The notes under the pieces are model-generated. The model saw only the letters and a list, made by a program, of their open reading frames with translations. It was not told the origin of the DNA and made no database searches. DNA of 64,000 nt from Podarcis filfolensis (Eukaryota). A program made the position numbers and the translations under genes. The stretch is taken from the NCBI GenBank assembly GCA_964270895.1, contig OZ185437.1; one strand, written 5' to 3'. Of the stretch, positions 1 through 64,000 are shown one piece after another (position 1 is the first letter of the stretch; every line of letters starts with the position of its first letter).

Positions 1-446
1 TCTGGAGGGCACCAGGTAGGGAAAGCTGGCTTAATTACATAGAAGTCCGCAAGGAGTTTGGAATCTATCTTCGTGATATTAGGATTTTCCTCTTTAATCT
101 GAAGCTCTGTATGGAAGCAAAACCAGAGCTCCTGGATCAATCTGCCAGTATTTACATAAATTGATTTTGTAAAGCAAGCGAGGACAGAAGGCAAATCAGG
201 ATATACCGATCTCTGTCTGGTTTACAGTAGAATGGCAAGGGTTTCTGACTCCCAGTTGTTCAAAAATCACAACACAAAATGACTTATCCTACCTAATTAG
301 GCTGCTGAGGTGAAGAAAGCTAAACAGGAGAGGATTTTTGTGTGAAAAGATGGTGATCTCAATCCAGTTCTGGTATGAAATCAAATCCTTCAATTCAGAA
401 TGTGCTCAGAGGCACCTTGTCCTTTAATACTACCTGTATGTCTTTC

Positions 447-701
447 GAAGAAGAAGAAGAAGAGAAGTTTGGATTTGATATCCCGCTTTATCACTATCCT
501 AAGGAGTCTCAAAGTGGCTAACATTCTCCTTTCCCTTCCTCCCCCACAACAAACACTCTGTGAGGTGAGTGAGGCTGAGAGACTTCAAAGAAGTGTGACT
601 AGCCCAAGGTCACCCAGCAGCTGCATGTGGAGGAGCGGGGAAGCGAATCCGGTTCACCAGATTACAAGTCCACTGCTCTTAACCACTACACTACACTGGC
701 T
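447..701 (-). mobile_element. Squam3-like SINE (tRNA-related head, L2-type tail)
   Basis: On the minus strand, head GAGCCAGTGTAGTGTAGTGGTTAAGAGC, body GGGTGACCTTGGGCTAGTCAC, (TTC)n tail. Confidence 0.7.
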
Positions 702-1559
702 CTTTTGCACCTGCTTCTGCGTAGGAGGTTTTGGGATCCGGCTAAAAAAACAAAGTAGATCCAACACATTTGAAATCTGTCTACCTCTGTTGTAAGGACC
801 ATAAATAACATCTGAAGTGTGTATCGTCAAGAGAGATAGTAAAATTCCCATTATCTGAACTTCCATTATCCAACTGCCCCTTATGCTTTGGCTTCCCCCT
901 AATTTCTCTCTTCATAATTTCATGTTGATCCAGCCATATTCAGTGATCACTTCAGAGTCACAGAAGATGAGCAATACATCACATGTGTTGTTAAAGGAAA
1001 CAGCCTACATACAGGTCCTAAAAATACACAAATATTTTTGCAAATATTTTTTTATGATGCTTGTGAATGCTTGACTTCAAATAGCAACTACAGGCTCAGT
1101 TGCAGATTTGATAGGTGAAACACCGCTGCATCTAAAATTGGCATTCAGATTATAATGAGGACATCCACATTTGTTTTTGAAAACAGTGTGAGGAGAGGGG
1201 GTGCACTTCTTGTGGTGAAGAAGAGATATTTTCTTATTAGCACCTCATTATTTGCATCTCAGTTCCAGGGCAGGGGTAACTAACCTGTGGTCCTATCATA
1301 CCTGATGGTTTGCCCTGTTGTTGGCTGTGCTTAATGAGAGTTGGAGTCCAACAATATGTGGAAGGCCGCAGGTTCCTCACCTGTTCCATGGTTTAGTCAG
1401 AGCTTTGAAAAGGAAGAACCAAGCTCTGGTGGGTTTCCTTATCTCAAACAAAGCCGAGGAGAAACCTCTGGAACAACATCTGAAGCAAATGTTTTCAACA
1501 TGCCAGTGACTTCTGAGATTTGGCTTGCTGTTGTAGGCCTAGGAACGGCGAATGTTGTA

Positions 1560-1801
1560 CAGTGGTACCTCAGGTTACATACGCATCAGGTTACATACAC
1601 TTCAGGTTACAGACTCCGCTAACCCAGAAATAGTGCTTCAGGTTAAGAACTTTGCTTCAGGATGAGAACAGAAATCGTTCTCCGGCGGTGCGGCAGCAGC
1701 AGGAGGCCCCATTAGCTAAAGTGGTGCTTCAGGTTAAGAACAGTTTCAGGTTAAGAACGGACCTCCAGAACGAATTAAGTACTTAACCCGAGGTACCACT
1801 G
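1560..1801 (+). mobile_element. Tc1/mariner-type MITE
   Basis: Inverted termini CAGTGGTACCTC / GAGGTACCACTG flanked by TA. No ORF. Confidence 0.9.
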
Positions 1802-2050
1802 TAATGGCGAATGTTGTGTATGAGGATGGGGTCCTTACCAGCCCCTGCCCCTGAAGGGGACATAAAAATAGTTCAAGTTAAGGAAAGGAAAGCTCTTTGT
1901 CACCAACAAGCCTCAGTCTGTGCCCTTTAGCAAGTCACTGCGCTAGGTCCTGAAACAAACAAACAAACAAACAAGAATCCCCTCTTTAGGCATCTTCCTC
2001 CGAAACAGAGCTAGGCAGATGGGCTAGCTTGCAACAAACATGATATAGAG

Positions 2051-2371
2051 CAGGGGTAGGCAACCTAAGGTCCGTGGGCCAGACGCAGCCCAATTGCCTT
2101 CTCAATCTGGCCCGCGGACCGTTCGGGAATCAGCATGTTTTTATATGAGTAGAATGTGTCCTTTTATTTAAAATGCATCTCTAGGTTATTTGTGGTGCCT
2201 GCCTGGTGTTTTTACATGAGTACAATGCGTGCTTTTATTTAAAATGCATCTCTGGGTTATTTGTGGGGCATAGGAATTCCTTCATTCCGGCCCCCCAAAT
2301 ATAGTCTGGCCCACTACATGGTCTGAGAGATGGTGGACTGGCCCACGGCTGAAAAAGGTTGCTGACCCCTG
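2051..2371. mobile_element. hAT-type MITE
   Basis: Termini CAGGGGTAGGCAACCT / AGGTTGCTGACCCCTG with a perfect 8-bp TSD ATATAGAG (2043-2050, 2372-2379). Confidence 0.9.
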
Positions 2372-2599
2372 ATATAGAGAATATCTGTTTCCTCTGATTG
2401 TGAAGAAGAGGAGAGAATTGTCAGTGCACACAGAGAGCTTTTTCTCGCTCCTGCATCACAAAATGTGTTTGACAACGTTCCCCTGTCTACCCAGCTGCTA
2501 AAGGCACAGGGACTCAATTCTAATTTGCCCATGGCTGCACTAATATGTATTTTATGGTGGTTTTATTATGTTACATTGTGTACTACATTGGGAGCTTTT

Positions 2600-2801
2600 C
2601 TGAGCCAGTGTTAGAAAGAAAGTTATGGACTCTGCTTACTAATGGAGATGAATTAGATTTTTTTTTGGCACAAGCATGAAAAGAGCAAGAATCCTCTAGA
2701 CTGGAAATTTGGTGATTAGAATTTGAGGTGTTGAAGAAATTTAACTCAGCAAGGCAGACTAGACAGAGGGACAACATTTTTATTGAAAATTGGAGCCGTT
2801 T
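2600..2801 (+). mobile_element. Degraded L1-like ORF2 C-terminal remnant, interrupted by a SINE
   Basis: Fragmentary ARIL..WK and NWSRLW-like words followed by AT-rich 3'-UTR-like sequence after the SINE. Heavily decayed. Confidence 0.3.
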
Positions 2802-2815
2802 ATGGCATATTGGAA

Positions 2816-3179
2816 GGGACACGGGTGGCACTGTGGGTTAAACCACAGAGCCTAGGACTTGCCGATCAGAAGGTCGGCAGTTCGAATCCCCGTGATGGGG
2901 TGAGCTCCCATTGCTCGGTCCCTGCTCCTGCCAACCTAGCAGTTCGAAAGCATGTCAAAGTGCAAGTAGATAAATAGGCACTGCTCCGGTGGGAAGGTAA
3001 ACGGCGTCTCCGTGCGCTGCTCTGGTTCGCCAGAAGCGGCTTAGTCATGCTGGCCACATGACCCGGAAGCTGTACACCAGCTCCCTCAGCCAATAAAGCG
3101 AGATGAGCGCCGCAACCCCAGAGTCGGTCATGACTGGACCTAATAGTCAGGGGTCCCTTTTCCTTTACCTTTACCTTTA
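2816..3179 (+). mobile_element. Sauria SINE, full length
   Basis: Head GGGAC.CGGGTGGC.CTGTGG, B-box-like GTTCGAATCCC, (TTTACC)n tail, 14-bp TSD ATGGCATATTGGAA (2802-2815, 3180-3193). Confidence 0.93.
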
Positions 3180-4478
3180 ATGGCATATTGGAATGAAAAG
3201 GCAGATGACACAGTAAATCCCTACATGCTTTTTGGGTAAAATATAATATTACAAATAATTAAAGTCTAATTGTTCTTGGCTGAAAAAGGATATTTAATGT
3301 ATAGGCAAAAAATTATTATGTGGCTTTATATTAAAATGTCCGTATGTGTGTGTGTGTGTGTGTGTATGATTATACAACTTTGGAAAGGGAAATATATCAA
3401 CAGTGATCATAGTTAAGGATACTGCGGGGGATAATAATAATTGCTAGAAATTGCTTTAATAATTACTTTATAAAGAAAACGTTATGCTTGATTTTTAGTC
3501 AGATTCTCAGTAGTTCTGTTGGTATTTTTCACCTTGGTTGTTTTACATGTCCTGAATGCTTTGAAATTGTTTAGAATTCCATTTATAACCCCGTAAGATA
3601 GAAAACCCATTCTGCATTGAGGGAAGGGCAGTGGCGATATACTAAAAAGTTTCCTTTAGTCTGCAGCCCGGATATTGCTCTCTCTCGATTGTTCCAGAGG
3701 CATGAACGAGAGCTCAGCAGAGTGCGCTTAGTCATTTTAAATCCCCCTCTTTTGTCTCCTCTGCCAGGAACAGAACCGCTTAGAAGAGTAACTTTCTTGC
3801 TTGGTGCATATTGAGACAAAGCAATTGACAGCTACATAGCTGTGTTTCATGACTCAGCAAAAAGATCCTCAGTCGCTCACTCATTTGAGGGCTTGCACAT
3901 TAAAACTCTCTCTCTTTATGGAAAGCTCATCGGCACAGTGCAATCCAGTGCTTGACTGTTTATTAGTAAGTCCCATTTGAATTCAGTGGGGTTTATCCCC
4001 AGGAAACTGGGTACAGGAATGTAGCTTAGTCATCGAAGTCTGTGCTGAATCTCCTGAAGGAATACAGCTCCAATATGATTCACGAAAGGGTGGGGAAGCC
4101 GAAGTTTTAAATGCCAGTACACCCAGCTGCTACCATCTGTCTCTCAGAATCAGATATTTACTTGCATTTGACAGATTCCCCAGCACAGTGCAAAGCATCA
4201 CAAAGCTTCTTAGCTCGTTTAAGAATGGTCTGGACTTAGGACCAATAGTAGAGAAATTGGTTGGCAGGTGCCACAGAAAGATCCTAAGCTGTTGGGCGCA
4301 GTAGGTAACACCCTTTAATTTAAAGAAAGGGTAGAGGTGGGGAGAATATGCCAGCAGGTAAAGGAAAGCAAGGCATTTCCTGTACTTTTACGACCATTGC
4401 TATTCATATCACAGAAGTTACGATAGCAAAATTCAAAAGTTGGAAAAAGCAAGTTAGCAGCCGTCATTCAACTCTGTA

Positions 4479-4702
4479 CAGGGGTACCTCTGGTTACATA
4501 CTTAATTCGTTCTGGAGGTCCATTCTTAACCTGAAACTGTTCTTAACCTGAAGCAACACTTTAGATAATGGGGCCTCCTGCTGCTGCCGCACGATTTCTG
4601 TTCTCATCCTTAAGCAAAGTTCTTGACCCAAGGTACTACTGGGTTAGCGGAGTCTGTAACCTGAAGCATATGTAACCTGAAGTGTATGTAACCCGAAAAC
4701 TG
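4479..4702 (-). mobile_element. Tc1/mariner-type MITE, same family as 1560-1801, one TIR damaged
   Basis: Reverse-complement match to the 1560 copy, with TA flanks. Confidence 0.85.
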
Positions 4703-7700
4703 TAAAAGCTTTGGGGGGTGGAAGCATCTGCTCATATATATATTGGGGGTGCAAAGCTAACCTGGGCATGAGTGTGTTGTTTCAAAGGGGCTGCACGTAC
4801 ACACACAGCAATGTCCAGGGACTTTACCCTGATCATCCAAGCTGTAGATGGGCACCGTAACTAACCAACCTTGCACCACAGACTAGAGTTTGTACCAGAC
4901 CCATATAATCAAACCATATAATCAAACTTCCATTACAACGTCTGATAATAAAAGTCTTCAGCAGCCACTGGAAGTTCAGTAGGGAAGGGACCTGTCTGAG
5001 CTCAACTGAGAATTCCATGCATTTGTTATTTACATTACACATTTTTCTGTTTTTATATTGTAAACCACCCTGTCATCCTTGGATGAAGGGCGGTATAAAA
5101 ATTTAGCAAGTAAAACAAAATGGTCATCCCACCTCCTCCATTTCCAACCTTAGCTTGCAACTTGAAAGCATAGAAACCTAGGGTTGTAGCCATGTCACAA
5201 GTCATTGGGATGAATTTAAGTTAATGATATTCACTGATTTCAATGGGTCTCCTCTCTGTATGACTTAGTTGGATACAGCCTAGAATCTGGATTTATCCTT
5301 ACATTCTAAAGCCTAGTCACTTTTAGGTGGAGGTAATGTTTATTCATTCCATAGTACAGGTACTTTCAAGCAAGCACGGTTAAGATTATAACCTGATCTT
5401 GAAATCACTGGGACTGGGTTGCAAGAATCACCTTGGGCCAATGTGTAAATGCTGTCAGAATTGAGTATGGAGGTGTTTACTGGATAACAGCACTTCAGAT
5501 TGCAGATAGCATTTAGGTTGCGGGATGAAAAACTGTATATTTGAATGGTCCGCCATAGAAAAGCACTATTAAAAATGCATGTCAGAGTAAAGGCTGTATA
5601 TGAAATCCCTTATTTTTCTATGCATGGCAAGTATCTTTTTGCTACTGAGCAGCTATTTAAAAGGTGGTGCTAAAAATCCCCTTCCCAGCATCATTTCCAC
5701 TCCTAGTCTAGAGGTTGGCACCTATCCACTTAAAAAAAAAGTAGAAAAAATAAATAAATGGAAATTTTACATAAATTTTCAAATATAGTTAGAAAGAACC
5801 CATCCCCCCCGCATAATGAAGCAAGCAACAATGTCAGCACAATACTCAATACACAGGTTCACCTGTGGTGTAATGTTAAGTGTCAGATATCCTTGCTGTC
5901 ATTATAAAAGGTTCTGAGTGGATACCACATTTCTATACAGAAAAATGAATTGTGAACACCATTTAATGCTTAACATGCTAAGTTTCTCCATTAGTGCTAC
6001 TGCCCACATCTTCTGTCTCCACAGAGAGAGTTGAAGATGATCCAGATATTTCAAATTCTGCACAATGAGCTGTTGATCTGCCACAAACAAGAATGCAGCA
6101 AGTTCTTTGTGTTGGTCTTTCGGTTCATTGTGAAAGATGCTCAATAAAGCCAATTGTGGCATGCAATGCCCAGTCTGTTGTGTCAGCCACACATTCACTT
6201 TAGATATCCATTCTAGCACCCAAAGAATCACCATCGGCCGTCTTGAATACAGAAGCTGAACAAGGCTGAGCATATAATGATTATAGACACGAAGAGTCAC
6301 CAGTCAAGTGTGTGCTACAACACGGGTGTCCCTTCCAAAAAAGCAAAACCTACTGTTATTACTAATGGCAGCCTTCATGTTAGGGTCTGTAGTTGCATGG
6401 TAGCACACAAAACACACCAACCAAAATGCCCGCACTGTTTATTACACTGAAAGTTGCAAAATACAACACAGCTGACAAGACGTCATTATCACATTTCAAT
6501 GCAAATTAAAATGTATGTAAAGCTGGCTAACAAAAGTAACCTGTCATTTCTCAGAAATGAAGTCAGCTGGGCTCCACTGGAGCAGCGTGTGGGAGGTGTA
6601 TCAGGTTTCCCTTTGGGTTGGTGGAAGGAACACCAAAGTGTGTCCCCCCCTTTGGATTGCTTTACACCTGGAATGATCCAAAAGAGGACCATTTAGCCTG
6701 TTGTGTCCTAGTACTCTATATCGAGGCCAAAGCCTCAGCTGCCTAGCCCACCATATCATTCCCACTCACAACTGCACATTCAGTGCTATGGAAGTTCACA
6801 TTTCCATCGTACGAGGCAGAGCTCGTCAGAATTATGTCCCAGTGTGGATTCAATGGCACTTACGCTTAGTGTGTAGACATGAAACCTCAGCTCTACTTCT
6901 GGAGGCTGTCTTCTGACCAGGGTGTGGCATGGCTTTTCAAACCACAGCAGTAGTGGAGAAACCCCAATGCTGCTCTTCAATAATTTTTGGGTTTTTAAAA
7001 AATAAAAAAATCAGCACGGGTACGGGAAGAATCCCAAAACCTATTCTAAAAAGTTTTTTCTTCTTCTTCTTCCTTGTATCTCTTAGGTGGTTCTGTGCAT
7101 GGATATTCCCTCCATTTCCAGTTTGGCATGCTAGCATCAAATATGAAGTTAGGGAGAGATCCTCTGAAAAAGAAGGTGCACTGCAATGTGGGCCAACCCC
7201 TTACTAGTATTCTGGATCTCATTGTGACAAAATAAGCTGACACAGGCCTTATCTGCAATGTGAACTGACAGACGTCAATGACTGGCTGAGGGCTGTAGGA
7301 TTCTCAGTCAGTTACATGGGCACACCCAATCCCTGAAGAGAGCCTATGCAGATACACTGTTAGTTTAACCTTCAGGTTTATTCATTCAGAAACCTAATAG
7401 TCAATTCGGCTGCAATCTTGTACTCACTTACCTGGGAATAAGTCCCACTGAAGCCCCAGGGGGACTTCCAAGTATATATACACAGGATTGCGTTGGTACA
7501 TATTTTGCCACCAACTTTTAGTATGATCCTGCTGCCACTTGGTCTTATTCTGCCTGGGTAATTGTGGTTTGTTGCTCAAAATGAGTATTAGGACAGTGAG
7601 AGGAAAAAAGGAGGGGAAAGAGAAACCGCTCCTTCAAATCAACATCATTGCTGAATTTCTCCATATAGTAAGAGACTTTGGGCTTATTTTCCTCCATGAT

Positions 7701-8425
7701 GTAGCAGTGTTTGTGCTTCACAGGTCTGGTGAAACCACACAGCACAGGGAACATAGGAAGAGCCTGCTGGATTCGGCCTACTTCCCATCTAGGCCCAGCA
7801 TCCTGTTCTCATAGTGCCCAACCTGATGACTATTGGAAGTTCAAAAGCAAGGCCTGAGCAGAAAGGTAGGCCCTCCAATGTTGCTGGACTCCAGCTCCCA
7901 TCAGCCCTGGCCAATGGTGGAGGAGGATGGGAGTTGTAGTCCAGCTACATCTGGAAAGCTAGAGGTTCTCCATTTCTGTCACAGTGGACACATGCTCACA
8001 AATACATACTTTAAGAGGGCACAAGGATTAATTCCCTGTTTTTAATTTCCATTACTTTTTGGATTAATCATACAAGATAAATAAATACAGCTAAAACCAG
8101 CAATAATTCTAACAACCCTTACCTAAAATTACCTTAACCAACAAGATCTCATATTTTTCTGTGTCACACCCCCTCCAACTAATATTTAATTCAGGCACGT
8201 TTTTTAAAAGTTGATGCACTGATTAGAATGTGTCACAGGTATCTGACACCAATCAATTGTGTAAGACTGGATCCCACATTCTTCTTACAGAATGAGCATA
8301 TTGAAATGTGAAATAATTTCCAGCTGCAACAAGAAAGGGTCACAATAGGCTTTGCAGACATCATGTGAAAGGTGTTCCAGGTCACATGATTGCAAGGTGT
8401 GGCGGTGATTAACCCCAGGGTTCCT

Positions 8426-8563
8426 TCAGTTCCTATGCAAGTGGTAGCCATTGAGTGCCCAGTCTTGAACTTCTCCACTGCTGAATAATGCAAAGAAGAT
8501 GGCTCCAAATAAGTTAATGGCAGCGGCGATATAGAAGACAGTCTGCCATTCTCCCACAGTATT
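8426..8563 (-). CDS. SLC17A5: Sialin exon 11, terminal coding part ([45 protein letters not shown])
   Basis: Acceptor tgccag|, TGA stop at 8428-8426. Confidence 0.96.
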
Positions 8564-9918
8564 CTGGCAAAGGGGCAGAAATAAGGAGATATATCAGTGC
8601 ATTACTGTAACAGAACCATGATCAGGAATAAACTGAATGGCAGGAAAAGAAGAATGTGTGGAGCAGATAATTTGTATTAAAAAGATGGCTGCATTCAGAT
8701 GTTGCATTCCTGATCCTTTAAACCCATTGTTTGCCTACGGTTGTGGAACCCATGGACTTGCTGATATTGCTGGACCTCAACTAGCATGGCCAAAAGTCAG
8801 TGGTGGTGGAAGCTGTAGCCCAACAACATATGGAGAACTTCAGGTTCCCCATCCCTGGTTTGGAGGATTGGGTTTGGAAGGACTGCTCAAGCCAAAGTTT
8901 ATTGGTGTAGATGGCATGGCCAACTATGGGTTGAGGAAACCAGAAGACTTCTGTTAAGGCTTGAAATAAAGAGAACACTTGAGCTCTCTGCTCTTTCCTG
9001 GTCCACCTGAGCACTGTTTAGAGACTGGATCTATGTAGCCAATACAATTATTTATTCAAAACATGGCATATTTTGTTCAGCTCAGTATGACTTATACTAA
9101 ACGGGATTCAATTAGGGGTGTAACTCTTAATCTGTATAAACTCCACTCAAGAGTTTAGTGAGAGTTCTAAACTGAAGTTTCCACCAGCAGTGGAATAAAG
9201 TGTATAAAGAACTTTGAGAAGTTGCTCAAAGTTTGAAACTCTTGCTATTAAATAACATTTCAGTATAACAACCTGTCTTGTGAATACATGAAACTTGAGA
9301 ACCTCAACTTACAAGTCTATTGCCAGAGGAGATTTGAGCTGCATGCTGACACCCCCTCCCCCAAATTTTAAATCCTGAGGAATCAGTGTCAACCCAACAC
9401 CAGTTTGTCACACTCAAGGGTGCCTATCACTTAATAAAACCGATGGGGCTAAAAAGGCAGCTGTTCTGTGCTAGGATGTTTTTCTTCAGAGGTCCCAGTT
9501 AAATTCACACAGTGGACCCATGAAGCTTTGCTCTCCCCCCCTTCCTTCTTTCCAGGTTGTCCTCATTTTGTTTTATATATGCTTGAAGAAGCTTAAAGAA
9601 CTTGTTTTGCTGAATGGGAGGGTTACTATGGCACAGCTCACAAAGCAACGGACGAGAACATATGGGTTATTAAAATAAAAATTGATATTAGTACAGAGAG
9701 TCTCAGAAAAGAGATTAATTTTCTCTGCCGCATGACATATGGCTGCAGTTTTATATCAATAAACATGGTATGAGAGAGAAAGTATAAAACAATCTTCTTT
9801 GGTCTTGTTTAAAAATAACAAGAAAAAACCCCACAGCCAATAATGACACATGAGACAATCAAATCTTTAACCTTTAAAAGAAGAAAATGGGGGGGGGGGG
9901 AGACCAATAATAACTTAC

Positions 9919-10009
9919 ACTATGAGTTAGGCTTTTAGCAACAAGTGGTCCCACCATTCCTGGGATAGTGCCAAATGAATTTGTAATTCCAAGGAGAATG
10001 CCAGCATAT
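9919..10009 (-). CDS. SLC17A5: Sialin exon 10 ([30 protein letters not shown])
   Basis: Acceptor tcttag|, donor AGT|gtaagt, 91 nt. Confidence 0.96.
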
Positions 10010-11733
10010 CTAAGAAAATAAGAAGAAAAAATCAGCTGGTTCCCAATGCCATAGTGCCTTGAACTTCTTTCTGGTACTCAGGAACGATGGTAGGATTTTC
10101 ATTCCCTTGCAATTCACACACACACGTATATTATATAAAACTAGACATGTATGGGGTGGGGAGAGATTCTCAGCACAAGCTCAAATGTTTTGGCACTCCT
10201 AACATACTGAAACAAGACACCCCAGAAAGAATTTCACACATGATTCATCCACTTGTCCAGAGTGGATTAGGAGACATGCACAAACTTCTCAATGAGGTAT
10301 TTATGAGGGAAACAAAACCCAAGTGCTAAGTCACCCTCATACTTGGCTTTCGCACAGGGATTCACAGTGGGCAGGCAAGTGGCTGCTCTCTAAGTAAGCC
10401 CTTGTGTGGATACACTTTGCATAAGGGCAGTGCAATCTGGGAGGAACTGTAACTTTGCGACTTGCTTTCCTCTAATTTTATTTAAACACATACTGTATCT
10501 ATTTTGCCTTTTGCTTCTTAAATTTCAAAAAGCAATTCACAAACTGGAAGCATTTAAAAAATAATAATCTGTAAAACAACACAATCCTTAACAAACCACC
10601 AACCAGGCTGGAAAAGGTGTGAAGTTCAAAAAACTGGAAGGCAGAAAAACCGGAGCTCATTCTAGCTGGCATGTTAGAAATGCCATGACAAAATGTGCCT
10701 CGTGCACTTCCCTATCTGGTAATGTGAAGGAAAGGCAAAATGATACTCTGAGAAAGGATGCCTGGGGCAAGGCCAAAGCTCACTGGTGGAACACACACCT
10801 TGCAAGTTCCAAGTTCAGTTCAGGACATCCCCAGGTAGCGTGGGGAAGACCCCCCCAACTGAAACCCCAAAGAACCATTGCACAGCTTCAGTATATTAAT
10901 TACATACTTGTTGAATAAAGAAGCTGGCATTTATATGACCTTTGCTAACTTGGAACTGCTTAAACATTAATGACTTTATGAAGATGAATGCCAAAGAGGA
11001 AAAGCCTCACAGGATAGATGAGTATCTTATAAAGATCCATAAATCCCTTAGTGGTATAGCTCCCCCCCCCCAAAAAAAAATATATCTAAGCATTGCAATG
11101 GCATTGATATGCACTTTGAAAATAATGTCTATAGTACATCTGTCCCCCACAGGAGCTCTTCCCCATTACCTAAGTGTCAACCTATGCAAGTACCTCTAAC
11201 TATACCTTCAACAAGCAAATATCATGTGCTACAGAAACGCTGGTGGGTGGATGAGGGGAAGCAGGCAGAAAATATCAACAGCAAATTACACGCTGCAACC
11301 CTTTGCATTTCTGCGCAGAGGTCAGCCCCACTGAAGCCCTCTTCAGGCATTCTCTAGTCATTTTAATTAAACACACAAGTGGGAGGTGGGTACAGGGAGG
11401 TGAGCATTTTAGTTCTGCTCTCCCTTTTCATCCCCCCATTGCTGTTCCAATTACCCTCCACAAGAGACAGGCAATCTTCTGAAGCAGGGAACATGCTGTA
11501 TACCTGGAGGCTCCCTGCACATTTTAGAAGCCTGGAAGATTAGGATTCTATAGGATTTACTCCCAGAGTTAAGCGTGCATTGGTAGGATTGCAACTTAAG
11601 GCTGCCACACAAAGGAGTTGAATTAACCCAAATCAGTGACTGAAGAAAAACACAGACAAGTACTGTAGTTATTTAATTCACTGTTTCAGGGAATCTTGTT
11701 TGCAAAAACGCACACTCAATCATGAATACTTAC

Positions 11734-11881
11734 GATGGTGCAATATCGAGGTGATTGATGCTGTATCCAGATGTTGAAAAACCCCCTAGTGTTGTGGATA
11801 TGGTTACAAATGCAACAGCCATTTCATAATCGCAGCCTATGAATCCAGCTGCTACAAGGAAAACCGCAGGTCCAATCATTC
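11734..11881 (-). CDS. SLC17A5: Sialin exon 9 ([48 protein letters not shown])
   Basis: Acceptor attaag|, donor TC|gtaagt, 148 nt. Confidence 0.97.
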
Positions 11882-12158
11882 CTTAATAAAAACATATCAG
11901 AAACCTTACCTTCATGGGAACTCAAATTTTGTTTATTCTTTGTGCAATATTGCAGTGACTTTTTATTTAAAAAAACAACTGGTGGTTCTCAGCTCTTGAT
12001 CTATAAACAAAACAACAGTCCTTTGCTGATCCCTGGGCAAGACTGCCTAAAGCAACCAGTGGGTGGGGTCCCTGCCATAATATGATTGCAAGGGAATGAG
12101 AAGGTGAGCACATGCTCCTTGGAATTCACAAGATGGAGCAGGAATTTGCCCTGTATCC

Positions 12159-12407
12159 CAGGGGTCAGCAAACTTTTTCAGCAGGGGGCCGGTCCACTGT
12201 CCCTCAGACCTTGTGCAGGGCCAGACTATATTTGGGGGGGGGAATGAATGAATTCCTATGCCCCACAAATAACCCAGAGATGGATTTTAAATAAAAGGGC
12301 ACAATATACTCATGTAAAAACACGCTGATGCCTGGACCACCCGCGGGCTGGATTTAGAAGGCGATTGGGCCGGATCCGGCCCCTGGGCCTTAGTTTGTCC
12401 ACCCATG
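12159..12407. mobile_element. hAT-type MITE, related to 2051-2371
   Basis: Termini CAGGGGTCAGCAAAC / GTTTGTCCACCCATG with 8-bp TSD CTGTATCC (12151-12158, 12408-12415). Confidence 0.85.
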
Positions 12408-12417
12408 CTGTATCCTA

Positions 12418-12756
12418 GGTAAAGGTAAAGGGACCCCTGACCATTAGGTCTAGTCATGGCCGACTTTGGGGTTGCGGCACTCATCTCGCTTTATTGGCCG
12501 AGGGAGCCGGCGTACAGCTTCTGGGTCATGTGGCCAGCATGACTAAGCCGCTTCTGGAGAACCAGAGCAGCGCACGGAAACGCCGTTTACCTTCCCGCCA
12601 GAGCGGTACCTATTTATCTACTTGCACTTTGATGTGCTTTCGAACTGCTAGGTTGGCTGGAGCATGGACCGAGTAACGGGAGCTCACCCCGTTGCAGGGA
12701 TTCGAACCGCCGACCTTCTGATCGGCAAGTCCTAGGCTCTGTGGTTTAACCCACAT
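12418..12756 (-). mobile_element. Sauria SINE, slightly 5'-deleted
   Basis: Reverse complement of the 2816 copy, 16-bp TSD CCCATGCTGTATCCTA (12402-12417, 12757-12772). Confidence 0.92.
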
Positions 12757-13571
12757 CCCATGCTGTATCCTAACCACATCTAAAGAGCCTGTCGCACCAA
12801 GGCACAGGAAAGCAAACAGGTAAGAGATGCAGGAGCACCTGGAAACTCAGAAGCTGTAAGGGATAGATGAAAAAAAAGGTAGTGGCCCTGGTAGAGTGCA
12901 ACGTTGAAGGCACACAATGGTGGAAAAACACACTTGTAAGGGTATAGGAGTTCCTACTGACACAAGAAGTGCCATTGATCAGTAACAAGAGCAAATGCTC
13001 TGCATGTGAATGTTTAGAGCCTGACATCTCCAGTTAGAAGGAATTCGGGAAGCAGAACTAGGATAACTCTTCTGGAGCAGACAACGCTGGGCTCGATGGA
13101 CTAACATACAAGGCAGCTTCATGTATTCCTAGGGATTAATACAAGATCGGTTCAAGACATGCAGCATTGCTCTCAAGCATTTTGCACATGCTGAATTAAT
13201 GTATTCAATCCCCGGGAAAGAGATCATTGCAGTGGCACTCAGAGCCTAGAATCTGTCCCGAGATCCACATTACTGCAAAATGTCCCAGAGTAACATTATG
13301 AAAGTATTTTGTCTGGCCTACTGTAATGCTACAAGATGGGTGGAAAGTAAGCAGCCTAAGTGAGAAATAAGCAACTATTTTTGCATGGAACTTTTAAAGC
13401 AGAATCTAGTTTCAAGCTAGCTAAGAAATGTTTTAATCTCTGTGTCTTTTGTGCTGCTGTCTTATGGACTGACCATCATTACTTTTTGATAAAAAACTGA
13501 AAATAAAGAGAGGAAAGGCCCAGCAATTATTCTACATTGTGCTGCCACCTAGTGAACAAACTATATCACTA

Positions 13572-13817
13572 CAGTGGTACCTCTGGATGCGAACGGGATC
13601 CGTTCCGGAGCCCCGTTCACATCACGAGCGGAACGCAACCTGCGTCTGCGCGGGTCGCGATTTGCTGTGTCTGCGCATGCACGTGACGTCATTCTGAGCG
13701 TCTGAACATGCATGAGCGGCGAAACCCAGAAGTAACCCATTCCATTACCTCTGGGTTGCCGCAGGATGCAACCTGAAAAGATTTAACCCAAAGTGACTTT
13801 AACCTGAGGTAAGACTG
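13572..13817. mobile_element. Tc1/mariner-type MITE, second subfamily
   Basis: Termini CAGTGGTACCTC / GAGGTAAGACTG with TA flanks. Internal sequence differs from the 1560 family. Confidence 0.8.
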
Positions 13818-15182
13818 TATTCAATTTGGAGATGCATGCTTTTGCCTGAGCTATTTTATCCATGACAAAATGGAAGCTACTGGTACTTTAGATGTTCATT
13901 AAAACCAACAAACCTGTTGTAGTTGCTTATTTAATAACCCAACTGGGTAATAAAAACGTCACTAGGGAAATATCAAACACATCCCGTTCTGATCAAGACT
14001 TATCATTTTATAATACAATGAAATAGCGAAGGACATTTTTGCACAGGACAGGATGGAGAAAGAACAGAGCAGAAGAACAGTTGATTAAAATATCTGCATT
14101 TTAAATCATCATTTTTTGTGAAGTTACCTCAGCTTCAGTTTATATAATTGCCATTTCAGGTTGCTTCGAGAGCTTTTCAGAAGTTATTGGCACATGGAAA
14201 GGGCAAGTGAGAACATGGAGAGAACATGGAGGATGGATTGAGATGGCACAGCTCAGTAGTGGAACGCCTACTTCAAAAGCAACTCTCCCAGGTTCAGATC
14301 CCTGCTATCTGGGGGGGGGGGGGAGGAGTGAGTGGCGCTGAGAAGCACATGGTAAGACACTGCCAATCAGTGTAGACAATACTGAGCTAGATGATGTAAC
14401 AAGGGGCTGACTCAGTGCCGGTTGATTTCAGAGAAGAGACCAAGCCAGAATGGATGCTTAGCAGCTTCATTGCAAACAAGAAAAGCAGCATGACTCACTG
14501 CCTCATTTGGACACAGGGCCACCTATAGCGGGAACAGCAGTATAACAGTTAACTCTCCATTACACTCAGTTAAGGCTCCTTCCTATGAACCTATAACCAA
14601 CCAGTAAGGGATAAGGAACAAGGGCCCTGTCCAAAGCTATTAACATCTGGTCCAATGCTGGTTTCATCTCTCAGCTGTTAGAAGCATTGCCCAAGTGTGT
14701 CCAGGCACCGGTTTTCTCCAAAAGCCCAAGGGCACATGAAGAGCATCTCATCAAAGTTATTCTTTGGCTTTCCTAGCCACAAAATCCTGGGAGCAGCAGC
14801 CAGAAAGGGCCTGACCCTTTCATAGCCACTATGCATACCCAGCCAGGGATGCTTACCATTTACTGAGAGCAAAAGCAGCAAAAGTGAAGTGTTTATAAAG
14901 TCCTTGGTGGGCCACCATACAAGGCTGAGTTGAGGAGCTGCATTTGGTATTATGGAACACAAGTTGCGCAGGAATGCTCTTGTTACTACTGGGAATATAA
15001 GCGTATATAAAATGCACCTGCCAGAAAGAATCCGGCAGAAGAATTGCAGCTTTCTTTACAACAGGAAATAATTCAAAACTGAGGGAGGGGGCTTATTAAA
15101 GCAGGTAAAAACATTGTACAAGCTCGACAAAACCCCATTTAAACTACAAGCCAAATTGAAAACAAGCACATTCTTTCCTTAC

Positions 15183-15315
15183 CTATCAGGGTAAATGTTT
15201 TGCGAACACATACGGTGGGCATGTTTTGCTTTTCCCGCAAATAATCAGCAAATTGACCAGATAGAATGATACAAATCCAGCAGCCAAAATAAGGCAGTGC
15301 AGACAAAAATCCATT
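15183..15315 (-). CDS. SLC17A5: Sialin exon 8 ([44 protein letters not shown])
   Basis: Acceptor gtacag|, donor G|gtaagg, 133 nt. Confidence 0.96.
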
Positions 15316-16864
15316 CTGTACAGAAAAAGAAAACCAGATTTAGGATGGGATGGGAACACCTTTCTTGTGCACGTATTTATTTATTTTCAAGATGAATATC
15401 TAAGTACAGAATAATAATAAAAAATGTCTTCAGCAGTACAAATGGGGTTGGGGACAGCTATTTAAAGGCTGTTTTGTACTGTCTGAAACAGCTGTTTTGT
15501 TGTAGTGTTTAATGGATACTGTACTGTAAGATAACCAGTGAGCATAATTGACAAGTCACACATTTTATGATAAAGGAAACTGACTTCCTTTCTAAGGATA
15601 TGGCAAAGTGATAAATTCTTGCAAGCTACAGTGGAAACACATCCTGAGTTATGAGACACGAGTATCTGGTTTAACAATAGCAGCTTTCCACCTATTTTCA
15701 GAGAAACACCAGAGGTTAACGGCCAAGTTAAAGGAGAAGACATCTGCCTGATTTGAGGCTGGAGTGGCAGCTAGAACTGCTTGTCAGTCCACCTGTCTTG
15801 GCTTAGATTCTTTTTACAGTGAGCAGGAACTGCAACAGCCACGTTCAGGCAAGGTGGCTCATTGTGGAAAAAAGTCTGAGAAACCCTTCAGGTAAGCAAA
15901 AGGATAGAGCCAGTGTTATGCCTCCAGATGTCTGTAGACTCCAACTCCCATCAGCCCCAGCTAGTGTGGCCAATGGTCCAGGATGATGGGAGATGTCGTC
16001 CAATATTTGGAGGGGAACCAGGTTGGCTCTCTTTGTTATATATATCAAGACCAATTCTATTTCCACTGAGGTAAACTGCAAAGCACTGGTATCAGATGAA
16101 TCTGATTTAAAAGGAGATGCTTAAAGGGCTGGTTCACACTACAGGGATTTCTCCATTTAATTATGCACCTTGCAGACAAGGGCTAGCGTGCTTTAGGCAG
16201 TTCATGAAGAGTTAACAGCCAACTCTGTAACTGAAATTTCTGGAAAATATTACCATAAGGGTGTGATTACTGTTGAAGATCCACTGTAGGAATGCCCATG
16301 GCAATCAGAAGAACTGATGCTCCGCATAGCATCTGTGTCACTCACACACTCACTCACTCACTGAGGGGGCATGTTTATAAATCAGCAGACCCACCAAAGG
16401 GGATTCAGACTCTGACTTGGAGTGAAGCCCTCCCAGTCAGCAACTCTGCTCAAGGTTAAGGAACCCAGCTTGATGCTGCACCCAGCAGACTGGGCGACTT
16501 ATCCGAAGGTTCTCCCAAGAACAGCAGCAGAATGTTCCAGGAGGAAAAGGAACAAGGAGCCAGAGAAACAGCTTCAATTCCTTCCTCCTGGGAAAAAGAA
16601 CCCTCTGGTGCCCATTCGTTTGTCACAGGTGTTCATTCTCAGAGAGCCTGTTAAATGTGCAGCCAGCAGAACAAAAATTGCAATTGCTCTGAAGGAATTT
16701 ACATAGCAACCTTTAGAATTGAAGCACAAGGTAAAGGAGTTGGATAGGCTGCTCTTCACAGCTGCTTCAGCCTAATTTTAGCAAATGCTCTTGAATGAGC
16801 AGCACATTTTTAATTAAGCCGTTAACCTTAAAATGCAAAACAGGGAACAGCGATGGCACCGTAA

Positions 16865-16867
16865 TGT

Positions 16868-16924
<57 letters not shown>
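16865..16924. repeat. Compound microsatellite (TG)n(AG)n
   Basis: Read directly from the sequence. Confidence 0.95.
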
Positions 16925-16929
<5 letters not shown>

Positions 16930-17403
16930 AAAAAGGACAATTCTCTCTCCTCTGATAGTAAATTGATCTTTAGTTGCACGTTCAAATTTCATTATGCTCA
17001 CTAAAAAGTGGCTAGAGTTTTAAGAGCTGCACTTCCAGAAGTAATATTGCTGGTTAAATTAACAGAATTATTTATGGACTGCAGGGGGGTGGGGAAGTGT
17101 TGGATACCCAAAGCCTCCCCTTCTCTCACTAGAATGGATTTCCCAGGAAAAACACAAACACGTGGCCTTGTGTTCCTGTGACAGGTGACAAAGATGCCAT
17201 TTGATATTCTTGTTCCTAAAATCTCTCAGCACTGCCAGATACTCCACATACAGAGCTGACTTCAAGGCCGCATACTGAATACCAGTGTGTGGTATAAGCC
17301 ATGAACCAGCGATTTGGGATCGCATTCCGACTCAGCCAAGAGGCTAACAGAGAAAGCCTATGCATGTCTACTCAGAAGCAAGTCACATTAGACTCCATGG
17401 GAC

Positions 17404-17487
17404 TATTGTATTTTAATATTCTGTTGGAAGCCGCCCAGAGTGGCTGGGGAAACCCAGCTAGATGGGCGGGGTATAAATAAATTATTA

Positions 17488-17523
<36 letters not shown>
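17404..17523 (+). mobile_element. L2 LINE 3' terminal fragment with (TTA)n tail
   Basis: GCCCAGAGTGGCTGGGGAAACCCAGC..GATGGGCGGGGTATAAAT matches the 3' end of the L2 at 53200-53250. Confidence 0.8.
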
Positions 17524-17525
<2 letters not shown>

Positions 17526-17731
17526 TTGCATGCGAGTAGACCTATGTAGGGTTGTGCTGTAATTGAATGACTCTGTGCAGCCCTGACCTCACGGTCAGGA
17601 GGCTATTTCTGTAGCTTCGCCCCACTGGGTGCTTAGGTTCTGACTGTAATTCCTACTGAAAGCCAAGTTTACGATCTAGCCTAAGTCACTTCAGGGTAAG
17701 TTTTGTAACTGGATAACACAGGGTATCTTAC

Positions 17732-17890
17732 CTCCTGCACATCAAACCTCAGAATTTCCTTCATGTAAGTAGGCAATAGGGTAAGGAGTGTGTAGAAAGT
17801 CCAGTTATAAGAAAAGTGTGCTACGACGATAGCCCAGAGTGGAAGTGACGTCAGTATGGCTCCCCAAGGGATGGATTTCTGAGTAGAAAG
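17732..17890 (-). CDS. SLC17A5: Sialin exon 7 ([53 protein letters not shown])
   Basis: Acceptor ctttag|, donor GAG|gtaaga, 159 nt. Confidence 0.97.
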
Positions 17891-18543
17891 CTAAAGAGAA
17901 GGAATTAAATTCACATAGATGTTCTTTAAAAAAATATTGAATCACACTTCTTAAAACTTCAAAGAGGATTTTTTCTAAAGAGCTTGTTCCTGCCAGTCTG
18001 CACTCTTAAGCATAATGGTAGATCCCTTAATGCAGACGCTCAAGGAGATCAGGAACAAGCTATGGGATTCATGTTCCTCCTTCAGTCCCTTACCTACTGC
18101 ATGCAGGTATACCCACACTTAACCACGGTTGGTGCACAGCATGGGTGAACTTCTGTTTAACATTAGGAGGACAAAACATTTGTCTGAGTGGTGACTTTTC
18201 AGGGATTCTGCTGCTGGGCATTCTTGTTCCCTTTCTCACCCAAATGTTCTTTTTAGCTGGCTTTTTCGTCTGCTGGAACCACCTCTTTTATACAGTTCTG
18301 TTCCATCTGTTTTATGCATTTATAATTGCAACGGTTCTAATTATAATTGCATGTTTTATTGATGTATCCCGCCTTGGGACCTTACGGCGAAGGACGGATA
18401 ATAAATCTTATAAAACAACAAAATGTTACTGAGCTTTAAAAGCATTTTTCAAGGACCTCTTTGTCCTTTAAATACAATAGTGGATGTATATCACCCCAGT
18501 ACGTCAACAGAAATGAGCAAAGGCTTGATCAAAAAGTACACAC

Positions 18544-18662
18544 CTGATCTGTAAGGGAGGAGAGGATGTATTCCTTTTCTGCATGAGAAATTCTCTTGTG
18601 TGTTTCTGGTGTGTCACTAACTATCAACATCCAGAAGATGAACCACAGCACACCTAGGGCAC
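18544..18662 (-). CDS. SLC17A5: Sialin exon 6 ([39 protein letters not shown])
   Basis: Acceptor tttaag|, donor CAG|gtgtgt, 119 nt. Confidence 0.95.
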
Positions 18663-19053
18663 CTTAAAGTGAAAACAACAACGCTTATGGTCAAGGAAAT
18701 GGCAGCCATGAGACTTTAAATTTGCAAGCACTGCTACAACCCACCAGGGTGGTGCTGTGTTGCTCTCGCTTGGCTTCCCAATACCTCACATTACTGCCCC
18801 TTACCAGTAGGGAGAAGGGCAGGGGGCAAGACAGTGGGCAGCTCAGCACACTGTGGGCACGGCGGCAAAGCCAGCCTGAGACTCCTTTACCCCCTCTCTC
18901 CTCTCGGCAAGTTATAGTGATGTTTGGTGCTGGGAAACTTGGGAGAACAGGACTGCCCCACCCACAGTGCCTTGCCAGCTGCTATTGCAGAGCATCTGAA
19001 GATCACCATGAAATGTCTCCCAAGCCAGAGCTACCTGTGGATCCCACAGGTAT

Positions 19054-19752
19054 GTAGTAACCAGCCAACCCCACCCTCAAAGGTAAATGAAAGAGATCGT
19101 TCCAACATAACAAATGTGTGGGTGCATATCCAGAGGATCACTTAAATGTGAAGGGGTTGCGGTGCTGATCTCGCTTTACTGTCCGAGGGAGCCGGCCTAC
19201 AGCTTCCGAGTCATGTGGCCAGCATTACTAAGCAAAGCAGAGCAGTGCACGGAAATGCCATTTACCTTCCCGCTGGAGTGGTACCTATTTATCTACTTGC
19301 ACTTTGACGTGCTTTCGAACTGCTAGGCTGGCAGGAGCAGGGACCGAGCAACGGGAGCTCACCCCGTTGCGGGGATTCGAACCGCCGACCTTCTGATCGG
19401 CAAGTCCTAGGCTCTGTGGTTTAACCCACAGCGCCACCCGCGCTAAGGATACATCAAATGCATAAAAACATGCCCGTGTGGTGGGGGGCCATGGCATGAC
19501 CCTCGGTGACATCAGGAAGAGAGCCTATAGTTGGATTAGCATCAACAGGCTTCCCCTACTGGTGGTTAACCCCTCCTCAGACTCACCCCTCTACGAGTGG
19601 GTGGAGTCTAATGTTCCGTGGTCCAATGCCTAAGCCAATACCTTCTCACATGCTGTAATCAATAAAGTTGTGGCCTTTACCTTACCCATTAACCTTACAT
19701 TCTGTGTCCACGTGTCTTTATTCCCCAAGCGGGGATCGGGTCCTTGAATCAC
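19054..19752. mobile_element. Candidate solo LTR with a nested SINE
   Basis: TGT start and CA end, LTR-like 3' part with CAATAAAGTTGTGGCC. No convincing TSD. Confidence 0.35.
19151..19442 (-). mobile_element. Sauria SINE, 3' end deleted
   Basis: Reverse-complement match to the 2816 copy. The tail is missing. Confidence 0.9.
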
Positions 19753-19799
19753 AATCAGGCACAAAGTGTTGTAGAAATACACACGAAAAGCTTTACAAT

Positions 19800-20103
19800 G
19801 ACACAGGACTGAAAAACAATCTTCCAGCTGTTTTGTTGTTTTTTTTAATTGTCCTTAGGATTTGGGGTATCTTACTTGTACCTATGACAAATTGGAGTAC
19901 CACTGGATTCTCCTGAACCATATTTAAAAGTTATATATGATTATTAAAAAGATGGAGGGGAGGCGGAAGAGAGAGAAAAGAGAGTAACCTAATTCACACC
20001 TTAATACTGGTGATTAGTTGTATGAGGAGGGGGGGGGTTGAGAAAGTTTGCTCATTGCTATTTTGTTTTGTATATTTGAAAATGAATAATTAAAAAAAAA
20101 AAA
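19800..20103 (+). mobile_element. Probable L1-type 3' end with poly(A) tail
   Basis: Purine-rich, G-run, T-rich and A-tail organisation ending GAATAATTAAAAAAAAAAAA. Confidence 0.35.
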
Positions 20104-20149
20104 TACAATCTTTACTCAACTGAATGGCATTTACAGTGAAAACACTTAC

Positions 20150-20236
20150 CAAATATGTAGAACACATAAATCCAATTCATATAAAAACAGATCAAGCCAG
20201 ACAATGGAAGAGACACAACAGTTCCTAGCTGTGCAC
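20150..20236 (-). CDS. SLC17A5: Sialin exon 5 ([28 protein letters not shown])
   Basis: Acceptor ttctag|, donor G|gtaagt, 87 nt. Confidence 0.96.
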
Positions 20237-20317
20237 CTAGAAATTAAAGTTTTATTTTAAAATAATAATCACTTTATTATTTTTACCCCGCCCATCTGGC
20301 TGGGTTGTCCCAGCCAG

Positions 20318-20319
20318 CC

Positions 20320-20358
<39 letters not shown>

Positions 20359-20359
20359 A

Positions 20360-20404
<45 letters not shown>
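20318..20404. repeat. Compound tetranucleotide microsatellite (CTGT)n(CTAT)n
   Basis: Read directly. It abuts a minus-strand L2 3' fragment (~20270-20318). Confidence 0.95.
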
Positions 20405-20662
20405 CCCCTAGCAGAACATAGACTGCTCAAGGATTAAAATTACTAGGCTTTGAATACACCTAGGTTACGGATAAACATGGTTTAGTGGCAAGGCATGCAC
20501 AGCAATGAACCATGCTTAATGGGTAGCTGCAGGAGTATGGGGGTGGGAGCAGAAATGGAATGCATAATCCTGTGGCCTGTTCCCAACCGTTATACCACAG
20601 TTAAAAGAGATTAGTGCTGCATCTTCATTGGCTAGACTTGAGCATTTTTAAAAGCATCTCAC

Positions 20663-20750
20663 CTGCATATGAAATACTAAGAAGTTTACTGCGTTCCAGT
20701 GGAGGAGCCCAACAGGACCACATGGCATGCATGGCAGGAAATGTGACACC
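20663..20750 (-). CDS. SLC17A5: Sialin exon 4 ([29 protein letters not shown])
   Basis: Acceptor ttccag|, donor G|gtgaga, 88 nt. Confidence 0.96.
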
Positions 20751-22348
20751 CTGGAAAACACATTTGTTTATAGTACAACATATCTTTCAAGAGTAAAATG
20801 ATTTGGCCAAGACTCACTTCAATAAAACATCTCCAACGTAGCCTGGAGAAAGTACCAGTTGCATTAGTACAAAGCTATTTTCTGAACAAAACGCACATAG
20901 CTCCTGGGCAATTAAGCAGAACTAATTCCTTGCCTGCTTCAATTCTTCAGCTGAATATGCTTTGTGGACATAACAATTATGCTGAACTTTTGGTTTCTGC
21001 ATAGAAACAGCAGCACAAATATTTTGAAGTGGTGGTTTTCCCTCAGTTTGTATTATAAAATGCCAACATGCAAAGGAGGCCGGACAGCATGGCAGGGAAG
21101 AGTCCTCATTCTGCGGACAGACCAGGTTAAAAAAAACAACCAGATTCCCCTAAATTAAACCAGAAATCTAATAAAAACTATGTGAACTTTGAATAAAAAT
21201 GTTCATAAACAATTAAGTTTCAAAGAGGTCACAAGCATATTAAAGCATCATATTAAACCCAGGGAGCTAAGGGAAGGGCTGGATTTATGTTGCAATTCTG
21301 CAAGAGCACAGAATGTGGCAATGGGTGGAGAATTCAGCTTCCTGAAAATATTCTTTTCCGCATTTCCTCCCTTTTAACGAAGCTGTCCTATGAAGTTCTT
21401 TGCCTCTCACAAAGAAATAAAAACAACAAAAATCGCAGAGTAAATTATGTATAGTCAGAGAAATTAGGGAAAACTGCTCAACTTGCATAATTTATACAGT
21501 TGCAGGATTCAGGCTTTTGGTGCAAAATTTGGAATGCCCACACAAAGATTTTATTTTTTAACCCAGCCTATACACAACTGTTTAAGGGAGCATGCATAAG
21601 ACATTTTACATAACAAAATTTCAGTTATGTGCCAGGTCCACCCACCCTGGCACAACTTCCTACTTCCTTCCCCTCTATTCAAGCTCTGCAGATGCCATTT
21701 GATCAGTTGCACAGCCACAGAGGAACGGCATATCTTTCATATCAGCTCCTCACGTAGCCCTTAATATACCATTTCTCATTAACGTGGTGCTCTATGATCT
21801 TAACAATATGCTCGTCCTCACAATGAAGTCATAGAAGACATGCTCATTTTAAGGTGGGTGTAAGGAAAACTGGGAATGAGGAAGGAACCCTCAATTCTCA
21901 GATTCATGCCCATCTGTCTATCTGCTGGAAAAAAATATAAGAGCACGCAAGAGGCCAGTGGAACTATAACTGAAGCGGCAGCAATGGAAAACTCAAGTAA
22001 GAAAAGTGCTATTAAGAACACGAGCAGAGCCCAGCTAGATCAGACGAAGGTCCCATCTAGTCCAGCACCCTATTTGCAAAGTGCCCAACCAGATCCCTAT
22101 GGAGTGGTTGATCCCAACTTGGTGACTTCCAGGTGTTTTGGACTCCATTCACATCTGGGCACTGCCTGGCTAGAGCTGGGATTGACTGGAGTTGGAGACA
22201 TGCAGCATCTGGAAGATACCAAGCTGGAAAAGACTGACCTAATGTAATTTATCAACATTACAGGGGATTGTTAATGTACTTACAAAGTAATTGTTTTGAA
22301 ACTCTTAACAACAACAACAATTAAAGGGGGCGGAGAAGGAGAGATTAC

Positions 22349-22582
22349 CTCACCCAGGCCTTCCAAAGCTCTGACAGCTATGAGGTACCCGACTCCCATA
22401 TCTGCTGCCAAAGGTGTGAACAAGGTGAAAATGGCAGTGCCCAGGATGCCAAACCCCAACAGCTTCTTTCCGCCAAACTGGCGGGCAAGATATCCACCAG
22501 GAACCTGCGTAATGATGTAGCCATAGAAGAAGGAACCAAGGATCCAGCCTTGAGTATTTGCATCCCATGGATACTTTTTCCC
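22349..22582 (-). CDS. SLC17A5: Sialin exon 3 ([22 protein letters not shown]...ALEGLGE)
   Basis: Acceptor tttcag|, donor GAG|gtaatc, 234 nt. Visible inside ORF 22280..22609. Confidence 0.97.
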
Positions 22583-23574
22583 CTGAAAGGGAGGGAGAGA
22601 AAAAGACATGAAGGTCTGGTTTCCACCCCGCCACTTGCATCACAGGAAGATACAACAAAGGACTGCATGCTCCCCATCCAGCAACACTGCACACCTATCA
22701 GTGACATACATTGCTAACTGCAGAGTGGCTTACAAACTATATTTTCCACATGCCCGTCATGGACATGGGGAACTACGTGCTCATTTTTCATGGGACGCAT
22801 GGAAAGAACTCCCTATGTACATCCAAAGAGTGACCACATTGTTGGGGTTTTTTTAGATCAATGACATTAAAATATACATAGCTGGTTAATATCCTGCTAA
22901 TTGTTTTCATTCTGTCAACCAGGCTCCTAAAGCAAGCAAAGCCCAGTCACAGTGTCATAAAAAATAATCACATATCAACTGATTTCAAAGCCTTCTCCTC
23001 TTCTTTTCTTTATTTAATGTATGAACCACCACACTTGACAGACTTACAAACTTTAAACAACTATAGGCTGTACAATAAGTTTTTTTAAAAAAAACACCAC
23101 CCAAATTTACCTCATTTACATTATTGTGGTAGAGTCCAGGTTGGCCTGTACTATGTACAACATTGGAAGCTGCCCTATGACAAGTCAAACCATTGGTCTA
23201 TCTAGGTCATTATCGTCTATATTGGCTGACAGCAGTTCTCTAGGGTTGTCAGGGCATTATCCTAGGTTCCAGGGTGTTATCTTTTTATTTTCAGAACAGT
23301 AGCATCCATCACATCACACAGGAAGGGAGTGATTCTGTTGTGTATGTGTGATTCTGGAGGCAGAATGGAGGCAGCAAAAATCTATAAAGGGATTTGATGA
23401 GGACTGAATGTTACTTGCCTTAAACAAACACACTCCTACAAGAATTACTGTAAGGTAGGGTAGCCGTATTTTGAAAAGTGAAATTCTGGACACAAAAGTT
23501 GAGCCTTGGGGGGGGGGGCAAAGATGTTTTTAACCTATTTTCAAGAAAATTCACCAAAACCTATACTTCTGACA

Positions 23575-23692
23575 AGGGTTGCCACATGTCTGGATTTTCC
23601 TGGACATTATAGTGATTTCCACCCAGACGCACACCGATTCCAGTGGCCAAATCCCAGCAATTTCCAGGAAATTCCAGATGTATAGCAACCCT
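23575..23692. mobile_element. Short MITE with AGGGTTGCCA-type TIRs
   Basis: AGGGTTGCCACATGTCTGGA / TCCAGATGTATAGCAACCCT, imperfect inverted termini. Confidence 0.6.
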
Positions 23693-24303
23693 ATGTAAGG
23701 AGTCAGAGCTCAGATTGATTGATGCAGATAAAATAGTGGCATCATCTGAGCAGAATCTCTGTGATAGGAAGAACTTCAAAGGCTGTTTGAAGGCACAGAT
23801 CATGCAAAAGAATGCTGAGAGATAAGATATAGTCCTCTGATCATAACTGCTTTTAAAGATCTATTGGATAATTTCACAAGGGGTGCTGATTTAATGTTCT
23901 GCACAATCCTTTGTACGTTTATTCAGAACGTAGGAGTATGATTTCAATGGGTCTTACCAAATGAGGCTTAGTCCAAGGTAAGGCTGAAATCCTATACCTA
24001 CCTAACTGGGAGTAAAACCTATTAAAAATCACCTGGATTTACTTCTAAGTAAATGCCTCAGATTACACTGCAAGAGTATTTAGGTTGTGCCCACTGTTAC
24101 GTCATACTCTTTGAAATTAGTAGAGTGGGCTCATTGTGGACACCGTCCATTTGGTTTACTCTTAAGTAGAACTTAGTTGGATACAACCCTTTATTCACCC
24201 CCATCAATACTGGCATTCCGCCAGCTCTTGAAGAGATAATAATTTAAAACACATACCCTTTAAGACAGTTCACATTCTCAAAAGTAGATCTGGTAAAACT
24301 TAC

Positions 24304-24500
24304 CGTAGTGTTACGAGGAACAACTGGGGTAGAAGAATGTTCTTTGCACACATTTGAAGAAGTATTTTTGGTCAAGCTTGCATTTGATTCTACCATGTCC
24401 ACCAGGGCAACACTTAAATTGACACGAAGTGCATATAAGAGAAAGAATCCCAAGAAGGCCCAGACCGCTAAGCTGAGGCGAGCAGAGCAGCATATTGGCG
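24304..24500 (-). CDS. SLC17A5: Sialin exon 2 ([36 protein letters not shown]...RNTT)
   Basis: Acceptor ttttag|CG, donor ACG|gtaagt, 197 nt. Carries the conserved CCSAR and [10 protein letters not shown] motifs. Confidence 0.97.
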
Positions 24501-25565
24501 CTAAAAGAAAAAGTGATGCGCATTAAAAAGCGTTAATGTAAAAAAAAAAACCCACAACTCTGGCTAGCAACTATCTTTAACTGAAACAAAGGCAGAAGGG
24601 CCAGAAGTCTTGGCTTTTCCCCCAGACTCATTCTCATATAAGCCAAAATGCAGACAATGGACTAATTGGGGGACACACCACCAAAACCATCCAGCGTGGA
24701 CTGAGAATATTCAGTAGCCACAAAATGTTGAGTTGTCAGGTCACACCCACACTATACATTTACAGTATGTTGTTTTATGCCACTGTAACAATTATGGTTT
24801 GGCCCAAAGAATTCTGGGAACTCTAATTTGTTAAAGGTGCTGGGAATTGTTACGAGACTCCTATCCCCTCTCACAGAACTACAATTCTCAAGAGTTCACT
24901 GAGAAGCAGGATTGATCCATTGACTCCATGGTGTGGATGTGCTCTCTTGAAACTGTAGCCCAGGGATGGGAAAACATTTTGGCCGGGGTGGACGGCAGCT
25001 TGGTCAGCGCATTTCCCCCAGGTAAGTGTTGGTGAAGCAGCACCAAGCAAGATCAGACACTGCTCACCAGTTGATGGGCCAATCTGCTCTATGCAGGGGT
25101 CTGCTTCACCAGTGTGTTCTCTGCAGGGGATGTGCTGATGAAGCAGCCCCCAGCAAATTTGAACACCACCCATCAGGAGATGTCACCCACTGACAGGGAA
25201 ATGGCCTTGTGGACCAAGGCTGGCCTGCACGTCACGAGGGTCTCCACCCATTTTAGACTTTAACTCCCATCAACCCCCCAAAACTGGAGGGCACAAATTT
25301 GGTAAAGGCTGATTTACAGTAATCATGGCTTATCTATTAATTCACAAGCAGGAGAGTATATGTTTATGTATTGTTCAATTATTTCAGTTAGAATAAACAT
25401 GAACTTTAACCGTTTGCTAAAGGGATGTAATCTTTCATAAGATCACAGGGTTGATTTATTTATGTAGCCTTATTAGGCACTTCAAGCCTTTACCAAGAAA
25501 CTCTAAGCTATTGGACACATCTGGTATGACAAAATGCGCCTGAGAAACAGAAGACGATATCCGTT

Positions 25566-25645
25566 TAAGTCATACTCAGAGTAGACCCACTGAAATCAAT
25601 GACCTTAAATTACTAAAGTTATGGGTCTACTCTGAGTATGACTTA
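25566..25645. repeat. Perfect 24-bp inverted repeat (hairpin element)
   Basis: TAAGTCATACTCAGAGTAGACCCA (25566-25589) and its exact reverse complement (25622-25645), 32-nt loop. Confidence 0.9.
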
Positions 25646-26331
25646 GTGGTGCATTACCCACAATAGTTTCTTAGCTCTGCTAAGGAATCTCAAATGACCA
25701 ACCCCCAAAAGCTTGCAGGTATGGCCTGAAGGCGTTTCATAAGAAATTATGCTATATTTTTTGATAAATTGTGGTGAGCAAACCATATACGGAGCAGGAC
25801 TGACTACCAGTGCCCCATTCTCAGCTGTTGTTAGATTCCAACTCCCATTAGTCCCAGCCAACATGGCCAACAACATCTAAAGGGCCACAGTTTCCATATC
25901 ATAGTACAAAGGAATAAAAATAGTGGGGTAAAACGCTCAAGCAAATGACAAGAGAAGTGCGCTCAATACATGCTCACTCATGGATACAACATACATACAA
26001 ACAAAGCAAAGTGTGCATTCTGGCAGCTACTCAAGAGTGCCCACTCCCCCAAATCCAACCCTAAAGGGGAAACAAAACTCACACCCCAGTATTATGTCCA
26101 CATGTCTTAGCATATACTTTTCTGTCATGAAATACAAATAAACCACAACATGTTCACCAAAATCTCACTTTAAATATACAAAAAATATTACTCATATTTG
26201 CTTCGCTGCATGATTATTATACTATGGAAAAGATTGTGTGATTCTCTCCCCCCCCCCAAACATCTTTTTTAAAAAATATAACACGCCACAACACAACTTC
26301 AGATCCACAAGGCACAATATTAAATTCTTAC

Positions 26332-26386
26332 CATTAACAGCCCCGGGAGCTACTTCTTTCACAACCAACCTTGTTTTCGAAGACAT
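26332..26386 (-). CDS. SLC17A5: Candidate alternative first coding exon of sialin (MSSKTRLVVKEVAPGAVN)
   Basis: ATG with G at -3 and an in-frame TAA three codons upstream. 55 nt ending in G|GTAAGA, phase 1, which is compatible with exon 2. No transcript evidence is available. Confidence 0.45.
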
Positions 26387-28596
26387 TTCCCTTTAATTTC
26401 CTAGTTACTGTTGTGCTGGATCATCGAAATGCTCCCATGATCTGAACGGAAAGCTCCTGCAACATTTTTAGTTTGAGGAAGTTGCCCTGAATATTTATTA
26501 CTGCAAATGAGGCACAGTAGACATGGCATGGCAAGTTTATTATCTTGCTGTTCTAGTGCCCAACGTTAAACAGCAAAGGAGCCTTCACTGGTGTTAATAA
26601 CATCCTTAGTCTTCTGCCTTTCTGCAAGACCACCTTAAGCTATTGTTGCTTTCACAAACCACTTCTGGCTTTCTTCCAGATCAACCTCTGCCTGGTAGAT
26701 GTGGAATATCCTGTTCTGCAGCTCTGCTTCCCTCAGCAACCCGCCTTTTGCCATTCACGTCACATCACACTGCTCTCAGTCAATAGCCTCTCTCTAACCC
26801 CACTGCCACGTAAACACTAAATGCCAAATTCTGCATTTCAGCCATTGCCATTCGATTTCTTACTTAACTATACACACAGTATTTTTGAATTGAATGTTTA
26901 GCATCAAATTCATTTATTTACCTTTCTCAGCTGTTAGTGCAAGTTTACTACTTAGGAAACACCACTTTCAACCAACTTTTACTTGTTCCCTGTCCCCCAA
27001 GCAAATGAAATCAGGGCTGTACAGATGCAGAGTAGGGGAGAAGAATAGGAAATTGCTTGCTGCTGAGAAAACCACCTTGGTTTTTGGAGGGAGTCGGAAT
27101 AGGTGTGCTGCTTTAATCTCTCACCATTAAAAAAAAACAGGTCTGGATGTACACTGTGACAAGTATTTGGGTCTTCGACATGATCTCTGACAACTTTTAT
27201 CAAACATGGGGAAGTAAAACTGACAATGCTGTGCTGGGCAGGGAGCAACACACAACCTTAAATTTCAACATGATCAGCCATTGCCAGAAAGGACAGGACT
27301 GTAATCTTGCTTTTAATTGCCTTTTTAAACCCATGTTTTATGGAAGGATAAACGAACACTACTGTGACTGAGCTACATATGGTGGGATCACAGATCCTTA
27401 TAATAATGGTTTTTAATTATTTATTTATACGGATAGCTTCCTTATCACTTTGCTACATTTTTTCTTCTGTGCTGTTTCCTTGTCTAATAACAGACTGTCC
27501 TGTTTAGGTGTTGTTGTTTCTTTAAAGGATATTTTATGCAATTGTATAACACTTATGCCACAAGTGCAAAAGGAAACCAATTTTAAGATTTCCAATGTGA
27601 ACATCTAGTGCAAGTAGAAATGGACAAAGGCAGCTGACTGAAAGGGATTAAGAGCTATCTTGTTTGATTGGATCAAAGTCCAGCATTCTGTTTCCATCCA
27701 GATGTCTCTGGAAGCGCAGAAATAAGGCAGGAAGCCAGGTTAGGAACTACGTTGCAACCTGATCAATAAATCATACGAGTTTTAGTTAAATCATCAATCA
27801 ACTCAATTTTGCAGAATTTCTGAAGCAATATTGTTTGCTTCACTTTTTTTAAAAAAGAATGCACATGTATTTCCTAGTAGGCATCAACTTGTAAGAAGCA
27901 TCCAGCCCCCTTGTGTGAGAAAAGGAAGAATACCTCTTTTAACAAGATTTTATATGCATTTGTATTGAAAAGAATATATATTTAAATTTTGCTGCCCAAT
28001 TAATTTTCAGTTTATTAAACATTTTAAACAGATCAATAAATTAAACAAAGCAGCCCTAGATATGGTCATTCTCTTGCATCTAGTAACTGGATGTATACTG
28101 TCTCTCAAGATGCTAGTTCATGTACCCGCATGTACTGTTTTCTAAGTTTAATCGTTAGGAACATGTCCTTCTCTTCAAATCAATGTAAATAGATCTATAC
28201 AAACAGCACTTGCGCTAAGGTTCCAGGTGATTTTTCAGGATAAATACTGCTGGTCAGAAATGAATAAACACCAAGTGGAAGTTTAATCTATGGGACAGAG
28301 CTTTCGGCTTGGTTCCAGGGCCAATCCTGCCTCCTCAAAGAATGGACTGGGTGACTTTGAGTAAGTCATGAGCTCAGTTGGGCCAGCAGGAGAGACACAA
28401 CGGCAGTATTTGCATGTCATGGTAGTTTGTTCCTGGCTTAGTGGTTTGAGCAAAACAAACCAAGGTCCCCAGTTTGTATGCAATGCTAAACCAAGGTTTG
28501 TGCTTTGTTCCCGCCATGGGCTGGTAGGAAGGAACCAAGCAGACACAGTTTGCTAAATACACCACTGGAGGAGGTGGGAATGAGCTCCACTAATTA

Positions 28597-29466
28597 CCGT
28601 ATTTTTCGCCCCATAGGATGCACCGGCCCATAGGACGCACCAAGTTTTTTGGGGGGGAAATAAAGAAAAAAAATTTATTTCCCCCCCCAGGCGCTTGTGG
28701 GGCCGGCAGCGGGGAGATGCACTGTGCCTCCCAGCTGTCCCCGGAGCTTGCGGGGCAGGCAGCGGGGAGAAGCGCTCTTCTCCCCGCCGCCCGCCTGCAG
28801 ACCAGGTCTGGGGACAGCGGGAAGATGCGCTGCGCCTCCCAGCTGTCCCCGGAGCTTGCGGGGCAGGCAGCGGGGAGAAGCGCTCTTCTCCCCACCGCCC
28901 GCCTGCAGACCAGGTCCGGGGACAGTGGGAAGACGCGCTGCGCCTCCCAGCTGTCCCCAGAGCTTGCGGGGCAGGCAGCGGGGAGAAGAGCTCTTCTCCC
29001 CGCCGCCCATCTGCAGAACAGGTACGGGGACAGCGGGAAGACGCGCTGCGCCTCCCCACTGTCCCCGGAGCTTGCGGGGCAGGCAGCGGGGAGAAGAGCT
29101 CTTCTCCCTGCCGCCCGCCTGCAGACTAGGTCTGGGGACAGCGGGAAGACGTGCTGCGCCTCCCCACTGTCCCCGGAGCTTGCGGGGCTGGCGGCGGGGA
29201 GAAGCACGTGTCTCCCCGCCGTCAGCCTCCAAACCGCATCAGGAGACAGCGGGATGGCGGCGTTCCGCCTCCCCGCTGTCCCCCGACCTTGTGGGGCTGG
29301 CGCTGCGGCTCTCCTGGAGCCTGGAGAGTGAGAGGGGTCGGTGCACACCAACCCCTCTCGCTCTCCAGGCTTCAGCGAAAGCCTGCATTCGCCCCATAGG
29401 ACGCACACACATTTCCCCTTCATTTTTGGAGGGGAAAAAGTGCGTCCTATAGGGCGAAAAATACGG
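28597..29466. mobile_element. Tc1/mariner-superfamily (Tc2/pogo-like) non-autonomous element with an internal tandem array
   Basis: 27-bp TIRs CCGTATTTTTCGCCCYATAGGAYGCAC (2 mismatches), TA flanks, no transposase. Confidence 0.88.
28705..29300. repeat. 108-bp GC-rich minisatellite, about 5.5 units
   Basis: Unit starts at 28760, 28868, 28976, 29084 and 29192 (period 108). Confidence 0.95.
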
Positions 29467-29772
29467 TATATTTTTCAAGCAAAATGCAAGAGAGTTTATA
29501 GAAGACAGAACATTTATTACAATCTGATGTTTTATTATTTAATTATTTTTGTAAACTATTTTGATGCTTTACTTCAATCAAGAATAATGTAAATTTTGTG
29601 AAATAAATAAATATATATTTAAGCTGCTCCTTTTCCAAGACCACACTGAGGGGCTGTCCCAATAAACTTGTGAAGCAGGTTTGGCTGAGTGACAGCAAGT
29701 AGCCAAAGACCACCTAGGGAGCTTCAGGGAGGAGCAGGAATTTTAAGGCAAATCTCCCTACTCTAAGCACAA

Positions 29773-30079
29773 CAAGGTTTACCTTGCCTGGGGCGGTTCA
29801 CTCCAGCGAAGGTCCCTCTGTGGGCCAGATTGTGTGCGTGCCCGCGATTTCTGGCGTCTACGCAGATGCGATTTTCAGCACCTGCATCTGTGCAGATGTG
29901 GTTTTCGGCATCTGTGCATGCGCAGACGCGATTTTCGGTGCCGCGAAAGCAAGTCCCCATGCCGTGCTATGCCAGTTTAGCGCAGCGTGTGGGGACTCGC
30001 CGAGTGGGCGGCTCAGGGGCTGGTTAAACGACCCCCGTGGGCCGCTTGTGGCCCAAGGGCCTTAAGTTGCCGACCCCTG
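29773..30079. mobile_element. hAT-type MITE, same family as 51672-51951, one TIR lost
   Basis: Ends GTTGCCGACCCCTG and is reverse-complement similar to the 51672 copy. The other end is truncated at CAAGGTTTACC. Confidence 0.8.
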
Positions 30080-30366
30080 CTCTGGTATAACACACTGGCC
30101 CTGTAGTGAAATGCAACTATGTAGGTAAGGACTTGCCCAATACTTTGCAGCTGCACAGCTTATGTTCTCTCTTCCTCACCCCCCTTGGATGTGCCTGTTA
30201 AAATGTTTACACAACTTTTTTGCAAAGCGTTTACCTCCCCCTTTTCTTTGGATCAGAAACCAGTCCTAGCTTTTCAGGGGTTGCTTACATCATTGAAAAA
30301 AGCCCCCCCCCCCCAATTCATTAAGAGAGCTTTTAGTGCCCAGGGTAACAACACAATCTGATACAC

Positions 30367-30420
30367 ATCTACTCAGAAGTAAGTTCTATTGAGTTCACTG
30401 GGGCTTACTTCTGAGTAGAT
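30367..30420. repeat. Hairpin repeat with a perfect 17-bp stem
   Basis: ATCTACTCAGAAGTAAG / CTTACTTCTGAGTAGAT. Confidence 0.85.
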
Positions 30421-31003
30421 ATGTATAGGACTATGCTCAGTCTAAAACAACTTGCAGCTTTCTTCCTCTTCACTTACCAAATATTTGCTCATATTCCTTG
30501 AGACACCACTTTGTCACCTCAACTATTGCACTGTCTTGTAATTGGGTCACAGTATTCAACCTAGCATGGTAGCATTTTAGTTTCTTCTGCTGATAATGAA
30601 TAACATGCATCAATTAAATAAAATATGATAGATCAGACCAAGTATTTGCATGGTTTACATGGCTGCATTTCCCCCCTACTCACAGTAAATTGTGTATTTC
30701 GGCATTTTGGGGTTACAGAATTTTGGCTTTCCAATTTGCAGTAAATTAAATGCTCTGCAAATAGTCAAACCCTTCTCTTTTCCTTATTTACTATGGTTAA
30801 ACCTGGAAATGATGCACATAGCAATATAAACATACTCACTGGAGTTTAAAGAGTCTCTTAGGCTCATGCAAGGTGCTTGTGTTAGCCTTGATTTTTAATT
30901 CCCCCCCCCTTTTAATTCCTTATTACAATTGACAGTTGAAACTCCCCTCAGTTTTGTCATACAGCATAAGAGGTAAACAATCCTCCATAGCAACTAGTCC
31001 CTA

Positions 31004-31040
31004 AGGTAAAGGGACCCCTGACCGCGCCACCCACGTCCCA
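31004..31040 (-). mobile_element. 37-nt Sauria SINE remnant, head fused to tail
   Basis: AGGTAAAGGGACCCCTGACC (tail) joined to GCGCCACCCACGTCCC (head), perfect 12-bp TSD AACTAGTCCCTA. Confidence 0.85.
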
Positions 31041-31957
31041 AACTAGTCCCTACACAACACTTAACTGATATGCCAAGACATTTTGTTTTCTGGCCTGACC
31101 ATTCTATTTCTAGCGATCTCTAGGATGCTCTGATAAGAGCAGCAACTTAGTAAAACAAAACAAGACTTATTGCCTTTTGTCTTGCAAGCCTTGCTCTAGT
31201 GTCAATCAGAACAAAATTCCTGCATTGATAGCATGCACACTATATAATCAGGGACCACACCAATACTTACAAACCAACAATGCTGAAAGACATCGCATGC
31301 AACAATTGCACATGTGTGGATGGTGCTCAATCCATTTATTTATTAAAAATATTTTTTCACCACCATTCAGTGGAGCTTTGCTGCACGGTTTAAGCATAAG
31401 GAAGCAACAACCAAACACATGTGTAGGATCATGACATTCTTGTATGTAACCATCCTGTTCATCAACACCTACAGAAAAGTTTCTCATGTGTGCAGACACA
31501 TGTCTTCTATATGGGAAATCTATAACATGCAAGCGCTTGTATTTAAAACATGTTTCTTAAGAATGAAGACCCACTGACTTCAACTGCACTACTTCCTAGG
31601 CAGTGTACTTTACATACATGCTCCAGGCAGCAGTTATGTGCTTAACCGAGAGAAATTATTACAGCATCCTAACAGATTTAATGGAGCATAAATTTTGTAG
31701 ATTAGATTCCATTTAGGGGAGGGTCAATAGCTATTCTTGCAGAAGGACTTGAGTTCAATCTCTGGCATCTCCAGCTTAAAAACTCAAGTAGCAGATATGA
31801 GAAGACCTACAACCTTGGATACAATACTGGGCAAAATGATATAATGCAGCTTCTTATGTTCGCATCAGATGCATTAAGCATTATCCTTATTTGGTACACA
31901 CAAAAAGGAATAAGGGGGCAAATTGTAAACAGTGGACTCAACAGTTCACGACAACTA

Positions 31958-32199
31958 CAGTGGTACCTCAGGTTACATACGCTTCAGGTTACAGACTCTG
32001 CTAACCCAGAAATAATACCTCGGGTTAAGAACTTTGCTTCAAGATAAGAACAGAAATCGCATGGCAGCGGTGTGGCAGGAGCGGGAGGCCCCATTAGCTA
32101 AAGTGGTGTTTCAGGTTAAGAACAGTTTCAGGTTAAGAACGGAGCTTCAGGGAGGAGCAGTATGTAACCAAATTAAGTACGTAACCAGAGGTACCACTG
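31958..32199 (+). mobile_element. Tc1/mariner-type MITE (1560 family) with an internal replacement
   Basis: TIRs and TA flanks present. Foreign 20-mer at 32141-32160. Confidence 0.9.
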
Positions 32200-32539
32200 T
32201 AATGTATACATGATAAGCCTGCCCAATCATTCACAACAATCAGTCTGTAATTTCAAGATCTCTGCTCTGGGCTACTATCTGTAGTTGTTGTTGTAGTTGT
32301 TTTAAAAAAAGTTGTTAAACAACTTGATGTTTCATTATGTTTTTATATTTTGTGGAAGCTGCCCACAGTGACTAGGGCTACTCAGATATATGTATTATTA
32401 CTACTACTGTGTGGTTGTAAATTGCCTTAACACTTCATAGACTCTTGAACCCACACTTTGAGGTTTCTCCCTCGACATCTGCGTATGCATGTGTGTAGCT
32501 GGCAAGTGAAGGCAACTGTTCACCCAAATGCAACGTAGC

Positions 32540-33480
32540 CCGCGAAAGTATAATAAACCCGCTAGCTTTCACGGTGCCACAAGACCTCTCCCCGCGTTTG
32601 CTGTCGCCGACCACCCCTCTGAAGCTGGTCGCCGTCGTCGATGGACTCGGTGATACTCATGGCGACAGACGGCAGTCCTGGGAAGTCAGGACTTCCTTCC
32701 GAATAAAGGGGGATAATGCTGCGTTTGCTAGCTACTGGCAAACCTGCACAGGACCGGGACTGTTAAGACACCTCTCCACAGGGTACTGGAGACGGTGGAG
32801 GCGCCCCCACAGAAATGTCCCTCTCCCGCCAACTCGCCTACACCCCACAGCTCCTCAAAGCGAGGGGAACTGGCTGCTGGAGACAAAAAGAGGGCGGGAG
32901 GATCACGACTGAGGTGTGCGCTGGGGGGCAAGCGGTCCCTCCAGCCGCTGCTCTCACCCGCCTTGCCAGTGGGCTGGGCTTCTCGCTGCAGGAGCGGGGT
33001 ACGGTCCTCTTCTTCCTCCGCCTCTTCGGGTTCCGGGGTCTGCATGCTCCCCTTCAGGGCAAAAGCAAACGCGAAACCAGGGCTCCCAAGACGAACCCAG
33101 CCCGTCTGTCGGCGGCTTCCCACCAAAGTCAGCTGCCAGAAAAGCCTAGGCAAGCAGCAGGCACGTGACTTCGAGCCGGGCGGAAGTCCCGCCGCTACCA
33201 TGATTCGGCGGCTCGGCGCCTATGGAACGGGTTTGTTTTCCTTCCCCCGCCCTCCTCCTCGGCCATCTTTGCTGCGGGCAGAAGCCTTTCTGCTGATTGG
33301 TTGCTGGGGTAAAAGGCGGCGGCTGAGGATGCCGCTGCCTAAGGCAGCCAATGGAAGGAAGCCCCTCCGGCGTCGCCCAAATCGCCGCTGGATTCCTCCC
33401 GGCGTTGACTCGTGATGTGCAGGCGGAAGAACAGGACTTTATCTCTGGGTAGCTTGCCGCAGATAAGCGAGGTTTTATGA
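32540..33480. promoter_or_regulatory. CpG island / SLC17A5 promoter
   Basis: GC- and CpG-rich. Contains E-box GTCACGTGCC (33160-33169, CLEAR-like), ETS GCGGAAGT (33180-33187), GC box (33244-33253), YY1-like GCCATCTT (33262-33269) and CCAAT boxes at 33296-33300 and 33348-33352. Boundaries are approximate. Confidence 0.8.
32958..33045 (-). CDS. SLC17A5: Sialin exon 1 (MQTPEPEEAEEEEDRTPLLQREAQPTGKA)
   Basis: Contains the DRTPLL dileucine motif. Donor G|GTGAGA is phase 1. The exon lies in a CpG island. The start codon choice (33045 vs in-frame 33201) is inferred from homology. Confidence 0.9.
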
Positions 33481-34357
33481 CTCCCCAATCATTTAATAAT
33501 GGCAGCAATAAAATACCTTTCACCTAATTTTTCCTACTGAAATGAAGAAAGCGGGCGGGCGGTAAAGGTGACTGGGAGTGTGGAAGGACGGTGAGCTCAG
33601 ATGCAAATGCCTGCGTTAAGAATTTGAGTGTACAGTATGTATATCGTTAGTAGCTGGGTCTGATTGGTGGATCTCCGGGTCCTACCAAAAAGCAATATAG
33701 ACCCCTCAAGCCTAAGTTCTGCTCCCCTCCTTGCCGCTATACCTTGGTTTGTCGAAAGGAAAGGACTGAGGTCAGAGGGAAGTAAAATGCAACTTATGCT
33801 AAATGTGATAAGTACGCAAAAACGTAATTCCATATATTTTTATCATGCTACACGTTAAGGCTGTTAAGCTGCTGATTTCCAGATCTGAGGATTCCTGAAC
33901 TAACAACTGTCAGTTCTGAAGGAAGGCAGGCAAGGACCCACAGCTCAGCCTGCTCACTGGCCAGGCCTGCACTTTCATTTGAACAACTCTAAATCTTTGC
34001 CTAGGTTGGAGTGAGACATCACTTGTTTTAATTTTTGGACTGCTCTTTTGTTTAAGTGTGGTAGATCACAGAAGTTGTATGTGCACATGTAAACAAATAC
34101 CCATGAATCTCTGCTTTCCTGGCTTGGAGCAGCACACACACACAGAGACACAGCTGATGTTTTGTGCAAATCTGGTAGACTGATAAACTTATTAAAAAAT
34201 AATAATTGTGTGTGCTTACAGTTAAACAGATACCAGTGTGCTTGCCCATAATGGCCTCAGTCAAGGCCAGCCCAACCATGAAGTGGTGTGAAGTAGCTAC
34301 CTCAGGCAGCAGAAGCTCCCGAGGCAGCACCTTCATGGGCACCTCCTGGCACATCTC

Positions 34358-34583
34358 AGTTTGCCATACGTTAGGAAATTCCTGACATGTCCTGGTTTTT
34401 GGGTGTAAAAATCGGCAAAATGTCATGGAAAATCTGGATGTATGATGGAAAAAGTAGCACAAAACCTTTAAAATCACTATTTTGGGGGGAGGTTTCCCCC
34501 AAAAAGCTGAACAATTTTATATGGTTTCCTAAAAAAAGTTCATCAACTTTGCGGGTGTTAGGAATTTTGAAATATGGCAACCT
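34358..34583. mobile_element. MITE with (G)TTGCCATA / TATGGCAAC termini
   Basis: Short inverted termini, related to 23575-23692. Confidence 0.55.
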
Positions 34584-35001
34584 GAAGTGTATCCCTCACA
34601 TAGAGTTACAATTCCCAGCACCCTTAGCCTACTACAGAATTCTTTGAGGGGAAAAATGTATAGTATAGTGTGCACACAGAGATAATTAACTTACCAATTT
34701 CAAGGTGTTTGTGTTGTCACCCACACTGCCTTATCAATTGCCACTGCAACCATTTTGCTATTATCCAGGGGCAAAACTAGGTTTTATTTCACCCCGGTCA
34801 AAGACCCAGTTTGGTATGCACACACACACAGCCTCAACGGCACCCCTCTGGAGGCTTCAACCAGGGTAAAAAACCCAGCTGGCTGCCCCCCCTACAGCTC
34901 TGTATTATGTAATTCTCCCTGTCCTTTTTGCATTTTTATTATTTGACCTCTCCATTCCCCACTTCAACCATGTGTGTTGATCCCTTTCAATCTAGAATTA
35001 C

Positions 35002-35090
35002 ACTTCATGCATCTGATGCAGTGGACTGTAGTCCCTGAAGGCTTAGTCCTTACATGTGTTAGTCCTTAAGATGCCACAAAACTCTTTGTC
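35002..35090 (+). mobile_element. Penelope-like element fragment
   Basis: CTTCATGCATCTGATG...GTTAGTCCTTAAGATGCCACAA, a word typical of sauropsid Penelope-type repeats as recalled. Confidence 0.5.
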
Positions 35091-36463
35091 ATAATAGCAC
35101 TGGTGGAGCCAATACAGTTTTCAGGAAGATCAGATAGGGTATTTCCCACAAAGGATGGAAAGCATCGCAAACCCTCACTACCTTCCCCTCTATAAAGGAA
35201 CGCCCACAGCACCAGCAACCATGGCTTGAGAGGAAGCTTTGGATTGGGAAAGAAAGAGAGAGAGAGAGAGACTCTTCATATCTTCCTCCATTGTTCTCTG
35301 CAGAACTGGAGTGTAGCCCAGTCCAGTTAATGGCTGTTGGTAATTCGTTTAGAATGTCCCGTTCTGCTGGAATGCACAAAGGCCTTATTATCATCACAGA
35401 AAGAACAATGTGTGCAACATTTGAAATTGTTAGTAAAAGCTAGCATAGTGTAAGAGCTGGTGTGTTGGAGATAGCTGTGTTTCTATAATTGGTTTAATTC
35501 TTTTAATTTTGCTGTTGGCTTTTATTTGTTTGTGAACCACCTTGATATTTCTTCTTTAAATGACAGACAGTATAAAAATAAAAACGGTATTTTTTTAAAA
35601 AAATCTTTTAATAATACTAGTATTTACTGTGTGGCCTTGGGCCGGTCACTGTTGCTCAGACTAACTAACTCACAGTGTTGGTGTGAGAATCATATGAAAT
35701 AATAAGGAATAAGGAATAAAACCATGTATGCCACCTTGAGCTCCTTGGAGGAAAGGTGGGATATAAATGTGATAAATAAATATTACTACTACTACTAGCC
35801 CTGCTCAGCCATGAAGCTGATGGAGCTGACCTTAGGACACTCCCTGTCTCTCAAATTAACCTACCTCACAGGTTTGGTTTATTATGAGGACAAAATCAGG
35901 AACTCCATAGTACTGATGATCCCAGGCCAAAGAGAACTTTCTGTAAGTGCTGATAGGATCAACACTTCCAGCAAGTCCCACTTATAGCAAGGCTTGCTGT
36001 AAATGCAGTTATCTTTTACATGACTTACTTGAATTCAAGCTGATAATGCAAATGGATTTTTTTTTTACTTTAGGTCACCTGATGTCACTGTGATATCAGG
36101 TGACTAACCTAGGTCTTGCGTAGCCCCTAACTCTTGCCACTATGTCACCCCTTCCAGTAACCTATTGCTACGGCTTTACCTCACCAGGCAAGCTGCTCCT
36201 GCACAAATATACTTATCATGAAATACAAAACATATTTTAGGTATTATACAGTGGTAATCAGAACAACCCACTAAAATCATTGCATGTGCTGATTGACTCA
36301 CCAGTGACAGAATATCTATACTCTATTATCAACCCAACTGTACTTTTGTGAGTGGCCACTGCTAAATACGTAATTATCACCAATTCTGCTTTTCAGTTCC
36401 TTCTGAACTCACTTTTTACAATACTGCCCCTGCCCACAATAATCACATATATACATACTTGCA

Positions 36464-36570
36464 ACTTCATGCATCTGATGAAGAAGATTGTAGTTCACGA
36501 AAGCTTTTGCCATAATAAATTTGTTAGTCTTTAAGGTGCCACAAGACTCTTTGTTGTTTTTGCTACAGAG
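36464..36570 (+). mobile_element. Penelope-like element fragment
   Basis: CATCTGATGAAG...CACGAAAGCTT...AATAAATTTGTTAGTCTTTAAGGTGCCACAAGACTC. Similar to 35002-35090. Confidence 0.55.
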
Positions 36571-36815
36571 ACAAACATACCTCCTTCCCTGGAAATTGTT
36601 TTGTACAGCATTCTGGGCTGACAGCATCAAAGATTGGTATAAATTGCTACAGACAACTATACACAACAGCAGGATAGAGGATTAGGAAAATATCTAAGGG
36701 ATGTGGAATTTAAAAGAAGGGGATCACACAGAGGATAGTGATTTCCTCGCTATGGTTAGTAAATATATGTCCAGAAATCACAATCTTGTTTGGTGGTTTG
36801 GCCATTAAGGATTTA

Positions 36816-37052
36816 CAGTGGTCCCTTGGTTCTCGAACTTAATCCTTTCTGGGAGTCTGTTCGACTCCTGAAACTGAAAACCAAGACACGGCTTTGATTG
36901 GCTGCAGGAACTTCCTGCAATCAAGCAGAAGCCATGTCGGATGTTCAGCTTCCAAAAAACTTTAACAAACCGGAACACTTGCTGCCAGGTTTGCGATGTT
37001 CAGGAGTTGATTTGTTTGGGAGCCAAGCTGTTCAAAAACCAAGGTACATCTG
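36816..37052. mobile_element. Older Tc1/mariner-type MITE
   Basis: Degenerate termini CAGTGGTCCCTTGG / CCAAGGTACATCTG. Confidence 0.7.
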
Positions 37053-40000
37053 TGATCTGATTAGCCAATCAAGGAAGAGACAAAAGTCATAAAAGTCATT
37101 GAGAGTGAATCCAGCAGAACAGCACACAAAATGAATGAATAAATGAAGCATATGATAAATCTGACTAAGTCAAAATGTGCTTACAATGTTGTTTCCAGTT
37201 GTCTGGAGTTATTATATCCATGCCAGATGCCTCAGGGTTTGTCATCATCACAGTTTTTGTTCTGCTAGCCCCTAGATCTCAAATGAAAAAGGAGACATCA
37301 TAACATAACCTCATCCATTTCCTCATCTCTTTTGCATTTCTTTAGGACATTGTATTCAGATAGAGGTTGCCAAATCAAAACTTCGCATAGAATGAATGCC
37401 TTGAAGTTATAGTACCTGTTCTAGATCAAGGGAGGGCTACCTTTAGTCTTATTTGATCTACACTTTCTTTTATTTTTTTAGTGGCATCTCCATGGTCCAC
37501 CAACCACCCTTCCCTGGTAGTACAAATACAATTGTTGTTGTTACTCAATTTGTTGCCCTTTCATAACACCCCAAACCAGCTGCCTCAGGCAGCTGCTTCA
37601 CCCTGCCTTATGTATTTCTGACTGGTGGTGGTATAAATTTCATTTATTACATGTTGCATGTTTTGATTTAAATATGGGGTAATAATTGCTTCTTGTCTCA
37701 ACTAGATGTGACATTGGAAAATCTGTGATCACATCTTTCACAGATTCCCTTGCTGGGATCAAATCAAGGCCATGATTCTGTGGGAGATTCCTCCAACTCT
37801 CTCTCTTGTGCTGGTTTCCTGATCTGAATTGCCACCATATGAGCACCTGAAGTAGTTTTGTATCTGTAGGAGAATTGAGTCTGAGAAAATTTACCAGGAG
37901 GAAATTGTTGACCTGTAAAGCCATGGTGCTATTCTAATTCAGGCCCCATCCCCAGCCACTTTTACCATGGGTGCGGGGACTGTGGAAGACCTGATTTCAG
38001 ATCTCTCTCCACTGTTCTGTGTGTGGCTCTGAGTGGCAAACTTTCATTTATGCATCGCCACAGCTAGATACTTGAGCCTAGTGCACGTCTGATTCTTTCC
38101 AGCAGAGGGCTGTAGTTTCTCGGAAGAGAACAAAAGGAGCTAAGTAAGTAAAGGAGTTAAAATTAAATTACAGTACTTAGTCTGCACTATTTGATAAACA
38201 ATAATAATAATCTCCTGCGCCAAGAGAAAATATTTGAAATACAAACTTCTGAACTATTAGCAATCCAACATTCAAGTCCTAAAGACATCACCTGAATATA
38301 AGTCCTAATTTCAACAACCTTTCCTTCCAGACAAATTTGCTTAAAAGACTGAGGTTCAATGGCTCAGAACTGCAATCATTCAGAGACCCTGAGATCATCC
38401 TCTGAGGTACCGGTAGTTCTTTGTGTGCCTCTTCCACAAGAGGTCGGAAACACAAAAACAGGCCTTTTCTGCAGTGGCTTCCCGTTTGTGGAATGCTCGC
38501 CCGAGGGAGGTTCAGCTGACGCCTTCATTATATACCTCTGGGCATTAGCCAAAAACTTTCCTCTTCCAGTCCTTCGGCTGATTAACATTAGCTGCCCTTT
38601 TAAATGTGTTGTGCGAGGGTGGATTATTGGTTTGTGTTTGTTTTTATTATGTACTTTGTGGTTTTTATATTGTAATATTTTGTTGTGAACTACCCTGAGA
38701 TCTACAAATGAGGGCACCATACAAATTTAACAAATACAGTAATAGTAATAATACCTCATACCTCAATTTTGAAATGTTTCTGAAATTTACAGGAAATGTG
38801 TTTATGATTTGAGCTCCAGGCTCTCAACTTACGCAGATTTACATGGAACAAAGTTCCACTGAAATCCATAAAACTCATTGCCTAGTAAATGTATTTAGAA
38901 TTGTGGGGCAAGTCAGTGGGAATACAGTGGAGTATATGGTTTACACATGGAGTATATCCACATTCCTACATCCTGACTCAGAAAGCATACCTTGAGCATC
39001 GGAGGAGACTTTTGCATGCAATGTCTTTGTGCTTTTGGAAATTATATGCATAAATTGGGTTGGGTGTAGATGCACATCGAGACATAAGGTTTCCAATGTA
39101 GTGCTCACTCATACTGAGCGTGTGGTGTGGGATGCACATTTTCAACTATCTTGTAATGCATATGGGAAGCTGCTTTGCGATCTGCTCCCTCATTGAAGAA
39201 CAGAAGTTGAAAACACATTTGCAAAATGCAAATAACATTGATGCACTAATCAAGAGCCCTGTTTTCATGCTAGCTTCACCCATAACTTGCATGTCTTTAG
39301 CAGAAGCTGATAACAGGTTCTGCATGAGTACATTTGCATGTGCCCAGGGGCCTTGAGTAAATCAGAGACAGAAAGATATTGAGTGGAAAGAAGTGACCAT
39401 TTTAAACAGCAGCAGTGGTTTGAATAAAGCAGGGATGGAATAACAATGTGAGGGGGAAAGTGCTGGTTTAAAACAATGATGGAAGTTTGAGTAGAGCGTA
39501 GGGATTGACCTGAGTGGAGAAAACTGGAAGTTTAAAACAAGGTTTCAGTAACGTGAGAAGGGAGTTTGGAAAGGCTATGTTGTGCGATTGGATGCTGTGA
39601 GCAAAGGGAACAGACTGAGATAACTTTGTAATGCATCATCCTCTGCTTTATCTTAGTGTGCCCAATTTGAACTGTTTGTCTTTCTTCTTTTCTGAGTCTG
39701 CTAGCAATCAGAATCTGTGTATGAGGGAAGCAGAGAGCCTGAGGGCATCGTGATTGGGCTGAGCTGCTATTCATACTGCCTGCAATAACAATCAGTTACT
39801 CACGCTGTTATAGCCCTAGGACAGTATGCCACCCCACTGTGGAGTTTGTTTTGTGACACCCTTCCCTCCAGATTAAGTTTATGGAGTTCATGTTACTAGT
39901 ATTCTGAAAAATTGAAGTAAAAATGGCAAGAATACACCGGTGCTAATTTTCACGCGGCCCCTCTACATGTGTGAGCCCTGGGTCAGTTGCCCCAGCTACT

Positions 40001-41079
40001 CGCTCTTTAAAAAGTGTCTGATCTATGTATTTAAAAGCCCGAAGAAGAGGTTGTTGCAAGGCTCACACTAGATAAATGCCTCATACAAGATTGCGGAAGG
40101 AACTGTGGCATCCATTATCCATCTGGTAGGAGCTGGAAGTAGCAGGTAAGCTGCTAGAAGTTGTTCCCAGTCTGCAGAATAATTTTAACTGATACGCATT
40201 AAAAACCCCCCAAAATTTGTTACTCACAAAATATACCCGGAGAGGTGAAACATGTTTCAGTTTTGGTATACAAGTTCTACTGAAATCATGCAACTAGAAA
40301 AGTAATCCAGACATTATTTTGAAAATATTCTCTCTCTTCAGTCACAGTGGGTAAGCCTCCACATTATTTATTAACAGTATTTATAGGGCACCTTATAACA
40401 TAATTCCCAAAGGTAACTAGAAATAAAGCAAACCAGAATGAAAACAAATTAATGTACAATACAGCATAAAAAAAACACAAGCCTCGAAGGGTACAACCTA
40501 AAGTTAAAAGATGTGGGAATATATATACATACAGTAAAGGTATTCATCTGACAGTTAAACAACACCAAAGTCAGTGGCCAGGCAAGCCCCTGTGGAGAGG
40601 GCATTAATAACTTATTAAAAGCGATGAGCTGGCACTTTTATGATGCGTAAAGTAAGCAGATGATTTGGGCAACCCACCTGTGACTGATGCATGTGCACAT
40701 TGTGTGCCCAATACGACATGGGCTATGGAACCTAACTCTTGTTTGTTTTGATGGCTAGGCTGCCACGATGGTACATTGCAAAAAAGGGGGGGCACTGTGT
40801 AAATTTGGCCGGGGTGGGGGGTTGGCAAAATGGAGGGGATCCGTTAACAGGGCATGTAATCCAGAGCCTGAGGTAAGATTTAGAACAGCGCTTCTCTCTT
40901 TCTGCCTTCCCTGGCACATTCTGTACCCACAGACATCACCCTCTGCGAGGGAAACACCCTTCTCTCGCCTATCCAACCTGTGACTCAGCTGAGGCCGTCC
41001 TCGGATTTCTTTCCACTGAGCAACCCACCCACAGCTTCGCCCAACTCCTTCCCTCTAGTGCCTGCTTCACAAGGGTGTG

Positions 41080-41720
41080 GGCCTGTCTGAAACGGTCGCC
41101 CTCATAGCCCCCCACAAACGTTGCCCGAGGGAGCTCGCGGACAAAAAGACCCTACCCACCCACCGACCCACGCCTCACAAGCTGCCGCGGGGGTGGCGGC
41201 GGCTGCGGTGCGGCGATGCCCGCACGCGGCCTTGCTCCTGCCCCGCGGCGGCCGAGGGTGGGGATGCCCTGTGGGCGTGAAGGGCGGGCGGGGTGGAGCC
41301 AGACGCTCGGGGGAGAGAAGCTGCCGCCTCCGCTTTTCCACAAGGAGCGCCTTTCACTGCCCGAGCAAGGCGCCCTCCTCCCTGCCGCCGCCGCCGCCGC
41401 TGAAAGGATAGGCAAACGCTGCGCGGGGAAGGAGGAGAAGACGAGGGAGAAGGCGAAAGAGGCGCGAAGCGGCATCTTCAGGCAAAGCGGCCCATTCCCG
41501 CCGCAGGATGCTGCGGTTGCCGGACGCCGCTCCCGCGGCTCGCAGGGGCGCTCGGCTGCCCGCCGCCGTTGGGCTCACTTTGTGCCTCCTCTGGGCAACT
41601 TCGTGGGCCGAAGCTGCTGGGTAGGAACTGGAAGTGGGTGGGGAGAAGATGGACGGGGTGGGTGGGAAAGGCTTGCAGAAATAAGGGAAACGGTTAGTGC
41701 CCGCTCGCCTCCTCCTGCCC
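41080..41720. promoter_or_regulatory. CpG island / CD109 promoter and 5' UTR
   Basis: GC- and CpG-rich block around the CD109 ATG with GC boxes and a short (GCC)n run near 41385-41400. Boundaries are approximate. Confidence 0.8.
41508..41620 (+). CDS. CD109: CD109 exon 1, signal peptide (MLRLPDAAPAARRGARLPAAVGLTLCLLWATSWAEAAG)
   Basis: ATG in caggATGc inside a CpG island, hydrophobic core, donor GG|gtagga in phase 2 matching exon 2. Confidence 0.85.
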
Positions 41721-42548
41721 TGTCCTGCACAGAAGGCCAGATTTTGCACTCATGGGGATTTCAGAATCGGGAGCCGAGGCAAATCTTGCAAGAGTGCCGA
41801 GTGTCAGACTGCAGATCACCCACAGCCCAGTTGCACACTCAGTAGTTTTTTTTTTTGGGGGGGGGGTCAAACCACCTACTTTGCCCGCAGCTCCTCAGTT
41901 CATAATTGCGGGGGCAATTCTTATGGGGTCCATTGGGGCTTACTCCCAGGTAAGCTAGTATAGGATTCTAGCCTGTCACTACAAGAGCAGAAGATCACTT
42001 TGCCTGAATGCACTTTCTATGAAAACTGAAAGGATGCATGTGGAGTCAGGTCTGAGAAAGATGATGATTAGGGGGTTATTACACTATTTTACCTACCGGT
42101 GGGCGGGCAAAGTTTCTTATATTACCATACTTTCCCTTTCTTATATTACCATACTTTTTGAGCACAGTATTTTTTTCTCCTCCTATACTTGTGAGGCTTC
42201 CGGAGCTTTATTTAGCAGTAATTTTCCACCAGTTAGGACTTGTATTCTCCCCCCCGCCCCCACCTTGCAACTTGGCTGAATCCACATATGAATCAGGCCA
42301 GAGATTATTTAGGAAGCTGGCACATACGGAGTCAGACCATTGGCCCACCTAGTGCAGTATAGTCCATACTGACTGGCAGAGGATCTACAGAGTTTCAGAT
42401 GGGACACACTACCTGGAGAAGTCAAAGATTGAATCAGGAACCATCTACATGCAAAGGAGAAGCTTTGCCACTGAGTTGCAGCCTTGATGTTGGAGTAGTG
42501 AAAGGAGTATCAGGCCATGAGTGTAATCTGTTTTGTCCCTTCTTTTAG

Positions 42549-42709
42549 GCCCACATACCTGTTGGCAGCTCTTAAGAGCATCAGGCCTGGAGCAAATTTG
42601 ACTATTGGAGTAGCTATGCTGAAAAAGAGCCCACAAAAGGTTACAGTAAAAGCTGAAGTGGTCTATGCAAATAACACTGTACTACGTGGGGAAGCTGTCT
42701 TTAAAAGAG
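42549..42709 (+). CDS. CD109: CD109 exon 2 (PTYLLAALKSIRPGANLTIGVAMLKKSPQKVTVKAEVVYANNTVLRGEAVFKR)
   Basis: Acceptor ttttag|G, donor G|gtgaga. Similar to recalled human PRFLVTAPGIIRPGGNVTIGV. Confidence 0.93.
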
Positions 42710-44480
42710 GTGAGATAACTTTATTGGCCTAAAAATAATGATGCATATTCTGTCTGTTGTACTTTTTGATTGCAAGAAAGCCCCGAGGGTGGCTATACAG
42801 AAGTAAGCACTCTGTTAAATGGGGTTTGCTTCCCAGCAAGTGGGTTTAGAATTTTAGCCTTAATAAGGGAATTTAAGACTATCATTGGTGAGCTGAATTC
42901 GGAACAGATATATTATCTGCTTTATGCAGAAGTTCCGCAGGGGGGAAATAAGTATGATGAGCTACATAGATTTAAATGTGAGATTATTTGCTGAACTGTG
43001 GTTTAAATGTACTGTATAACCATTCATGTGCTATGTTTACTTCACCTTTGACTGTGGTTGCCATTTCTCCCCTGAATCTGCCCCTCTGCCACCTCATTTT
43101 TAAAATGTAATCCTGAGTGAGATCATTTTTACACTGTTTCTGCTTTGGAGAGACCTATGTACTCATGAAAAGAGTTTTGTTTTAGTTTGTACTGTTTTAC
43201 TGTTAAGAGAAAGAGCAGGTAGGAGCTCTTCCAATTCTGTCAAGGAAGCGGAAAATAGAGTTGAGGAGCTTGGTCATAAATGATTCAGAATTCACCTTTT
43301 TGATGTGGTACGGAGACTTCACTTCTGTTGGATCTACTTTGGTTTCCCCCCCTAGAATCTCAGGATTATATAGACTATCAGTCAGAGCCAGCTGCAAAAT
43401 ACACGTGATTATAATGGAAGAGCAAGATGCCTCTGAGCATATTCTGAGCCTCAAAAATAGTTTTTAGTACCAGAACTCAACTGAGTTCGCAGTCTGCACA
43501 GACATGCTCTGTGTTTATTCTGAGGTAGGAGCCCAGGAATGGTTGCTGTGTTTTTCAGGAGCATTTTTAAGAGCCCTGCAGGTCACTGGGTTAACATCAC
43601 AAAACATCTGAAATGCTGCCATAGCATGCCTATTGCACTGTTCTTTTCTAAGTTTCTTTCAGTAGCATGATGTATATTTATCACATTTTGTTTTGTCATT
43701 GCTTCAGAAAGCTCAGGTTATCCCATTTTTATATTCACAATCTTTAAAGGACACATTTAAGGTTTAAAAAAACCCCTCTCTCAAAACAACTTACAAAAAA
43801 GTGCAACATGATACAGCTATGTAAATAAAATCAGTAAGAATAAAAAGTAATAATGCAATAACGTATCAGCCCCTAAAATGCTAAAATAAAGTACCTGACT
43901 ACAACCAAATCAGTTAATAGAATAAAGTAGCTCTGGAAAACTCATTTGAAAGCTAATGAACCTTTAAGGCTTTCATGAGCATCTGAAGTGATGGAACTTG
44001 TTACGAGTGAATGTAGCAATGTGCCCCAGAGATGTTGGGCCATTGTAGAAAAGGCTCTCTCCCTGAAAAAAGCCAGTTCTGAAAGAAAATTACTATCCTT
44101 ATAACAATCTTGAGGGATAGTGACTGCCCAAAGCGAACTAGTGAACTAAGCAAGGATTTCAACCCCATAGGCAGGATTCAGTTATTGAGCATTACCAGTG
44201 GAAGCTCATGCAAAGACTTTCATTAGTGTAACAGGACTTTCTCCCCTCTCCCACCACATGTGTCCTCTGCTCCTCCAATTGGCTCATGGGGGTAGTGTTG
44301 GGAGAACCTTTTCCCCAGGTCTCTCAAGTCAAAGTCTGGCGCTGTGTCAACAACACTTCAGTGTCTGTCTTCCACATATTTTTATTTATTTCATTTCATT
44401 TCATTTCCAAACCACCTTTCATCTGAAGGTCACACAGTGGTTTACAAAATAAAAACACATGAAATATATAAAAACACATA

Positions 44481-44721
44481 CAATGGTACCTTGGTTTAAG
44501 AACAGCTTAGTTTATGAACAATTTGGATTAAGAATGCTGCAAACCCAGACGTACCATAGGTGTTTTGGTTTGTGAATTTTGCCTTGGAATAAGAACATGT
44601 TTCGCTTCCTATTGAGTGTGTTCCATTTTTAAATTGAGTCCCCCGCTGCTATGGGAAAGCAAGCCTTGGTTTAAGAACGGACTTCCAGAATGGATTAAGT
44701 TCGTAAACCAAGGTACCACTG
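44481..44721. mobile_element. Tc1/mariner-type MITE
   Basis: Termini CAATGGTACCTTGG / CCAAGGTACCACTG, TA flanks. Confidence 0.82.
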
Positions 44722-45106
44722 TATATAGACTGGAGTGGGATAGCTGTGCTGCTGTTTCCCTTAAAAAGTGCACATTGGTGTGTTGTAGAGCATGAAAGGA
44801 TGTCTTGTAAGCAAGAAAGGGTGAGTCTTACAGGTTATTTTTTCCTCAATAAATCCTGAACAAAATTGCACTTACAGTGCAATTCTATGCATGCTTACTG
44901 AGAAGGACACTAGGTTATGTCCAGTGGGCATTACTACCCATGGTTAGAGACATAAGCTGATGCTGGAGAGTGTAAATGCAAGAAGCAGCATAAAGCTAAC
45001 AAAGTGGTGGGCATTTCTGAAAGGGAAAGTGGATGTCCACTTTTGTGTTGTTTAAGACTAGATAATGGCATAGCAGAAGAGCACTAAGCCTCAAAAGCAC
45101 TGAAAA

Positions 45107-45150
<44 letters not shown>
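45107..45150. repeat. (TG)n microsatellite
   Basis: Read directly from the sequence. Confidence 0.95.
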
Positions 45151-45155
<5 letters not shown>

Positions 45156-46214
45156 TATTGCTAGTTGCAATGTAAAATCAATGTCTGTGCCACTCATACT
45201 GTCACTTAGCATTCTGCAATTATGTGTTTTGCTGGGGAAGGTATCACATTTTGCAGATACACAGTGTTGTCATCTTGGTGTGGTGAAATGTGATGAAAGA
45301 ACAACTCTTGAGGAAAGGCATGGGGGCTGTGGACAACAAATGAATAACTATTTTGTGCATTCCTAATAAACCAATACCAACCATGCAGAAAGGCCCTTAT
45401 TAGTATTAGTAGCAGCATTCTCTACACAGCCACATTTGGCCACAGGAGGCAACTGCATACCATTTGGGACTTTCTCCTGGGAAATATCCTATATATTTGG
45501 ATATCAAGTTGGCTTTATAGCAGAGCTGTGTTTTTAAAGTAGATATAAAGCAGATCTTGTGCATGCTAATTTCCTAGCTTTATTGGGCAGGGAAGAGCTG
45601 TAGCTCAGTGATCTGTTTTGCAGGCAGAAGTTCTTACATTCAATCCCCAGTACCTCCAAGGAGAGCCACTGCCAGTCAGTTTAGAAAAAACTGACCTACC
45701 GGTAGATGGACCAGTGGCCTGACTCTGTATAAGTCAGCTTCCTCTGTACTGTAAAAAAAATAAGGATTAATTCACATGTTTACTTGTGACCCTCTTTGCC
45801 TAGTAGACACCTGCATTTAACATGTGAGACAGATGTTTCAGAGGCCATCTATAAATCCTATTGTGCAATATTCTCTCTTCCCACCCTTTCTTGAGTGGGT
45901 AGAGTCATGTCATTGGGTCTTGGTGGAGCACCATGCTCACACTTTCCCTTAGGTGAATGTGGAAATGTGGCACTGAGTCACTTGCTCTTCTATGAAAAAA
46001 AGATAATTAAACAGGTCAGTGGATGAATCCGCCCATATATTCAATATGATCTCAGAACTAGTAAAGACATACAGACTAGATTTCAGCTGTTTTTATTAGC
46101 TTCTTTGTTTTCAGCAACAAGGGAGCTATATTGTTTCATTGCTGTTATCCCTCATTTGGAAAGCTGAAGCAATATTGCTCAAATACAGATTGCCAAGAGA
46201 AGACACCCTAAGGC

Positions 46215-46435
46215 ACTGAAAATAACTTGTAGATAGCACCTGGGAGACCAGGGTTCAAGTCCCCGCTTGACCATGACTCTCACTGGGTGACTTTGGGCCA
46301 GACACTGTCTCTCAACCTAACCTACCTCACAGGGTTGTTGTGGGGATTAAATGAGGGAGAGAACCATGCATACCACATCGAACTCCTTAGAGAAGTAGGT
46401 GGGATATAAGTGCAATAAACAAGTAAATAAATTAT
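46215..46435 (+). mobile_element. Squam3-like SINE, degraded
   Basis: CTGGGAGACCAGGGTTCAAGTCCCC, GGGTGACTTTGGGCCAG, CCTACCTCACAGGGTTGTTGTG, (TAAA)n tail. Confidence 0.65.
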
Positions 46436-48509
46436 GACATGTTCACTTTAGAAGTGAACTATTTAAATAATTTTGAACTGAGGCCTTCTCATCCTGAATG
46501 GCAAGTCAAGTTTTTATTTTTTTGTAAACCTCTGAGAGGTTTTCTTACAATGATTTTTTCTTTAGTTTTCCTGGTCACCTCCCTCAAACAGCTTCAATTT
46601 CCCTGGTTCTTTTAAAATCACCTTCTGGTAGAATATGGTTTGGCTTGTAGGTGTAGGGTGAGAAAACCACAAGGACAGAAACCATTACTACTAAGCATTT
46701 CTTCTCTAGAAAAGAGACTGAATTGTGTTCTTCCTCCATATTAGACTCTGTGGTATCTCTCCAACAAGCGTTTGGATCTTCAGCTAAACTTTTGATTTTA
46801 GCTCATCTAAAAAGCAACTAACCTCATCATAGACAAACCAAAAGTATGCACGATACTTACCAGTCAGCTTTGTTGTTCAACATTGGCACAGAGCCATATT
46901 CCCTTCTTAGCAGAACTCCTTTAGTAATATGCCCCCATGCTATCAGCTCCTAGGCCAGATCTTCAGCTCTCCTTCCTAAGTCCTTAATCATTCTACTCCA
47001 GCTGACAACAGGTTCTCTCCTTGACCAGCATCAAACCAGGATTTTTATTTACACCAGGCTTTTTATTAATAATCATTTGGGTGATTTTTGATCCCCTTAT
47101 TGGTCTATAATTATGAGCCAATAAGATGAGGTAGAATGCCCATTAACTGACCAATTACAACTGACCACCCTTTTGATGCATTTGATTCTGAATATAAAGT
47201 CAGCAGCCTCCTCAAACATAGCCATCTTCTTGTTGATAATAGACTACAATGACAGTCTGCTGCCTGCTAGTCTGTCTTTGGTAGTCGCTTTGTTTACGGT
47301 TAACCCTTACCTTGTTTGAAATGATATAGCATTCTTATCATAAACTTTACCACATAAACAACATGATTACAGGCCCAAAGTTACCTACTGAGTTTCATGA
47401 CATAGTGGATATTTGGACTCAGGTGTCTCTGGCTCACATGGAACACTTTTGCTAGCATGTACCACTCTGGTTCTGTTTTAGCAATCTTCTCAGCAGCACG
47501 TATCTAAGATTTTTGACTCTTTGATGACATCTCTTTTTTCTTGGTAGCTAATTCTGACATTAGTGTGTTAATCTGAAAAACCACCACCATCATCTTTTAA
47601 ATGCATTGCAAACACAATGCTATGTGCATGCCTCATCCTTAAATAAATCACATTAATATGTATACCTGATTTTAAATATATGCAGAAGTCAAGAGCTATT
47701 ACCAGTAATGAACACCTTAAGACTTAATTTTGAACATTCAGACTTTACATTGGTAATGAAAGTTTTTGCAGATACATGAATTGCTCATCATGCTTTCAAA
47801 TCTAATATTACATCTGAAATGCTGACATAAAAGATCTTACCTTTACAGAATACATACTACGGTATGTGAAATGATGAGCGCTTCCTGTGTGTGCATCAGA
47901 TGTTGTTTTACCAGAATCTGTAGTTTATACTAATAATGTAAAGTCTAAATTGACATGTAACAGTAACAGCTGCTGGGCATTTGGAACTACCTTGCTTCTT
48001 TATTTTCAGTGTTTTTCTTTTATTTTTATAAAAAGGTTGACATATTTTGCTTTGAAATTCAAGACAGTGTTTGGTTTATGCTTTTAAAAGCTCCAGGCTC
48101 TGGACAATTTATTATTAATGATAAGGAATACATGTTTGGGGTTTCTATTTAACTGAATCAATTACTAGGTCTCAAGGATCATAAAGGAAAGACTTTGGTA
48201 GTGTTACTCTCATAGTGAGGCCAACAGAATGCAAGCCTATGCTGGTGTGGCCTGCTTGTGCAGTTTATGAGAACAGTTCTCATGACAGAGGTTGGCAGCC
48301 TTACATTATTGGTGGCTGCTTTGTAATAGAGATTCAAAATGAAAAAGCCAAGGATGCTACAGGTTGGCAAGATTATACTTGGCAGAAGTTTAAAAAACCT
48401 TGCAACGGTTCATATATTTTTCATCTGATGAATTAGAAAGTAGGATTTAACAAAAATCTCATTCATATAAGATGCATTTTAGGTGTGCACCAAGAAATGT
48501 AAAGTATTA

Positions 48510-48751
48510 CAGTGGTACCTTGGGTTACATATGCTTCAGGTTACATACGCTTCAGGTTACAGACTCTGCTAACCCAGAAATAGTGCTTCAGGTTAAGAAC
48601 TTTGCTTCAGGATGAGAACAGAAATCGTTCTCCGGCGGTGCGGCAGCAGCAGGAGGCCCCATTAGCTAAAGTGGTGCTTCAGGTTAAGAACAGTTTCAGG
48701 TTAAGTACGGACCTCCGGAACGAATTAAGTACTTAACCTGAGGTACCACTG
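48510..48751 (+). mobile_element. Tc1/mariner-type MITE, near-identical to 1560-1801
   Basis: TIRs and TA flanks. About 9 differences in 242 nt by manual comparison. Confidence 0.92.
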
Positions 48752-50064
48752 TATTGCAACAAAGAAGCACTTAGAAATCCTGCAAGTATGCTTGGAGCCA
48801 AAGACAATCCCAGCTATGTGTTGAGTACTGTACACTCACTGGCAACCCTGGGGCTGTTGCTGTGTAATGTATGAAATAGTCTAGATGTATCCTCTTTAAT
48901 TCAGTCCTAAGGGGTGAAACTGGCACTTGGCTATATATATTGTTGATGGCTCAATTCGTTTTTATTTTGGAACATTTTCACCTCTTGCCTCTTAAATCTC
49001 AACGTTGTACATTCATTGCCAAATAACAAGAATATAATTATACAATAGTACCCAGAGGTAGGAGAAACTTATAATTTGTGATCTTAAAAAGGGCAAGGCA
49101 GTTTTGTTTAGCAGCCATGAAGAGTTGCTGTTGCAAATATATTGGCATAAAAAAAGTTATGCAAGAGATTCTCTAAATTTTAAAAGTTTTTCTAAAGTGA
49201 TAGTAAAGTGTTAAGGTGCTGACTTGCATCCATCTTCAAAGACTCAGAAGTGATATAATTGCTGCTTAATTGAGTGTAGGGAGAAATCTTGATTCTGAGA
49301 GTAAGGGAGTTTGGGGGAAAAAGAAATCCCAGCCAAAAGTTACTAAACAGATAGAGACTATGCAAATAGCTTTCAAGCTCAGACAAGCTGTGATCATATA
49401 TAAACACTGGAAAAATGTCCATGCCAGCAACTGAGTCCTGCTTGCTTAACAATATAAAGGAGTCAATTTTATATGCCAAGCTAGAAAACACTGATGAATG
49501 CTAAGTTGTTAAATAGCAGCACAGCAAGGACAGGGTTTGATAGTTATGAATCTTATATTATAACATAAACATGCCATTAAGTTTCACTTAAAGCTCTGTT
49601 TTGCCAAGTGACTCATCAGATATTGCTAGTTTCCAGGGTTAGTCCTGGAAAAGTTGAAGCATAATTCTGAGCTAACACATCTCCAGAAATACTTTCATGC
49701 AGTGGATGAATGTAAACCTTTGCATTCCGGTTTCCTTGTTGATCAAAAGAAAAACCAATAGTACAAAACAATAGCAGAGGATTAATCTTCCCAACACTTA
49801 AGATAGAATAGGATAAAATCTAATAGTGTTACTGAATATGCTTTGTTTCCTGATAATGTAAGCACCATTTCTCCTGAAGAAATATAGGAGTGATATTTTT
49901 GTGTGGCAGCCCAAATACTGCTTACGAATTCAGTAACACCCTACCTTGACCCACTGTCATGACTCTCTGTACTTTGTTTGCACAATGTACCATTTTGCTA
50001 GCAGTCTGGAATGGGGGAACAATTTTATTCCCAGAGCAGTGAAAAGGCTTTGATTGTAAAAAAT

Positions 50065-50113
50065 TCTAGTTTTAATAAAAAACCTCTAGTTTTAATAAAA
50101 AACCTCTAGTTTT
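50065..50113. repeat. 20-bp tandem duplication
   Basis: TCTAGTTTTAATAAAAAACC, about 2.4 copies. Confidence 0.85.
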
Positions 50114-50463
50114 TAAAAGTCTGTTATTATTCATGTGAATCTGGTTTTTTTTTGTTTTTGTTTTATATACTTGTAGTTTTAATGGTTGCAAGCTGCTTTG
50201 GATGGGCTTTGCTTGAAAAAGCAGCATATAAATATTTTTTAAACAAATAAATAACAAAAAAAGGGTTGTGCTTATGCCTCCATATGCATGATTACTATTA
50301 TTATTCCTGCCCTTCACCAGCAGTTCATAGGGCAGGTTTCAATTTAAAATTCAGTTTTAAAACAGTTAAAACAAATTGCAATCACATGAATAGGGTGGGT
50401 CCTGAAATACACAATTCTGGTGTCAAAGGCCAGACATGGAAGTTGAAAAAGATTGTTTAAATA

Positions 50464-50465
<2 letters not shown>

Positions 50466-50500
<35 letters not shown>
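50466..50500. repeat. (TG)n microsatellite
   Basis: Read directly from the sequence. Confidence 0.95.
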
Positions 50501-50503
<3 letters not shown>

Positions 50504-51671
50504 TTCAGCAGCCAACTATTAGCAAAGTTTCTGGGGAAAATAAACCTTTTCTTAATTAAGCATGTCTTCGGGTCATTTTGGATGAAATTTTGATTATGTT
50601 CGGTAAGATTTCATTGTTATTAAGTAGAAAAATGAGGACATGGGAAAACTCACTTGGGAACAATATTATTTTTCACTTGATGATCAAGATTACCCATTAA
50701 AGCTTAAAAAACAAAGCCTCAAAATTGGCCTGCTTGACAAGTTCTTAAGCTCTTAGCTTCTTACGATGTTGCTTTAAAAAAAATCTAAGACCTGCTTATC
50801 TTTTTGCATGATGATGTTAGGATTTTTTACTTGAATTTTAATTTTGATAGATTATGATGCAGTTTGTTCTACAGTGTTTAAAGAATCAAGTTGAGGACAG
50901 ATTTATGTGAAGGCCTGGGACTAAACAAAACTGGAGACTCTTATTCCAGACTCGTGTTTAACTATGTGTGAAGATTAAGAACAGTTTGGCATGGATATTG
51001 ATACTGATCTGGGAATCATTTTTTTGTTTAGCAGGAGCCTGTATCCCTGTTCTTGCATGTAGAACAGCAAATTGTTCTTATTGCCACTCACCTGTTTGGG
51101 TCTGAGATACTGCTTTGCTCCTATGCAGCAGCCTTTTGCATGTGTGAGACAGATAGAGAAGGCTTATTTTCCCCCTTGTAGAACCTGAATGATAGAAAAT
51201 AACTAGAGATAAGCACAACATTGGACAGAATAAATATAAAAAAACACTTTTGAAATATAAAAAGTTGACATTAAAATGCATTTATAGTGTATGTGGGAGT
51301 TGCCATTCAACTTTAAGAACACAGGTTTTTGTTGGCAGGTCCAACATGTTTTATGGCTTTCCTAGTGAGCGTGGTCAATACAGAATTGGCTTTTCTTTAT
51401 TTAGGTTTTATCCCCTTTAGGGAGAGGGGCTAGTGCACTGATAGTTTCCCATATTTTTGCTTCTCTTTTCTTTCTGTTATTGCATTATGTTTCTATGGTA
51501 GGGGAAGAAAAAAGCAATTGCCTACCATCACTGAGAACAAAAGCTGACTAATAAGGAAATTTAAGGGCAGCACTAAAATGGGCTGAACAGGAAGCTTTTA
51601 GTTAGCATTGGAAATGACTTTTAACAGATCTTAGAAAGAATCTCCTGGTGGAACCGCTTCAGGCACTAGCC

Positions 51672-51951
51672 CAGGGGTCAGCAACCTAAGGCCCATGGGC
51701 CACAAGTGGCCCACGAGGGTCGTTTAACTGGCTCATGAGCCACCCCCGAACTGAGCCATCCACTCGGCAAGTCCCCACGCGCTGTGCTAAACCAGCGTGG
51801 CGCGGCGACTCGCTTCCGCGGTGCCGGAAATCGCATCTGTGCATGCACAGACACCGAAAATCGTGTGTGCATGCGTTCGTGTGATCCAGCCTATGGAGGG
51901 ATCTCTGCTGGAGTGAACTGGCCCAGGCAAGGTAAACCTTGCCCACCCCTG
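51672..51951. mobile_element. hAT-type MITE
   Basis: Termini CAGGGGTCAGCAACCT / AACCTTGCCCACCCCTG, 8-bp TSD CACTAGCC / CACTATCC. Confidence 0.85.
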
Positions 51952-52043
51952 CACTATCCCTTGAATGCTTTGCTCTCTTGGCCATGAGGGAGGACCCCAT
52001 CACCAGGTAGTCAGAGGAAGGGGGGGGGCATTGATGAGGAGAG

Positions 52044-53253
52044 GTGGATGGTATCAAAGGCCATTGAGAGATCCAGCAGAACTAGGAAACAGCTTTCAGC
52101 TTTGTCCCTAGCCTGCTGGAGATCATCGACCAGCGTGACCATCTGGACCGTCTAGAGGTAAAAGCTGGGGCCCCTGTTATACAGTGGTTGCTCCTGTGCC
52201 GTGTCCAGAAAGAGGTGCTGGGGGATGTGTGTTCAGACCCCATGGCTCTCACTTGTAGGGTGCCTCAGGGTTCCATCCTCTCCCCCATGCTTTTTAACAT
52301 CTATATGAAGCTGCTGGGAGAGATCATCAGGGTTTGGGCTGGGTATGCGGATGATACCCAGCTTTACCTCTCCTTTAAATTGGAACCAGTGAAGGTGGTG
52401 AAGATCCTGTGTGAGTGTCTGGATGCAGTTGGAGGATGGACGGCGGCTAACGGATTGAGGTTGAATCCTGACAAGACAGAAGTACTGTTTTGGGGGGACA
52501 GGGGGTGGGCAGGTGTGGGGGACTCCCTAGTCCTGAATGGGGCAATTGTGCCCCTGAAGGACCAGGTGCACAGCCTGGGAGTCATTTTGAACTCACAGCT
52601 GTCCATGGAGTTGCAGGTCAATTCTGTGTCCAGGGCAGCTGTCTGCCAACTCCCATCTGGTACGTAGGCTGAGACCCTACCTGCCCACAGACTGTCTTGC
52701 CAAAGTGGTGCATGCTCTGGTTATCTACCACTTGGACTACTGCAATATGCTACCTTTGAAGGTGACTCAGAAACTACAACTAATCTGGAATGCGGCAGCT
52801 AAACTGGTGACTGGGAGTGGCCACCGAGACCATATGACAACAGTCCTGAAATACCTACATTGACTCCCAGTGCGTTTTCAAGCACAATTCAAAGTGTTGG
52901 TGCTGACCTTTACCAGCCCTAAACGGCCTCGGCCCAGTATACCTGAAGGAGCGTCTCCACCTGCACCATTCAGCCCAGACACTGAGGGCCAGTTCTGAGG
53001 GCTTTCTGGTGGTTCTCTCACTGTGAGAAATGAGGTCACAGGGAAGCAGGCAGAGGGCCTTCTCAGTAGTGGCATCTACCCTGTGGAACACCCTCCCATC
53101 AGATGTCAAGGAAATAAACAACTATCTGACTTTTAGAAGACATCTGTATTGGGAAATTTTTAGTGTCTAATGTTTTACAATTTTTATGTGCTGTAAGCTG
53201 CCCAGAGTGGCTGGGGAAACCCAGCCAGATGGACGGGGTAGAAATAATAAAAA
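52044..53253 (+). mobile_element. 5'-truncated L2-clade LINE (degenerate reverse transcriptase) with an inverted 5' segment
   Basis: RT motifs VPQGSILSPMLFNIYM, YADDTQLY and LRLNPDKTE on the plus strand. LVDDL...LVLLDLSMAFDT on the minus strand at 52044-52141. 3' end GCCCAGAGTGGCTGGGGAAACCCAGCC. Confidence 0.88.
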
Positions 53254-56200
53254 GATGAGGATGAGGATGGGACTTTTCACTGAAATACTGATGATTTTTC
53301 ATTAGGATTTTTTAAAATAAAAAATGGCAGGTTGTGGAAATTTGGAGAACTGAGTTTAAGACTGGAAAAATGAGAACAGAAATTGATAGATTTGCAGAGG
53401 ACAGGTGTACATTCGTGTACCTTTGTAACGAGATGTTTGTTTAGTGTTTCTGTTTTGGTTTTAACATATTTTAAAAGTAAAATCGTAACTCTGGGCAGTT
53501 TTGGCAACTGTCACCACAGGAATTAGAACATTGGGAAAGTGTCAGTTGGGGCAGTTAGTTGAGAGAAAGAAGGAGATGGGCTAGTAAGGAAGAAGTGTCT
53601 CTGCAAAATTCGCCTGATGAGGGGAGACTGTAATCACGTTCTGTGGTGGATAGAGGCGAAAGGAAGCAGTGATGTGGGAGCAGAATGGTGCAAGGGGATT
53701 CAGCAGCCCACAGAGCCAAGGAGCAGCTTGAGATTGTCTACTCGCAGGGACACCCAGGCAACCCAGTGGCACCATAAGAGACTCAACGGTGGTTAGGACT
53801 GTAGTGTTTGTTCATTTTGCCAGAAAGGATACCGCCTTGTATTCTGTGCTGGAAAAAAGGCATTCCTTTCCTCATTTGTAATAAATGTTTTAACAAAGGT
53901 GGATTTTCCAGGTTTCCCAACTCACTTCCCAGAGTGTGTACCTGGGGGGAAAGGCTTTCCGTCACTGGTGGGAGCTTAAAGGCAAACTGCTGTTGCAGGC
54001 AGGTCCCAAAACAGCAACAAGAGCCCTCAGTATTGCCTCCGGATATGAAGAACTCTTTGTGGAGCCGTATGTTTTAATTTAGGGGCTGAACCAAACATTT
54101 TGATTCCCTTGGCAACAGTAAGCCGCAATTCAGTAGAACAAAACCAACATAAACGACATTTAGAACAGTTTGTGGGTCACAATTTAACTGTGCAATATTT
54201 CAGCCCTTCTGATTTATTTGAAATTACAGGCAGATGTAATAATTAAAGATTGATACTACCAAAGATATGATCTAATCTTACTCGACACAGGAAAGGAAAA
54301 TCCCACCCGGCTTTTAGTCACTGATTAGTTTAATTATGTGCACTCCACTGATAATCCACAAACCTTTTTGATGTTTGCAATCTTTTTTGCAATATTAATT
54401 GCAAATATCAAATGGAGGCTTCAAATACAAATACAGTGATGGTGGGTGCTTCCAGACATGGGCAGTTTAGCAGCAGCCAATTATTGATGTTCTACTTTAA
54501 ACTGGAAATGGAAGGCAACACTGCTTCCAGAAGTCTAACATGCAATAAGAAAGTTGGCATTCCCTGTTTCTCCATCCACATGTTGTGAAGAAGCAATTTT
54601 CATTGGGATTGTTGGAATAAAAGGTTTCCTTCCTCACTGCCAAACCGAGATTACCACTCCCTTCTGCAACTTAGGGCGGGAGCCGGAGGAGGAAATGGAT
54701 ATAAAGGTAACGCTACTTGAAAAGGGTAGGGTTAAAGTAATAGAATTGATTCCTAGAGAGAAGAGAACAGCCAACAGAGAAGGAAATGGCTGAATGGTCT
54801 CTCCAAATGACTGTGATAGGCCATTGACAACCGAGGAAATTGTACAGCAATTATAAAAGTTCAGTTCTGCTGATGTGGCTCACTATCCACATATAAACAT
54901 TTTTCAGTTTTCAGACTTTTTCTTTTGCATTTTCTTTTATATTGCTAAGGATAGAAAAGGGATAAGTAGGGCGTTCATTTTAAAATGTGTGTTTTTCAGT
55001 CAGGGCTTTGGAATGTGATTTTTTTTTTTATCAGCCTGTTTTCACTGACACGTTATTGATGTTTTTCCTGCTATTATTGAAGTAATGTGTGTTTATATTG
55101 TACACCACCTTGTTACATATACTTTTAATGAAAGTGCACTTTATAAATATATAAACAAAACAATTAAAATAAATAGATAAAGAATGTCAGTCCATGAGTG
55201 GTTTGTGGGTGATGGCCTCACGGTAAATATGGGGTAGGTTTATTGAGAGGGCAGAAAGAATGGAACTATATCAATCATGATGATGTAAATCATGATAGCA
55301 ATCAGGCCTCCCATTCCATTAAATAATTGATATCTCTAATGAGAGCACTCTGGTTTTGACCTTACTTCTTCTTGCCGACACTGACAGATTTGCTGAAGAT
55401 ACTTTGCACAATACACAGAAGGCAATTTAAGAGTAGCATTTCAAAGTCAATACAAGTTAAGCATTAAAAGCCTGTTGTTACAGGTCTGTAGGAATTAGAA
55501 TTCAATTAGTGCATGGGAATGAGGCCACTGGGAATTAGGAATAAATTCTTTCTAAATCCTTGCACCCCAGCCTCTAGATTTATATTAGAAGTCTAGAAGA
55601 ATATTTATTCATTCTGCCACCTCTCCCCTGAGTAGCAGGGCCTTGAGTTGCCATAAGTAGAAATAAGAAACGGGTACAGCTTTTCTGTATATCCTGGTCT
55701 CAGAAATGAAGTATATCACTTTTTGACTTTATATTTGAATCATACTTCGTGACTAAAGTGTACAAAAGTAACAATGCTTCTGCCCTGAGAACCACATCTT
55801 TGAATTCTGATACACTGATGGTTAGTATAAATATTTATGCCGTGTCTTTCAATAAAATGATCCCTGAGGCAGCTCTTGGAATATTGTAACAATGCAATAC
55901 AAACTATTTACTCACCTTTTGGTGGTGGGGACAGACAAGAGAGATGCTGTGGGGTCAGCATGAATTAAAAACACCTTCCCAGCTTCCTGGTGTTCCTGTT
56001 GCTGTCCTTACTGAGGTCTGCAGCAAACCACTCCAGGAAGTGTGCTTCCAGGTGGCAATTACTATAATGATCACTAGAGCCCACATCACATGTTACACTC
56101 TTGATGGGGTTCCATCCGATGATCGGGAAGTAGACCCCTGAAGTTTGCCTTGCTCCCGTGTTGCACAGATGGGCTAGTCCCACCCTGTGCATTGAGCACA

Positions 56201-56698
56201 GCTATCTGAAAACAAGCCCTCAGTGTCATGTGTAGTTGTTCTTTTTCAGATATCTGTACTCATTGTGTACTCGTGTGGTAGTCGGCATGGGGTAGCATGG
56301 CCAGGACACTTATTCCCTGGTCATTGCATGGACCCCGCTCACACATGTCATGCCTAAAGAAAGCTTTAGGAGGTGGGGCTCCTTATGCAGGTAGAATGTG
56401 GCTCCCACTTCATTGCTTTGTGATGGTTGACTTAGAGAGATCCTGGGAGAACATGGAGTTGACGCCTCTTCCTAGGTCTCCAGAAATAACCTCCATTCTC
56501 AGGAAGTGTGTTTGCAGGTACCACTGGAGTCCCACTGCTGAAATACAAGAAGAAGGTTCACATTATGTAAGAGATTGGTGCTGCAATGCTGCATTCCAAC
56601 AAAAGCATTGTAAGGATGGATTTGCTGTACATGGTACAGTACATGGCATGTAGGAAGCAAGAGGTGGATTAATCCCCCCTTTTCTTTTTTAAATGCAG

Positions 56699-56727
56699 AT
56701 TCGGTTGGTACACTTGTCCTTCCAGCT
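56699..56727 (+). CDS. CD109: CD109 exon 3, 29-nt exon (DSVGTLVLPA)
   Basis: Polypyrimidine tract plus atgcag|, donor |gtaagt. Restores the frame between exons 2 and 4. Similar to human GSFKTLTLPS. Confidence 0.88.
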
Positions 56728-58558
56728 GTAAGTATTATTTTCTGCAAGTACTAGAGTTCCATGTGAAATATTTCCTGAATGGATGCTGCCTCTTTCATTT
56801 ACTTACCTTTATTTCATTTTAATCTTGTATATAGTGTAAGTTCACTATTAGTGAGCAAAGAGCTTCCTTCTGACAAGTGAATCATATACACTGAAATGCA
56901 GGCGTTTCATATCTTGTTTTAGGACACAACATCTGACAGTGATGTTAAAACAGACATTCAAACTAGTGTTCCTGGCATGTCTAGATGTAATTGAAACAAA
57001 CCAGAATGCGGGATAGCATTCCTTCTAGGTTTTGTTTGCTAACATAGAGGGTGTAAAAGTATTAAAATTCATAAATATTAGATAAGAGTTTAAAACAGAT
57101 TTATATCAACATGCATTTTTAGGTGCAAACCACATTGTCATGAAGCACTTGCCTCAAAATAATTAAGAGCCAATGAACAGGAGCAGATGAATCATGATTC
57201 TTCTTCTGCACAATCCCTTTTCTTGTAAATTGTAAGCATGTCTGTGCTTGCTTGTGCCATGTATCTCTGAAACGTGCTTGCAGACTAACTCAGAGAATAA
57301 GACTTTCCAGAACACAAATCATGGTTGGGAATTTAGATCAAATGTCCTAGGGGAACCATTTTCTTCTGCAGCCTGATTCTGTTCTGCCAGAGGACAGATT
57401 GTTGTCTGCCTGGTAGTGCAGGCTCAGAAACCAGGATAATGATCCAGGATCTCATATTGACAGCAGTGTTAGATGCTGAGATATGAAAACTGGGATCTAA
57501 ATGGCACCTTAAACCTAGGTTATGGGCACAACAACTGAATGTCTAGGCACACTTTTTTAATAACTAGAATACAAAGCTGAAAATGAATGGACTGCAGCTA
57601 AAATATTATGTTCATTTTTCACATGGTCTAGTCCTTCCCTTGCCCACCCCCCAATATTCTTAAGAGGGTCTCTTCTCCAGTCTTCAGAGAGGAGCTGGAA
57701 GTAGGGAGGCAGAAAAAGGTCGTCCTTTCCTTCCACTCTGCAGTTTTGATCTGAAATCTTTGGTGCAGTACTGCACCCAGAGCTCAGAAACTGCGCACGC
57801 TAATGAAATTCCCTGTTGCAAAAGGCTCCAAGAACAATGGGAGTTTCGAACACTGATTGACAGTAAACCTGGTCCCATTTAGCCAGCACAATACATTTCA
57901 CTGCTTGAAGCAAAGAAAAAGATGGCACCTTCCCATTCCACATAGAGAAGCCAGCCGAATCTATGGCAGCTGAATCTTCTTTCAGCACTGGTGAGGGGAT
58001 AGTTGCTACAGTAGGCTAACTTAGGGGGTACAGGATGCATAGCTCTGTCCTCCCACCCGTCACAGCCTCCAACATCTGCTGCCTGAGTCAGCTTCCACAA
58101 TCTGCTTAATGGTAGAGCTGGTCTTGTTAAGCTGTAATGGGGAACTTTAGCTTAATGCAAGTCACAATCTTTACACTGAAGCTGGCATGCAACAAGCAAA
58201 CAAGGGGATGAGGCAGGAGTGAACTTCCACAGTATTCATTCATAGCTTCATATACCATGGTTTTTGGAGCTGTGGGTGAATATATAAACGGGATCATAGT
58301 ATGAAAGAATAAATGAAAATTCAGGTGACAGAACACTTTTAGGGAGTGTCATTGTAACTTATTTGTAGATTTTATGTCATAATCTTACTCGTATTTACTT
58401 GGATATCTTTAGTAGGGTTTTCTCTTAGGTAAGTGTACATAGGATTGCAGCTTCAATTCTTTTAGTTTTGTGAGTTCTAATTATTCATTGTTTTACTGTT
58501 CTGTGTGTCCAGTATTTGTTTTAGAAATAAATAAAGCAATCACGTTTTTTACCCCCAG

Positions 58559-58789
58559 CTTCCCTTGGGCAGTACTCCTGGTGATTATGATTTACTAGTC
58601 AAAGGATATTCAGAAGGTCGTCTGCTATTTTCTAACCACACTGTCCTTGAATTTGAGCACAAGAGCTTATCGGTATTCATCCAAACTGACAAGACTATGT
58701 ATAAACCAGGCCAAGATGTGAAAATACGGGTTGTTACTCTGTATCCTGACCTCAAGCCGTACAATACTCCTATGAATATATATATTCAT
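58559..58789 (+). CDS. CD109: CD109 exon 4 (LPLGSTPGDYDLLVKG...FIQTDKTMYKPGQDVKIRVVTLYPDLKPYNTPMNIYIH)
   Basis: Acceptor ccccag|, donor |gtaagt, 231 nt. Confidence 0.96.
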
Positions 58790-59191
58790 GTAAGTATAAA
58801 CTTGACATTATTTGGTGAAGCAGGGTTTTCTTTCAAGGTATGGTTATGCAATTTGCAGTGTATTTTCACTAAGACTATTCTTACACATAATGGCAAGGGA
58901 TTTAATTTTGAATAAATCAGTGGTTCCCAAACTTCTCCCCCATGGGTCACCTGGAAATTGCTAACAGTCTTGGCAGACAAGTTAATGATTTTTCTGCCTG
59001 TAGTAGCAATTGTAATGTGCTGTGCTAGAAGCTGTATGATTTTTAATTTTTATTGGGTGGAATTCAACACTGCGCTATCGGGGCAAGTACTTTAGCTTGT
59101 CAGAATTAACGATGGTATTTCCCCTCTCCTTCCCCACTGTTCTGTTCTGAGTGTTACTAAACACATGCTTTTGACATTTTTTAAAAAATAG

Positions 59192-59317
59192 GATCCTCGA
59201 CACAATTTGATTCAACAGTGGTTGTCGCAGAATGGAAAACTAGGCAAAATTGCCAAGCAGTTTAAAATATCCAGATATCCTGTCCTGGGTGACTGGTCCA
59301 TAAAAGTTCAAGTAAAA
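59192..59317 (+). CDS. CD109: CD109 exon 5 (DPRHNLIQQWLSQNGKLGKIAKQFKISRYPVLGDWSIKVQVK)
   Basis: Acceptor aaatag|, donor |gtgagt, 126 nt. Confidence 0.95.
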
Positions 59318-60965
59318 GTGAGTATTAACATAATGAATTGTTTTAACAGGGATGTAATGTATCTCTGAGTGAAATCAATAATTAAATTCCCATTGATTTT
59401 CATGGGGCTAGGTTGCATACTGGAGTTAGTTCATCGTTGCTAGAGATTAAATCTGTCTACAGTTGTGCAGTTTAATTGAAATGTATACTGTCTAAATTGG
59501 ATGAGCTCAGCAACTGAGAAAGATCTGAGTCTTCAGATACTGATTACTGTGCAAAAAGTATGATGTGGTGAAGGCATTCTATGGTGCTTCATTACTTCAG
59601 CATTCAGTTCAAAAGATATATAGAAATCATGTGATACAGCTTTTAATAACTCATTACCAAATCATTTGTACAGTATATTTTCTTAAAAGCTGAAATTCTA
59701 AAAAAGAAGTTCAAAGACAGTTTTTAGTAGTTCTTGAGTTGGTTTAGATACTTGAGCAACATAAAAGGCGAAAGTGCAATCACATGCAGTCACAGAGAGC
59801 AAATTGGGACACCATTAATTGTGACTGGGAACGAGCCAAGAAGCAAATGAGAATGAAGCATTCAATATTAACTGCTTTGGAGGGCTATGCAGATTGAGGA
59901 AGTGGAAATCAGAAGAAAAGGGAAGCACAGAAATGTTGTACATTAGAAGTTGGCCTTGAAAGAATTTGTGTAGACTTTGGGGCAAATTGACAAGCACAGG
60001 GATGTTCTGTTATCCGCTGTAATCAGTGTTATGGTTCAGGTCCTACTTGCAGGCTTCCCATAGGCATCTGGTTGGCTTCTTTGAGAACACGATTCTGGAC
60101 TAGATGGACCATTGGGCTCTCTTATGAGGGCTCTCTTAGGAGAGTTGTTGTATGAGGAAGTTGTAACTTTTGAGTTGTGTAAGAGAGTTCAGTTTGTGAG
60201 AGAGCAAGTTTTCACTTTGAGATGGTGTGCTGGCTAGTGTTGGCTAGTTGCTGCCTTTTCACCGGCGCTCTTGGTCCCAAAGAACAATGAATCTATTTAA
60301 AGATTTCTTTATTATTTAATTATTCATTTCCTGACTTGGCCTTGGTGCTGGTGGTGTAAGTTGGAAGGAGAAATCAAGTTGTTTGAGAGCATCTTGACTC
60401 TCTGCTGTGATCCCCACTCACCCCCCCTCAGAACGCAGTAGGGTAGAAAAATGTGTTGATTTGATAGTATTATTTGCAACTCTTGAGTTCGTGCTTGCTA
60501 GAAGAATGAATTTAAAACTGTCCTGCCTGGCTCCCTGTTACTGTTTAGCCTTGTTAGTTTCTATGGAAACAACTCAGCTTTTCCACAGACACTCTCAGGG
60601 AAGCCGAGCTGAGAAACTATATAGAACAACCCTTTTGATCACAGCCCTACTTCCTGATGTGTTTGTGGAAATGTGTGATTATGCAGTGTGCATTATTGTG
60701 TGTGATGCTCTTTAAACAATGATTAAATAGCTGTGAAAATATAGGGAACTACTGTGGAGATTGGGGTGGTGTGTAACAGTATTTAAGGTGCCACAGTACA
60801 CTTAAGTATTGTAAAGTCGTCGTTGGGAAAACGGCAGTTCAGCATGTACCTTGTTTATTCATTTGCTTGCTTGCTAGAATTAGTTTGGGAAAAGTCCTAT
60901 CTTAGATATAATACACCATACAAGTTAAGCATACCTTTCATAGAATTTATTTTGTTTTTCTATAG

Positions 60966-61005
60966 GATCAGACACATTATCAGACATTTACGGTGATGGA
61001 ATATG
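60966..61005 (+). CDS. CD109: CD109 exon 6 (DQTHYQTFTVMEY)
   Basis: Acceptor ctatag|, donor G|gtaagt, 40 nt. Confidence 0.93.
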
Positions 61006-61892
61006 GTAAGTGATTTCTGCTTGCATGTAAACTTGGATGCAGATTTTCTTTTTTTTGGAAGACAGAAGGGGTTCAAAAAGTTAAAGGTCCTCCTGCAACA
61101 GTAGAATCATGAACGTTACATAAAAAAGTCATAATAATGAAAAGCCTTCAAATCACCGAAGACCAGGAGACTCAGATTATGAGAGCCTTTTACCTCCTAT
61201 ATTTGCCTACACAGAACAGAGTATTCAACTTCATTTGTTATTCTAAACATGCTTTATATTGTTTAGATGTCATGGGGATGTATTTCACATGTCTGCCCCA
61301 TTCACATATGTAATGTGAATTACATAGTAAAAGCAGTGTGCAGGAAAGAAGTGCTAAACACTTTCCTATCCTGTACCTTAAGATCCTGCAGTCTTTTGCT
61401 CCAAGCAGTTTCTCCCTTACGCCTCTATTACTAGAAGTGAGCTGAGAATAAAGAGCGTGGAGCAATGGATTGAGATGAAGTAATGTGCAGGAGAGGAAGA
61501 GGTTCAGTCCACTTGTTTTAAAGACCTCTCCCATCTTCTTCTATCCAATGACTCATGTGTGAACCAATAACTTCAGCTGATTTAAGACCAGACTTTTTTG
61601 TGGGGGTGGGCATATTTTGTGGCTCAGTATTTCCCATGTTTCCCACCCCTGGTTTAGAGGATTGTACATTTTGAGGGAATCTTCAGCACCCTCACCAAAT
61701 TAAAAGCCCTGGGTACTTTGGGGGAATCCATAACAATTAACATGGTGTAGAACTGAAGTGATATGTGATTTCAGTGAAGATGAGATACATAAATGCATTG
61801 TTTGCATTATACCGAGAAAACCACATTAATGAAACATGTATTGAAAAACATAGCTATGGCCATCAAATTAATTATAGCTTCCTTTTTTTTAG

Positions 61893-61977
61893 TGCTACCA
61901 AAGTTTGAAGTCTTTCTAGCAACACCTCTGTTTTATTCTCAGAAAGACATGAATTTCACTGGTACTGTCACAGCAAA
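61893..61977 (+). CDS. CD109: CD109 exon 7 (VLPKFEVFLATPLFYSQKDMNFTGTVTAK)
   Basis: Acceptor ttttag|, donor AA|gtaggt, 85 nt. Confidence 0.95.
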
Positions 61978-62688
61978 GTAGGTAAAAAGTGAATCATTTG
62001 AGGTCTATATGCATTGTACACCCGTGTTAGTCCTTAGCTAGTTCATAACCATGCAAAGGTGGGATTTAATTCAATTATTGATTCCTTCTTTGCAGACGTA
62101 ACAGTTGATCATTATTTTTTAAAAGTATATTTTTCTGAGTACAATTTTAAAATACAAAACTAATAATAATTTTAAAATGAGAAATTACTGTGGCTATAAT
62201 GAGAAAACTGGTAATTTAAGCGCTGCTCCCAGAACAGGACAATTAAAGAATGTCATTGACCCCACAAGTGAACTTGAAGAAAGTTATTAGTGCAGAAGCT
62301 ACAAGAAAGAAGGTGTTAACTGCAGGAACACTTGTGTGGCACCGTTATAGCTGGTGAATTTCATATGAGTTAAAATTCCAATAAATTTCCAGATAACCTG
62401 AGGTATTGCTTATGTCCACTCTGTCTCTGTATGTATAGTAGGGATACTTGTAGTTATTGTTGTTAATAAAGTAAAAGATACATTTTATTAGTGATGGGCA
62501 ATAATTTCACTGATTCGGTGTGATTTGCAGTATGCCCAGATCCAGAAAGGGTATGATCCCCAGATTTAAAGTTACATGCATGGTATGTAGGATCAGATTC
62601 AAGTGGATACTTGTAGGCTTATGAGATTGAATCAACCTGTCTTCAGAAACTTGTTTTGAAATGATGGTTTTTTTGTTGACTGTTTCAG

Positions 62689-62779
62689 GTACACATATGG
62701 AAAACCTGTGCAAGGAAAAGTAACTGTTGATTGTTCCCAGTTCTATGGAAGGAAGAAAAATATCACTAAGACATTTGAG
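62689..62779 (+). CDS. CD109: CD109 exon 8 (YTYGKPVQGKVTVDCSQFYGRKKNITKTFE)
   Basis: Acceptor tttcag|, donor GAG|gtgagc, 91 nt. Confidence 0.95.
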
Positions 62780-63511
62780 GTGAGCTGCAGTTAGCACCTG
62801 ACATGTGCTTATGTTGGGCGGAGGGATAACACTTCTTCAGCCACCTCAAGGATTTCTTTGTGGAAATAATAAATCTTTTAAATTGCAATCCAGTGCCTTA
62901 GCTTTTTTTTACTCAGCCGCCTACCTATGCTACCCTGTAGCTTATGCTTATCACTCTGTCATCCAAATGATTAAGCAGTTCTCTAATGATCTGTGCGGTG
63001 GCCATTACGTAGTAGTCCCCCACTGAAGAAAGCAGTGTGTAATGTAGAGATGTCCCAGTTCCAGCTCCCCTAGAGTTTTCAGCTAAAGACAAAGTTAGAG
63101 TAATGTGCAGGTAACCTGTAAGCAGTAATAGCAGATCTCCTGAGCCAGAAACATTCATGGGGTCAGGGCATGACACATGACCTACTCTTGCTTGTTGGAG
63201 TAAGAAGGCAGTAGCGACTGGTATGGTTGATCTGCCTGCAGTTCCCTCCTTTGGCAGGTGGTTGGTGCTGCTTAGGCTCACTATCAGCCCAACTTCTGAT
63301 GTTTCCAAGATCCACTGCAGGTTCATGTTTTGCCAATATTTTGTTTTATTTATCATTTCCATTTCCAAATTGTGCTCTGCTAATGCTACCTTAACCCTTA
63401 AGGGAAATGCAGTGATACAAATATGATCTGGTTCTCTCTCCCCCATGCCTGCTTATTCCTTTCAGAAGATAAAACAAATTGATTAGTTTTTCTTCTTGTT
63501 GTTGTTTTCAG

Positions 63512-63641
63512 ATTAATGGATCTGTGAACTTTACATTTGACATTCTAGAGGTGGAAAATATAACTTACAACAATTGGGGTTATTCTGTGCATCACCAGAT
63601 GCCGGTGGAAATTACAGCTGTGGTTACAGAAGCACTTACAG
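63512..63641 (+). CDS. CD109: CD109 exon 9 (INGSVNFTFDILEVENITYNNWGYSVHHQMPVEITAVVTEALT)
   Basis: Acceptor tttcag|, donor G|gtatgc, 130 nt. Confidence 0.93.
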
Positions 63642-64000
63642 GTATGCAGTTTTATATGGAATTTTCTTTAAGGCAGGTATGGGGTACCTTTGGCCTTTGA
63701 GGCTCATAATCAAGCCGTCGTCACTCCCTAGGGCATGCCTCCTCCCCCTTTTTTGCCTTGTAGGAGGAGACTTTCCCCTGCATATCCAGCTCCCTGCAAA
63801 TCCTTGCTACATGCTGAGAAAGGAGCTGCCTTTCACAGCAGTATAAACTGTTGGTATTTGGAATCATGAGAAATACAGACTCTGCAAGTGTTATTAGGAA
63901 TGAATGATTATGCATGTGACTTTTTTTTTTAAATCCTCCAAATATTCTAACAGGAATCTCCCAAAATGCAAGTGCTACTCTATTTCCAAAGCATCATGAC

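What the first reader, a model, noticed from the sequence alone, without database searches (positions are those of the whole stretch)
26332..26386. Candidate alternative first exon giving a sialin isoform without the lysosomal sorting signal
Seen: in intron 1 on the minus strand, ATG TCT TCG AAA ACA AGG TTG GTT GTG AAA GAA GTA GCT CCC GGG GCT GTT AAT G is followed by a consensus donor GTAAGA. It has a purine at -3, an in-frame TAA just upstream, and phase 1, which exon 2 requires. Splicing gives [26 protein letters not shown]..., 482 aa with all transmembrane segments intact. Established: the N-terminal DRTPLL dileucine motif in exon 1 targets sialin to lysosomes, and mutating it redirects the transporter to the plasma membrane. 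Inference: an alternative internal promoter could encode a natural cell-surface sialin (sialic acid, nitrate or other anion transport) in lizards. A start codon, donor and correct phase can coincide by chance in an 8-kb intron, so this is unproven.
Basis: partly seen in the sequence, partly recalled or inferred. Interest (0 to 1): 0.75.

Follow-up and report, generated by a model that had tools for sequence, protein, structure and literature searches.

The report
Conserved alternative first exon of sialin
The short ATG-to-donor stretch in intron 1 is a real, transcribed and very old alternative first exon of the sialin gene. It swaps out the N-terminus that carries the lysosomal sorting signal. 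Gene annotation of related lizards, snakes and birds already lists it, but no held paper studies what the isoform does.

Summary
On the minus strand, ATG 26386, an in-frame TAA at 26395-26393, 18 codons plus one base, and the donor GTAAGA at 26331-26326 are all present, in the phase exon 2 (24500-24304) needs.

The pattern alone is not beyond chance: simulated introns give 0.9 such sites. Independent evidence shows it is real.
- **RNA.** The junction 26332 to 24500 occurs in a raw RNA-seq read and in a transcript contig from a second study, both from a close relative.
- **Annotation.** The same N-terminus (MSSKTRLVVKEVAPGDVN joined to APICCSAR) heads 482-aa "sialin isoform X2/X5" models in Podarcis muralis, Lacerta and Zootoca. 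Diverged versions occur in an anguid, agamid, anoles, geckos and snakes.
- **Conservation.** An orthologous exon is found in birds and a turtle. ATG, open frame and phase are kept in all nine genomes aligned. The GT donor is kept too, with G before it in eight. Coding indels are multiples of three.

The 18 residues contain no [DE]xxxL[LI] motif, unlike canonical exon 1 (DRTPLL). An internal promoter is likely. Translation and cell-surface localisation remain inferred: there are six upstream ATGs in the leader and no codon-position bias.

The feature is already annotated elsewhere, but I found no paper on its function.

The parts
26332..26386 (-). Coding part of alternative first exon 1b: ATG plus 17 codons plus 1 base (phase 1), giving MSSKTRLVVKEVAPGAVN
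   Evidence: Sequence. RNA junction at 26332. Orthologous annotated N-termini.
26326..26331 (-). Splice donor GTAAGA of exon 1b
   Evidence: The joint 24500/26332 with GT..AG ends on the minus strand appears in run X41 (raw read) and in an X5 contig. All 9 species aligned keep GTAAG or GTAAA after the exon; G precedes it in 8, C in the snake.
26393..26395 (-). In-frame stop TAA three codons upstream of the ATG (TAG in the related organism A)
   Evidence: The 26393 T>C difference is. In 6 of the 9 aligned species a stop lies 1-2 codons before the ATG; Elgaria and the snake have TAT, and the turtle's TAG is out of frame.
26387..26676 (-). RNA-supported 5' leader of exon 1b, holding six upstream ATGs whose short ORFs all end before the main ATG
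   Evidence: The X5 contig spans 26332-26676 joined to 29 nt of exon 2. Run X41 has a depth island at 26200-26799 in the same orientation as exons 2 and 3. Upstream ATG list.
26476..26482 (-). ACTTCCT block about 96 nt upstream of the ATG; CTTCCT is kept in 7 of 9 sauropsids. It may be an ETS-type promoter element (inference).
   Evidence: Alignment; sequence.
24501..26331 (-). Intron removed between exon 1b and exon 2 (1,831 nt)
   Evidence: Joint 'skips 1831'.
24304..24500 (-). Exon 2 (APICCSAR... and the first transmembrane segment), shared by both isoforms
   Evidence: The exon 2-exon 3 joint is. 100% tblastn match to P0313.
32958..33045 (-). Coding part of canonical exon 1 (MQTPEPEEAEEEEDRTPLLQREAQPTGKA plus 1 base). 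The DRTPLL dileucine motif is at 33006-32989.
   Evidence: The flanks have CpG-island character.
22348..22582 (-). Exon 3
   Evidence: Joint 22581/24303 (cut +1) and the X1 contig.
8429..26386 (-). Full span of the 482-aa exon-1b isoform coding sequence (11 exons)
   Evidence: tblastn of P0313 covers residues 1-482.

Best explanation
The window carries the SLC17A5 (sialin) gene of a Podarcis-like lacertid on the minus strand. Positions 26332 to at least 26676 form an alternative first exon, 'exon 1b'. It is most likely transcribed from its own CpG-poor promoter inside intron 1. Its strong donor (ATG|GTAAGA) is spliced to the normal acceptor of exon 2. Translation from ATG 26386 would give a 482-aa sialin. 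In it, the 29-residue N-terminus of exon 1, which holds the DRTPLL dileucine signal, is replaced by 18 residues with no [DE]xxxL[LI] motif. All transmembrane segments, exon 2 onwards, are unchanged. Shown here: the sequence, the splice junction in RNA, orthology to annotated isoforms, and conservation of ATG, frame, phase and donor across sauropsids. Inferred: a separate promoter, translation from this ATG, and escape from adaptor-mediated lysosomal sorting towards the plasma membrane or another compartment. That last step is by analogy with the engineered human L22G/L23G mutant.
For: RNA. The joint 24500 to 26332 (skips 1,831 nt, GT..AG on the minus strand) is seen in one raw read of the RNA-seq run X41. 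It is also seen in a 374-nt contig of run X5, from another study: 29 nt of exon 2 plus 26332-26676. X41 shows a discrete depth island at 26200-26799. It has the same mate orientation as exons 2 and 3, and the intron bins on either side are at zero.

Annotation. 482-aa isoforms start MSSKTRLVVKEVAPGDVN|APICCSAR in Podarcis muralis (P0313, P0323) and Lacerta agilis (P0320). Longer or shorter models in P. raffonei (P0324) and P. lilfordi (P0321, P0311) have the same start. Zootoca (P0189) starts MSLKTRLVVK.... Diverged versions occur in Elgaria, Pogona, two Anolis species, Paroedura and six snakes. 482-aa forms occur in birds.

Genomic orthologs. Exon 1b lies between exon 1 and exon 2 in Zootoca, Elgaria, Anolis, a gecko, a snake, two birds and a turtle. 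A squamate nhmmer profile hits only that site across the whole turtle locus (E=1e-8). A bird+turtle profile hits only that site in the gecko (2e-5), Elgaria (6e-5), Zootoca (2e-3) and the window (0.03).

Coding signs. The ATG is invariant and the frame is open in all 9 genomes. The two coding indels are -6 and -9 nt. The GT donor is kept in all 9, with G before it in 8, and there is a purine at -3 of the ATG. All 11 exons of the 482-aa isoform map to the window. Loss of the dileucine pair sends human sialin to the plasma membrane (bioRxiv 10.64898/2026.04.20.719580).
Against: RNA support is thin: one raw junction read and one contig, both from a relative about 1% diverged, not from the window's own animal. 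Contigs and a filter for human-like reads prevent any estimate of usage relative to exon 1. Run X1 holds an unspliced contig across the donor (26284-26783), at the depth of its intron background. The confirmed leader contains six upstream ATGs, thirteen back to 26968, which would dampen initiation at 26386. Variable sites are spread evenly over codon positions (15/13/14 in 7 species; 10/11/10 in 5 squamates). Conservation continues 200-300 nt upstream. The constraint could therefore be on promoter or RNA sequence rather than on the peptide. There is no CpG island and no 5'-end data, so the start site is not mapped. No protein evidence is available.
Confidence: 0.75

Rival explanations
1. Exon 1b is a real, conserved alternative promoter and first exon, but it acts at the RNA level. 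It would give tissue-specific transcription, with upstream ORFs throttling translation. Protein would then start mainly at a later Met, as in the annotated 429-aa MVESNASL... forms, or not at all. On this view the 18-codon ORF is a tolerated by-product.
For: There are six upstream ATGs in the RNA-supported leader. There is no third-position excess of substitutions. Nucleotide conservation covers the upstream 200-300 nt as strongly as the ORF. 429-aa isoforms starting inside exon 2 are annotated in Podarcis, Zootoca, Paroedura and snakes.
Against: The ATG is invariant in 9 of 9 genomes and in about 20 annotated proteins spanning squamates, birds and a turtle. The frame is open in every one, coding indels are multiples of three, and phase 1 is always kept. 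The upstream ATGs are not conserved: three species have none within 120 nt. All the upstream ORFs in the window end before the main ATG, which allows re-initiation.
Confidence: 0.17
2. The stretch is an internal cassette exon included between exon 1 and exon 2, not a first exon.
For: One bird model (Columba guinea, P0263) carries the orthologous peptide in frame after exon 1. The upstream end of the exon is not mapped in the window. One X1 contig (26787-26968) has 16 unplaced letters at its upstream end.
Against: In the window an in-frame TAA sits three codons before the ATG, and 6 of the 9 species have a stop 1-2 codons before it. Inclusion after exon 1 would therefore truncate the protein. 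No joint into the upstream side of the block was reported. No AG acceptor stands at 26968. Nearly all annotated isoforms begin at this ATG.
Confidence: 0.05
3. It is a chance coincidence of ATG, open frame and donor, with occasional splicing noise.
For: The pattern alone is expected about 0.9 times per intron of this size. Two other sites in the same intron match it equally well.
Against: The same junction appears in two studies. Orthologous exons with conserved ATG, frame, phase and donor occur across sauropsids, and profile searches hit only this site in whole gene loci.
Confidence: 0.03

Closest known systems
RefSeq/Ensembl models 'sialin isoform X5/X7' of Podarcis muralis (XP_028578612), 'isoform X2' of Lacerta agilis (XP_032999140) and Zootoca vivipara (XP_034965498)
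   Same: Same exon, same junction to exon 2 and same 482-aa length. The N-terminus is MSSKTRLVVKEVAPGDVN, with L3 in Zootoca. All 11 exons map to the window.
   Different: The window has Ala (GCT) where these have Asp at residue 16. These are automatic models, and no functional study was found.
Bird 'sialin isoform X2/X3/X4' (Passer domesticus XP_064268493, Parus major XP_015476262, Poecile, Dryobates, Melanerpes)
   Same: An 18-residue first exon in phase 1, between exon 1 and exon 2, with donor G|GTAAGA, a stop just before the ATG and no dileucine motif. It is linked to the squamate exon through turtle and bird nhmmer profiles.
   Different: The peptide is only 22-33% identical (MSLKSELAIDVGPKTASQ). 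The squamate-only profile did not hit the two bird loci directly.
Engineered human sialin L22G/L23G sorting mutant
   Same: It lacks the N-terminal dileucine signal while keeping the whole transporter core. It is delivered to the plasma membrane and is transport-active (bioRxiv 10.64898/2026.04.20.719580).
   Different: It is a laboratory point mutant. Here the whole N-terminal tail is replaced naturally through an alternative first exon. Localisation of the natural isoform is untested.
Mammalian alternative N-terminus (Saccopteryx XP_066109771 MAFDSNPASEDAFRA|PVCCSAR; Nycticebus XP_053459553)
   Same: A first exon inside intron 1, in phase 1, that replaces the dileucine-bearing tail.
   Different: It lies only about 570 nt upstream of exon 2 in the bat. 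It has no detectable similarity to the sauropsid exon (nhmmer found nothing at E up to 100). It is probably an independent origin or has diverged beyond recognition.

Membership tests
Alternative first exon of SLC17A5 (annotated 482-aa sialin isoform) | Transcript junction from the exon's donor to the exon 2 acceptor | tested here: met
   Joint 24500/26332 in X41 (raw RNA-seq read, 24-nt side) and in an X5 contig (29-nt side).
Alternative first exon of SLC17A5 (annotated 482-aa sialin isoform) | Orthology to the exon used in annotated isoforms of related species | tested here: met
   17 of 18 residues are identical to the Podarcis muralis and Lacerta models.
Alternative first exon of SLC17A5 (annotated 482-aa sialin isoform) | ATG in frame, no stop, and phase 1 matching exon 2 | tested here: met
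   also true in all 9 genomes compared.
Alternative first exon of SLC17A5 (annotated 482-aa sialin isoform) | Own transcription start (not spliced from exon 1) | tested here: inconclusive
   The contig runs 290 nt upstream of the ATG without a joint. The depth island ends near 26800. There is a stop before the ATG and a conserved upstream block. There are no 5'-end data, and contigs cannot show starts.
Alternative first exon of SLC17A5 (annotated 482-aa sialin isoform) | Translation of the isoform | not testable with these tools
   No ribosome-profiling or proteomic data are at hand. Upstream ATGs argue for reduced efficiency.
Sialin / SLC17 major facilitator transporter | Full set of coding exons for the 12-helix core | tested here: met
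   P0313 residues 19-482 map at 85-100% identity per block. Orthologs carry PF07690.
[DE]xxxL[LI] dileucine lysosomal sorting signal | Acidic residue at -4 and an LL or LI pair in the cytosolic N-terminus | tested here: not met
   Exon 1 has DRTPLL. The exon 1b peptide has none: SKTRLV has Ser at -4 and LV, and this is not conserved in birds. So the isoform lacks the signal, as claimed.

The most novel reading that the evidence does not exclude
Exon 1b may be an ancient, sauropsid-wide promoter switch, older than the split of squamates from turtles and birds. It would produce a sialin that escapes lysosomal sorting and works at the cell surface or in another compartment. Mammals carry an analogous exon with no detectable homology. 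If so, isoform choice rather than mis-sorting would explain non-lysosomal sialin activities such as the proposed plasma-membrane nitrate uptake and vesicular loading. No held paper was found that describes such an isoform.
Probability: 0.4. Interest if true: 0.65.

Novelty: already known. Interest (0 to 1): 0.4.

Why it matters
Sialin is treated as a lysosomal exporter whose N-terminal dileucine pair fixes its address, yet plasma-membrane and vesicular roles are also reported for it. A natural isoform that drops exactly that signal would give a simple, testable route to non-lysosomal sialin. This one has been kept, with ATG, frame and splice site intact, across squamates, birds and a turtle. 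For genome annotation the result is ordinary: the exon is the ortholog of one already modelled in related species. The value lies in two points. The isoform is deeply conserved. And no paper in the held library addresses it.

Tried and rejected
- **Exon 2 peptide search.** It returned only short read-through fragments from genomic contigs, none from squamates, so it said nothing about isoforms.
- **Bacterial promoter and terminator scan.** It does not apply to a vertebrate gene and was disregarded.
- **Contig look-ups with the 482-aa isoforms.** These failed because only a gene's longest product is indexed. I used the X1 isoforms instead.
- **The 16 unplaced letters beyond 26968 in an X1 contig.** I considered a splice acceptor there. 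The sequence shows no AG at that point, so I did not take it as a junction.
- **Codon-position test for amino-acid constraint.** It gave no signal.
- **Squamate-only nhmmer profile against two bird loci.** No hit. The link to birds rests on the reciprocal bird+turtle profile, the turtle hit and the shared anatomy.
- **Sauropsid profiles against a bat locus.** No hit, so I do not claim homology with the mammalian alternative exon.
- **Relative usage of exon 1b versus exon 1.** This could not be measured. Exon 1 lies outside the 6-kb limit of the single reads call, contigs carry no expression levels, and reads resembling human sequence are silently filtered on conserved exons.
- **Big protein search.** I used it only to obtain a full-length sialin id. 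No contiguous window reference could reach full-length relatives, and the novelty claim depended on whether such isoforms exist.

Full report
**Observation**

The ATG is at 26386-26384, with G at -3. An in-frame TAA lies at 26395-26393. Eighteen codons (MSSKTRLVVKEVAPGAVN) plus one G end at 26332, followed by GTAAGA.

The surrounding gene is sialin (SLC17A5) on the minus strand.
- Canonical exon 1 runs from ATG 33045 to 32958 in phase 1, encodes DRTPLL at 33006-32989, and has the donor GTGAGA.
- Exon 2 is 24500-24304 and begins CG CCA ATA TGC TGC (APICCSAR) after a pyrimidine tract and AG.
- Exon 3 starts at 22582.
- Splicing 26332 to 24500 keeps the frame.

**Is the pattern more than chance?**

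No. I scored donors with a simple weight matrix whose frequencies I recalled from memory, so they are approximate. The 8,457-nt intron has three donors at least as good as this one, and all three have an open phase-1 ATG upstream. Markov simulations give 0.9 such sites per intron, and 58% of simulated introns have at least one. The region is single-copy within the window and has no CpG island, unlike exon 1.

**RNA evidence**

Runs that look like transcriptomes of a closely related organism hold both exon 2 and part of the candidate stretch. I laid one raw RNA-seq run and three contig sets on 22200-28199.
- A joint between 24500 and 26332 skips 1,831 nt, with GT..AG ends on the minus strand.
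- It is seen in one raw read of X41 and in a 374-nt contig of X5, from a different study. That contig holds 29 nt of exon 2 followed by 26332-26676.
- X41 shows an island of depth at 26200-26799. It has the same mate orientation as exons 2 and 3, and the intron bins on either side are at zero.
- X1, which carries intron background throughout, has an unspliced contig at 26284-26783.
- The relative differs from the window at 26393, 26486, 26523 and 26558. The first change turns TAA into TAG, which is still a stop.

Counts are small, and a filter removes human-like reads from conserved exons. Usage relative to exon 1 therefore cannot be stated.

**Annotation in other species**

A full-length sialin id was obtained through the representative search and used for a word search. 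That search and two cluster look-ups show the exon is already modelled widely.

| Group | Species (protein id) | Exon 1b peptide |
|---|---|---|
| Lacertids | Podarcis muralis X5/X7 (P0313, P0323), P. raffonei X7 (P0324), P. lilfordi (P0311, P0321), Lacerta agilis X2 (P0320) | MSSKTRLVVKEVAPGDVN, joined to APICCSAR |
| Lacertid | Zootoca X2 (P0189) | MSLKTRLVVKEVAPGDVN |
| Anguid | Elgaria (P0310) | MSLKTRLVVKADASGDVK |
| Agamid | Pogona (P0337) | MSSKTRLIVKAAAPGDGK |
| Anole | Anolis carolinensis (P0336); A. sagrei (P0345) similar | MSSKTRLIVEDPGSDN |
| Gecko | Paroedura (P0312) | MSSEKRWVLKTDGHDAAN |
| Snakes | Six species, e.g. Pantherophis (P0351) | MNMKTRLVAKTEASLDVK |
| Birds | Several, e.g. 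Parus (P0294) | MSLKSELAIDVGPKTASQ |

Most of these are 482-aa isoforms. The window differs from its congeners only by Ala for Asp at residue 16. tblastn of P0313 covers all 482 residues in 11 minus-strand blocks of the window.

**Genomic conservation**

I fetched gene loci for Zootoca, Elgaria, Anolis, Eublepharis, Erythrolamprus, Dryobates, Poecile and the turtle Emydura.
- In each, an orthologous block lies between exon 1 and exon 2.
- The ATG is invariant in all nine genomes. A purine stands at -3 and the frame is open to the donor.
- All nine donors keep GTAAG or GTAAA after the exon. G precedes it in eight; the snake has C. Phase 1 is always kept.
- The only coding indels are -6 nt (Anolis) and -9 nt (Emydura).
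- Six of the nine species have a stop one to two codons before the ATG.
- A squamate nhmmer profile searched against whole loci finds only this site in the turtle (E=1e-8). A bird+turtle profile finds only this site in the gecko, Elgaria, Zootoca and the window, with E from 2e-5 to 0.03.

The exon therefore predates the split of squamates from turtles and birds.

**Limits of the coding argument**

- Variable sites are spread evenly over codon positions: 15/13/14 in seven species and 10/11/10 in five squamates.
- Nucleotide conservation extends 200-300 nt upstream. It includes a CTTCCT block at 26481-26476, kept in 7 of 9 species.
- What is conserved is thus an ATG-initiated open frame of about 15-18 codons in the right phase, plus a promoter-like region. 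A particular peptide beyond the first eight or so residues is not conserved.
- The window's confirmed leader has six upstream ATGs. All their short ORFs end before the main ATG.
- Upstream ATGs vary between species, and three species have none within 120 nt.

**Mechanism**

Shown:
- an alternative exon spliced to exon 2;
- an ORF that replaces the DRTPLL-bearing tail;
- an intact transporter core.

Inferred:
- an internal promoter;
- translation from 26386;
- loss of adaptor-dependent lysosomal sorting.

Mutating L22/L23 in human sialin delivers an active transporter to the plasma membrane (bioRxiv 10.64898/2026.04.20.719580). Sialin is also discussed as a nitrate transporter of salivary glands (for example PMC12721291). 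The exon 1b peptide has no [DE]xxxL[LI] motif. SKTRLV in squamates has Ser at -4 and LV, and it is not shared with birds.

**Comparison and novelty**

The feature is the ortholog of isoforms already present in public annotation of the same genus, so it is already known as a model. Text searches for sialin or SLC17A5 with splice variant, alternative promoter or first exon, and isoform plus sorting motif found no paper describing such an isoform. Its function appears unstudied in the held library.

Mammals have an analogous first exon (bat MAFDSNPASEDAFR, 570 nt upstream of exon 2). It has no detectable similarity to the sauropsid exon.

**Verdict**

- The promoter is likely.
- Translation and localisation are untested.
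- Interest is moderate. The annotation is ordinary. The lead is a deeply conserved natural isoform without the sorting signal that has not been studied.

Noticed in passing
window 37185-37248 (minus strand): A second alternative first exon lies about 4 kb upstream of canonical exon 1. It encodes MMTNPEASGMDIITPDNWKQH plus 1 base, with donor GTAAGC, in phase 1. It matches the N-terminus of a Podarcis muralis UniProt/Ensembl model (P0334), which joins it directly to exon 2. That isoform would also lack DRTPLL.
   Followed up: partly
window 32907-32957 (minus strand): An alternative donor 51 nt downstream of the exon 1 donor would add GESSGWRDRLPPSAHLS in frame, with C|GTGATC at 32907/32906. This extension appears in the annotated Podarcis isoforms P0190, P0192 and P0194. 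It keeps the dileucine motif.
   Followed up: partly
window 28707-29301: A GC-rich minisatellite in intron 1 has a 108-nt unit in 5.5 copies at 88% match. It produces long spurious open frames on the minus strand.
   Followed up: partly
window 24806-24849, 25568-25610, 25821-25870: Short stretches in the exon 1b-exon 2 intron have very high RNA depth on both orientations, with many different loose ends in all four runs. They are probably fragments of an interspersed repeat expressed from many other loci, not sialin exons.
   Followed up: no
L009:13468 (Saccopteryx bilineata locus): A mammalian alternative first exon (MAFDSNPASEDAFR plus 1 base, followed by GTAAG-like sequence) lies about 570 nt upstream of exon 2. 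It is shared by a bat and a loris at the protein level (P0231, P0309, P0266) and is unrelated in sequence to the sauropsid exon. It also removes the dileucine tail.
   Followed up: partly
window 24304-24500 (Met in exon 2, MVESNASL...): Several squamate annotations list 429-aa sialin isoforms starting at this internal Met (P0315, P0286, P0314, P0319). These would lack the first transmembrane segment and probably come from transcripts with non-coding first exons.
   Followed up: no
window 40000-42000: A GC-rich block (GC 0.53) lies about 7 kb upstream of sialin exon 1. It may be the CpG-island promoter of a neighbouring gene. I did not examine it.
   Followed up: no
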